Shown here one piece after another: positions 1-64,000 of a stretch of DNA of 64,000 nucleotides. Every line of letters begins with the position of its first letter. Within the stretch, counting starts at the first letter, position 1. The stretch spans positions 43,150,632 to 43,214,631 of the forward strand of contig CP154954.1 of assembly GCA_039621445.1 (NCBI GenBank). The letters run 5' to 3'. The translations under genes and the position numbers were made by a program. Source of the stretch: Euglena gracilis. Lineage: Eukaryota. The notes under the pieces are model-generated. The model was not told the origin of the DNA. It made no database searches and saw only the letters and a list, made by a program, of their open reading frames with translations.

Positions 1-1148
1 ATACAATTATTCCAATTTTCAAAGGCCCAAGCCCGTAATGCATACAGTGCAATGCTTTTGATTCCTGGGTTTGGTGGACTGAGATTCCACACCCTATTAA
101 CCCCCTACAAGAGGCTTTGGAACCAAAATCTGGAGAAGTATGGGGCATTTTGGGATCCCCTCCCAATCCTCCTGGGGCTGGCCAAGGCCCCTATGCCCAC
201 TGATATTTGTACATTGCGTACCCAACTGATTTTTTGCTCACGAGTTCTCTGTTTATATCGATCCTCTGACTTGGCACAAGTCAAACGAACCACCAGTGTG
301 TTGGGTAGGGCACCCTACATCAAAATTAAGCGTAAAGGGCAAAAATTTCACAAGTGGGAGAGGGTTGTGTCCATACCCCAGTGTCCCCAAATAAGCCCAT
401 TTCATTTAATGATGTGTTATGTGGCTGCCACACGTTTATTCGTCAAACCTGGGGGCCCCCTCCTAATTTCATTAAAACCCCCCTTCAGAGCCATAAGTGC
501 AGACACTGTTGCTTCTATCACAAAAGATTTTTTGGCCAAACATGGGGTGACTCCCCAGGTGTGGGGGGCCCACTCCACCAGAGGGGCAGGAGTTGGTTTA
601 CTGAAAAAATTGGGCCTTTCTGCCCAAGAAGTTTGTGAAATTGGCCAGTGGAGGGGGGTGGAGGCTTTCACAGCCCACTATCAACGACTGGGTGCCCAAG
701 GTGCCCTGGAAAATGCCCTGGCCCCCCTAATTTCAGTGCACAATCTGGCCTCACAAGGGCAAAGTGCGGAGCCCGAGGTGTCTCGTACTCCCTCGAGGAA
801 AACCGACAAGGGAGGAAGGGACACCGAGGGCGAAGCACAAAGACCTTGTGAGCCCGACCCCCCCACCCGTAAAAGAAAATTTGTCTTCAAAAGCCCTCGG
901 CCAGAGAGTGGGGGCCAGGGGGGGGAGAGGGGGGGGACCCCCCCCAAGGGCAAGAAGTCACGTCGCCAAGTCGGAGCAGCATCGTCAGCCAACTCCGGCG
1001 AGGCGGCACTAAGCAGGGACTCCTAACCCAACGCAGCAAACAATCCAAACAACACCGCCGGCGAGCAAGGCATGGCCTCACAAGGTCTTTGTGCTTCGCC
1101 CTCGGTGTCCCTTCCTCCCTTGTCGGTTTTCCTCGAGGGAGTACGAGT
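1..1148 (+). mobile_element. 3' part of DIRS-like YR retrotransposon (YR, ICR-like region ~765-852, complementary right end ~1077-1148)
   Basis: YR ORF followed by a ~70-bp perfect inverted copy of a segment in the YR 3' end, as expected for a DIRS ICR/terminal-repeat pair. Confidence 0.7.
52..1026 (+). CDS. Tyrosine recombinase (YR) of a DIRS-like retrotransposon, probably 5'-partial
   Basis: Catalytic R-K-HxxR-W-Y motifs in order: LYRSSDL, KIKRKG, AHSTRGAG, IGQW, FTAHY. Low-complexity basic tail. Confidence 0.85.
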   Translation: MLLIPGFGGLRFHTLLTPYKRLWNQNLEKYGAFWDPLPILLGLAKAPMPTDICTLRTQLIFCSRVLCLYRSSDLAQVKRTTSVLGRAPYIKIKRKGQKFHKWERVVSIPQCPQISPFHLMMCYVAATRLFVKPGGPLLISLKPPFRAISADTVASITKDFLAKHGVTPQVWGAHSTRGAGVGLLKKLGLSAQEVCEIGQWRGVEAFTAHYQRLGAQGALENALAPLISVHNLASQGQSAEPEVSRTPSRKTDKGGRDTEGEAQRPCEPDPPTRKRKFVFKSPRPESGGQGGERGGTPPKGKKSRRQVGAASSANSGEAALSRDS

Positions 1149-1149
1149 C

Positions 1150-2433
1150 CGAGGCGAGTCGTGGAAGTCCGAGACCATTCGGGCTCTGCACTGCGAGATG
1201 GTGAGGTACTGCGCACCCCTCCTCTCTGGGACATAATCATTTTTACTTTTTAACACGACCTCCAGCCTCAAATAATGAGCTTGGAAGGCCCAAAAAAAAT
1301 ACACTGACTTCTCCACCTGCAAACCAGCATATTTCCACCATGAACGCGATCTCCTCTGGTGTCCCCCCCCCCTGTCAAACTTATTTGGCCAGAGAATTCA
1401 CTCTGCCTGACATTCATTCCCAAAGTTCTTTTCACATCCAAAGAACATTAATTATTTTTGTGTCCAACCATGTGGGCTTTCCTCCCCACACATTCTTGCA
1501 ACAAATGCCAGGTGCTTATGAGTGGGTTCTGTGGGAGATTCACAACCTCCTCCCACCGGTGGTACTGCCATCCTTTTCTTTGAAGCAAAATGAAATTTTT
1601 GTCACCCAGAGAACTGATTTTTTGCTTGGTTCTGGCTAGATCAACCCTGCTGTGAAGGGCTAACAACCTCCTACAAATAACCAATCTCTTTCTGAGGCCT
1701 TTCCAAGACCATTTTAGAGAGGGGCTCAGAATGTTGGTTCAATTGCATCCGAAACATTGATGGATCCCATTCACACATTGCAGGCTATCTGAAGAACATT
1801 TAATAGCACCAACATGATCTAGAAGCTCAGTGGATCACTATTAATAGGCATGTTATTTCTGGATCTAGCATTAATCTCTGGAACTACTCCGTAATCATCC
1901 TCCAGGGAGGGTTTGCATAAACTGGTTGGAGACCCCTTAAATCTGCCCTCAGTGGATCACTATTAATAGGCATGTTATTTCTGGATCTAGCATTAATCTC
2001 TGGAACTACTCCGTAATCATCCTCCAGGGAGGGTTTGCATAAACTGGTTGGAGACCCCTTAAATCTGCCCTTAGTGCATCTCCATGAAAACCCCCTTGGT
2101 GGGGGAATCTACAAATGAACTTTTGAAATACCTTGTTGCTGAGAGTACAAGTACATGTCCACCTCTAGGGTGATGTCTTCTTTTGAAGTATTTCAGGATC
2201 TTGTGAGAGATGTTTATGTTTCCTTGGTCACGGAGTCTGCCACTGCTCCTGGGTGGGAAACCAAACCACTTGCAAATTGAATTGTTTTTCTTGGCAATGG
2301 TACAGAAGTGGTTTCAAAATGTAATTTAGATACGGATTTTTGCCTCGCCATTTTGCTAACTGCCTTACAGATACCTGGCTGTCAACGTGGAAAACAATGG
2401 TTTCTTTGGGTTTTGCCACTTCCTGGAACCCCT
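1150..2433 (-). pseudogene. Degenerate DIRS-like element fragment (RNase H, adenine MTase, YR)
   Basis: Minus-strand remnants VAKPKETIVFHVDSQV (RNase H), VYANPPW (MTase, ~1903-1923), YHRWEEVVNLPQNPLIS and AFQAHYLRL, which are homologous to the YR at 52-1026. Many frameshifts and stops. Confidence 0.75.
1826..2071. repeat. 122-bp tandem duplication inside the DIRS MTase remnant
   Basis: ctcagtggatcactattaatagg...ttaaatctgccct is present twice, starting at 1826 and 1948. Confidence 0.9.
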
Positions 2434-2741
2434 TGTGTACCAGGCGTATGCTTCTGTCCCCTTCCGTTGAGGAAGTTAGGATGGAAGCAGATCCTATTAG
2501 GATTTCCTAATGGGTGCCCCTTCTCTCTCCACAGGTGGTATTCTGTTTGTCTTTCCTTTTCTCCGGACCGGACTTGGTTATCCAGTCCGTCCTCCCTGCA
2601 TTGCTCCGTGCTTTGCTTCTTGGGAAGTGGAAAAAGGGTTTTCACTGTTACTCTGATTTTCAGTTCCCAAGTAGGTGCGCCAAGGCGAAAGCGAAGGCTT
2701 TTGGGAATTGGGAAAGGGGAATTGGGAATCAGACGTACACT
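2434..2741 (+). repeat. 5' LTR (copy 1)
   Basis: TGTGTAC...GTACACT, near-identical to 18600-18907 and 23477-23785. Confidence 0.95.
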
Positions 2742-2765
2742 TGGTAGCAGAGTGGTTCGATCCTA
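2742..2765 (+). promoter_or_regulatory. Primer binding site for tRNA-iMet, plus a second tRNA-complementary box CGATCCTA
   Basis: TGGTAGCAGAG directly after the LTR is complementary to the 3' end of eukaryotic initiator tRNA-Met. Confidence 0.85.
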
Positions 2766-2955
2766 CGCTGACTGGCAGCGGAGAGCCCCCGCACCGTTAT
2801 TACACGGTCGCAGCGTCAGCTCCCGGCTTCTAGTCAACGTCTAAGCAGACGAGCAGGCTCCGGAAGGCCCTGTACGGTATTACCCGTTACAGCCCCTCTG
2901 GCGCCAGCACAACTGCTTAGTTTTGTGTGTTTTTGCTGTTTTCGTCATCAGAAAG

Positions 2956-5900
2956 ATGCAAAGCACAGGCCCCAACCATCAATTCAACTATGCCTTATTA
3001 CAGGCATCATTGCAAGACATTGACCAAGAAAATGGGAATTGGAAGCTTTTATGTGAAAGTGCTTCCAGTTCCCACGCCGATGAGGCACAATTGATTCAAT
3101 TGTCACAATTGCAACACTTGTCATCATTGACAGTGGTCGGCGATGAGCCCTCCACATCATTGGCTTCAGAGGCTAATGCGGCCTCTTCCGCACTCACCTT
3201 GCCACAACGGGGGTATTCGCCTCTGTCTGCGGCAATGGTGCAGCTGCACACACCGGAGAGACCCGTGGTGATTCCGCCACCGGGCTTCTCTGGTGGTGGT
3301 GGGCTAGAAACCCCGTGTTTCTTTCAACCCCCACCGGCTCTTCCACCGGCAAGCCCTTACAGAGCTTTGCCACCACCCCCCGATATCGGGTGCTATCCCG
3401 CACTACCTTGGCAACCGGAGACTCGCCTCGTGGTGCCGGAATTCTCCGGTACATCCCAACCCATGGATGACTATGGGAAGGGCACTGGTGAGCTCCTCAC
3501 TGCTGAGGATGTGCAGGATATTGTTGCTCGGCTTCCAGGGGATCACCCCCTTGTGAGGCAGTTCAACCATGTGCAACAATGCGTTGCAGAGTGTGCAACC
3601 GCATTGAACAAAGTGCTTCAGTTTGATGAGGACAACCAGAAACATGTCTTCACCAAGCTGAAACACTGCTGGAATTACTTGCAGGAAGTTGGCAGATATT
3701 GCCAGAGGAATTTCGAAAGTGCGGGTATTGACCTTGCAAACTTTCGGGAAACCTTTGACAGAATATGCCAACAGCTCCCGCAAAACTTCCGGCAAATTAG
3801 TGAATGCATGCATGAAGCGGAAACGCGGAATGACTCCAAGTTTCTGCACTTGCATGGCTCACTACAACAGTTATCGGGACAAATGGAGTCCTGTTCATCC
3901 GTGTTGTTGCATTTGCAACAGCAGTTGCATGCACGAGATTCCTCGTCTGCAACATCCAGCAGTGATGGATTTGTGTCTATGGACCATTTCACCACATTGT
4001 CCGCAACTTTCCATGAATCGCAACACCGCATTATGCAGTTGTGCGATGAAACGGAAAAGTTTCGGCACTTCCGGTCACAAGCCAACGAGAATTTTGCTCC
4101 CCTCACGTATGTGCGGCAGTTGGAGGAGCGACTTTCCCGTTTGGAGCAGAAAACCTGCTATTGTGACGCGAATCGGGTTGGATTATCCAATCTGAGCGCG
4201 AAAGTCGCGGAAATGGCACAACGGCAGGATTCCCTGCAGTTGCAGTTGCAGTTGCAATCCGACATTGGCGGGATTAACTCGGCCATTGCGGGTTTGCAAA
4301 AAAGCTATTCCGCACTTTCCCACCGAGTTCCGGACATTTGCGGCATTCAGACTGCTATTGGAGAACTCCAGACCCGGTATGCATCGGTGTCTACCAAAGT
4401 AACGGAAATGCAGTCTCTACCTGCAGGTTCCAGTTCTCGGATTACCGAGAACCCTGATTTCAAGGCATTTTATGACAAAATGCTCACTAACAATCAGGAA
4501 ACCTTGCAAGATTTCTGCAACAGCCTATTACGGCTTGAGGAATCGGTGAATCGGAATGCCCGATCCACGCAAAGTGAGATTACAAGGTTGGATGAGCGAA
4601 TTTCCGCGTTGTTGGATAACCCACAACCTGGAAATTTGCCCATGGGTACCACAACCGTGTTGTCGGATAACCCTGCACCGGTTGCACCCACCACCACACC
4701 AACCAAGGTGACATCACCTTTGCAGATTCTCTCAAATGCTGTAAAAGCATTAATGGGACAACTCCAATTATTGGATAAGTCTCACGGGAAACTTGTCCAA
4801 GGTGTTACCGGAATTTCCGAAAGGATTCCGCACTTGGATGACTTTTCCCGTTACCGCAAGCGTACTCGCGCTTTGGAGGATGAAGTTGACCGTATTTGCG
4901 GCCAACTCCAACTCGTTGAGCATTTGGAGCAAAGTGTGCATGACTTGTCTGTGGGTTTGGATAATGTGTCCAACCAACAGCGGGTTTCACACCGCAATTC
5001 GGCAGTATGCATTGCCGAAGATGCGCCAAATGTTCCAGAGTCGCGTTTTCATAACCCGGCTCTGGGTGCACATGCACCACCACCACCCGTGTCCCGAGTG
5101 TCACAATCCGCGATTCCGCGAATTGTGCCACCATTGGCCTTGTCCACAACCCAAACCCAGTTTTCGGATGAATCTCCCATTACGGGAACCGAATTCGCGG
5201 AAAACACGGCGCTTCCGCCAAGTCTCCACCAAGAAATCCATCATTCCATGCTTGTGCGTGGAATGAGCCAAACCCGTACACCGGGAGTGGGTCACATGTT
5301 GCATGCGCGACATACCCCCACACCGGAGAGTCTCCCTATTACGGGTGACCAACAGGGTTTGCGACCGGATTTCCGGTACCAAGAGTCACCTTCACCAGAA
5401 ATTTCGCGATTCCGACAAGAATCCGGAAAGGATACGCTTGGTGCTCGAGCGTACCCGGGCCCGAATCCACGGAATACCACCGAGGGCCAACGGGTTTTTC
5501 AGAAAGACTTCAAGGGCACCATCGCAATCGCGAATAAGGTGAAACCCCTGTGGGATGGTGATCCAACCACATGGAGACAGTTTTTCCGGAACTGGGAGTA
5601 CTACTGGGCATTGAAAGGGCCAACCCAAGACACAAACCCGGAGGTGATCAAGATGGAATTCATCGATTGCCTCCCTAGGGATGAGAAGGAGCGCGCGCGA
5701 CAACTCGTCATTCGCTACCGCGTTTCCTTTGATGACCTGGTGGAGCAATACGCTTCCACCAGTTCAAGTTTGGTCGCTAGGATTACCCTGGAGACCAAGT
5801 GGCGGCAATGCGCCCCACCCGATCGGAAGTGGAAGTCCATTGACCTTTGGTATGCCAAATGGTTAGGACTTGCCGCTGAAGTGGATGAACTCAGTGAAAA

Positions 5901-6949
5901 GCAAATGCGCGAACAGTTTGACGCTGTTCTCATGCATTTCACGCCTAGCCTCATCAAGGATATCCATCGTGAGGAGTTGGCGGGTAATGCAATGACTCTT
6001 GACCAACGCTGGAATTATGTTTCCAAGCAACTGAAGCTATCACAGCTTCTTGGTCAGATTCAATCCGCGTATACCGCACACCCAACCGCTGGATTACCGG
6101 CTGGTTCGGTGAACGCATTGCAAAAATCACCGGTTTCACCCGCTTCACCCACCATGGGATCGAAAACGCGATACCCGCGTTCTTCGGACCAAGCCACGGA
6201 TAAAGTGTGCTTTTTGTGCAACAAATCGGGACATATGTCTCGGGAATGTCCTAATCCTGAAGCGCGTAAGCGTATTCAGAGTCCGCGAGGCTCGACCTCA
6301 TCACGTGGTTCGGGTTCCTCCGCGTTTTCACGCCAATCGGGCAATCAAGGTCAATTCAAGGTCATCGGGTCCCCGTTCCGGTGGTATTAGCCCCCGGATC
6401 CCGTTCCGCGATGAGCGGAAACACGGTACCCCTCGGGGTAGGTCACCCGGTGCCCCGGCCAAGAAGCGTGATTCTCATCGCGAGGCATCACGATCGCGTT
6501 CGCGAAGCGGATCATCCTCTTCGCGATCCTCATCGGGAAAACCCCGATACACCGGTCATGGTCGACGGGATACCTGGTCACCACGACGGTTTGACGGGAA
6601 ATCGGGAAACCGATCCCCCCGTTATCCAGATTCGCGACACAAATCTCGGTGTTCGCTTTGTGGATCGAGTGATCACCACTCATCCAAATGTCCGCGTTCT
6701 CGTTCTCCCCGCCCTGGCCAACGTCATCGCGGTATGAATCGCGGTGACAAGGGTCACTCCTCCAACCGCCATAAAGTCGGTTTCAAGATATCTTGTTTGG
6801 AGGATGACACCCCGGCTTCGGGCAGGGAGGGGGATGAGACCACGGATACCGATTTCGACGAGGCCCGCATGGCGGTGCGCACGTTGAAATCCGTTTACAC
6901 CTCTAAAAGGCCCATAGCCGGCTATTCGGCCGGTTCGGACCTGGAGTAG
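2956..6949 (+). CDS. gag: Gag (copy 1; frameshifted by a short duplication near 6345): long coiled-coil N-terminus, capsid-like region, two CCHC knuckles, RS-rich tail
   Basis: ORFs 2923-6390 and 6305-6949. CFLCNKSGHMSREC and CSLCGSSDHHSSKC knuckles. The region is uninterrupted in copies 2 and 3. First ATG at 2956. Confidence 0.85.
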
Positions 6950-9900
6950 GGGAGCCCGAGGTCCGAGGGCACGGACCTCTGGGCTGATGAACAGATGGAG
7001 GTAGGACCTGATCAACCCTGCCCCCCCTGCCCATCTGCCTTTCTGGTCGGTACCCGGAAAATTTTCGGGTCCCCCACCCCCCACTCCAACTTTCCGCTCG
7101 GAATGTTGTGCAAAGTAGGAAAGGGTTCATGGGAAAGCTGGCAAGAAAACGTATTTTCGCCAGACCCTTCACTTTGCCTACCCCCCATGGAACTTTTGGT
7201 CCAAGCGGAAATCAAAATCCAAAATTTTTGTACAAAAGTCAAAATTCTCATTGACACTGGTTGTCGCATTGCACTACTTTTTCGGTTCGGGTTGATACCA
7301 ACCCCCCTCTTGGTGAAAGCCAAGAAGCCGATCAAAATTACGACGGCTGACAACACCCCCATGTGCGGTGTTGACTTGGGATGCTTTTTGGACATAGTCC
7401 TACCCCTCATCCCCAAGCACCACTCACACCCCCCCCAACCGCAAAATTTTCCGGATACCTGGGGATATGAATCCGGAATCCATGGTTCTGACGTAATTCC
7501 GGGATACCCCTTTTTACGTCAGCACCGGCTGGTAGTGGATTGCCACTCCCACGGTTTGCGCACATCACCATTCTCCTCATTGCCCCCCAAACCCTCATCA
7601 CCTGTGGCGTCAACCGCGATAGCCACCAATTTTTCCACACCGTTTTCGAAAACTTTTACCCCGTTACCAACCACACCAACCAACGTTTTCCACACCGGGT
7701 GTACCGAGAAAGTTCACCACCTGCCCATTGACACACCAACTTCCGTTCCCCATGAGGCAGGGCAAGCGAGTAGCGGTACCCCCTCGTTCCACTGGGTTAA
7801 AAGACGAAAGCCCAAAGGCCTGAAGTAATTACGGTGTCGAGTAGTCGCCCAGCTGCACTAATACCCCGTTTTCCACCAGATGTATCGCTTTCAGATACAT
7901 CTGTACACCCCCCAGCAGCTACAAAAGCGCATCCCAACTTTTACACACACCCCCACCAGACCAACATGCGCGACCAGGACCACCACTCCGACATTTCCTT
8001 CCAATGTGTGCACTGTAGGAGAATTTCCGCCAAGCCAGATTTCGATTGTGGATGTTTAGTCCAAACACCAACACTAATCCCGATTTCGCGTAACCATACA
8101 CTTGGTTGCGGATCGCAATGCGCGACCGTACATCAAGTGCTCCAACAACGAGGTATTGCCTTGTTGTTTGGGACCGCGAAATCCGTGTCACACACCTCCC
8201 CCACCTCCATCTGGCATGATATGGACTGGGTATGCACCCATCCAACCCATCAACCCTTGGGAATGCCCCTTGGGAGTGTGGATGACACACCCTTGACCTA
8301 TGTTTGCGGATCCTTGAATTGCGTTACCGCTCTTCAACCCGCGAACCAGGTCGACACCTACGCGATGCGCGTATGGAACGCATTTAATTTTGGTCAATAC
8401 CGTATTTTGGAGGAATGGTTCTCCAAAATCGCGGCTTTGGCTGATTCCTTCGATTTGCCGTTGGAAATTGATGCGTTCTCATCAAAAGCGCATGCGCGCT
8501 TGTCGCGATATTGGTCGCGACATACCAACGCATTCCTTAAATTCTGGGGTGATACGGTGCTATGGATGCACCCTCCCCCAAAACTTATCCCGGATGTGGT
8601 GGAGAAAATCCTCCGCGATGAAGCGCGAGGAGCTCTCCTCATACCGGTCAATCCGAATGCGGATTGGTTTCACCAACTATCCTATGTGTGTTTTCATTGG
8701 TGGGATTTACCCGCTGATGTACCACTATTTGAGGATTTTTGTGGTATATTATTACCACCTGTCAAAGAAATCATTTTTCGCGTTTGTTTCTTCGACGCAT
8801 TCGGAATATCCGATTTGCGTGTGCCAAGATACCTTGGTACGGATGGGGATGCCACACCCTCAACGCAGATTTCTGCGGTCATTGAGAGTGCGGACCAACA
8901 TCCCAAGTCTGCTGATTATTGTTCGCGAATTGCTCGCGAATTCCATGGTGTACTGGATAACCCAGTTTACGCCTGCGACATCGACCCCGCGATTCGCGGT
9001 CCGTTCGGTGTTTGCAAAATCGAGCTCAAGGATGGCGCTAAACCTATGCACCGGAAATTCTTCCGTTGCTCGGGTGAACGCGAACAGGCTCTCAACGAGA
9101 TGATTGAGAAGCTCATCCAGCGGAAGTGGATTATCCCTTCCAAGAGCGAGTGGACATCACAAGCTTTTGTGGTGCCCAAACCCGCTGACCAGTCTGGTCA
9201 GAAGAAGTGGAGACTGGTGCTGGATTACCGGTACCTGAACTCCCAAACGAAGGATGACCCCTTCCCGTTACCGCTGATCGAGGATTTGATCACAAAACAA
9301 TCGGATAACCGGTTGTGGTCAATCTTTGATCTGGAAGACGGTTTCCATCAGATGCATTTGCATCCTGATTCGCAACCGTACACGGCATTCGTGACATCCA
9401 AGGGTGTGTACCAATGGACGGTACTCCCCATGGGTGTTAAGAATGGCCCAGCCATGTTTCAACGCATGATCCAGTGGGTTTTGCGCGATTTACCGTTTGC
9501 TCTGGTGTACATCGATGATGTACTGGTGGGAACCCAACCGCCATCCGCGAAATCGGGCGAGGATATCCTCGACCCGCATTATCGCGATGTGCGCGCGGTA
9601 TTATCCGCGTTCCAAAAGCATGTACTTTTGTGAAGGGTTCCAAAATGCACCTGTTTCGCAAAATTATTAAGTTGTGCGGACACATCCTGAGCAACGGGCA
9701 GCGTAAAGCCGCACCCAGTAAGATGGAGGCCATTAAGAAATGGACTCCTGAGGTCATTAAGACCTTAACGCATTTAAAAGGATTTTTGGGATTAGCCCAA
9801 TATTACGCGATTTACATGAAAGATTTCGCGAAAATCGCGGTACCCCTAACCCGACAACTCAAAAATCGGACACCCGATAACGCAAAAGTCATTTGGGATG

Positions 9901-12074
9901 ACCAAATGCGCGAGGCCTTGAATAAAATCAAGGACTTGCTCCTCGAGAACGTGGTTCTCGATATCGCGGATCCATACAAACCGTATGTCCTGGAGGTCGA
10001 CAGCAGCGATTACGCTGTTGGCGGGGTTCTTAGCCAGCATAATGCGGCGAATGAACTCCGACCTGTGGCTTTCTTCAGCAGGAAGCTACAGGGCGACAGC
10101 AGGAAAGGACAGGTTAAATGGAGCATTCGCGAAAAGGATACATATGCCATTGTGCTAATTCTCCAGAAGTTCCGCAGCTGGATAGCCAGCAGCTTGGTCC
10201 AGATACTAGTGTTGACGGATTATGAAAGCCTTCAACACTGGTATACCGAGGACCTGAACAAGGCCATGTCATCAGTTGGCAGAAGATGCCGATGGCATGA
10301 GTTCTTGAGCCAGTTTAACCTGGTGGTAGTTTATACCCCAGGTCATACGCAAAAAGTTGCGGATCCTCTCAGCCGAGCCCCCTGGTATTATCCTGGGAAC
10401 CCGGATGAGGGTGATGCGACTTTTCATGGCAGCCATGAGGCTGACCAGTTCGCACGTCGATCCGACGCTGCGGACAACATGCTCGATTCACTACCCGTTT
10501 GCCGGGTGTATCGCAGCATTGCCATTTCACCATTGCGTGGAAGGCGCCGGCGTGGACGCACTGCCGGACCCCGTCGCATTACGCGTACGGAAACTCCTAC
10601 CCCCCTATTTTTCCGCGAATGGGATTATTCGCGTGACCCGGTATATAGTACCATTGTGAATAGACTTCGTAATGGTGAATCCATAGAGAATTACTCTCTA
10701 TCACCATTGCGGCTTATTTTCCGGAATGATTCTGGTTATAAATATTGTATACCCCAAGACCTGGTTGATGATGTGATTTTGAGCTATCACAACCATGGTC
10801 ACCCTGGGGCCCCCAAACTTCTTTCACTAGTGGGTCGCAGATATTGCACAACCCTGAGTGAAAAAGATTTATATTCGCGCTGTTTGCGAATTTCGCAACG
10901 GTGCCAAATTTGTCAGGCTGTGAAACCGCGCAGAGGTACCCCCCCTGGTACGATGGACTTTTTCCCCGTACCACCAGACATTTTTACGTCCCTCTGCATG
11001 GATTTTCTCGAACTTGAACCTTGCAAAGGATCAGATGACAAAATTTACGATTACGTTTTTGTTGTCGTCTGTCGGCTGAGTGGGTACATAGTAGCCATTC
11101 CATGCCGGAAAGCAGGGTTGACAGCCCAAATTTTGGCATCCATATTCCTGGAGAAATGCATCTGCTTAATGGGTTTACCGAACGAAATCGTGAGTGATCA
11201 AGATCACTTGATCTCTTCGCGGTTTTTCACAACTTTGTGCGGTTTACTCGGCATTGAGCAGCATTTTTCCATTATATACCGCCCGAAAGGCAATGGTAGA
11301 GCCGAGGCAGCCGTGAAATCCGTTGTCAATATGCTTCGCCTTTCACTGGCTGACTCGGGTAAGAATTGGTTATCCGTTCTTCATTGGTGTTTATTTTACA
11401 TCAATACCTTGCCAGGGTTGGTATTACCACACTCACCGTACAAAATCGTTTTCGGACGAGACCCTCCGGCCATAGGGGATATCCCCTCGGAGAGACCCGC
11501 CCGAAGTAGCGTCAGCTGTGAAACGTGGTTTGCAGAAGTGGAATCACTCCGCTCTGCAGTCCAATCACGTATCACAGAAATTCATTCCAACAAACGGAAA
11601 TCGTTTTTACAAAACTTCAACACACCTGTGTATAGTCCAGGTGACCGCGTGTGGGTACGGAATAACCGCACCCGCATGCAATCTTCCAAGCTAGATCCTC
11701 TTTGGCTCGGCCCATGCGAAATTTTGGAGAGGTTAGGTAGTAGCGGGCGATATAAAGTTGCCTTGCCCAACGGGATTGAGGACGTCCATATGGACGACTT
11801 CAAACCGTACCTAAGCCCCCCAGACGGAAAAGCTATCCCCTGCCTATATTTCAAGCCCCGTTCCAGATTACCTGAAACGGACGACTTTGTGGTCGATAAG
11901 ATAATAGACCACAAGGTCGACAGGGGTGTGCACTACTGGAAAGTTCGCTGGAAAGGGTATGGGCCAGAGGAGGACACTTGGGAGCCAGCATCCAGTTTTG
12001 TTGGATATGTCCAACAGGATTGGAAGCTGTGGAACAAGCGCAATAACATAGACATAAACATAAACACTTTCTAA
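6950..12074 (+). CDS. pol: Pol (copy 1, two 1-nt frameshifts): aspartic protease, N6-adenine MTase-like domain, RT, RNase H, DDE integrase with GPY/F, chromodomain
   Basis: ILIDTGC (PR); IDAFSS...WMHPPP...LLIP...WF (MTase); [12 protein letters not shown] (RT); [15 protein letters not shown] (RH); HGHPG..CQIC, MDFL, SDQD, GRAE (IN); [32 protein letters not shown] (chromodomain). Confidence 0.92.
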
Positions 12075-12268
12075 AACGATTTCGTTTTGGAGAATGCGTG
12101 TGTTTTATGTGAATGTTTCGCGTTTATACCCCCCCTGCACTTCATTATTTCTCTATCTTTCTCGCAGAGTTTTGATTAAGATAGAAGCCTTCCTTTTTCA
12201 GTGCTCTCGCACTCAAAGCGACTGACAACAAGGTTACCCTTAGTTGTCGTCGTCGTTCGGGTAGCATC

Positions 12269-15200
12269 ATGCTGCCTGGGCGCGGACCTGGACCAGGTCC
12301 ACCATGGCCGCAGCCTTCTGGCGCGCCATACCCCCAGTACCCTCAGTATGCCGAGGCCCCGATTCCGGGTGCCCCACATGCCGAGAGGAGCGCAGCCCCG
12401 GTATTCGCCGCGGCTACCAGCAGCCGGTCCGCATATGCGGTACCAGATCCATCAGCCGTCCAGCAGCCGGCACCTCAGCCACCAGCGCAGCGCAGAGCGT
12501 GCCTGCCCCCGTATGCGGGAGAGATGATCTTCCGCACTACGGAGACGTTGGAGCGGGCGATGCGTATGTGCGCACACCCCCCAACGGAGCCCTTTATGCA
12601 AACCCTTTGGGATGCATACTGTGCTCAGTTGTTGGTGGTAGCCAACACCCCTGTGGCTCAGTGGTGTCCCTGTGGTCAGGCCCTGATGACAGGGAGACGG
12701 TATTTCTCGTCGGCATCCGATTCCGGATTCGAGCCCGGCGAGACCATGATGGACCTGGGCGTGTATGTGCCGCCCATGCTGCAAACGCAGACGCCGGTGG
12801 GATCCCACACCGTGCATATGCGTGAGCACACGCCCCCACCGGTAGGTGAGGCTGTGCATGTCCCACCTGGGATGACGAGAATTTTTGCTCGCCCGCCCTC
12901 GCCGCAGCGAATGCCGCCGCGCGAGCCGCCAGCGGAGCAATTTGTCTCGCGGTACGCGACGCACGCGGATTACCCGCGCGGCGCACGCGTGCTCCCAGCC
13001 GGACAGTCGGACGTGCCCTCTGAGGCATACGTCCAACACATGTTCATGCACTGGATGCCACAAGCATCACCGGTCGCCCCTGTCCCTGGCGTTGAGCCAC
13101 GGAGGCAGGCGGAGCCCATAGTGGTGGAGGATGAACCTCCCCACCGTGAGGCAGCCCGACCGCCCAGTGCAGCCCCTGTCCAGACTGGGGATGTCCCCCG
13201 TCGGCAGGAGGCTCCCTACTATCATATGGCACCTCCGGGAACCGAGCAGGATGAGCTTGCTCGGCACTTCCTGCAGGAGCCAGTATTCGCGTCTGAAGAG
13301 CACCGGACGAGGTATTACGCCTCTCTGGCTGCCCTTCAGGGTCGTGGATACACCCCCTACCATCCGTACCAACCGCAGCTGCGGGTGGCGACCCCGGTAT
13401 TACCCGGTGAGCCCCCGGCAGGAGCGGCAGGATTACCTGCCACCCTGAAGCGCGATAGGGTTACGGAGAACCTTACCCCACAGCCCAGGCGACCCAGCCC
13501 ACGGGACGCGGAAGGCGGTGCGACAATGCAGGTGGAAGCCAGCCCGGATACCCCGGCTGGGCAACCACCGGCAGTGGCACAGGCAGCGATGAGCCGTCCT
13601 GTTGCCGCAATGCCACCGCCGATCCCTCCGGTATGGAAGGAGCCGCGACCCCCTACGCCGAAACCAAGCCCACGCCAGGCTCCTAGCCAGCGCCCAGCCA
13701 CGCCGTCACCGCGACGTGCAGCGGAACGGCAAGGTCCCTCCCCAGAGATGGAATGGGAAGGTACCGAACCGACTCCTGCCGCACCGAGCGCCCGACCCTC
13801 TGGTATTCGCCAGACAGGGAAGGACAAAGGTAAGGCTGAGGGCAAAGGCAAGGGAGAAGGCAAAGGCGTGGCCGGCAAAGGTAAGGGTGAGGGCAAGGGT
13901 AAGGGTACAGCCCGTGAGGAGGAGGAAGAACCAGCAGAAGTCCTCTCGGACTTTGAGCAAATGCTCAGGTTCAAGGAGGAGCTGGAGGACGAAGGCTGGC
14001 GAATGCAGCATGATTACCATGTTGCAGGAAACCGCCCCGTCACCCCTCCGGAAGCAGTCATCGAGGTGGTATTACACCACACCGAGAACAGAGTCAGACA
14101 ATTCCATTACGGAATTGACCTGTACGCCTTCGAAGGTGAAGGTGGCAGACCCTTGCTGGATGCCCAGCCGGGTTTCTGGGAACTCTGGTTTTGGCTGGGA
14201 TACCCCTGCCAGAACTGGGTTCTCTTCAGCGACTCCACTGGCCGCAGTTACCTGCACCAGTTAGGATTTCGGGACCAGCATGTGTTGGCCCGAAGGCTGA
14301 AGGCAATCTTCGACTGTATTCATACAGTCGGACCCCTCGGCGTACAGTAGGAATTCTACCCACTGAACCCCGACATCGAACGCCTGATCGAGGTGTTGTG
14401 GTGCAACAACCTCCAGGTGTGGCTGGTGAGCCATTACGGCTCCACCTTCCGCGTTAAGCGCGTTTCCCTGGCTTACCCACAGAGGTATGACCTCTGTTGT
14501 AAGTATTGCCGGCAGGAGTTTCCTGTCGACTTCTGGGGATTCGGCGTACGCGGAAGTCCTCCACCGCCTCGGGATAACCCGGGACTGGAGATGGGACGCC
14601 GCATGCTTATGCATGTGTGCCGCGACGCCCCGGATGTCCAGGGCAAAAGTCGCCGCGTCCATAAGCAGCGTATTTTTATGCTGCAACAGTTCTGGTGGCG
14701 AGCCTGGACCACCTATGTCATGGAGGTGTATATACATCTCCGTGACCCCCAGGACGATAGGCCTGGTATGGAAAGCTTGCCACCAGACTACGGCGACCCC
14801 GTTGAGGGACCTCGTCGTCGTCGGGTTATCGCCGACCTGCGCCCCAACTGGCACCTGGCCGGGATAGACCTGGAGGAACATTTGAGGCGACAGTTTGGCG
14901 GTACCCTCGACAGGGAGGTATTCCTCCAGCTGATGAATCACCCGAAGGCCATCCTCGACCTGGGTATGCCGATTCTGGCATGCGTGCAGGAGTTCGAGGA
15001 CGGGTTTTTCGAGGTCTGGGAGGACACGCGTTACCGCGGCTTCCTGGGCCCGAACAGGCCTGCCAACGCCTGGGTGCAGCCATCATGGCCGCCACCCTGG
15101 CCCAACAGCGCCAGTAGCAGTACGCTGGCCTTTTACAGGCTGGCGGATGCCCAGGGATGCCGATGGCACCCCGACGACCCTCGTTCGCCCGAGGATCTGC

Positions 15201-17775
15201 GCGCCTTCATCGCCCCAGAGGATGAACCTCTGGCGCGAAGGAGACGTGAGGCGTCAGTCGCTTCCACCACTGCGATTCCGCGGCGGGAGGAACGCGACCG
15301 CAGCCCCTCCGTCACCATACTGGAGGCAGCGCCGCCGTCTCCGACAGGAACGGCTGTATCATTCGTCTCTGCCCCGCGAGCGGCAGGGGAACGATCGGTT
15401 TCCCCGGCCCCCGCGACGGCTCACGTCTGTCCACCGGTAGGTGGAGACCAGGAACTTCCTGAGGAGGAAGGTGAGAACGTGGAGGATATCCTCTACGCTG
15501 CTCTGCATGCTCCGGCACAGCCTAGGCCAGACACAGCACCCGCAGGGGATATACCTGTGGATGCTACGCCTGTTCCAACGGCTGAGCCTCCAGCCGAGGT
15601 GACTGGTATGGTCGTCGAGGATATCCTCGAAGAACCTGCCAGTCCCACAGCACGCACCTCGTTAGGAGGCCGTGTGCTCGGCGCCGTGGTCACTGGCATT
15701 ACTGCCGTGGCTGCTGCACTAACGCCACGAGGTGGAGGCGTAGCATCAAGCTCCGCCGCTGAGGTCGTGGAGACACCAGATGTCGGTGTCCCCACACCCC
15801 CGTCTCCGGCAGCAGTGCAACCACCATCAGGGGATGAACCCCAGCCGACAGAGACATCTGTCGCACCGGCTACACCGGAGGATCAACCTCCCGTAGCACC
15901 TGCGCCAGCGGTTGTGGAGGATCAACCTCCTAGACCGGATGTCGAAATGGAAGTGGAGGAGATACCCCCACGACCACCGACACCGCGCAGGGTCCCTGCC
16001 GTCCCGAGGACAATGGCAGAGTTTCTGGGAGTGCCAGCGCCTGTGGAAGCACCGATTCCGGTGACGACCACAGTGCCACGCCTCGTCGGACAGGATGAAC
16101 CTGCTCGGCGACGGCCGGCTGAACAACCCCAGGAACGAGTGCCGACCCCTCGGAGCGTCATGCGCGACCCAGCGGTCAGTATGCCCGCTTCGCCCAGACG
16201 GCAAACGTCTACTCCGGCACCATCGGCTCCTGATACCAGGAGTAAGCCTCCTGATTCCGGGAGTGCGAAGCCGAAAGGAGGCAAACCGGGTGCTACACCC
16301 TGTAAGCCCCCTTCCAAAGGCGGTGATGGGAAACCACCACCGAAAGGTGGCGCTGGAGGTCAGACTGGCGGACAGCCGAAAGGCCCTACGACAATGCACG
16401 ACTATTCGGCCGTTGCATCGTCCGGGTACGGCCAGAGCAAACCGAAAGGTAAGGCTCGTGGTCGACAGGCCCAGTCTTCCGCCGGATCGACGGATGAGGA
16501 GCAGGATGAACCTGCTTCACCTCCTGTGTCTGCGGATGCCCAGCTCTGGACCCAGGATATCCTGACCAGACTAGGCACCGTGGAAGAGAGGACGAAGAAA
16601 CTGGCTGCTATTAGGCACCAGAAAGGGTCACTGAATCGATGGATTCAGCCCCTCTTCGTCCGAGGAGAACCTTTCCACTATGCCCCGGAACATACCTGGA
16701 CATTCTGGAACAGGCGCTCACCCAGAGTACTGGCACAGTACTTTGGCGAGGACTGCGTGTTGGATTTCCAGCACGGCACGTCCTTTGCCTGGACGTGCAC
16801 CGTATGCCACCATGTGCGGCATAACCAACCGCTTGTGCATGTGTGCAAGCGGCAGGTGCAATCCTCGTGGTTCCATCACAGGGCATATGTGCCGAACTGT
16901 GTGGCGCTCGTATGTGGCGAGTGCCTGAATGCCTGGAAGCACAGCTTGAACTACTCCTACAGTGAGAATGCTCACGACAGGGATATCCCTGCCTTGTGCA
17001 TCAACTGTATAGGAGGCAAGTTCGTGCAGACTGCTGATGGAGCAGTCACCACCATTGTCCCCCAGCACTGGGAGACACTGGAGAAGTGGAAGAAGGAGTA
17101 CAAGCAGGTGGAAGGACGCCTGAAGCACTCCGACTTCAAAAAGGTAGAAAGCTACCGCCACACGGGAATGGCCCGTGAGTTCCAGATCGACGCTGGGGCA
17201 ATGCGCCTCGCCGTCGAGGAACACGCCAAGGTAAGAATGCCTTACCTCTGGACTGATGGCGACTGGGAGACACAGGTTTACCCCCTGTTCTCCAAGCGTC
17301 AGCATGGCGGATACGCTTTGCCACTGTGGCCTCCTGAAGAACACGATTGGTGGACTTCAGAGGTTGGTTGGCGGCAGTATTACGGCCCCATACCGCAAGA
17401 GCTCGGACAGCGAGGTGGATGTATGACATCAACTTCAAGCAGACCCCGGGGATGCCCCCGCAGGTGCCTGCGAATCACCCCCGGATGAATTACATCATCT
17501 GGCCGGTGATGCTGCCCAGAATTTTCTGGGAGCAGCTCCAACGGTATCTTCAGCATCATGCTGAACGTACCAGGGAGAAGCTGCCGGATAATTGGATCAA
17601 GGACTGGGAGACCCCTTCCTTTGATGTCAACGATCCGGAGCTCAACACCATTCGGAGTGAATCAGCTCCGCCGCGTTCCCCACGCCAACTGGAGTTGGTT
17701 GAGGACCCATTAGGGGACCCCCAACACGACTACTGGCGTGAGGTCCGCGAACGTCCAGCCGATAAAGGCAGGTGA
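12269..17775 (+). CDS. ORF3, large accessory protein of unknown function (copy 1; stop at 14348, frameshift near 17347)
   Basis: Fragments 12269-14350, 14393-17488 and 17347-17775 match the intact 1838-aa ORF of copy 2. Confidence 0.8.
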
Positions 17776-17815
17776 GGTGTCTGTCAGCGCCAATGCGGCG
17801 TCTTTCAGCACCCTC

Positions 17816-17892
17816 GTCAGGTATTCGCCTGACACCCTGTTTGGGTATTCGCCCGAACAGCCCCTTCGAAGACCCTTTGCGGTATTCGCCGC
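17816..17892 (+). promoter_or_regulatory. Three tandem RNA hairpins with identical UAUUCG loop in the element 3' UTR
   Basis: gtcagg-TATTCG-cctgac; tgtttggg-TATTCG-cccgaaca; gcgg-TATTCG-ccgc. Conserved at ~38930-39005. Confidence 0.7.
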
Positions 17893-18589
17893 TGGTAAGT
17901 TCCCACCGGGATGCTGCCATGTGCAGGATTCCGTGCGCATGCATGCACACCCCTCTCCCCTCTCCCCTCTCGAGGGCGTGCGACACGCAGCGCACAGGGC
18001 CGACGGCCTCTTTTCCTTTCCCTTTCTTTTCTTTTCGGCCGTTTGAGGCCTTAAGGCTGCCAGACAGCACCACTTTTCTGGCCTAAGCCAACCCCCCACT
18101 CCTCTCTACTTTCCCCCCGGGGCAAATGCTGTCGCCGGCAGTTGGTTTTGTAGAGTAGGATTTCCTTTTGCGTGGTCAGGTTTGACTGGCCATGCGCCCT
18201 GCCCAGGTTTGACTGGTCAGAGGCCCCCTCCTTCCACACCCTCCCCATGGGTTTTCCTGGAATGCCCATGGACCCAACCCCAAGTGCCTTGGGCACACCC
18301 AAACTGGGTGGATAGGTTTGCTTGGCAAAGAAACCTGCCAGCACCATTTTCCCCAGTGGGCTATAATATACTATATACCCATAAGCCACCGCAGAATAGG
18401 TGAAACCATTTTGCGCATTTTGTGCTTTTTGGGTCCCCTGCTTTTCCGCCCCCCCCCTTTGAGTGGACCCCTGTGCGACGGAAAGGGCCCCTGTGGATGC
18501 GCCAGGGTGCACCTCCCACAGACCAGGTCTGTGTCCGAAATCCCTGTGGCCAGAATGCCTGGTCCAAAGGGGAAATCGGGCATAGCCCT

Positions 18590-18599
18590 GGGAGGGGGA
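18590..18599 (+). promoter_or_regulatory. Polypurine tract
   Basis: GGGAGGGGGA immediately before the 3' LTR. Confidence 0.85.
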
Positions 18600-18907
18600 T
18601 GTGTACCAGGCGTATGCTTCTGTCCCCTTCCGTTGAGGAAGTTAGGATGGAAGCAGATCCTATTAGGATTTCCTAATGGGTGCCCCTTCTCTCTCCACAG
18701 GTGGTATTCTGTTTGTCTTTCCTTTTCTCCGGACCGGACTTGGTTATCCAGTCCGTCCTCCCTGCATTGCTCCGTGCTTTGCTTCTTGGGAAGTGGGAAA
18801 AGGGTTTTCACTGTTACTCTGATTTTCAGTTCCCAAGTAGGTGCGCCAAGGCGAAAGCGAAGGCTTTTGGGAAATGGGAAAGGGGAATTGGGAATCAGAC
18901 GTACACT
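18600..18907 (+). repeat. 3' LTR (copy 1)
   Basis: 308 bp, 2 substitutions relative to the 5' LTR. Confidence 0.95.
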
Positions 18908-18912
18908 CCCCT

Positions 18913-19950
18913 CCCCTGAGGAAGGTTCTTTTCTGAGAAGTTTCGGCGGGCTCACTTGGTGTTTGTGCTTCGCCTTCAGTGTCCCTTCCTCCCCTCTCGG
19001 TCTTCCTCGGGGGAGTGCGAGACACCTTGGGCTTCGCACTTCCCCCAACTGAGGTTGACTGTGCACCCTGTGGATGCACACTGTGGATGGTGGCGGCTCC
19101 ACCTAAGAAATTTTTATACTAAAGCGTGCTCCAAGTTTTCTTGGGCACCCAACCTCTGATAATGGGAACAAAAGGCTTCCAAAATTTCCCATTGAAAAAT
19201 CTCACAGACCAATTCTGATCTCAAACGCAATTTTTTCATCATGTTCACTCCTGCCCCGCTGGCAGAGGGAGGGCCACAAATACGGGAATCAATCTCAAAA
19301 CTTATAAGACATTTTTTTTGTTAAAGATGCAATGGTGTCCGCCTTGATACCACTGAAGGAGGTTGGGGGGGGTCAAAAACACATGCCCCCTGTTGGGCAA
19401 TGGTCTTTTTGCAAGGGCCACATATTCTTTTAAAGCGTGAAAGGGAGAGATTTAGGTAATTTTTGTTAAAGAAACCATTTTTTACAATCTTGCTATTTTT
19501 TGACCGTTTCTCCGCATTTTTGCATGAGGAGTTGAGCCTAGTAAACTTGCACAACGTCTCATTTCTGATAAATGAGAAGATCTGAGCAACATCAATAATG
19601 TACAAACCAGAATCAAGTGCAAATGTAACTGTGACAGGTTGTTCTGAAGGGTGGTAAACGGAACTGAGGCCAGACGAGCTGCAAAAAGCTCAGTTCTATT
19701 GTGGGGCAGGTCAGACTACTTAGTTTACATGCCATTTCTCAGATTTTTAAGAGATCAATTTTGCAAAATGGTGGATTTGCACACCAGGTGGGGTTGGGAC
19801 CACATCTGCCATTTTCCATGGGGTCTAGGATCTAATTGTGTAATTAAATTAATTTCACAGCCAGGTGTAGGAAGTGCATTTCAATACAAGGCCTCTCAAG
19901 AATTGTTCTCAGAAAGAGGCACCTGGCAGTGGTGGAGGGTCTGGATAAAA
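18913..19950 (-). pseudogene. Degenerate DIRS-like fragment (YR 3' end with ICR-like motif, extending toward the MTase)
   Basis: Minus-strand SAKPKVSRTPPRKTERGGRDTEGEAQTPSEP matches the YR tail of 52-1026, with decayed YR motifs upstream. Confidence 0.7.
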
Positions 19951-19951
19951 C

Positions 19952-20700
19952 TTGAGGTCGAAATGTGAAGGATTTTTTGAAGGAACGGACCTGCGTGCCC
20001 TTCATATAAACGAAAAGGAGTTCATGTCTGCCGTGGAAACGGTAAACACCTTGGTCTCCCCCCCCCAGAATCTCTTGCACGGGGGCACAGAGCAAGCGAA
20101 CTCCGGTAAAATTGCAGCACGAACGGTACAACGCCTAACCTTCCCAAAAACATTCACCTTCAAAAGAAGGCAAACAAGGCGTTGCGTCACTTGGTGTTTG
20201 CGCTTCGCCCTTGGTGTCCCTTCCACCCCTCTCGGTATGCCTCGGGGAGTGTGATTACAAGTCAACCACTGCATCGTGCGGCGGCACGGACGCTGGACAA
20301 ATTTGGCCAGACGGAAAATGCAAAGGAAAATGTCACCACAGGTCGATCAGACTCCCCCCACTCTCTCCATTCCCCCCTTCCAGGGAACAGACGTTTCCAG
20401 CATGGGCTATGGCAGCCCTTCAAAACAACAGCTATTGCAACCAGAAAGCGTCATGGCAAGGCGGCCCAAGGAACATGTATCAACATCAAGATTGGCAAAT
20501 GGAGGGGAAAGACAAAATTTATACTCTTCCAGAGTGGCAGCCCACAGGTCGAACAGACCTCCCGTCCCCCCTTTTGTTAACCCCTCAGGGTCAGTGGGAG
20601 CCAGACAGGGCATCAGCCCTTCAATCGAAGGCTTTATGGCCATCAATCCAAAGGCCAAAATGGAGGATGCCTGGGACAACACGTCAAACAGACCTTCTCC
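19952..20700 (+). pseudogene. DIRS-like scraps: RNase H piece, right-end copy (~20186-20253), gag/RT-start piece
   Basis: LRALHINEKEFMSAVETV resembles DIRS RNase H. The 20186-20253 segment resembles 1077-1148. Confidence 0.55.
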
Positions 20701-20703
20701 CCA

Positions 20704-20842
20704 AACCCTAACCCTAACCGTAACCGTAAACCTAACCCTAACCCTAACCCTAACCCTAACCCTAACCCTAACCCTAACCCTAACCCTAACCCTAACCCTA
20801 ACCCTAACCCTAACTCTAACCCTAACCCTAACCCTAACCCTA
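20704..20842. repeat. Interstitial telomeric repeat (CCCTAA)n, about 23 units
   Basis: Direct reading, with a few variant units (ccgtaa, ctctaa). Confidence 0.95.
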
Positions 20843-22660
20843 GGTGCTGTGTGGTTTCAAATGGGAGGTGTCCACGCCCCCCTCTTGCAGAATCTCTTTG
20901 GTGAGGGAATTCACTCTGTCTGAGGTCAAAGGCCTTTTCCCATCCGAAGACCATAACAAATTATTTTTGTGTCCAACCATGTGGGCCGTCCTCCTCACCT
21001 ATTCTTGCAATAAATGCCAGAGCCTTATGAGTGGGCTGTGTGGCAGGTTCAATACCTCCTCCAGCCTGGGGTAATGCCACCCTTTCCTTTGCAGCGAGAC
21101 GCTTTTTTTTTCTCCCAGCAAACTGATTTTTCGCTGGGTTCTGGCACAACCCCCCCCCCTTGTGGATGGCCAACAGCCTCCAACAAATGATAAGCCTTTT
21201 AGTAAGGTCTTTCAAAGACAATTCTGAGAGGGGTTCAGAGTATTTGCTTAGTCACCATGGAAATTCTGTTGGATCCCAAAAACTGGCATACCTAGCCACA
21301 TTTAAATTCCAGTTTCTTTTCAGTGGAGCGGAAACCCTCAATGAATAAAACGTTCGGAGTAACAAAGCTGCCGCATATGCATTTCGAGCAGTTCTGAGGC
21401 TGTGAATTGCAAGCTCCAGGATGGCCTCAGCCATTTTGTGCACTGCGCAGTCCTGCAGGGAACCCTTTGTGCGACAATTGGCCAACCAATGTCCTAAAGG
21501 CTGAGTCATATATTTTCACATTGCCCAGGTTTTTTATGTAAGCGTCCATACTGGACACCGAAACTTCCTTGCGGTTGTAAAATTTTCCTGGTACAATCAA
21601 GCAGGCCAAATTCCACCTGGAGTGGGGGGGCATCTCCTCCCCCCGAGCAGTCGGTGAACAGGCCCCACTGTGGAGGAACCAGCAAAACTTTGCTGCCTAG
21701 CTGTCGGATGGACATTAATTTGCGCCACCATGATGTCGAAGCCCGGTGGGGTACGATTAACAAAAAAAATTAGTTCTGGTTTCAGAACTAATCTCTGGAC
21801 CAGATTAGTTCTGAATCTGGTCCAGGGATGCTCCAGGGATGGTTTGCATAAACTAGGTGAAACCCCTTAAATCTGCCTTCAGGGCATCCACCAGCAAAGC
21901 CCCTTGGTGGGGGTATCGACAGATAAACTTGGTAAATTTTTGTTGCTGGGAGTGAAAAACATGACCACCTCTGGGGTGATGTCTTTTTGAAATGCTTCAG
22001 AATCTGGTGAAGAATGTTTAGGTTTAGGGTATAATCCACTGGGTCTTTTTTCTCCCTGGTCAGGGAGTCTGCCAATTGCTCCTAGGTGGGAACCCAAACC
22101 ACCTGCAAGTTGATTTGCTTTTCCTGACAATGGTACAGTAGAGGTTTGAGTTTTTGTCCAGCCCCCCCCCCCCTACTGCCAGTTGCTGCTGTTCGAGAAC
22201 AGTTCCTCCGATGCCTTGGATTGAAATGCCCTGCCCACACCTGGCTGTAAAATTTATTTCAGTTCCACAACTGGATCCTTGACACCCTGTGGAATGGTCA
22301 AGGTGTGTTCCAAACCCCACTTGGTGTGTAACGCCACTATTGTGCAAAGTTGATCTGTCAGCATTCTGAGAAATGGCGATAGAACTGAGTTTTGTGCAGT
22401 TCATTTTTTTGCCTTCAGCACCTTTCCTAAACTCCATTCTTAGGTGTCCTTTTTCAAATTGATACACTGGCCAAATGATTTAATTCCCGTGGGGGTTGCA
22501 GACAGTGTTTGGGGAGGTTTAGTCTGAAACCTGCAGTAATAGATCCTCTTTCATGTTTGTCAAATGCTGGGATGCTGTCTTTTTGCTGGGGGCTAACAGC
22601 AAAATGTCGTCCAGGTAGACAAAAACTACCGTTCCCTCCTTTCTCCACTTCCTTTCTCAG
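20843..22660 (-). pseudogene. Degenerate DIRS-like element (RT, RNase H, MTase, YR)
   Basis: Minus strand VFVYLDDILL (RT, ~22595-22625), DSLTREKKDPVDYTL and VYANHPW (MTase), TARNAYAAALLL and DLTKRLIICWRLL (YR N-terminus). Heavily frameshifted. Confidence 0.75.
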
Positions 22661-24070
22661 ACCCTCATGACGATCGTAGTAGGCTGCTTACGCCGAAGCA
22701 TGCAGCTTTAAACGGCCAGGTTTGTGGATCGCCGTGGGTTGGTCCACGATTATGGGATATCCCGGAGCGGCACTGCCGGCTCGGGACGCTGCCTGGCGGG
22801 AGACCGTTTAACCGCCAGGCAAGGTTGGGTTTTGGGTTTTGGGTCCCCCCCCCAAATTTTTTTTTTGGGGTACCCCCCCAAAAAACACCAAAAATTCGTA
22901 TTTTTGGGACCCCCTCTTTGAAAAATTTTCCCCTAACCCCTAACTACCTAAAAAAGGCCGATTTTGGCCAATAAAAGCGATTTTTTGAAAATTTTCTGCG
23001 CCTGCGGCGCCCAAAAGTATATCTCACTCCCCTCTGGGCCCTCCAGGGGAGTCCGGCTGGACCCACCCCGGGTAATCCCTGGGGCTGCAGCCGGGATCGA
23101 ACCACCGACCCCGCGTGCAAAGCAGGATTCCTGTCCAACACGTCCAAAAGGATGGAAGCGCACCGGGGGGGGGGGCAGTGCTTATACAAGGCCAGTGTTT
23201 ATACACCGGGGGGGGGGATGGTACAACAAAATTGTGGATTCTGATAAGGGGTGACCGTTGGAATCCAGACTGTTATTTTCGGAGGGAAAATCATGCCCTC
23301 CAGAAATGTGGCCTCTGATTGGGGGGGGGGGGGGATCATTGTAAACCCTCCCCCCAAATAATCCCCCCCCAAATAATACCTCCCCCGGGGTACGACTTCG
23401 GCCACAAAAATAATACCCCCCTCCCCCAGTTTCGGGCCGCAAGCCCGGATTTTTGACCTGAAAATGTAGGTAAAAATGTGTACCAGGCGTATGCTTCTGT
23501 CCCCTTCCGTTGAGGAAGTTAGGATGGAAGCAGATCCTATTAGGATTTCCTAATGGGTGCCCCTTCTCTCTCCACAGGTGGTATTCTGTTTTGTCTTTCC
23601 TTTTCTCCGGACCGGACTTGGTTATCCAGTCCGTCCTCCCTGCATTGCTCCGTGCTTTGCTTCTTGGGAAGTGGGAAAAGGGTTTTTACTGTTACTCTGA
23701 TTTTCAGTTCCCAAGTAGGTGCACCAAGGCGAAAGCGAAGGCTTTTGGGAATTGGGAAAGGGGAATTGGGAATCAGACGTACACTTGGTAGCAGATAAGG
23801 TCACGATCCTACACATACAGCCCATACAGAAAGAAAACGCTATCAAGTATTACACTTGGTAGCAGATTGGTTCGATCCTACGCTGACTGGCAGCGGAGAG
23901 CCCCTGCACCGTTATTACACGGTCGCGGCGTCAGCTCCCGGCTTCTAGTCAACGTCTAAGCAGACGAGCAGGCTCCGGAAGGCTCTGTACGGTATTACCC
24001 GTTACAGCCCCTCTGGTGCCAGCACAACTGCTTAGTTTTGTGGGTTTTTGCTGTTTTTGTCATCAGAAAG

Positions 24071-27000
24071 ATGCAAAGCACAGGCCCCAACCATCAATTC
24101 AATTCTGCCTTATTACAGGCATCATTGCAGGACATAGACCAAGAAAATGGGGATTGGAAGCTTTTATGTGAAAGTGCTTCCAGTTCCCACGCCGATGAGG
24201 CACAATTGATTCAATTGTCACAATTGCAACATTTGTCATCATTGACAGTGGTCGGCGATGAGCCCTCCACATCATTGGCTTCAGAGGCTAATGCGGCCTC
24301 TTCCACACTCACCTTGCCACAACGGGGGTATTCGCCTCTGTCTGCGGTAATGGTGCAGCTGTGCACACCGGAGAGACCCGTGGTGATTCCGCCACCGGGC
24401 TTCTCTGGTGATGGTGGGCTAGAAACCCCGTGTTTCTTTCAACCCCCACCGGCTCTTCCACCGGCAAGCCCTTACGGAGCTTTGCCACCACCACCCGATC
24501 TTGGGTGTTATCCCGCACTACCTTGGCCACCGGAGACTCGCCTAGTGGTACCGGAATTCTCCGGTACGTCCCAACCCATGGATGGCTATGGGAAGGGCAC
24601 TGGTGAGCTCCTCACTGCTGAGGATGTGCAGGATATTGTTGCTCGGCTTCCAGGGGATCACCCCCTTGTGAGGCAGTTCAACCATGTGCAACAATGCGTT
24701 GCAGAGTGTGCAACCTCATTGAACAAAGTGCTTCAGTTTGATGAGGACAACCAGAAACATGTCTTCACCAAGCTGGAACACTGCTGGAATTACTTGCATG
24801 AAGTTGGCAGATATTGCCAGAGGAATTTCGAAAGTGCGGGTAGGATTGACCTTGCAAACTTTCGGGAAACCTTTGACAGAATACGCCAACAGCTCCCGCA
24901 AAACTTCCGGCAAATTAGTGAATGCATGCATGAAGCGGAAACGCGGAATGACTCCAAGTTTCTGCACTTGCATGGATCACTACAACAGTTATCGGGACAA
25001 ATGGAGTCCTGTTCATCTGCGTTGTTGCATTTGCAAAAACAGTTGCATGCACGAGATTCCTAGTCTGCAACATCCAGCAGTGGTGGATTTGTGTCTATGG
25101 ACCATTTCACCACATTGTCTGCAACTTTCCATGAATCGCAACACCGCATTATGCAGTTGTGCGATGAAACGGAAAAGTTTCGGCACTTCCGGTCACAAGC
25201 CAACGAGAATTTTGCTCCCCTCACGTATGTGCGGCAGTTGGAGGAGTGACTTTCCCGTTTGGAGCAGAAAACCTGCTATTGTGACGCGAATCGGGTTGGA
25301 TTATCCAATCTGAGCGCGAAAGTCGCGGAAATGGCACAATGGCAGGATTCCCTGCAGTTGCAGTTGCAATCCGACATTGGCGGGATTAACTCGGCCATTG
25401 CGGGTTTGCAACAAAGCTATTCCGCACTTTCCCACCGAGTTCCGGACATTAGCGGTATTCAGACTGCTATTGGGGAACTCCAGACCCGGTATGCATCGGT
25501 GTCTACCAAAGTAACGGAAATGCAGTCTCTACCTGCAGGTTCCAGTTCTCGAATTACAGAGAACCCTGATTTCAAGGCATTTTATGACAAAATGCTCACT
25601 AACAATCAGGAAACCTTGCAAGATTTCTGCAACAGCCTATTAAGGCTTGAGGAATCGGTGAATCGGAATGCCCGATCCACGCAAAGTGAAATTACCAGGT
25701 TGGATGGGCGAATTTTTGCGTTGTTGGATAGGCCACAACCCGGAAATTTGCCCGTGGGTACCACAACCGCGTTCTCGGATAACCCTGCACCGGTTGCACC
25801 CACCACCACACTAACCAAGGTGACATCACCTTTGCAGATTCTCTCAAATGCTGTAAAAGCATTAATGGGACAACTCCAATTATTGGATAAGTCTCACGGG
25901 AAACTTGTCCAAGATGTAACCGGAATTTCCGAAAGGATTCCGCACTTGGATGACTTTTCCCGTTACCGCAAGCGTATTCGCGCTTTGGAGGATGAAGTTG
26001 ACCGTATTTGCGGCCAACTCCAACTCGTTGAGCATTTGGAGCAAAGTGTGCATGACTTGTCTGTGGGTTTGGATAATGTGTCCAACCAACAGCGGGTTTC
26101 ACACCGCAATTCGGCAGTATGCATTGCCGAAGATGCGCCAAATGTTCCAGAGTCGCGTTTTCATAACCCGGCTCTGGGTGCACATGCACCACCACCACCC
26201 GTGTCCCGAGTGTCACAATCCGCGATTCCGCGAATTGTGCCACCATTGGCCTTGTCCACCACCCAAACCCAGTTTTTGGATGAATCTCCCATTACGGGAA
26301 CCGAATTCGCGGAAAACACGGCGCTTCCGCCAAGTCTCCACCAAGAAATCCATCATTCCATGCTTGTGCGTGGAATGAGCCAAACCCGTACACCGGGAGT
26401 GGGTCACATGTTGCATGCGCGACATACCCCCACACCGGAGAGTCTCCCTATTACGGGTGACCAACAGGGTTTGCGACCGGATTTCCGGTACCAAGAGTCA
26501 CCTTCACCAGAAATTTCACGATTCCGACAAGAATCCGGAAAGGATACGCTTGGTGCTCGAGCGTACCCGGGCCCGAATCCACGGAATACCACCGAGGGCC
26601 AACGGGTTTTTCAGAAAGACTTCAAGGGCACCATCGCAATCGCGAATAAGGTGAAACCCCAGTGGGATGGTGATCCAACCACATGGAGACAGTTTTTCCG
26701 GAACTGGGAGTACTACTGGGCATTGAAAGGGCCAACCCAGGACACAAACCCGGAGGTGATCAAGATGGAATTCATCGATTGCCTCCCTAGGGATGAGAAG
26801 GAGCGCGCGCGACAACTCGTCATTCGCTACCGCGTTTCCTTTGATGACCTGGTGGAGCAATACGCTTCCACCAGTTCAAGTTTGGTCGCTAGGATTACCC
26901 TGGAGACCAAGTGGCGGCAATGCGCCCCACCCGATCGGAAGTGGAAGTCCATTGACCTTTGGTATGCCAAATGGTTAGGACTTGCCGCTGAAGTGGATGA

Positions 27001-28051
27001 ACTCAGTGAAAAGCAAATGCGCGAACAGTTTGACGCTGTTCTCATGCATTTCACGCCTAGCCTCATCAAGGATATCCATCGTGAGGAGTTGGCGGGTAAC
27101 GCAATGACTCTTGACCAACGCTGGAATTATGTTTCCAAGCAACTGAAGCTATCACAGCTTCTTGGTCAGATTCAATCCGCGTATACCGCACACCCAACCG
27201 CTGGATTACCGGCTGGTTCGGTGAACGCATTGCAAAAATCACCGGTTTCACCCGCTTCACCCACCAGGGGATCGAAAACGCGATACCCGCGTTCTTCGGA
27301 CCAAGCCACGGATAAAGTGTGCTTTTTGTGCAACAAATCGGGACAGATGTCTCGGGAATGTCCTAATCCTGAAGCGCGTAAGCGTATTCAGAGTCCGCGA
27401 GGCTCGACGTCATCACGTGGTTCGGGTTCCTCCGCGTTTTCACGCCAATCGGGCAATTCAAGGTCATCGGGTCCCCGTTCCGGTGGTATTAGCCCCCGGA
27501 TCCCGTTCCGCGATGAGCGGAAACACGGTACCCCTCGGGGTAGGTCACCCGGTGCCCCGGCCAAGAAGCGTGATTCTCATCGCGAGGCATCACGATCGCG
27601 TTCGCGAAGCGGATCATCCTCTTCGCGATCCTCATCGGGAAAACCCCGATACACCAATCATGGTCGACGGGATACCCGGTCACCACGACGGTTTGACGGG
27701 AAATCGGGAAACCGATCCCCCCGTTATCCAGATTCGCGACACAAATCTCGGTGTTCGCTTTGTGGATCGAGTGATCACCACTCATCCAAATGTCCGCGTT
27801 CTCGTTCTCCCCGCCCTGGCCAACTTCATCGCGGTATTAATCGCGGTGACAAGGGTCACTCCTCCAACCGCCATAAAGTCGGTTTCAAGATATCTTGTTT
27901 GGAGGATGACACCCCGGCTTCGGGCAGGGATGGGGATGAGACCACGGATACCGATTTCGACGAGGCCCGCATGGCGGTGCGCACGTTGAAATCCGTTTAC
28001 ACCTCTAAAAGGCCCATAGCCGGCTATTCGGCCGGTTCGGACCTGGAGTAG
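24071..28051 (+). pseudogene. gag: Gag copy 2 (premature stops at ~25061 and ~25247)
   Basis: ORFs 24038-25063 and 25259-28051 are in the same frame. TCG>TAG and CGA>TGA relative to copy 1. Confidence 0.85.
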
Positions 28052-31000
28052 GGGAGCCCGAGGTCCGAGGGCACGGACCTCTGGGCTGATGAACAGATGG
28101 AGGTAGGACCTGATCAACCCTGCCCCCCCTGCCCATCTGCCTTCCCGGTCGATACCCGGAAAATTTTCGGGTCCCCCACCCCCCACTCCAACTTTCCGCT
28201 CGGAATGTTGTGCAAAGTAGGAAAGGGTTCATGGGAAAGCTGACAAGAAAACGTATTTTCGCCAGACCCTTCACTTTGCCTACCCCCCATGGAACTTTTG
28301 GTCCAAGCGGAAATCAAAATGCAAAATTTTTGTACAAAAGTCAAAATTCTCATTGACACTGGTTGTCGCAATGCACTACTTTTTCGGTTCGGGTTGATAC
28401 CAACCCCCCTCTTGGTGAAAGCCAAGAAGCCGATCAAAATTACGACGGCTGACAACACCCCTATGTGCGGTGGTGACTTGGGATGCTTTTTGGACATTGT
28501 CCTACCCCTCATCCCCAAGCACCACTCACACCCCCCCCAACCGCAAAATTTTCCGGATACCTGGGGATTTGAATCCGGAATCCATGGTTCTGACGTAATT
28601 CTGGGATACCCCTTTTTACGTCAGCACCGGCTGGTAGTGGATTGCCACTCCCACGGTTTGCGCACATCACCATTCTCCTCATTGCCCCCCAAACCCTCAT
28701 CACCTGTGGCGTCAACCGCGATAGCCACCAATTTTTCCACACCGTTTTCGAAAACTTTTACCCCGTTACCAACCACACCAACCAACGTTTTCCACACCGG
28801 GTGTACGGAGAAAGTTCACCCCCTGCCCATTGACACACCAACTTCCGTTCCCCATGAGGCAGGGCAAGCGAGTAGCGGTACCCCCCTCGTTCCACTGGGT
28901 TACAAGACGAAAGCCCAAAGGCCTGAAGTAGTACGGTGTCGAGTAGTCGCCCAGCTGCGGTAACACCCCGTTTTCCACCAGATGTATCGCTTTCAGATAC
29001 ATCTGTACACCCCCCAGCAGCTACAAAAGCGCATCCCAACTTTTACACACACCCCCACCAGACCAACATGCGCGACCAGGACCACTACTCCGACACTTCC
29101 TTCCAATGTGTGCACTGTAGGAGAATTTCCGCCCAGCCAGATTTCGATTGTGGATGTTTAGTCCAAACACCAACACTAATCCCGATTTCGCGCACCCATA
29201 CACTTGGTTGCGGATCGCAATGCGCGACCGTACATCAAGTGCTCCAACAACGAGGTATTGCCTTGTTGTTTGGGACCGCGAAATCCGTGTCACACACCTC
29301 CCCCACCTCCATCTGGCATGATATGGACTGGGTATGCACCCATCCAACCCATCAACCCTTGGGAATGCCCCTTGGGAGTGTGGATGACACACCCTTGACC
29401 TATGTTTCCGGATCCCTGAATTGCGTTACCGCTCTTCAACCCGCGAACCAGGTCGACACCTACGCGATGCGCGTATGGAACGCATTTAATTTTGGTCAAT
29501 ACCGTATTTTGGAGGAATGGTTCTCCAAAATCGCGGCTTTGGCTGATGCCTTCGATTTGCCGTTGGAAATTGATGCGTTCTCATCAAAAGCGCATGCGCG
29601 CTTGTCGCGATATTGGTCGCGACATACCAACGCATTCCTTAAATTTTGGGGTGATACGGTGCTATGGATGCACCCTCCCCCAAAACTTATCCCAGATGTG
29701 GTGGAGAAAATCCTCCGCGATGAAGCGCGAGGAGCTCTCCTCATACCGGTCAATCCGAATGCGGATTGGTTTCACCAACTATCCTATGTGTGTTTTCATT
29801 GGTGGGATTTACCCGCTGATGTACCACTATTTGAGGATTTTTGTGGTATATTATTACCACCTGTCAAAGAAATCATTTTTCGCGTTTGTTTCTTCGACGC
29901 ATTCGGAATATCCGATTTGCGTGTGCCAAGATACCTTGGTACGGATGGGGATGCCACACCCTCAACGCAGATTTCTGCGGTCATTGAGAGTGCGGACCAA
30001 CATCCCAAGTCTGCTGATTATTGTTCGCGAATTGCTCGCGAATTCCATGGTGTACTGGATAACCCAGTTTACGCCTGCGACATCGACCCCGCGATTCGCG
30101 GTCTGTTCGGTGTTTGCAAAATCGAGCTCAAGGATGGCGCTAAACCTATGCACCGGAAATTCTTCCGTTGCTCGGGTGAACGCGAACAGGCTCTCAACGA
30201 GATGATTGAGAAGCTCATCCAGCGGAAGTGGATTATCCCTTCCAAGAGCGAGTGGACATCACAAGCTTTTGTGGTGCCCAAACCCGCTGACCAGTCTGGT
30301 CAGAAGAAGTGGAGACTGGTGCTGGATTACCGGTACCTGAACTCCCATACGAAGGATGACCCCTTCCCGTTACCGCTGATCGAGGATTTGATCACAAAAC
30401 AATCGGATAACCGGTTGTGGTCAATCTTTGATCTGGAAGACGGTTTCCATCAGATGCATTTGCATCCTGATTCGCAACCGTACACGGCATTCGTGACATC
30501 CAAGGGTGTGTACCAATGGACGGTACCCCCCATTGGTGTTAAGAATGGCCCAGCCATGTTTCAACGCATGATCCAGTGGGTTTTGCGCGAGTTACCGTTT
30601 GCTCTGGTGTACATCGATGATGTACTGGTGGGAACCCAACCGCCATCCGCGAAATCGGGCGAGGATATCCTCGACCCGCATTATCGCGATGTGCGCGCGG
30701 TATTATCCGCGTTCCAAAAGCATGTGCTTTTTGTGAAGGGTTCCAAAATGCACCTGTTTCGCAAAATTATTAAGTTTTGCGGACACATCCTGAGCAACGG
30801 GCAGCGTAAAGCCGCACCCAGTAAGATGGAGGCCATTAAGAAATGGACTCCTGAGGTCATTAAGACCTTAACGCATTTAAAAGGATTTTTGGGATTAGCC
30901 CAATATTACGCGATTTACATGAAAGATTTCGCGAAAATCGCGGTACCCCTAACCCGACAACTCAAAAATCGGACACCCGATAACGCAAAAGTCATTTGGG

Positions 31001-33177
31001 ATGACCAAATGTGCGAGGCCTTGAATAAAATCAAGGACTTGCTCCTCGAGAACGTGGTTCTCGATATCGCGGATCCATACAAACCGTATGTCCTGGAGGT
31101 CGACAGCAGCGATTACGCTGTTGGCGGGGTTCTTAGCCAGCATAATGCGGCGAATGAACTCCGACCTGTGGCTTTCTTCAGCAGGAAGCTACAGGGCGAC
31201 AGCGGGAAAGGACAGGTTAAATGGAGCATTCGCGAAAAGGAGACATATGCCATTGTGCTAATTCTCCAGAAGTTCCGCAGCTGGATAGCCAGCAGCTTGG
31301 TCCAGATACTAGTGTTGACGGATCATGAAAGCCTTCAACACTGGTATACCGAGGACCTGAACAAGGCCATATCATCAGTTGGCAGAAGATGCCGATGGCA
31401 TGAGTTCTTGAGCCAGTTTAACCTGGTGGTAGTTTATACCCCAGGTCATACGCAAAAAGTTGCGGATCCTCTCAGCCGAGCCCCCTGGTATTATCCTGGG
31501 AACCCGGATGAGGGTGATGCGACTTTTCATGGCAGCCATGAGGCTGGCCAGTTCGCACGTCGATCCGACGCTGCGGACAACATGCTCGATTCACTACCCG
31601 TTTGCCGGGTGTATCGCAGCATTGCCATTTCACCATTGCGTGGAAGGCGCCGGCGTGGACGCACTGCCGGACCCCGTCGCATTACGCGTACGGAAACTCC
31701 TACCCCCCTATTTTTCCGCGAATGGGATTATTCGCGTGACCCGGTATATAGTACCATTGTGAATAGACTTCGTAATGGTGAATCCATAGAGAATTATTCT
31801 CTATCACCATTGCGGCTTATTTTCCGGAATGATTCTGGTTATAAATATTGTATACCCCAAGACCTGGTTGATGATGTGATTTTGAGCTATCACAACCATG
31901 GTCACCCTGGGGCCCCCAAACTTCTTTCACTAGTGGGTCGCAGATATTGCACAACCCTGAGTGAAAAAGATTTATATTCGCGCTGTTTGCGAATTTCGCA
32001 ACGGTGCCAAATTTGTCAGGCTGTGAAACCGCGCAGAGGTACCCCCCCTGGTACGATGGACGTTTTCCCCGTACCACCAGACATTTTTACGTCCCTCTGC
32101 ATGGATTTTCTCGAACTTGAACCTTGCAAAGGATCAGATGACCAAATTTACGATTACGTTTTTGTTGTCGTCTGTCGGCTGAGTGGGTACATAGTAGCCA
32201 TTCCATGCCGGAAAGCAGGGTTGACAGCCCAAATTTTGGCATCCATATTCCTGGAGAAATGCATCTGCTTAATGGGTTTACCGAACGAAATCGTGAGTGA
32301 TCAAGATCACTTGATCTCTTCGCGGTTTTTCACAACTTTGTGCGGTTTACTCGGCATTGAGCAGCATTTTTCCATTATATACCGCCCGAAAGGCAATGGT
32401 AGAGCCGAGGCAGCCGTGAAATCCGTTGTCAATATGCTTCGCCTTTCACTGGCGGACTCGGGTAAGAATTGGTTATCCGTTCTTCATTGGTGTTTATTTT
32501 ACATCAATACCTTGCCAGGGTTGGTATTACCACACTCACCATACAAAATTGTTTTCGGACCTGACCCTCCGGCCATAGGGGATATCTCCTCGGAGAGATC
32601 CGCCCGAAGTAGCGTCAGCTGTGAAACGTGGTTTGCAGAAGTGGAATCACTCCGCTCTGCAGTCCAATCACGTATCACAGAAATTCATTCCAACAAACGG
32701 AAATCGTTTTTGCAGAACTTCAACACACCTGTGTATAGTCCAGGTGACCGCGTGTGGGTACGGAATAACCGCACCCGCATGCAATCTTCCAAGCTAGATC
32801 CTCTTTTGCTCGGCCCATGCGAAATTTTGGAGAGGTTAGGTAGTAGCGGGCGATATAAAGTTGCCTTGCCCAACGGGATTGAGGACGTCCATATGGACGA
32901 CTTCAAACCGTACCTAAGCCCCCCAGACGGAAAAGCTATCCCCTGCCTATATTTCAAGCCCCGTTCCAGATTACCTGAAACGGACGACTTTGTGGTCGAT
33001 AAGATAATAGACCACAAGGTCGACAGGGGTGAGCACTACTGGAAAGTTCGCTGGAATGGGTATGGGCCAGAGGAGGACACTTGGGAGCCAGCATCCAGTT
33101 TTGTTGGATATGTCCAACAGGATTGGAAGCTGTGCAACAAGCGCAATAACATAGACATAAACATAAACACTGTCTAA
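28052..33177 (+). CDS. pol: Pol copy 2 (stop at ~28241, frameshift near 28931; MTase-RT-RH-IN-CHD intact in 28936-33177)
   Basis: Same motifs as copy 1, with a 1413-aa open frame from the linker to the chromodomain. Confidence 0.92.
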
Positions 33178-33372
33178 AACGATTTCGTTTTGGAGAATGC
33201 GTGTGTTTTATGTGAATGTTTCGCGTTTATACCCCCCCCTGCACTTCATTATTTCTCTATCTTTCTCGCAGAGTTTTGATTAAGATAGAAGCCTTGCTTT
33301 TTCAGTGCTCTCGCACTCAAAGCGACTGACAACAAGGTTACCCTTAGTTGTCGTCGTCGTTCGGGTAGCATC

Positions 33373-36300
33373 ATGCTACCTGGGCGCGGACCTGGACCAG
33401 GTCCACCATGGCCGCAGCCTTCTGGCGCGCCATACCCCCAGTACCCTCAGTATGCTGAGGCCCCGATTCCGGGTGCCCCACATGCTGAGAGGGTTTCAGC
33501 CCCGGTATTCGCCGCGGCTACCAGCAGCCGGTCCGCATATGCGGTACCAGATCCATCTGCCGTCCAGCAGCCGGCACCTCAGCCACCAGCGCAGCGCAGA
33601 TCGCGCCTGCCCCCGTATGCGGGAGAGATGATCTTCCGCACTACGGAGACGTTGGAGCGGGCGATGCGTATGTGCGCACACCCCCCAACGGAGCCCTTTA
33701 TGCAAGCCCTTTGGGATGCATACTGTGCTCAGTTGTTGGTGGTAGCCAACACCCCTGTGGCTCAGTGGTGTCCCTGTGGTCAGGCCCTGATGACAGGGAG
33801 ACGGTATTTCTCGTCCGCAGCCGATTCCGGCTTCGAACCCGGCGAGACCATGATGGACCTGGGCGTGTATGTGCCGCCCATGCTGCAAACGCAGACGCCG
33901 GTGGGATCCCACACCGTGCATATGCGTGAGCACACGCCCCCACCGGTAGGTGAGGCTGTGCATGTCCCACCTGGGATGACGAGAATTTTTGCTCGCCCGC
34001 CCTCGCCGCAGCGAATGCCGCCGCGCGAGCCGCCAGCGGAGCAATTTGTCTCGCGGTACGCGACGCACGCGGATTACCCGCGCGGCGCACGCGTGCTCCC
34101 AGCCGGACAGTCGGACGTGCCCTCTGAGGCATACGTCCAACACATGTTCATGCACTGGATGCCACAAGCATCACCGGTCGCCCCTGTCCCTGGCGTTGAG
34201 CCACGGAGGCAGGCGGAGCCCATAGTGGTGGAGGATGAACCTCCCCACCGTGAGGCAGCCCGACCACCGAGTGCAGCCCCTGTCCAGACTGGGGATGTCC
34301 CCCGTCGGCAGGAGGCTCCCTACTATCATATGGCACCTCCGGGAACCGAGCAGGATGAGCTTGCTCGGCACTTCCTGCAGGAGCCAGTATTCGCGTCTGA
34401 AGAGCACCGGACGAGGTATTACGCCTCTCTGGCTGCCCTTCAGGGTCGTGGATACACCCCCTACCATCCGTACCACCCGCAGCTGCGGGTGGCGACCCCG
34501 GTATTACCCGGTGAGCCCCCGGCAGGAGCGGCAGGATTACCTGCCACCCTGAAGCGCGATAGGGTTACGGAGAACCTTACCCCACAGCCCAGGCGACCCA
34601 GCCCACGGGACGCGGAAGGCGGTGCGGCAATGCAGGTGGAAGCCAGCCCGGATACCCCGGCTGGGCAACCACCGGCAGTGGCACAGGCAGCGATGAGCCG
34701 TCCTGTTGCCGCAATGCCACCGCCGATCCCTCCGGTATGGAAGGAGCCGCGACCCCCTACGCCGAAACCAAGCCCACGCCAGGCTCCTAGCCAGCGCCCA
34801 GCCACGCCGTCACGGCGACGTGCAGCGGAACGGCAAGGTCCCTCCCCAGAGATGGAATGGGAAGGTACCGAACCGACTCCTGCCGCACCGAGCGCCCGAC
34901 CCTCTGGTATTCGCCAGACAGGGAAGGACAAAGGTAAGGCTGAGGGCAAAGGCAAGGGAGAAGGCAAAGGCGTGGCCGGCAAAGGTAAGGGTGAGGGCAA
35001 GGATAAGGGTACAGCCCGTGAGGAGGAGGAAGAACCAGCACAAGTCCTCTCGGACTTTGAGCAAATGCTCAGGTTCAAGGAGGAGCTGGAGGACGAAGGC
35101 TGGCGAATGCAGCATGATTACCATGTTGCAGGAAACCGCCCCGTCACCCCTCCGGAAGCAGTCATCGAGGTGGTATTACACCACACCGAGAACAGAGTCA
35201 GACAATTCCATTACGGAATTGACCTGTACGCCTTCGAAGGTGAAGGTGGCAGACCCTTGCTGGATGCCCAGCCGGGCTTCTGGGAACTCTGGTTTTGGCT
35301 GGGATACCCCTGCCAGAACTGGGGTCTCTTCAGCGACTCCACTGGCCGCAGTTACCTGCACCAGTTAGGATTTCGGGACCAGCATGCGTTGGCCCGAAGG
35401 CTGAAGGCAATCTTCAACTGTATTCATACAGTCGGACCCCTCGGCGTACAGTGGGAATTCTACCCACTACACCCCGACATCGAACGCCTAATCGAGGTGT
35501 TGTGGTGCAACAACCTTCAGGTATGGCTGGTGAGCCATTACGGCTCCACCTTCCGCGTTAGGCGTGTTTCCCTGGCTTACCCGCAGAGGTATGACCTCTG
35601 CTGTAAGTACTGCCGGCAGGAATTTCCTGTCGACTTCTGGGGATTCGGCGTGCGCGGAAGTCCTCCACCGCCTCGGGATATCCCGGGCCTGGAGATGGGA
35701 CGCCGCATGCTTATGCATGTGTGCCGCGACGCCCCGGATGTCCAGGGCAAAAGTCGCCGCGTCCACAAGCAGCGTATTTTTATGCTGCAGCAGTTCTGGT
35801 GGCGAGCCTGGACCACCTATGTCATGGAGGTGTATATACATCTCCGTGACCCCCAGGACGATAGGCCTGGTATGGAAAGCCTGCCACCGGATTACGGTGA
35901 CGCCATCGAGGGTCCTCGTCGTCGGATTCTCGGCCACCTGCGCCCCAACTGGCACCTGGCTGATATCCGCCTGGAGGAACATTTGCGGCGACAGTTTGGC
36001 GGTACCCTCGACCAGGAGGTATTCCTTCCGCTGAGATCTCACCCGAAGGCCTTCCTCGACCAGCGTATGCCGATTCTGGCATGCGTTCAGGAGTTCGAGG
36101 AGGGCTTTTTCGAGGTCTGGGAGGACACGCGTTACCGCGGCTTCCTGGGCCCGAACAGGCCTGCCAACGCCTGGGTGCAGCCATCATGGCCGCCACCCTG
36201 GCCCAACAGCGCCAGTAGCAGTACGCTGGCCTTTTACAGGCTGGCGGATGCCCAGGGATGCCGATGGCACCCCGACGACCCTCGTTCGCCCGAGGATCTG

Positions 36301-38889
36301 CGCGCCTTCATCGCCCCAGAGGATGAACCTCTGGCGCGAAGGAGACGTGAGGCGTCAGTCGCTTCCACCACTGCGATTCCGCGGCGGGAGGAACGCGACC
36401 GCAGCCCCTCCGTCACCATACTGGAGGCAGCGCCGCCGTCTCCGACAGGAACGGCTGTATCATTCGTCTCTGCCCCGCGAGCGGCAGGGGAACGATCGGT
36501 TTCCCCGGCCCCCGCGACGGCTCACGTCTGTCCACCGGTAGGTGGAGACCAGGAACTTCCTGAGGAGGAAGGTGAGAACGTGGAGGATATCCTCTACGCT
36601 GCTCTGCATGCTCCGGCACAGCCTAGGCCAGACACAGCACCCGCAGGGGATATACCTGTGGATGCTACGCCTGTTCCAACGGCTGAGCCTCCAGCCGAGG
36701 TGACTGGTATGGTCGTCGAGGATATCCTCGAAGAACCTGCCACTCCCACAGCACGCACCTCGTTAGGAGGCCGTGTGCTCGGCGCCGTGGTCACTGGCAT
36801 TACTGCCGTGGCTGCTGCACTAACGCCACGAGGTGGAGGCGTAGCGTCAAGCTCCGCCGCTGAGGTCGTGGAGACACCAGATGTCGGTGTCCCCACACCC
36901 CCGTCTCCGGCAGCAGTGCAACCACCATCAGGGGATGAACCCCAGCCAACAGAGACATCTGTCGCACCGGCTACACCGGAGGATCAACCTCCCGTAGCAC
37001 CTGCGTCAGCGGTTGTGGAGGATCAACTTCCTAGACCGGATGTCGAAATGGAAATGGAGGAGATACCCCCACGACCACCGACACCGCGCAGGGTCCCTGC
37101 CGTCCCGAGGACAATGGCAGAGTTTCTGGGAGTGCCAGCGCCTGTGGAAGCACCGATTCCGGTGACGACCACAGTGCCACGCCTCGTCGGACAGGATGAA
37201 CCTGCTCGGCGACGGCCTGCTGAACAACCCCAGGAACGAGTGCCGACCCCTCGGAGCGTCATGCGCGACCCAGCGGTCAGTATGCCCGCTTCGCCCAGAC
37301 GGCAAACGTCTTCTCCGGCACCATCGGCTCCTGATACCAGGAGTAAGCCGCAGGCGTCGTCTCTTGATTCCGGGAGTGCGAAGCCGAAAGGAGGCAAACC
37401 GGGTGCTGCACCCTGTAAGCCCCCTTCCAAAGGCGGTGATGGGAAACCACCACCGAAAGGTGGCGCTGGAGGTCAGACTGGCGGACAGCCGAAAGGCCCT
37501 ACGACAATGCACGACTATTCGGCCGTTGCATCGTCCGGGTACGGCCAGAGCAAACCGAAAGGTAAGGCTCGTGGTCGACAGGCCCAATCTTCCGCCGGAT
37601 CGACGGATGAGGAGCAGGATGAACCTGCTTCACCTCCTGTGTCTGCGGATGCCCAGCTCTGGACCCAGGATATCCTGACCAGACTAGGCACCGTGGAAGA
37701 GAGGACGAAGAAACTGGCAGCTATTAGGCACCAGACAGGGTCACTGAATCGATGGATTCAGCCCCTCTTCGTCCGAGGAGAACCTTTCCACTATGCCCCG
37801 GAACATACCTGGACATTCTGGAACAGGCGCTCACCCAGAGTACTGGCACAGTACTTTGGCGAGGACTGCGTGTTGTATTTCCAGCACGGCACGTCCTTTG
37901 CCTGGACGTGCACCGTATGCCACCATGTGCGGCATAACCAACCGCTTGTGCATGTGTGCAAGCGGCAGGTGCAATCCTCGTGGTTCCATCACAGGGCATA
38001 TGTGCCGAACTGTGTGGCGCTCGTATGTGGCGAGTGCCTGAACGCCTGGAAGCACAGCTTGAACTACTCCTACAGTGAGAATGCTCACGACAGGGATATC
38101 CCAGCCTTGTGCATCAACTGTATAGGAGGCACGTTCGTGCAGACTGCTGATGGAGCAGTCACCACCATTGTCCCCCAGCACTGGGAGACACTGGAGAAGT
38201 GGAAGAAGGAGTACAAGCAGGTGGAAGGACGCCTGAAGCACTCCGACTTCAAAAAGGTAGAAAGCTACCGCCACACGGGAATGGCCCGTGAGTTCCAGAT
38301 GGACGCTGGGGCAATGCGCCTCGCCGTTGAGGAACATGCCAAGGTAAGAATGCCTTACCTCTGGACTGATTGCGACTGGGAGACACAGGTTTACCCCCTG
38401 TTCTCCAAGCGTCAACATGGCGGATACGCCTTACCACTGTGGCCTCCTGAAGAACACGATTTGGTGGACTTCAGAGGTTGGTTGGCGGCTGTATTACGGC
38501 CCCATACCGCAAGAGCTCGGACAGCGAGGTGGATGTATGACATCAACTTCAAGCAGACCCCGGGGATGCCCCCGCAGGTGCCTGCGAATCACCCCCGGAT
38601 GAATTACATCATCTGGCCGGTGATGCTGCCCAGAATTTTCTGGGAGCAGCTCCGACGGTATCTTCAGCATCATGCTGAACGTACCAGGGAGAAGCTGCCG
38701 GATAATTGGATCAAGGACTGGGAGACCCCTTCCTTTGATGTCAACGATCCGGAGCTCAACACCATCCGGAGTGAATCAGCTCCGCCGCGTTCCCCACGCC
38801 AACTGGAGTTGGTTGAGGACCCATTAGGGGACCCCCAACACGACTACTGGCGTGAGGTCCGCGAACGTCCTGCCGATAAAGGCAGGTAA
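33373..38889 (+). CDS. ORF3, intact 1838-aa accessory protein: Pro/Ala-rich segments, central aromatic domain with CxxC, C-terminal multi-Cys zinc-finger-like domain
   Basis: 5.5-kb open frame with CCKYC and CTVC..HVC..NC..CGEC..CINC. No evident signal peptide or TM helix. Confidence 0.85.
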   Translation: MLPGRGPGPGPPWPQPSGAPYPQYPQYAEAPIPGAPHAERVSAPVFAAATSSRSAYAVPDPSAVQQPAPQPPAQRRSRLPPYAGEMIFRTTETLERAMRMCAHPPTEPFMQALWDAYCAQLLVVANTPVAQWCPCGQALMTGRRYFSSAADSGFEPGETMMDLGVYVPPMLQTQTPVGSHTVHMREHTPPPVGEAVHVPPGMTRIFARPPSPQRMPPREPPAEQFVSRYATHADYPRGARVLPAGQSDVPSEAYVQHMFMHWMPQASPVAPVPGVEPRRQAEPIVVEDEPPHREAARPPSAAPVQTGDVPRRQEAPYYHMAPPGTEQDELARHFLQEPVFASEEHRTRYYASLAALQGRGYTPYHPYHPQLRVATPVLPGEPPAGAAGLPATLKRDRVTENLTPQPRRPSPRDAEGGAAMQVEASPDTPAGQPPAVAQAAMSRPVAAMPPPIPPVWKEPRPPTPKPSPRQAPSQRPATPSRRRAAERQGPSPEMEWEGTEPTPAAPSARPSGIRQTGKDKGKAEGKGKGEGKGVAGKGKGEGKDKGTAREEEEEPAQVLSDFEQMLRFKEELEDEGWRMQHDYHVAGNRPVTPPEAVIEVVLHHTENRVRQFHYGIDLYAFEGEGGRPLLDAQPGFWELWFWLGYPCQNWGLFSDSTGRSYLHQLGFRDQHALARRLKAIFNCIHTVGPLGVQWEFYPLHPDIERLIEVLWCNNLQVWLVSHYGSTFRVRRVSLAYPQRYDLCCKYCRQEFPVDFWGFGVRGSPPPPRDIPGLEMGRRMLMHVCRDAPDVQGKSRRVHKQRIFMLQQFWWRAWTTYVMEVYIHLRDPQDDRPGMESLPPDYGDAIEGPRRRILGHLRPNWHLADIRLEEHLRRQFGGTLDQEVFLPLRSHPKAFLDQRMPILACVQEFEEGFFEVWEDTRYRGFLGPNRPANAWVQPSWPPPWPNSASSSTLAFYRLADAQGCRWHPDDPRSPEDLRAFIAPEDEPLARRRREASVASTTAIPRREERDRSPSVTILEAAPPSPTGTAVSFVSAPRAAGERSVSPAPATAHVCPPVGGDQELPEEEGENVEDILYAALHAPAQPRPDTAPAGDIPVDATPVPTAEPPAEVTGMVVEDILEEPATPTARTSLGGRVLGAVVTGITAVAAALTPRGGGVASSSAAEVVETPDVGVPTPPSPAAVQPPSGDEPQPTETSVAPATPEDQPPVAPASAVVEDQLPRPDVEMEMEEIPPRPPTPRRVPAVPRTMAEFLGVPAPVEAPIPVTTTVPRLVGQDEPARRRPAEQPQERVPTPRSVMRDPAVSMPASPRRQTSSPAPSAPDTRSKPQASSLDSGSAKPKGGKPGAAPCKPPSKGGDGKPPPKGGAGGQTGGQPKGPTTMHDYSAVASSGYGQSKPKGKARGRQAQSSAGSTDEEQDEPASPPVSADAQLWTQDILTRLGTVEERTKKLAAIRHQTGSLNRWIQPLFVRGEPFHYAPEHTWTFWNRRSPRVLAQYFGEDCVLYFQHGTSFAWTCTVCHHVRHNQPLVHVCKRQVQSSWFHHRAYVPNCVALVCGECLNAWKHSLNYSYSENAHDRDIPALCINCIGGTFVQTADGAVTTIVPQHWETLEKWKKEYKQVEGRLKHSDFKKVESYRHTGMAREFQMDAGAMRLAVEEHAKVRMPYLWTDCDWETQVYPLFSKRQHGGYALPLWPPEEHDLVDFRGWLAAVLRPHTARARTARWMYDINFKQTPGMPPQVPANHPRMNYIIWPVMLPRIFWEQLRRYLQHHAERTREKLPDNWIKDWETPSFDVNDPELNTIRSESAPPRSPRQLELVEDPLGDPQHDYWREVRERPADKGR

Positions 38890-39320
38890 GGTGTCTGTCA
38901 GCGCCAATGCGGCGTCTTTCAGCACCCTCGTCAGGTATTCGCCTGACATCCTGTTTGGGTATTCGCCCGAACAGCCCCTTTGAAGTCCTTTGCGGTATTC
39001 GCCGCTAGTAAGTTCCCACCGGGATGCTGCCATGTGCAGGATTCCGTGCGCATGCATGCACACCCCTCTCCCCTCTCGCGGGCGTGCGACACGCAGCGCA
39101 CAGGGCCGACGGCCTCTTTTCCTTTCCCTTTCTTTTCTTTTCGGCCGTTTGAGGCCTTAAGGCTGCCAGACAGCACCATTTTTCTGGCCTAAGCCAACCC
39201 CCCACTCCTCTCTACTTTCCCCCCGGGGCAAATGCTGTCGCCGGCAGTTGGTTTTGTAGAGTAGGATTTCCTTTTGCGTGGTCAGGTTTGACTGGCCATG
39301 CGCCCTGCCCAGGTTTGACT

Positions 39321-41392
39321 TGATGTACGGTCGCGCATTGCGATCCGCAACCAAGTGTATGGGTGCGCGAAATTGGGATTAGTGTTGGTGTTTGGACTAA
39401 ACATCCACAATCGAAATCTGGCTGGGCGGAAATTCTCCTACAGTGCACACATTGGAAGGAAGTGTCGGAGTAGTGGTCCTGGTCGCGCATGTTGGTCTGG
39501 TGGGGGTGTGTGTAAAAGTTGGGATGCGCTTTTGTAGCTGCTGGGGGGTGTACAGATGTATCTGAAAGCGATACATCTGGTGGAAAACGGGGTATTAGTG
39601 CAGCTGGACGACTACTCGACACCGTAATTACTTCAGGTCTTTGGGCTTTCGTCTTGTAACCCAGTGGAACGAGGGGGGTACCGCTACTCGCTTGCCCTGC
39701 CTCATGGGGAACGGAAGTTGGTGTGTCAATGGGCAGGGGGTGAACTTTCTCGGTACACCCGGTGTGGAAAACGTTGGTTGGTGTGGTTGGTAACGGGGTA
39801 AAAGTTTTCGAAAACGGTGTGGAAAAATTGGTGGCTATCGCGGTTGACGCCACAGGTGATGAGGGTTTGGGGGGCAATGAGGAGAATGGTGATGTGCGCA
39901 AACCGTGGGAGTGGCAATCCACTACCAGCCGGTGCTGACGTAAAAAGGGATATCCCAGAATTACGTCAGAACCATGGATTCCGGATTCAAATCCCCAGGT
40001 ATCCGGAAAATTTTGCGGTTGGGGGGGGTGTGAGTGGTGCTTGGGGATGAGGGGTAGGACAATGTCCAAAAAGCATCCCAAGTCACCACCGCACATAGGG
40101 GTGTTGTCAGCCGTCGTAATTTTGATCGGCTTCTTGGTTTTCACCAAGAGGGGGGTTGGTATCAACCCGAACCGAAAAAGTAGTGCAATGCGACAACCAG
40201 TGTCAATGAGAACTTTGACTTTTGTACAAAAATTTTGCATTTTGATTTCCGCTTGGACCAAAAGTTCCATGGGTGGTAGGCAAAGTGAAGGGTCTGGCGA
40301 AAATACGTTTTCTTGCCAGCTTTCCCATGAACCCTTTCCTACTTTGCACAACATTCCGAGCGGAAAGTTGGAGTGGGGGGTGGGGGACCCGAAAATTTTC
40401 CGGGTACCGACCAGGAAGGCAGATGGGCAGGGGGGGCAGGGTTGATCAGGTCCTACCTCCATCTGTTCATCAGCCCAGAGGTCCGTGCCCTCGGACCTCG
40501 GGCTCCCCTACTCCAGGTCCGAACCGGCCGAATAGCCGGCTATGGGCCTTTTAGAGGTGTAAACGGATTTCAACGTGCGCACCGCCATGCGGGCCTCGTC
40601 GAAATCGGTATCCGTGGTCTCATCCCCCTCCCTGCCCGAAGCCGGGGTGTCATCCTCCAAACAAGATATCTTGAAACCGACTTTATGGCGGTTGGAGGAG
40701 TGACCCTTGTCACCGCGATTCATACCGCGATGACGTTGGCCAGGGCGGGGAGAACGAGAACGCGGACATTTGGATGAGTGGTGATCACTCGATCCACAAA
40801 GCGAACACCGAGATTTGTGTCGCGAATCTGGATAAGGGGGGGATCGGTTTCCCGATTTCCCGTCAAACCGTCGTGGTGACCGGGTATCCCGTCGACCATG
40901 ACCGGTGTATCGGGGTTTTCCCGATGAGGATCGCGAAGAGGATGATCCGCTTCGCGAACGCGATCGCGATGCCTCGCGATGAGAATCACGCTTCTTGGCC
41001 GGGGCACCGGGTGACCTACCCCGAGGGGTACCGTGTTTCCGCTCATCGCGGAACGGGATCCGGGGGCTAATACCACCGGAACGGGGACCCGACGACCTTG
41101 AATTGCCCGATTGGCGTGAAAACGCGGAGGAACCCGAACCACGTGATGACGTCGAGCCTCGCGGACTCTGAATACGCTTACGCGCTTCAGGATTAGGACA
41201 TTCCCGAGACATATGTCCGGATTTGTTGCACAAAAAGCACACTTTATCCGTGGCTTGGTCCGAAGAACGCGGGTATCGCGTTTTCGATCCCGTGGTGGGT
41301 GAAGCGGGTGAAACCGGTGATTTTTGCAATGCGTTCACCGAACCAGCCGGTAATCCAGCGGTTGGGTGTGCGGTATACGCGGATTGAATCTG
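39321..41392 (-). mobile_element. Inverted internal fragment (copy 3): gag 3' end, UAG, protease, linker
   Basis: ORFs 40508-41545(-) and 39212-40462(-) are near-identical to copies 1 and 2. Here PR reads in frame into the downstream pol linker. Confidence 0.92.
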
Positions 41393-44300
41393 TGTGTACC
41401 AGGCACGCCCCAGCTCTGTAGGATATGTGCAGAGTGGGTTCTGTGACGGTCGCACCACTGTGGAAACCCACAGCTGGTAAGATCGTGGCAGACCCTTCTG
41501 GGATCTGCCCCTGGACACGTCAGCACTTTTCTCTCCTTCCCCCACAGGTGGTATTCTTTACTGTCATCACTTCCAAGTTTCACCATTGGTTTTGTCAGAG
41601 GGAAAAACCCTCAGAACAATCGACTTTGATCTCAGAAGAAACTTCTGAATCTTTGCTTTGTGCTTTGCTTCTTGGGGAATTGGGAAGAAAAGGGGAAAAC
41701 CACTTTTCGTTACTCCAAAGACTTTTCTCTACCATAAGTAGGCTGCGCACCAAGGCGAATGCGAAAGGCTTTTACAGAAAGTTCCAAAAAGGGGAAAAGG
41801 GAAAGCTTTGGACGTACACTTGGTAGCAGATTTAGGCAACGATCCTATACAGACGTTCCACACAGAGAATCTCTGTGGTTGACTGGTGGTGAGGATCGTA
41901 CTGAGCCGTGAAACACGGTGAAAGTACTGTTCCTGGCCCCTAGCCAACCTTTAAGCAAGGATACAGGTCTCAGAAGGCTCTGTTCGGTAATGGCCGCTAC
42001 AACCTTTCTGGTCCCTGTTTCTCTGCTTATTTGTGTGGATTTTTGGGTTTTTGCCTTTTTACCCATCTCAAAAGATGCAGAGCACAAGCCCCAACCCCAA
42101 ATTTGATTATGACTTGTTGTTGAGTTCATTGAGCAATTGTGAGGAAGATTGCGGGGATTGGAACGGTTTGAATGAAACAAGTTCCAATTCCCGACCCCCC
42201 AAGCAAGAAGAAGGCAATTTGACTCATTTGTTATTGTCAAAAGGCGAAACGCCTTTATTGTTGCATGGGGGTAATGAACCCTCTTCATCATCATTGTCAT
42301 TGATTGTGCGGGATGTAGGTGGCAAAATGCCTTCCTCCATCCCGGCTCACCCATCATTGATGCGGCGAGGGGATGAACCCCTTGCACCCTCACACTTGGT
42401 TACTCATGTTACCCATGAACAAAGTGAGGGGTATTTACCCTTTGCTCTGTTCACACCCAAAAGATCCCCGGTGGAAGCACCGGTGGGCCTTCTGGAGTGC
42501 AACTCGGTGGAAACACCGTGTTTTTTCCAACCCCCCCCCCCCTCAATTACCACCCCCCACACCATTTCACGCATTGCCAGGATTACCCGCGGAAGCTGCG
42601 GTTTTCCCTGCATTGCCATGGAACCCAGATATGCGTCTGGTGGTACCGGAAATCTCTGGTGCCGTTTCTATTGTGGAGGACTATGAGGAAGATTTGAGGG
42701 ATAACCTCACCCCCGGTGATGTTTTCCGAATTCTCGGTCAACTTCCAGCGGATCACCCGCTTAGTAAGCAAATTTTGCATGTCCACCAATGCGTTGCGGA
42801 ATGCGCAACCATGCTCAACAAAGTTTTGCAGTTCGATGAGGACAATCAAAGGGATGTCAACACCAAACTGGAATGTTGCTGGAATTATTTGCAGGAAATC
42901 GGCAAATATTGCCAACACAATTTTGAAAATGCGGGGAAAGACCTTCAGCATTTTCGAGAAAGTGTTGACAGTTTTTTGCGCATCCAACTTCCACAAAATT
43001 TCCAACAAATCAGCGAAATGCTGCATGAAGCGGAAACGCGGAATGATTCCAAGTTTCTGCATGTGCAGGATGGTATGAGCCATCTTTTTGCCCAATTGGA
43101 ATCCTGTTCAACCATGTTACTGCAATTGCAGCAGCAGTTACAAGCGCAAAATGCCACCCCCAAAATGCCGGAAATCGGTAACTTTGTCGCGGTTGAGCAT
43201 TTTGCCGCACTTACCACTTCTTTCCAAGAAGCGCAACAACGAATTTTGCATCTTGGCTCGGAAATCGAGCATTTGAAGCAATTTCAAGCGAAAGTGCAAG
43301 GAAATTTTGTTCCCCGTACGCAAATCCAGCTCTTGGAGGAACGAATTTTACACTTGGAACAAAAATCCTGTCATTGTGCCGCAAATCAGGATGGATTAAC
43401 CACCTTGAACGCGAAAATCGCGGATTGCGCACAACGGTTGGATTTTACGCAACAACAAATGCAAACGGACATTGGCGGTATTAATGCCACCGTTGTCGGT
43501 TTGCAGGAGCATGTTTCTGCACTTTCCAAGCGAATTCCCGACATTAGTGGTATTCAAGCCGCTATTGGGGAATTACAAACCCGTTGCACCTTGTTGTCCA
43601 CCACAGTGACGGAAATCCGCTCACTACCCCCCATTTCTCGTGCTCTGATATCTGAGTCACCGGAATTTCGCTCATTTTATGACAAAGTGCTTGGTGACAA
43701 CAAGGAAACCTTGCAAGCATTTTCTACAAGTTTGCTCCAAATTGAGGAAAGCGTGAATCGGAATGCCCGATCCATGCAAGATGAGGTCTCTCGGTTGGAC
43801 GGACGAATTTCTGCGTTGTTGGAAAAACCAACCGCGGAAAATTCGCGCACCACCGTGGAAACCCCCACCAAGTCACTCCACCAATTGCAAACCGTTTCAA
43901 ATGCGGTGAAAGCGCTTGCGGGTCAACTCCGGAATGTGGAGGAGTCCCAAGGAAATCTTGCCCAAGAATTACACTTGGTTTCTGAAAAGTTGCCACACTT
44001 GGAAGATTTTTCCCGTTACCGCAAACGCATTAGGCATTTGGAGACCGAGGTTGACCGTATTTGCGGCCAACTCCAGTTGGTGGAACATTTGGAAGAAACG
44101 GTGCATGACTTGTCCGCGAGTTTGGATAAAATGTCCCCTCCGGTACCGGTTGTGCCACCACCTACCGCGGTAAGCCTTGCGGCTGGTATTCCAAATGTCC
44201 CGGAATCGCGTTCTCAAATTACCTTTTCCGGAGTAGGAATCCCTACATCCACCGCGAATTTGGTACAACCACCCGCGAAAACGCGAATTGTACCACCTTT

Positions 44301-45850
44301 GCATTTGCCAACACCACAAACACACTCTTCGCACGACATTTCTGATGAGGAAATTGACCCCCCACTCGAAAATTCGAGTCTCCACCAAGAAATTCAACAT
44401 TCCAACCTTGTGCGAGGAATGAGCCAACACCCCACACCTGGTATTGGTCATGTGTCGCAATCGCGATCATACCAACAACCGACGGGTTCTGGAATGCCAG
44501 ACCACCCATCGGGTTTTCGGCGGGAAACCCGCCCCACTGAGAGGATTTCACCACATTTTTCGCAATTCCCGCAGGAAAATCCTGCCAACCTTACACTTGG
44601 TGCGGGAAATCCTGCACGGGTTACACATGGAGCGGAAAATCCGCGAAACGCGTTTGGTGTTAAGAATTACCCTGACCCAAACCCCTGGAATACCACCGAG
44701 GGTCAGCGGGTTACTCAGAGAGACTTCAAGGGCACCATCGCAACCACGAACAAGGTGAAGCCTCAATGGGACGGGGATCCAACCACATGGAGACAATTTT
44801 TTCGGGACTGAGAGTACTATTGGGCACTAAAGGGACCCACCCAAGACCCGAATCCCGAGGTAGTCAAGATGGAATTCATCGATTGCCTACCGAGGGAGGA
44901 GCGAGAACGCGCACGCAATTTGGTGATACGTAATGGCGTATCATTCGATGACCTGGTTGAGCAATACGCTTCAACCAATTCAAGTTTGGTCACCAGGATT
45001 ACCCTGGAAAAGAAGTGGCGACAATTCGCGCCATCGGATCGCAAATGGAAATCCATTGACCTTTGGTATGATAAATGGTTAGCGCTTGCTTCCGAAGTTG
45101 ATGAACTCAGCGAGAAGCAAATGCGCGAACAATTCGATGCGGTTTTGTTGCATTTCACACCATCCCTCGTGAAGGATATCCATCGCGAGGAGTTGGCAGG
45201 GCATGAGATGACTCTTGCCCAACGTTGGAATTATGTGTCAAAGCAACTCAAGCTCACACAAGTTTTGGGCCAAATACAGTCCGCTTTCCAAACGCATCCC
45301 ACCGCGGGAATCTCTGCGGGTGCGGTTAATGCGTTACACAAATCACCCATGTCACCAAGGTCACCCACCACGGGACCGAAAACGCGGAATCAGCGTTCTT
45401 CGGACCAGGGCACGGATAAACTGTGCTTTTTATGCAACAAATCCGGTCACATGTCTCGGGAATGCCCGAATCCCGATGCGTGAAAGCGCATTGGAAGCCC
45501 AAGGGGCTCGACCTCCTCACGGGGATCGGGTTCCTCGGCGTTTTCACGTCAATCGGGAGTTTCACGGTCTTCGGAGAACCGCTTTAGCGGTAGTAGGCCC
45601 AAGTCACCATCGCGTGATGGTCGGGAAACCCGTCCTTCTCGCGGTCGGTCACCTGGCCCTCCTGCACGAAAACGGGATTTCAATCGCGATTCTTCACGAT
45701 CTCGTTCGCGAAGTGGATCATCCTCTTCACGCGAGTCAACGGGGAAGTCCCGATACACCGGTCATGGTCGACGGGAAACCCGTTCACCAGGACGGTTTGA
45801 CGGAAAAACGGAATACCGTTCCCCCCGTTATGCGGAATCCCCCCCCCAAC
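41393..45850 (+). mobile_element. Sister-family Ty3/gypsy element, 3'-truncated (5' LTR 41393-41820, PBS 41821, degenerate gag ~42076-45850)
   Basis: Same TGTGTAC...GTACACT termini and TGGTAGCAGA PBS. Gag is clearly homologous but diverged (CFLCNKSGHMSREC), with stops and frameshifts. It interrupts copy 3. Confidence 0.88.
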
Positions 45851-46142
45851 ACCAGTCTCGATACATTTACCGAGAGCACACCCCCCCACCCACCCACCCA
45901 CAAACACACACACGCGCGCGCGCGCACGCACGCACACACAACACACACAACGCGTGCGTGCACACACGCATGCACACACATACACACTCGACATATAACG
46001 CGCACAGACACAAAGCGCCATGAGCGACTCGGGTTGGTGAGTATTGGGGGTGGGTGCACAGGGGGTAGGGAGGTTGTCTACCCGCCTCACCACTGCAGCC
46101 CCCCCCCCCCCGGCTCCACCCCAGGGCTCCACCCCACCCGGG

Positions 46143-47615
46143 ATGGATGACTTCCAGCAGCCGGAGGAGACCACCATCCAGCCCGAGGAGGTGAACGTCA
46201 TCGTGAAGGATGCGGTGGACTCTGTGGTGGGCGGCAACATGCAGTACGACCACTCCAAGGTGCACGTGTGCGCGGCACGGGGGGGGGGGAGCTGAGCAGG
46301 AACCTGCAAACCTTGTAGGTGAGTGGCACCACCCCCACCCCATCCTGGTGGGTGGGTTGGGGTCGATCACCCTCCACCAGGCTTTCCTGTGCACCTTTGG
46401 GCGGGCGTGAATTTTTGTTCCCGTTCCTTCCTGGCAAGCTCCTTACACTTTTCATTTTTACCCATACAATATGGTATGCTTTGCTGGAAGGTGTGCAGCA
46501 AGAAGCTCGCAGGACCCTTTAGATGACAGGAACACAGCGAAATAACACCAAAAAGTTCGGGGCATCACCATACCCAGCTGACTGATTGTTTTTGTTTTCT
46601 TCGCCCCACACCTCTTTCTCCCCGGTAAAGTGGTAGTGGTAGTTCGTGCAAAATGAAGGTGAGGTTTTTGGGGGTATCAGGATTGGGTAGAATTTTCATC
46701 TTCAGTAACCCCGTCGCCAAGCGCCGAAATTTCCCGGCTTTTTTCCCCTGTGCGGTTCGTCATTACCAAAGTGACCCTGAATACCCCAAAGGGAGGTAAC
46801 AAAAGTGAGTAAACCCCTCCAAATAACCTGGCGGGGCCATTGCTCCTGGCAGTGGCCGAATAACTTTGCGGGGGGGGGTGGGGCAAAAAGATGGTTCCAG
46901 TATCTTGGCATACCCTTTTTAGGCAAAATTCCTTTGCGACAATGAAAAAAAAACTGTCCAAATAACCTGGCGGGGGGGGGGGCAGGGCCAAAAGTTGGTT
47001 CCAATAACCTGGCACCCCGCCAGGTTATTTGGGGGGGGGGGGGTAACTGGCTTTTGAATAGTCACTGTGTGGGGTTTCGAAAGAAGACAGCAACCCCACG
47101 GTTGCCTGGCATGGGGCTCGAAAACGTCATGAAAGGAAAATTTTGCCCGGTCCCATTCTGCACCCCTCCCACGAGAGCGGGGTACCATGGACCTGCCCGA
47201 CAGCGGAAGGAGAGGCGCCTCCATTTTGCCGCCTTAGGTCAGCCACTGGATCAACACCATCGTGGAGACGTGCCTGAAGAAGCTCACCGCCCTCAACAAA
47301 CCCTTCAAGTTCGTCATCACCTGCATGATCATGCGGAAGACCGGTGCGTTGATGGACCTCTCTGGCGGTCCCCATGCGCCTTCCTCCTCCCCCCTGTGCC
47401 GTAACCCAATATCCACCCCTACCCCCCCCTCAAAAGCCACCCCCCACCGTCCAACAGCCACAAGTTCGCGGTGGGGACCCCTCCTCACAGGCGCGGGGCT
47501 GCATTTGGCCTCCTCCTGCCTCTGGGACATCACGTGCGACAACCTGTACATGCACAAGGAGGAGAGCAACAAGTACCTGTACTGCATCACCACCGTGTAC
47601 TGGACCGCGCTGTAG
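46143..47615 (+). CDS. DYNLT1: Dynein light chain Tctex-type; exons 46143-46259, 47238-47343, 47491-47615
   Basis: GT-AG splicing gives MDDFQQPEE...YDHSK/VSHWINTIVETCLKKLTALNKPFKFVITCMIMRKTG/AGLHLASSCLWD...YCITTVYWTAL*, a typical Tctex-1 sequence. Confidence 0.9.
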
Positions 47616-47685
47616 GTGTGCCCCAGGAGGGCGAGGGCAGGGGGGGGGGATGCAAACCATGAGGACCCCCAGGAGGTCCAGCTTC

Positions 47686-47718
<33 letters not shown>

Positions 47719-47957
47719 ACGCTTGGCTTCCAGCGTGGCTGCCAACCCTCCGCCGGGCGTCTTTAATTTGAAATAGTTGATAATTGCGTCAAAAAGGATA
47801 GTTCCTGGTGTGGAGCGCAAGAAGGTTTTAAGAAAAAGAATGGTCACAATGGCGCTTTTAGGAGTTCTCATGGTGCAAAAAAAAGAATGCGACTGGGGGA
47901 AAAGATGCTGCTCTTCCCACCCCAAACTGATTATTTAACACAAACATGATTTGGACC

Positions 47958-48259
47958 CAGGCTTGTGCTTAGTCGGGTGCCTATCCCCGGAGGGGGGGGG
48001 GGGGTGCTAGGGGCAGGCACCCCATAGCACCCGATCTGACCCCCCCCGGGGGGGGTAGGGTTTTGGGGGCTGCCTGCCCATAGTAGGCACCCCCCTCCGA
48101 CCCCGGCGCCGAAGGCGCCGGGGGTCCGGAAAAGGCCATTTTCAATGAAGAATTTCTGGGTCCCCCCCAGTCCCCCCCCCAGGGGGGTGTGCCTGCTAGG
48201 GGCATGCACCATATAGCACCCACCCACCTCCTCCCCCCCAGTCGGTAAGCACAAGCATG
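47958..48259. mobile_element. hAT-like MITE (intergenic)
   Basis: TIRs CAGGCTTGTGCTTA / TAAGCACAAGCATG; 8-bp flanks TTTGGACC / CTTGGACC. Confidence 0.75.
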
Positions 48260-50237
48260 CTTGGACCCACTAAATGGTGCTATTTATTTCCGCATAGAAA
48301 ACTTTCACATTTGGACCATTTTGCATGCATTTTGTTGTGGGGTTGAGTAATTTTTAATTTAAGACTTCATTATATGATGATAATTCATAGCAGATGGCGT
48401 AAAATTGTTAAATTTTTAGAAAAGACCTCGGGTTTCTTCAAAAAGGAAATTTTGGGGATTAAAAAAATTTTTTGGCTACACTGAAGTTTTACCCTTCAAT
48501 CATATCCAGAACTTCACTTCTTGGCTGGGATGGGGCAAGATTTTTTATGTTCAAATTCCAAAATGAATTACATTTTCATCTTCGTCACGGAACCTTGACA
48601 AACGTTACCAATAGTAGAAACCCACCGGATTTCAAGTCCATAATTGTTTTTGCCGAGTGTTCCCATGACACCCTTGGTGCAATGGGGGAACACAGAAATC
48701 CTTTTTTTTGTTTTCTTTTGATTTTCCTTGTTATTTGCAGTGTCTTTTTTAATTATTTGACAGTAAATAAGTAGTATTTGAAGGATCTTTTCTGTTTTGA
48801 GCAAAAAAGTCTTGAATTAGAATTTTTATTTTTGCACTTTGGTCATGTTTATTGCTTTTGAAACATTTTGATGAACGTGGCCCCCTCCAAAAAAAGATCT
48901 ATAAAGTCAAATTTCAGCGCTTTTTGCAGTCTTTTTTTTTGCTTTTTTGCCCTTTCCAAGGGTCCTATATACCCCCTGCCAATTTCAACAATTTCGGCTT
49001 GCCCGCCGCCCATGAATACTGGGACTAAACAAATGTTCTGTCTCTCACATACCTCCTCATTGTCAAGTCCATTGGCAATACCATCCTAAATATACCCCCT
49101 CTTGCCTTGGTGTTTGGCGGTGCCCGTTTCATTTCTTTCATTTGGTCTTCAGTGCAAACCACCCCAAAAAGTGGGTCGCACGTGGCGAGAGGTGCAAAGG
49201 TGAGTGCAGACGATTGGACCGGATTCCATTCCAACCCCCAATTTCCATTCCGCCACTTCCCGGTGCCCCCTTTGCTTGCAGGTCAGGCTTCTGGTTTGGG
49301 GCTGTGGCCGATCTCACAGCTGGCCCTGCCTATACACCCGCACTCACCTCCCACCCCTCCCGCTTGCACGCCTCCCTGGCACCGCTGTGTGTTGTGCACC
49401 CGTTCCACTGCCTCACTGTCTGCCCCACTGTCTCACCGAACCGCCCCCCTACTGGCTGCGCTGACGCCGTTTGGCACTGCCTTTCCACTTCCACAGCTCT
49501 TGGACAAATGACACGATGTGCATTATGTTCGGGGTCTTGAAGTTTGTTGGGGGGGGAGAAGCAGTCACCCCACCCCGCCCTCCGCGAAGGAGCGCCTGGA
49601 CACAGTTTGTCCCTCTGAAGGGCCATTCGCGGAACAATGCTGCCTTGTGTGCTGTGTGTTGTGCATTTGTGTAAGGCAGACATGTCTTCCACCCTCCGTG
49701 TCTGTACCTCGCAGCATGGGTCAAGGGCCATGTTTTCGCAGGCTCCAGCGCAGAATGCCTCCGACTCTAATTATTTTGTCCCATCACGCCTCACGCCCAC
49801 CCTCACCCCGCCCAATCTTTCGTTTTCCCTGCCGATGATTGTACTCTTAGCAATGAGCATGTCCCACCTTCCCACCTGATCAAATGTTGTTTGTGAGTCG
49901 CTCATTTGTTTGACACCACATGAAAAATGGCAAATGGAAGGAAACAGTGTATCATTCACACCGATCCATAATCCACACACCACAATTCCAACTGCCTTCA
50001 TACACCTGAAAATCATGAATTCTGTGGGGAAATCATCAATGGTTTTTTTTCCTGCTTTTCTGGCATTTTAAGATATTTCACTGGAGGGACAACAAAATAT
50101 CCTGGATCCCAGATTCAGTCTGTATGGTCGGGGAGTCCTAAGAAGTCCACATCTGCAAGGAACGAATAAGGCTTGGGCACTGCCACCCAGCCAGCAAACC
50201 AGCCACCCGACCTTCTGCTTTTATCCAGACTGCCTGA

Positions 50238-50343
50238 AAGACAGACAGGCAGACAGACAGACAGACAGGCAGACAGACAGACAGACAGACAGGCAGACAG
50301 ACAGACAGACAGACATTGACAGACAGACAGATATTGACAGACA
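50238..50343. repeat. (CAGA)n microsatellite
   Basis: Direct reading. Confidence 0.9.
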
Positions 50344-51330
50344 GGTGTTGGCGACACAGAGAGCAAATTTCTGTTCCATATCAAAGCACTATTGATTTAA
50401 AATTTTATTTCGGGTTGTGTTATTAAGTTTCTGGGATTGTGTAAATTTTTGAATCATGTGTATTTTCATGGTTTTCTTTTGTTTGGCCGCTTGTAGTACT
50501 GCTCAAAGGGTCTTTTCCCAGAGTTTCAAAAGTTTCACAGTCTATTTTCATATCACGTTCATTTTTATGAAATGCAAATGCATATGTAACTTTGCATAAA
50601 GATTCAAAAAAATTGCAATTTTCGGGGAAAAATTCTTTTTACAATAATTATTTTTCTGCCAAAATGTCCCAAATAAAAGTCTAAAATCAGTTTGATCAGT
50701 TAAACTCAGTGCATGTAAATGAAGCAATGGGCCTTGCATCCAAGCTTGCATTTCGCTTTCTTTTTCTGCGCCGTTTGGTTGGGTTCATTTTTTTTCGTAA
50801 TTTGGAATTTCAGGGCACTGCGTTATTTGTGTTTTTGAGTTTTTGGAAATGAGAAATGTGCATCGTTTTTAAACACCCATGAACGTGATGGGTCTTTCCA
50901 ATCCCCTTTCCACTGAGAACAAGAGCACCAAAGGTTCTCACGGAGTTTGCCTGGAATTTTCCATCTTTGTGCTATTTTCGCATATTCTCAGCCGCCTTGT
51001 TGCATCCCTGGCAAAGGGTCCATCTTCAGCTGGGGCCGTGCAATGGGACGGGCAATGGCACCGGCACTCACAGACAATTGCGGATTGCCGGAGAGAACCG
51101 ATTGGTCAACCATTTGTTCCCCGGACGGCCCCGGCGGCCACCCGCAGCTCACGAGCCCGCCAGCCCCTTCCTTGGTTTCACTGCAGGGGCGCATCAGCAA
51201 CCCCCCCCCCCAAGGGCTGCACAGGAACGCCCGACACCCCATGGGGGTGGGGGTTCAACCCCCCCCCACCTCTCCTCCAGGCGCCTGCCCACCCCCACAT
51301 GATGCCGCGGCGCTGAGGTCGGGGCCGGGG

Positions 51331-53720
<2,390 letters not shown>

Positions 53721-56499
53721 GCCCGCCTCAGTCCCCCCTCCCCCCCCCCCCCCGCCACTGCCGTGGCCGTCGGCTGCCGTCGGCCATCCTTCTGCAGGGG
53801 GGGGGGGGGGGCTGATCATGGGTTTGCCGGGGCGGAACGTCGAGGAGCGCTGATCTTCCGGAGGCAACCGACCAACAGCGTAGTTTGCGCCCCAGCCGAA
53901 GCGCCGGCGGATTGTGCTCCTCCTCCTCCGATGACACAGGAAAACGGTCTGTCAAGCCTCCTCAGAATACCCCATCCTCAAACTTCCAGGAAAACCACCG
54001 GGATGGGGCCACCTTTTCCCCTCGTTCACATGCGTGCCATGCACCCACAGAGGGTGGGACAGCAGCTTTTTCAGATACCGCCGGAACACGTTGGCATACT
54101 TTGTGGGCCAGCAGCCCAGAAACGCCAAACCAAAACCCCATTTGTATATGCCTTCAACGGATGCCGCTCTGAGCTCTGATGACTGGTCCGGACGGGGCCC
54201 ATCTCGGGCTGAAGCACCTCCTGCTGGAGGACTGGGAGCGCCTCTGCCCCGTCATCGGCCCGCCGGAGGTCTCCCCAACGGCGCCACCCTCCGGGGAGTC
54301 GGTGATAAAAAGCGGGGTAGGATTTGCGTAAACAGGGCAAGTTTGCAGCAGAGTGGCAAGTTTCCGCCATTTGAAAGAAGTTTGCGGCAGAATTGCTTAC
54401 GAATTTTGCTGATTTGCCGGGCAATGACCATGGAAACAACCTGCCAACCCCCACAAGGAAAGGGGATGGGGATGGGATGGGGCTGTATTGTGCATGTGAC
54501 GTGCACCCACAGATGAGGGAGGGAGGGACAGCAGGACAGGATGCTTTCTGTGTATGGCTGTGTGTGTTTGTGTTCGTCTTCTTTCTTTGTCTGTGTTCAG
54601 TGGTGTGGTGTGTGCACATCTGCGTGTAACAGGAGAAAAAGCAAATTGATTTGCCCAGCTGTTCGGCACACCTTGAGCGCCAGGCGAGGCCTCTCGCCAC
54701 GCATCCACCTCATGGAGAGCCTCAAGAAGGTCGGGCCGGCCAAGCCACCCGCACCGCCCCCACAACACCCCGTCGTCGAGGAAGCCCCACTGAAGCCAGC
54801 CATCCCTGCCGGCCCCTGCTGCCGCCGCCAACTGCGTTCACTCTCCCGTGTGGTGTGCTCAGCAGCCCCCCCCCCCCCCCAGCAGCTCCAAACAAACTCT
54901 TCCGAAACAGGAGACCCATCCCCATCCCACCCCACCCCACCCCCACCCCACGGTTGCAACGTTTGGGGGAAGGCCGACCAGCAAACAAGCTCCCTGGGGC
55001 ACTTCGGGGCGTCGCGGGATGTGTCTGCGGAGAGCAGTGGTCGGGTGTGAGGCACACCCCAACCCCCACCGCTGGCCACACATGACAGCTCTGGCTACGC
55101 CCAGCCACCCCCCCCCCACATACGCCCCCCACACATGCGTGGGCCGGGCCGGCCGGCGCCCATTCCGGACACCATCCCGTGCAACGCCTCCCTGAACCAG
55201 GCCCTGGGCCTCGTCCGGAAGGCGGCGCCCCCCGCCGCCGCCCCGGCCCGCGCCGCGGAGGACTGGGCGGCCGGCAGCGACGGCGAGGCCCCCGGCAGCC
55301 CCACCGCCGCCCGGGGCTGGCTCCTCCCGACTGTGTTGCCAACAGGAAGCCCGCCAAGCCCCAGGTTCTCGGAAAGCACACTCCCTCCCAGGCCTGCTTC
55401 CCGTGCCAGACCGCCAGGGTGTGGCATCCGCCGCATGGGTCGCTGCGTCTGGGTGATCCAGCCCCGCCCACGCCGTCGCCGTCCCCATGCCCCCCCTCCC
55501 CGCCCCGCAACCCCCGATCAGCCTTCTTTTTAAGGAAGTTCGCAACCCCTGAGAGGGGTGGGGTGCTATGGGCAGGCAGGGGGAGGGGTTGGACATTTTC
55601 AAGCCCCAGTCCGGTTTTGGGTTGGTGGTGCGCTAGCACATCCCCTGGCGCCGGGGGCCCAAAAATGACCATTTTCAAGGGGAAATTGGTTCTTTTGGAA
55701 GGCACTGGAGCCCAAAACTAACCCCCTGGGGGGGGGAGGGGGGTGCCCGCAATGGCAGCACCCCATACTGCCATATTGTAACAGCACGAGGCACCCCCCG
55801 GGTTGATGAAAAGAAGCCTGCCCCCCGATGCAGAAGTTGCTCACGGGCCGCTCAAAGTTCTCCGCCCTGGCGTGGTGTTGCTCTGGCGGGCCCCAAGGTT
55901 TCCGTTGTTGTTGTATTGGAGTGTGCATTTGCCCGCACCCATATCGAGGACCATTGCAATCGAAATAAAAGTTTTTTGAAACTGGTTTTTGAAACAATGG
56001 TATGATGGGGACACTGCCATTGCCCACTCAAGCACGGTTCTATGTCAGCTTGGGGATGACCAGACAACTATGCCAGGGCTGAAACCTTGAATTGGCCCAA
56101 TGCCCAATCAGGTCCAACAATTTTCTGTAAATTCCCCAATTGTTATGATGCCCCTGAACAGATACACATAAAGGGCATCATCATACGTCCACACGCACGC
56201 CAAGCAAGTAGCTTGAAAATGAGTTTATGACAAAAAAAATTTTCCAGTGCTGATTTTTGGGAGCCATACATTATTGTGCCGCTTTCTGGGCCATTTGTGT
56301 CCCTGAGTTTGGCTGGGCCGGGGTGGGGGGAGTTGTTATCGAAAGTCTCCTCCCCTGTGACAAGTGGTCAGCCTTTCAGTCCTGTCCTCAGACACGTTTT
56401 TTGGGGGCGTTTATGCATGGGTTGGTTCAAAGGAAATCCCCCCTGCCCAACAACGACCCCGACCACAGGACACAACTCCCCGCCCCCACGTCACGCCCC

Positions 56500-58635
56500 A
56501 ACCACCGCCTGGTGGACACCGCCTGGAGCCCCGACCCCTCTCGCCACTGGCTGGTCCAGCTGTGGCAGATCCTCGTCTTCGAGGTGCTCCGCGTCTCGTT
56601 CACACAGCGCCGTGCCAACAACCCCCCCACCCCCCCCCCCGCCACATGCAACTGAGAAGCCCTATGGAGTCATACCATCCTGCGCCTCCCTGGCCGGTGT
56701 GTCGGGCCCCTGCCGCTGACCCATAACCAATACCCACCACTCGGGTCTCGGCGGTGTGCGTTGGGTCCCCTCCCCCATCCCCCCAACCTCAAGAACCTGC
56801 AATTTCTGACCAAAGGGGTGATCCGTGGCAATGGCCGGAAAAAGGCGAACGCAAAAGACCACACTCCCCCCCCCACAATGTCCCAAAAGCATACGGTGCG
56901 TCGCTATGGCGCGGCGCTGGGCCTGTCGCGTTCATCATCCAAAAGTTCGGGCTGCGCCTGCAGCAGCTGCCGTGTATCGTGGCCCCCCTGGTGCTGATGT
57001 ACCTGTGCTACACCTTCAAGCTGTTTGTGGAGTACTCCCCGCGGCGGGCCCGCCCGGGTCGGCAGTGGCTCACCCCGCAGTATTTGTGGTACGGCGCGCA
57101 CTCCAACAAGCCCAAACGCCTGGTTTGTCAGCAGTTTCGAAGTTCGAGATGCCGCCCCCTGTGGGAAGCATACGTGGGAGACAGTGCGAGGGAAAGAAGG
57201 GAAGCAGGAGCATCGGTGTCCGGGCTTCACAGCATTTTCTCTCCCCAAGCATTGAGCAACCAGTGACGGTGGGCTGTGGAGTCCGCCAGCCTCCCATCCA
57301 CTCCGCGGTCGTTTTCATGGCAAGTCGGGCACAGGCCAGACAAGTCCCTCCCCCCTGCTCGCCCCCCCCCGTCCAAATGGCACTCCTGGACGGTGGCGGG
57401 CCCACCCGGCGACGCTGTACTCGATCATCGTGGTGTTCCCGCTGTCCTTCTCCCTCAATGCGGCGTACCAGCGGCGGGAGCAGGCGCTGCAGACCCTGGC
57501 GAGCATCAAGGCATCCGGGCTGGCGGTCCATCTGTTCGGAGAGGTCTGGACCCGGAGCAGGGCCCAATGTGGGACGGGCATGCCCTATGACTATTTGACC
57601 ACATGATTATATGAGTATGATATCTTGCCACACCATGCTCCGGCCAAGGTCCCTAAAATTTTGATGTCAACAAAGACAACCTTTGTATTATTTTTTTCTG
57701 TGTTTTTTTTGTCTGCTGGCCAGATGTCTGAGTTTTTTGCCTGCACATGGGAAGTTGCCATTCAGACCTATTCCAATTTCATTTCAATTGATATTGGGAT
57801 ATGTTTGTGTGTATTGCATTTCAGGTATTTTCCAACTAGTGTGCCGAAAATTGGTCCGATAGAGCTGCACGCGCATTTATTGGCACAACTTAATTTCAAC
57901 AGAAAGGTACCATGCGGCTCTTTTTAAAGGAAGGTGGCACCCCCGGGGGATGAGTGCCATGGGCAGGCAAATCTCATTGCAGGATGGGCCCCTCCGCAGG
58001 CAGAATGTGTGGTCTTCTCTGTGGCCCAGGGACCCACTGCACCCTGTGACCGTCACAGCTGGAGCTGCCGGATACGTTCCTGGTGGACTCCGCCTATATT
58101 CTTAAATCCCAACCAGCGTGACATAGGTGGATTGGGTGTTTCTCCCCCCGTGTGTGAATGATGGTTTTATGATATAAAAAAAAATCGATCAAGAGTATTG
58201 GGTAGCTGCCAGGACTTGAAGCCAGATGTGCATTGTGAGGGTGTACAACCATTACAACACCGGGACGCATATATATGGCAGCCTCCGACCAAATGCCCCC
58301 CCGGGGGGCCCTTTAGTTGGATCAGGGGGTTCCAAAAAGAATTTGCGTTATTGACGGAGTAGGGTTAGAGTTACGAATTCGGCTTAACTTCAGGCCTAAC
58401 TTGTACACCAAACACTAATCTATAAGGTAGGCCTAACCCTAACCCTAAGTCGCAACCCTAACCCTATTCCATCAATAACGCAAAAAAAATTTGGAACCCC
58501 CTGATTCAACTAAATGGCCCCCCTGGGGGGGCCATTTAGTTGGAGGCTGCCATATATATACATAATCCGTATATATACATATATACATATATACATATAT
58601 ATGCGGGATGTATATGTATGTACGTGTATATGTAC

Positions 58636-58685
<50 letters not shown>

Positions 58686-61600
58686 GTGTGTGTATGTTTA
58701 TGTATAAACACACATGTGTGTGTATATATGTGTGTGTATGTATATGTATACGCACATATGCGGGATCGCTAAAACACCGCCAACGCACGAACACACCGTA
58801 GGCGCCAGCCAGCTCTGCACTACCCGTCCCCCCCCCCCAAGATGACTCCGCGCTGACCCCATTTCCGCTGCCTGGGCCACTACCTCACCGCGACCAGCGA
58901 GCCGGACAAGGAGGTCATCATCGGTAACATCTTCGCGCAGTTCGCCGACATGTTCTACCACGTGGATCTGTTCCGCCTCTCCGGCATCTTTCCACCGCTC
59001 GTCACCGTCCCATTCAACAACGTCATCAACATGGCTTTAGGCTTTACCCTTCCTCCAACCTGGCACAGTGGCTGGTGTTTCAGTCATGCTGTTTGCCGAC
59101 ATCTTTGGCAATATTGGGGTACGTTGGATTTGCATTATCTTCACAAAGAAAGCTTTCTGACTTCGGAAGTATTTTTCAGCTGCCCATGTGGAGTTCTGTC
59201 AACTTCCACCGACTCTTTGGAGTGAGTTTTGGTTTTTGTGTATACGACAGATGCAGGTGTTCTTTCAATGGAATTAATTATTTTTGTGAGCATGCCGCTG
59301 TTTTGCATGAGAATGTGACTGCCTCAGCCTTGCGAACACCTGTCATTTGAAACCACCTTCGTGCCAAAGTCCCCTTACTGTTTGCTCATGCTAGTCAAGG
59401 CCCCCCCCCCTCCAGTTCACTAGAGGTGCGGGAAGGCGGCGAGGGGCTGCGGGTCTTCTCCGACTACGGCACGCCGTGCTCCCTGCGCACGTTCTGCAAG
59501 GTGACCATCGGCGCCATGGCGTTCTGCTTCGCCCCGCTGTTTGCCGCCCTGTGTCTCACCGCCACGCCGCCCCAGCCCTGGCACCCCTGCCCTCCTCGGG
59601 GGGGGGGGGGGGTGGTGTGAGCCCCACTTGGCACAACGCCACCCATGTTGCCGCTGAACAGAAATGTGACAGTCATGGAGCTGGGCTGCTGCGTTGGGCA
59701 GGGATGGATCGCACCCAGGGCAAACAAGCACGGCATTGTTCTGGAAAATTGGGACGTGGTAAATGCAAAGAATAAATCATCTGAAATGCCACACCGTTTT
59801 TTTGGTCTGATAGATATGAGCACTAAATCATCTGAAAATTGTAATTTACAACACCATATGTCACTAAAGGTATTTTTCAGTGAAAACAGTAACTGGGGGG
59901 GATTAATATCTGCAAGTTTTCTGCAATTTCTGCATTTTTTCCCCTTCTGCAATTTTTCCACATGAAACTGAGATGCCAGGCAAAATGAGTTCCGGCCATT
60001 CATTGAACGTTTCTTTGACGAGGGAACCCAGGTGCTTTTTGTTGTTGTTTTGTGCAAATTTGCCGAAATTTGCCAAATTTTACAAAATTTAACAAAATTT
60101 GGCAATATCTGGGCCTTTTTTAGGCCATTCCCCGATTTCCTCTGGGAAATAATTTCGATTTTTTTTTTTGCATCCTGGTCCAGATTTAACCTCATACCAA
60201 AGTTTGCTTTAATTTTCGCTATTTTTGGATTTTTCCCCCAAGAAACACCATATTTCCAGAATCAGCATGTTCCCAAAATTACAAAAATCATGTTTTTAGA
60301 CTTTTTGTTAAAGAAAAAATGAAAAGCTCAATATTCACACTTATGTTGCAAATGGCCAAATTTTTGAATTTTTTCCAAGTACCCTCCAGCAAAAGTATTA
60401 ATTCCCAAAACTGAAATTTTCCGCAATTTTCCCGCAATTTCCACAATTTTCCGAGGCCTTTGATATCAATTTTCCCCGATCCATCAATGTTTTGGGTGTT
60501 CTGGCCCTTCCTCCCCACCCTTCCAGGAGACTGCGTAATCGGGTCTTTTGATTGAGTCCGCCCCAACCGCAGGTCCGCCCAACAAACTGTCCGGGTCTGG
60601 ATACTGGCTGGCCTGTCGACATTTCCCGGGGATGGGTCTGCCAGGAGCCACAGCCCGCAATGACTCCAGGAAGTGGGGCCCGTTCTACGGGTACATGCTG
60701 GCGTTCACCTTCTTCTGGCTGATGCTGTGCATGGACAGCATCCAGGGCATGCTGGAGAGTCCCTTCCTGCCCCCCTCGCCTCCTGCGAAGCACCGCCAGT
60801 CTGCTCCGCAGGGATTCGGAGAAGCAAGAGGCACCACTGCGGTGGGGCTGTGATGAGCGAAGCTGCCGGCAGGATTCATGGCTCCGATGAAGAGTGTTAT
60901 AGGCCAACGCTTTGTGAGGCCTGCGCCGCGAGAGTTGGCCTGGGTTGCCCTTCACCCAAAAAGTGGCAATTTCTCAAATTTTCCTGGTCAAATATGCATG
61001 ATGCATAAACTTTTGAAAAGCTCGATGGTTTTCGCCAAAAAAATGCTGAAACTCTCAGGGGCAAATTGACAGGTTCAATTGGCGGCAGGCCTTTGCTTAA
61101 GGGTTTGCAGTACCCCTACCCCCCCTCCAGGCAGCTAGTCTAGTTTGGCCAATGGAAATCCTTGGGGGTGGGGGTTCGCCAGCAGGGCTAACTTACGGAA
61201 AATTTTTCCACTGACCGGCACGAAGCGTTTAGATTTTTTTGGACCCTCAAATGCCCATTTTTGGCTGTTTGGGGGTGTTTTGGAACAAAATCAGCAAAAA
61301 AAACACCCATTAGGCGCCTCGTTCCCACCTCGGCGCGCAGCGCCAGAGGAAAGGGGGTCTGTACCCCTGAATCCCCCCCGGGAGGGGGTCCAGCTAGTCC
61401 ATTTTTCCCAGTGTAAGAAAATGGCTAGCCAGTGGCCCCCCACGGAGTCCTTAAGGAATGGCCTGGTTGGCAGGGAGGGAACTGCCACCCGAGACATTGT
61501 CTCCAAACAATTCAACAATGGGAGACAGGTTTTATGATGAGGGCAGGGGGGCTTAAGAAGCCAGGGTGACTTCCACTCTGGTCACGTTGTTTCTGGCTGC

Positions 61601-61910
61601 GCAGTGGACATTCTGAAGGTTTTTCCGAAGGGCCAAGACCATCAAACATGCCGATGTGTGGATTTGGCCACGTCGTTTGGATGCCCGCGTCGTTTGTCGT
61701 TGAGGGCCTTTGAGACTCGTCACAAAGACCGACAAACGTTATTTGGCTCTGGGCCATAGGCGTGGGCGGTGGGGCGAGGGGTCCCCAACGTTTGGCCGCA
61801 GCAACGCAGAGGACGACATCAACCTCGCGTCTCTCAAAGGTGTCGTCAAGTCCAAGAAGAAAAAGAAGAAGCCCGATGCCCGCGCCGTTGCCGAAAATCT
61901 CCTCGACACG
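56500..61910 (+). CDS. Bestrophin-like (UPF0187/YneE-type) membrane channel, multi-exon; approximate exons ~56500-56601, 56925-57040, 57408-~57540, ~58877-59035, ~59440-59555, ~60660-60768, 61787-~61905
   Basis: Family-like segments IIVVFPLSFSLNAAYQRREQAL, EGLRVFSDYGTPCSLRTF, FAPLFA, MDSIQGMLESPF and EDDINL, with hydrophobic TM stretches. Probably continuous with the exons from 51331. The 3' end is unresolved. Confidence 0.7.
58277..58551. mobile_element. Fold-back MITE with ~75-90-bp TIRs and internal telomeric repeats, in a (TA)n context
   Basis: GGCAGCCTCC...GCGTTATTGA versus TCAATAACGC...GGAGGCTGCC. Internal tagggttag and ccctaaccctaa. Flanked by ATAT runs. Confidence 0.8.
58552..58760. 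repeat. (TA)n/(TG)n compound microsatellite
   Basis: Direct reading. Confidence 0.9.
61086..61465. mobile_element. hAT-like MITE related to 53318-53611, nested in an intron
   Basis: CAGGCC...GGCCTG ends. Shared internal blocks TGCTTAAGGGTT.GCAG.ACCCC, GGAAATCCT and CGCAGCGCCAGA. Eroded TSD ATTGGCGG / GTTGGCAG. Confidence 0.75.
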
Positions 61911-61916
61911 CGTGTG

Positions 61917-61917
<1 letters not shown>

Positions 61918-61957
<40 letters not shown>

Positions 61958-61972
61958 ACACACACACATACA
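61918..61972. repeat. (CA)n microsatellite
   Basis: Direct reading. Confidence 0.9.
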
Positions 61973-64000
61973 TGGAAATAAACACGTACACACGCACACG
62001 AACACAAACACACCCAACCTCGCCGCAATCATTTAATGTCTATTAAATGAGTCTCAGGCAAAGGCCTGCTTGGGACGTGACAGTGGTGACCGAACCCCCT
62101 CGCCCTTCCTATTCCTGACCTGGCCCGCCTCTCTGACCAGCACTGGCCCGATGTCGAATGGGTTCCACATCGGTGGCAGCCTCAACTCTCTTTTGAAATG
62201 GCGTTCCACATACATCGCGAAATGGGAAGTGGCACAAGGTGGTGAGGGGTCCTCAACTGTGCCATGTCTCCAGAGTCATCACCGGGTGATTCCTAAGTTA
62301 GAGGGTGTCCCACCCCGGGGGGGGGGGGCAGCTAGCACATTTTTCCCAACCAACACCTTTTCCACAGCAGCTGCGCTGGAGACCCCTCCTCAAGGGTCTG
62401 GCACCCAAGCCCTGCCAAAAAATAACCCAAGCCCAGTTGGGTTCTATTTCATTTGTTCAACCAAATTCTTGAGGTAAAAACCTCAAAACCCAAAAAAGAA
62501 CCATTTTTCTTTGACAAACGTCATCGCAAATTGGCAGTTTGGCCGGATACATTCCTGCTTGGCCCACTGGACGCAGTCCCCCAAGCTGGGATTGGGTTCA
62601 GGTTGGCACCCGGCTGGACCCCCCTCCTGGGCTTCCCTTGGTGGGGGGGGGGGTCAACCCAGCCCCTTCTTTCCAGCCAGATCCATTTCCTAGCCAGCCG
62701 GCGGGACCTCCCCCCACCGGACCGTCTGAACCCTCCTGGTCGTCACAGCAGGGTTTCCTTATGGGGAACCTGCAATGTTAAGAAATGGGAAGATCCCGAC
62801 GCCGAAAGGAATCGATCTTCATTTTGAAACACCAATTTCAAAATGCCAGCAATCCTTGTCTCGCGCACAATTACGCATGAGAATCGGAAAAATCATCACA
62901 GAAGCCCATGTTACAATTCCATGCGACGCGGTCAGGCTCACTGCAATTTGTTGATTTTTGTTACCGATGCCAGTGACTGTGTTTTAAATCCAGCCTGCTG
63001 GCCCAGGAGATGTGTTGCCGAGCATTGTCACCCCCTTCTCTGTCCCCTGGATTTCCACTGTGTAAGTTTCTCGCCTTCCCCTGATATCTTTCTAATCGTT
63101 TTACATTGACCGCACTTTCCACATTGACCGTGTCCCCGTGTTGTTTCATTTCACAGGCAGCATAATGTGGAATCTCATGAGTTTCGATGTTGTCCCGTAT
63201 GCTAATTTTTCAGACTCCCTTTTACAGAGCTGTAATCGAGGGGAAAATGAAAATTTTCCACCTCCGGATTTTTTTATTATGCAACTGTATTTTGGTATTT
63301 ATTTTGATTGAACGTTGTGAACACCCTGATTCTAAAAACATGCAATTTATTGGCCAAATCATCCAAAAATGACAAAAAGTTGACAGAATGTTTTGTTCTC
63401 AGACAGAATGTGGAATTTTTCTAAGTCGAATGTTCAAGCAAATCCACCATCTGTTTCGTACCATGTGTTGCACCGCGTGCACTGTGTGTGGCACTGCATC
63501 AATACCACAATACACGGTTCTTTTGTTTGTGTCACGTTTTTTGAGGGTCCATGTTTCCCACCCACATGCAAGGCTGCATTGAAGGATGAAGGTCGCTGCA
63601 GATGTGCCAGGATGCGCTCCAGAACGGAACCAGGCAGGGATTTTCAACGGTTGGACCCTCAGGGGGTAGAGTGTGTAGGTCCGCCGGACCCCCAAAGGTA
63701 CCCCAAGAGCCTTGTGGGTCCCCGGCCAGAGGCGGGTTTTGGATCATTTTTGGCTTTCTTGACCCCCAAAATTGGCCCCAAACAGTGTCCCCCGGACCCC
63801 CTCCCACCCCGGTCTTTAAAAAAATCCCGGGGGCAGGGGATAGGAATCAGCGTGAAGTTCCAGCAAAATGATTGCAATAAAGGTCGATTTTTTTGCCCAC
63901 CTTTCCTGTGGACATACGTGTGCTGGGAGCAGGCTTGTACTTGCCCATCGGGGGGTGGGTGGGTGGGTGGGTGCAAGAGGGTGCCTGCCCCTGGCAGGCA

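Follow-up and report, generated by a model that had tools for sequence, protein, structure and literature searches.

A large third ORF under purifying selection in an LTR retrotransposon of Euglena gracilis with a Dam-like segment

A young LTR retrotransposon of Euglena gracilis, probably of the Dam-methyltransferase-bearing ("DAM-LTR") kind, carries downstream of pol a sense ORF of 1838 aa, ORF3, that is under purifying selection within the element lineage. ORF3 is very probably a genuine, selected accessory gene of the element. The best explanation overall joins this gene to a mechanism, and we lean slightly towards the pair. The mechanism taken by itself, which combines zinc-binding modules, a nuclear scaffold and a sub-genomic mRNA, is put forward as a tentative proposal.

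The host element and its two copies

The window, the whole stretch of 64,000 nucleotides that was analysed, contains two copies of the element that reach the region after pol, and ORF3 is found in both (2/2). The element is a Ty3/gypsy chromovirus-type LTR retrotransposon of ~16.5 kb with a Dam-like segment. Copy 1 preserves both ends:

2434..18907, + strand, complete element, copy 1 (self-BLAST, boundary sequence)
2434-2741 and 18600-18907, + strand, LTRs of copy 1, 99.35% identical to each other
2429-2433 and 18908-18912, 5 bp target duplication of copy 1, CCCCT
18590-18599, PPT of copy 1, GGGAGGGGGA

Copy 2, which carries the intact ORF3, is laid out as follows:

23477..23785, + strand, 5' LTR, ~309 bp, begins TGTG, 97-99% identical to both copy 1 LTRs (self-BLAST)
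24038..25063, + strand, upstream ORF "o1", 341 aa, no Pfam family (0), pN/pS 0.38 between copies
25259..28051, + strand, gag-like ORF, 930 aa, coiled-coil region, CCHC zinc knuckle at aa 832-845
28289..28963, + strand, protease ORF, 224 aa, DTG motif at aa 23, overlapping the start of pol
28936..33177, + strand, pol, 1413 aa, with a Dam-like segment, RT (YIDD), RNase H, integrase (H2C2, core, SH3) and chromodomain
33178..33372, + strand, spacer between pol and ORF3, 195 nt, with 3 stops in the pol frame
33373..38889, + strand, ORF3, 1838 aa, intact, ATG at 33373 and TAA at 38887-38889
38890..39320, + strand, 3' untranslated region, ending at an inverted sister-copy fragment at 39318-41392 (self-BLAST)

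A PBS-like sequence, TGGTAGCAGA, follows the copy 2 5' LTR, and no 3' LTR of this copy lies within the window. The gag-like ORF has an NPV_P10-type coiled-coil match in Pfam and a C-x2-C-x4-H-x4-C motif, and a zf-CCHC Pfam match was found on the inverted fragment copy. The protease ORF has no Pfam match and was assigned by its DTG motif only. Pol matches RVT_1 (4e-25), RT_RNaseH_2 (9e-24), Chromo (5e-10) and rve (1e-7), and its Dam-like segment (pol aa 200-280) matches Pfam Dam with an E of 2.2e-4 and 21.4 bits, which is below the cut-off of 28.1. The Ty3-like RT, RNase H, integrase and chromodomain, in an E. gracilis host, are those of a DAM-LTR. A sister element in the window stops after gag, and its gag is 62% identical.

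The site of ORF3, between pol and the PPT/3' LTR and on the same strand, lies within an element bounded by LTRs and target duplications. Besides its 3 stops in the pol frame, the spacer has a 1-bp indel between the copies that shifts the ORF3 frame relative to pol. These two features rule out read-through from pol and make ORF3 a separate cistron. The spacer has two pyrimidine tracts, each with an AG at its end (33270-33271 and 33304-33305), and by inference only the two AGs are putative splice or trans-splice acceptors.

Reading frame and domain architecture of ORF3

Open frames in 200 base shuffles of the ORF3 stretch reached at most 307 aa (mean 202), against 1838 aa in the element, and the longest frames in the other five frames of the stretch are only 146-231 aa. 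ORF3 is longer than the element's own pol (1413 aa). Its GC is 0.612 versus 0.496 for pol, and the central and C-terminal domains have GC3 values of 0.69 and 0.68, versus 0.53 for pol and gag. The composition is rich in Pro (13.3%), Ala (10.1%) and Arg (8.5%), with long disordered tracts. A first-pass annotation had described a sense ORF of this length after pol at 33373-38889, richer in GC than pol, with Pro/Ala blocks, a G/K repeat, a CCKYC string and a C-terminal Cys cluster. The ORF is real by the shuffling result, the GC difference was confirmed, and every one of the motifs was located:

33373..35034, + strand, N-terminal region, aa 1-554, Pro-rich, partly ordered, ending in the G/K repeat
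34925-35008, + strand, DNA array of the G/K repeat, aa 518-546, period 18
35035..36342, + strand, central aromatic domain, aa 555-990, with the motif YPQ.Y...C..C......DFWG...R
35602-35724, + strand, central Cys/His site, C744-x2-C747-x34-H782-x-C784, ligands invariant in 4/4 sequences
36343..37644, + strand, linker, aa 991-1424, disordered and rich in Pro, Ala, Gly and Lys
36766-36822, + strand, borderline hydrophobic segment, aa 1132-1150, in the Ala/Gly-rich linker
37645..38886, + strand, C-terminal domain, aa 1425-1838 (alignments A1 and A3)
37909-38121, + strand, C-terminal Cys/His cluster, aa 1513-1583
~aa 1603-1720, helical sub-domain of the C-terminal domain, AF2 pLDDT 70-80 for the helical part only
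38560-38643, + strand, invariant tail motif PG.P.Q..N.P...IWP, within aa 1730-1757

CCKYC occupies aa 743-747 in the central domain, and the linker ends in a second G/K-rich tract. The ligands of the C-terminal cluster are C1513-x2-C1516, H1527-x-C1529, C1547-x4-C1552-x2-C1555 and C1580-x2-C1583, giving an overall spacing of C-x2-C-x10-H-x-C-x17-C-x4-C-x2-C-x24-C-x2-C. By hhalign, at a probability of 0.1%, the two Cys/His domains are not an internal duplication of one another. An integrase-type HHCC reading of H1517/H1521...C1552/C1555 was rejected too, since the relatives P0011 and P0020 do not keep H1521.

Selection on ORF3

The annotation had placed the ORF in both copies. A counterpart is present in copy 1, but only the copy 2 ORF is intact:

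12269..17775, + strand, copy 1 counterpart of ORF3, broken at codon 694 by a TAG (14348-14350) and near codon 1696 by the loss of 1 bp (~17346)

Between the two copies, ORF3 has 51.5 synonymous differences on 1342 sites and 51.5 non-synonymous differences on 4150 sites, a pN/pS of 0.32 (binomial p=1e-8). The annotation had named a lack of constraint as a finding that would count against it, and constraint is what was found. It is strongest in the C-terminal domain (pN/pS 0.15, p=1.7e-4), followed by the central domain (0.30, p=3e-5) and the N-terminal region (0.38, p=0.02), and the linker gives 0.67, not significant. These values come from two copies only, of which copy 1 is broken. The copies differ by 1.9% while the copy 1 LTRs differ by 0.65%, so most of the divergence arose in active lineages.

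Relatives of ORF3

Searches of the large protein libraries, which covered ORF3 from its central domain onwards, gave 20 matches at E<=0.001 among 1.84 billion representatives, and for 12 of these matches the E was 1e-10 or lower. Fragments at 42-67% identity lie along aa 555-1600. More distant relatives, at about 25-35% identity, keep the motifs and the Cys/His columns of the two domains. In the central domain P0013 is 42-45% identical, and P0014 and P0021 are 22-25% identical. In the C-terminal cluster the Cys/His residues persist even where identity is only 25-30%, which makes a metal-binding module at this site plausible. Two sequences depart from the pattern: two of the ten cluster ligands are missing from P0020, and in P0003 four ligand columns hold residues other than Cys/His and another four are gaps.

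One match, P0002, is EG_transcript_25142 in EukProt; over 230 aa its identity is 99.6% with copy 1 and 98.3% with copy 2. Its naming scheme is that of the E. gracilis transcriptome paper (PMC6366073), although the transcript is absent from five of the paper's supplementary files. When aa 540-1838 were compared with proteins of 1010-3217 aa, none of 8000 scored candidates matched, and among shorter proteins P0002 was the sole match. A profile search with A1 recovered only P0011 and P0002. Two scans of the JGI metagenomes gave 64 and 229 pattern matches, and two of IMG/VR gave 18 and 41, none of which was confirmed in either collection.

Family and fold searches

Pfam gave no family for the whole of ORF3 at E<=0.01, and PHROGs gave none either; the N-terminal part (aa 1-554) had none in each. 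At E<=5, Pfam searches with all members of A1 and A2 returned single-member rows only. No PDB match, whether by sequence or by profile, had an E below 0.35. By these searches ORF3 belongs to a protein family that could be linked to none so far described.

The annotation had proposed AlphaFold models of the central and C-terminal regions. AF2 models built from shallow alignments of 10 and 7 rows had mean pLDDT values of 44.8 and 46.0, and values below 50 over the C-terminal Cys/His cluster. VIA-align against 48,161 chains gave best Z scores of 5.3 and 4.0 for the two models, Foldseek against BFVD gave no match for either at E<=0.001, and the best ESM Atlas scores, 0.79 and 0.76, are within the range of shuffled proteins. 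The two conserved Cys/His domains, having no known relatives, are candidates for new folds; failed searches with such models do not by themselves make the folds new.

Alternative explanations

The alternative that survives best, though we consider it unlikely, is that ORF3 is a captured host or foreign gene, a passenger of no use to the element. Its GC and GC3 are clearly unlike those of gag and pol, and plant additional ORFs (aORFs) that occur in only a few copies have been explained in this way (PMC7264820). A passenger in dead copies should, however, drift neutrally, and three of the four regions of ORF3 have pN/pS values of 0.15-0.38. Moreover, the 42-67% fragments span much of ORF3 with a divergence similar to that of the sister element's gag, which would point to a long stay within an element family that was diversifying. 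The GC3 difference suggests a separate origin, for example from a host or foreign gene that was captured long before the split between the two copies. A capture origin is compatible with a present role for the element.

Next is the proposal of the first-pass annotation that the C-terminal cluster is a RING/PHD/ADD-type cross-brace zinc finger, which would make ORF3 a ubiquitin-ligase or chromatin-reader effector working with the Dam-like methyltransferase and the chromodomain. The host element does already have two epigenetic modules (Pfam; preprint 10.64898/2026.05.21.726589). The cluster itself is conserved, and like RING, PHD and ZZ fingers it has 8-10 conserved Cys/His over ~70 residues. 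RING-finger clusters are among the ESM Atlas neighbours of aa 1425-1838, at scores of only 0.75-0.79 that shuffled proteins often reach. In VIA-align the cluster is matched to ZZ and LIM fingers with a Z of 2.8-3.4, and these matches carry no weight because the model pLDDT there is below 50.

The ligand spacing is at odds with the RING and PHD consensus. In a RING cross-brace, 2-3 residues separate ligands 4 and 5, and in a PHD finger 4-5. The PHD C4HC3 pattern is C-x2-C-x(8-21)-C-x(2-4)-C-x(4-5)-H-x2-C-x(12-46)-C-x2-C. In ORF3, 17 residues separate H1527-x-C1529 from C1547, or 22 from C1552, which does not fit a RING finger (zf-C3HC4 / zf-RING_2). For PHD/ADD, C1547 has no Cys 2-4 residues ahead of it, and the fifth/sixth ligand position lacks an H-x2-C. 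With a cut-off of E<=5, none of the RING, PHD and ADD models in Pfam matched any of the 10 A1 members; the sole zinc-finger rows were zf-FCS (one member, E 0.058) and RIM2a_ZnF (one member, E 3.4). The PDB profile search gave nothing relevant. The ORF3 cluster differs from these fingers in ligand spacing and has no profile match to them, and its structural Z, obtained with a low-confidence model, is only ~3. The annotation's assignment was not borne out, and we regard the effector built on it as improbable.

An Env-like membrane protein for cell-to-cell or particle transfer is highly improbable. ORF3 has the position of env in errantiviruses and of the env-like plant aORFs (PMC7264820 and PMC5408684), and aa 1132-1150, the top-scoring 19-residue window of the whole ORF on the Kyte-Doolittle scale at 1.6, could be read as a membrane stretch. 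Against this, the segment is Ala/Gly-rich and lies in the disordered linker, and the aligned fragment P0004 has a Pro in the middle of it. The N-terminus, MLPGRGPGPGPPWPQPSG, is not hydrophobic, so that no signal peptide is present as judged by hydropathy only. Pfam gave no envelope family, and a protein with 13% Pro, 8.5% Arg and long stretches of disorder does not resemble a fusion glycoprotein. The annotation's view of ORF3 as non-Env is supported, as is its statement that there is no signal peptide. The companion statement, that there is no clear transmembrane segment, is qualified by this single borderline window.

A reading of the central domain as a degenerate cytosine-5 DNA methyltransferase, as in an "EpiLTR"-like element, is scarcely credible: a DNA_methylase cluster is the first ESM Atlas match for aa 555-990, GYPCQ occurs at aa 644-648 with an F.G.GG-like string ~25 aa before it, and such enzymes are reported in a subset of Euglena DAM-LTRs (preprint 10.64898/2026.05.21.726589), but that Atlas score of 0.76 is below the noise level, PCQ (motif IV) is present in only one of three covering sequences (P0014 and P0021 are without it), Pfam gave no DNA_methylase match (PF00145) at E<=5, VIA-align found no methyltransferase fold (best Z 4.0), and the comparison of A2 with Dcm and four phage C5-methyltransferases, at an hhalign probability of 0.3% and an E of 0.2, comes close to refuting it.

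Expression

The annotation had also proposed RNA-seq as a check, and the result is thin. In a survey of ~5% of two cDNA RNA-seq runs (X21, X22), the depth over ORF3 was at most 0.95 in X21 and 0.19 in X22. Run X24 gave ~0-3x over the whole element in both read orientations, which DNA carry-over could explain. The metatranscriptome run X3 has contigs that match gag, pol and the 3' part of ORF3 at 95-99%, which may again reflect DNA carry-over. Around the putative acceptors the reads showed no joint, start or loose end. With depth near zero, the RNA speaks neither for nor against a sub-genomic ORF3 mRNA. LTR expression in E. gracilis is described as low or undetectable in the preprint (10.64898/2026.05.21.726589).

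Proposed role

LTR retrotransposons require gag and pol only. An ORF longer than pol that is nevertheless kept intact by selection must pay its way, and ORF3 is probably important for persistence of the element in the heavily methylated, trans-splicing Euglena genome.

In the mechanism that we propose for this accessory gene, the two conserved Cys/His modules would bind zinc, as inferred from their conserved ligands. The protein would be a nuclear scaffold associated with nucleic acid or chromatin, acting to the element's own benefit, and it may handle the genomic RNA or shield a new copy from silencing. Its mRNA would be sub-genomic, made by cis-splicing or by spliced-leader trans-splicing at an AG 67-102 nt upstream of the ATG.

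A wider claim, which we think a long shot, is that ORF3 founds a new class of retrotransposon-encoded zinc-binding chromatin/RNA effectors, with relatives across euglenid retroelements, and that it joins the Dam-like methyltransferase and the chromodomain as a third module of an "epigenetic toolkit". If true, the effector would help the element to establish or maintain a permissive state, or to export its RNA, against a background of default CpG methylation.

Comparison with known systems

The DAM-LTR class has been known only since 2026, as a carrier of its own adenine methyltransferase and a chromodomain. Euglena DAM-LTRs with chromodomains were described in a preprint (10.64898/2026.05.21.726589), which reports that eukaryotic DAMs align only partly with prokaryotic ones. 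The present element resembles the DAM-LTR/EpiLTR elements described there in its host, Ty3/gypsy-like pol, Dam-like segment and chromodomain. A subset of the DAM-LTRs is reported to carry a DNMT, whereas Pfam and hhalign found none in the host element of ORF3. The main text of the preprint deals with pol-borne domains only and does not mention a third ORF, an accessory gene or zinc. ORF3 would thus be an unexamined part of DAM-LTR persistence.

Third ORFs of other LTR elements offer partial parallels. The sense aORFs of plants (PMC7264820) are similar in position, in orientation, in their presence in more than one copy and in a function that is mostly unknown. ORF3 is far larger, is not env-like and belongs to a euglenozoan chromovirus-type element, and no sequence relation was found. 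The LTR elements of bdelloid rotifers (PMC5408684) have likewise captured varied non-env third ORFs. Those are recognisable as a GDSL esterase, a DEDDy exonuclease and a paramyxovirus-type fusion protein, whereas the Euglena ORF3 has no recognisable family.

A functional precedent is CERV of Cer1, an LTR retrotransposon of C. elegans (PMC10309623). CERV is a novel accessory protein without a family, made from a spliced sub-genomic mRNA; it is nuclear and is needed for export of the genomic RNA. It bears on the role proposed for ORF3 by analogy.

ORF3 within the LTR element

ORF3, the large third ORF 3' of pol, is part of a Ty3/gypsy chromovirus-type LTR element, because it lies between pol and the PPT in the internal order. 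Two copies of the element are present, 98.1% alike across 15.5 kb in a self-comparison of the window. Copy 1 is a complete element: a target duplication of 5 bp, CCCCT, flanks it, a PBS-like sequence, TGGTAGCAGAG, follows the 5' LTR and a PPT, GGGAGGGGGA, lies immediately 5' of the 3' LTR. Copy 2 is missing the last ~385 bp and the 3' LTR, which are replaced by an inverted fragment. Copy 2, the inverted fragment and a diverged sister element together form a nest of related elements.

Elements and ORFs in the window
2434-2741 and 18600-18907, +: LTRs of copy 1, 99.35% identical to each other
23477 (LTR start), cut off at 39320, +: copy 2, ending at the inverted fragment
39318-41392, -: inverted fragment of a third, sister copy, comprising the end of gag, the protease and the start of pol
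41653-45861, +: diverged sister element, gag 62% identical, truncated after gag
24038-25063 (copy 1, 2923-3945): first internal ORF, 341 aa, upstream of gag; no Pfam family; pN/pS 0.38 between copies
After the 341-aa ORF: gag-like ORF, 930 aa, coiled coil and CCHC knuckle
After the gag-like ORF: protease ORF, 224 aa, DTG motif
Between the protease ORF and ORF3: pol, with a weak Dam-like segment, RT (YIDD), RNase H, integrase and chromodomain
3' end of element: ORF3, then about 825 bp untranslated, then the PPT

The Dam-like segment of pol matches at Pfam E 2.2e-4, below Pfam's cut-off. The 341-aa ORF would bring the number of unexplained genes in the element to two. The DNA upstream of the copies (1358-2314 and 20867-22147) is about 74-75% alike in the self-comparison; thus both copies lie in or beside members of the same older repeat, at different sites within it. 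The observed/expected CpG ratio falls from about 1.0 for gag and pol to 0.82 for ORF3, and it is lower again for the LTR (0.49) and the flanking DNA (0.45-0.61); the coding interior is not CpG-depleted, though the genome is reported to be heavily CpG-methylated.

Open frame and composition

The intact frame of copy 2 runs on the + strand from the ATG at 33373 to the TAA at 38889 and encodes 1838 aa. The remaining five frames across this stretch reach 146-231 aa at most and the longest open frame in 200 base shuffles is <=307 aa, so chance does not account for it. Three stop codons in frame with pol lie in the 195-nt spacer between pol and ORF3 (33178-33372), and one copy carries a 1-bp indel relative to the other that alters the relative frame of pol and ORF3. 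Together these rule out a pol read-through product and make ORF3 a separate cistron. The first-pass annotation, which placed a non-Env accessory ORF after pol in both copies, is borne out on its location. As to the copies, copy 1 has a counterpart at 12269-17775 that is broken twice, codon 694 being TAG and 1 bp being deleted near codon 1696, and only copy 2 has the intact frame. The stop codon lies inside a 5' splice donor-like string, CAG|GTAAGG in copy 2 (38883-38892) and CAG|GTGAGG in copy 1 (17769-17778).

The compositional features read by eye are all found in the translation. Pro/Ala-rich tracts (P 13.3%, A 10.1% overall) are present, and the G/K repeat at aa 518-546 corresponds to a period-18 array at 34925-35008 (Tandem Repeats Finder). 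CCKYC occupies aa 743-747 in the central domain (aa 555-990), and the C-terminal domain (aa 1425-1838) has the cluster C1513-x2-C1516-x10-H1527-x-C1529-x17-C1547-x4-C1552-x2-C1555-x24-C1580-x2-C1583. The G+C content is higher than that of pol, as had been claimed (0.612 vs 0.496). This excess is not just due to Pro/Ala/Gly codons, because GC3 is also raised in the two folded domains (0.69 and 0.68, vs 0.53 in gag and pol).

Selection on ORF3

A comparison of ORF3 between the copies counts 51.5 synonymous differences on 1342 sites and 51.5 non-synonymous ones on 4150, giving a pN/pS of 0.32 (binomial p=1e-8 vs neutrality; two copies compared, one already broken).

Selection along ORF3
N-terminal part: pN/pS 0.38, p=0.02
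Central domain: pN/pS 0.30, p=3e-5
Linker: pN/pS 0.67, not significant
C-terminal domain: pN/pS 0.15, p=1.7e-4

The copies are 1.9% apart, compared with 0.65% for the copy-1 LTRs; therefore most of the divergence arose before insertion, in replicating lineages. ORF3 is a constrained, element-borne separate cistron for a modular protein, and very probably a genuine, selected accessory gene of the element. The constraint, whose absence the first-pass annotation would have held against its reading, makes a functionless passenger rather improbable. Divergence peaks at 35477-36476 (47 substitutions per kb vs 5-27 elsewhere), over the central domain, where pN/pS is still 0.30; the peak hints at recombination between element sub-lineages.

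Relatives

A HMMER search of 1.84 billion representatives with aa 555-1754 gave 20 proteins at E<=0.001 (12 at E<=1e-10, 2 at E<=1e-30), all short (74-506 aa). Word-index protein searches added only P0002 and P0011, and no relative was confirmed in JGI metagenome contigs or IMG/VR. The N-terminal part (aa 1-554) was compared with Pfam, PDB and PHROGs only. Eight proteins (P0003, P0004, P0005, P0006, P0010, P0013, P0018, P0019) are fragments with 42-70% identity over aa ~555-1600, which would fit transcribed copies of sister families. Some look decayed, among them P0003, with non-Cys/His residues in four cluster columns and gaps in four more.

P0014 and P0021 (22-25% identity) have in common with P0013 the central motif YPQ.Y...C..C......DFWG...R, and the site C744-x2-C747...H782-x-C784 is invariant in 4/4 sequences. 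The C-terminal cluster and tail are kept in P0007, P0011, P0012, P0016, P0017 and P0020 (25-35% identity), the tail PG.P.Q..N.P...IWP being invariant in 5/5 sequences. Pro/Ala-rich tracts adjoin the domain in P0011 and P0021, as in ORF3. P0008 and P0015 resemble host signalling proteins (P0015 with a weak Response_reg match, E 4e-4, below cut-off) except for a segment of 36-74 aa with 78-97% identity to the linker (36844-37065 in copy 2; 15743-15964 in copy 1); either an element fragment has been exonised or the transcripts are chimeric assemblies.

Known families and folds

No Pfam family matches ORF3 at E<=0.01, PDB searches by sequence and by profile gave nothing below E 0.35, and PHROGs gave no match. 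AF2 models from shallow alignments of the two domains have mean pLDDT of 44.8 and 46.0; values of 70-80 are confined to a helical segment, about aa 1603-1720. The models yielded no significant fold match: the best VIA-align Z against 48,161 chains is 5.3 and 4.0, neither of them above the noise level given for the tool, and Foldseek found nothing in BFVD at E<=0.001. A profile comparison (probability 0.1%) rejected the two domains as duplicates of each other.

The RING/PHD-type effector proposed in the first-pass annotation does not hold up well. ESM Atlas places RING-type clusters near the C-terminal domain (0.79), within the range of shuffled proteins. The ORF3 cluster has 17-22 residues where the RING/PHD consensus needs 2-5, and at E<=5 no Pfam family is common to more than one member of the C-terminal (A1, 10 sequences) or central-domain (A2) alignment. 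This identity is thus unlikely. An Env is far less credible still: the N-terminus has no hydrophobic stretch, the single hydrophobic window (aa 1132-1150, KD 1.6) is borderline and within the Ala/Gly-rich linker, in agreement with the earlier reading of no signal peptide or clear TM segment, and no env family was matched in Pfam. A degenerate DNMT, to which GYPCQ at aa 644-648 and an ESM Atlas DNA methylase cluster (0.76, also in the shuffled range) might point, can practically be dismissed; the A2 profile matches E. coli Dcm and four phage C5-methyltransferases with 0.3% probability and PCQ is missing in the distant relatives P0014 and P0021.

Expression

Over 230 aa, the identity of P0002 (eukprot:EG_transcript_25142) is 99.6% with copy 1 and 98.3% with copy 2; the Euglena gracilis transcriptome paper (PMC6366073) names its transcripts EG_transcript_N. 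Expression, raised as a check in the first-pass annotation, is backed by this transcript fragment and only weakly by read depth, which over ORF3 is <=0.95 in X21 and <=0.19 in X22 (about 5% of two same-species cDNA RNA-seq runs). With ORF3 depth near zero, the RNA runs revealed no joint, start site or loose end of a sub-genomic mRNA. Size-fractionated RNA (X24) covers the whole element in both orientations at about 0-3x, a depth that could also come from DNA carry-over. In a leaf-litter metatranscriptome (X3), contigs match gag, pol and the 3' third of ORF3 at 95-99%. Reads that join 23495 (19 nt inside the 5' LTR) with 39230 (3' untranslated), with CTCT between, number three in X21 and two in X22, too few to interpret. 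According to the preprint 10.64898/2026.05.21.726589, LTRs in E. gracilis show low or undetectable expression.

Proposed function and comparison with known elements

A basic G/K-rich tract precedes each of the protein's two conserved Cys/His domains, and long disordered Pro/Ala-rich regions join them. A nuclear zinc scaffold is proposed tentatively. The Cys/His sites would bind zinc, and the protein would be a nuclear one, acting on nucleic acid or on chromatin to the element's benefit. It might handle genomic RNA (an accessory-protein precedent is CERV of Cer1, PMC10309623), or it might shield the element from silencing beside the Dam-like and chromo modules. ORF3 may be translated from an mRNA made by splicing or SL trans-splicing; pyrimidine tracts with a terminal AG are found at two places, 102 and 68 nt 5' of the ATG. 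The higher GC3 of ORF3 than of gag and pol suggests that it was acquired from another source before the family diversified.

No paper dealing with an extra ORF in a Euglena retroelement turned up in full-text literature searches. LTR elements with additional ORFs between pol and the 3' LTR are already known (PMC7264820, PMC5408684). Dam-bearing LTR elements with chromodomains, some also with DNMT, were described in E. gracilis in the same May 2026 preprint, whose main text makes no mention of a third ORF and uses "ORF" in other senses. What is new is the ORF3 protein itself, an orphan family, larger than pol, in the just-described methyltransferase-bearing elements of a euglenozoan.
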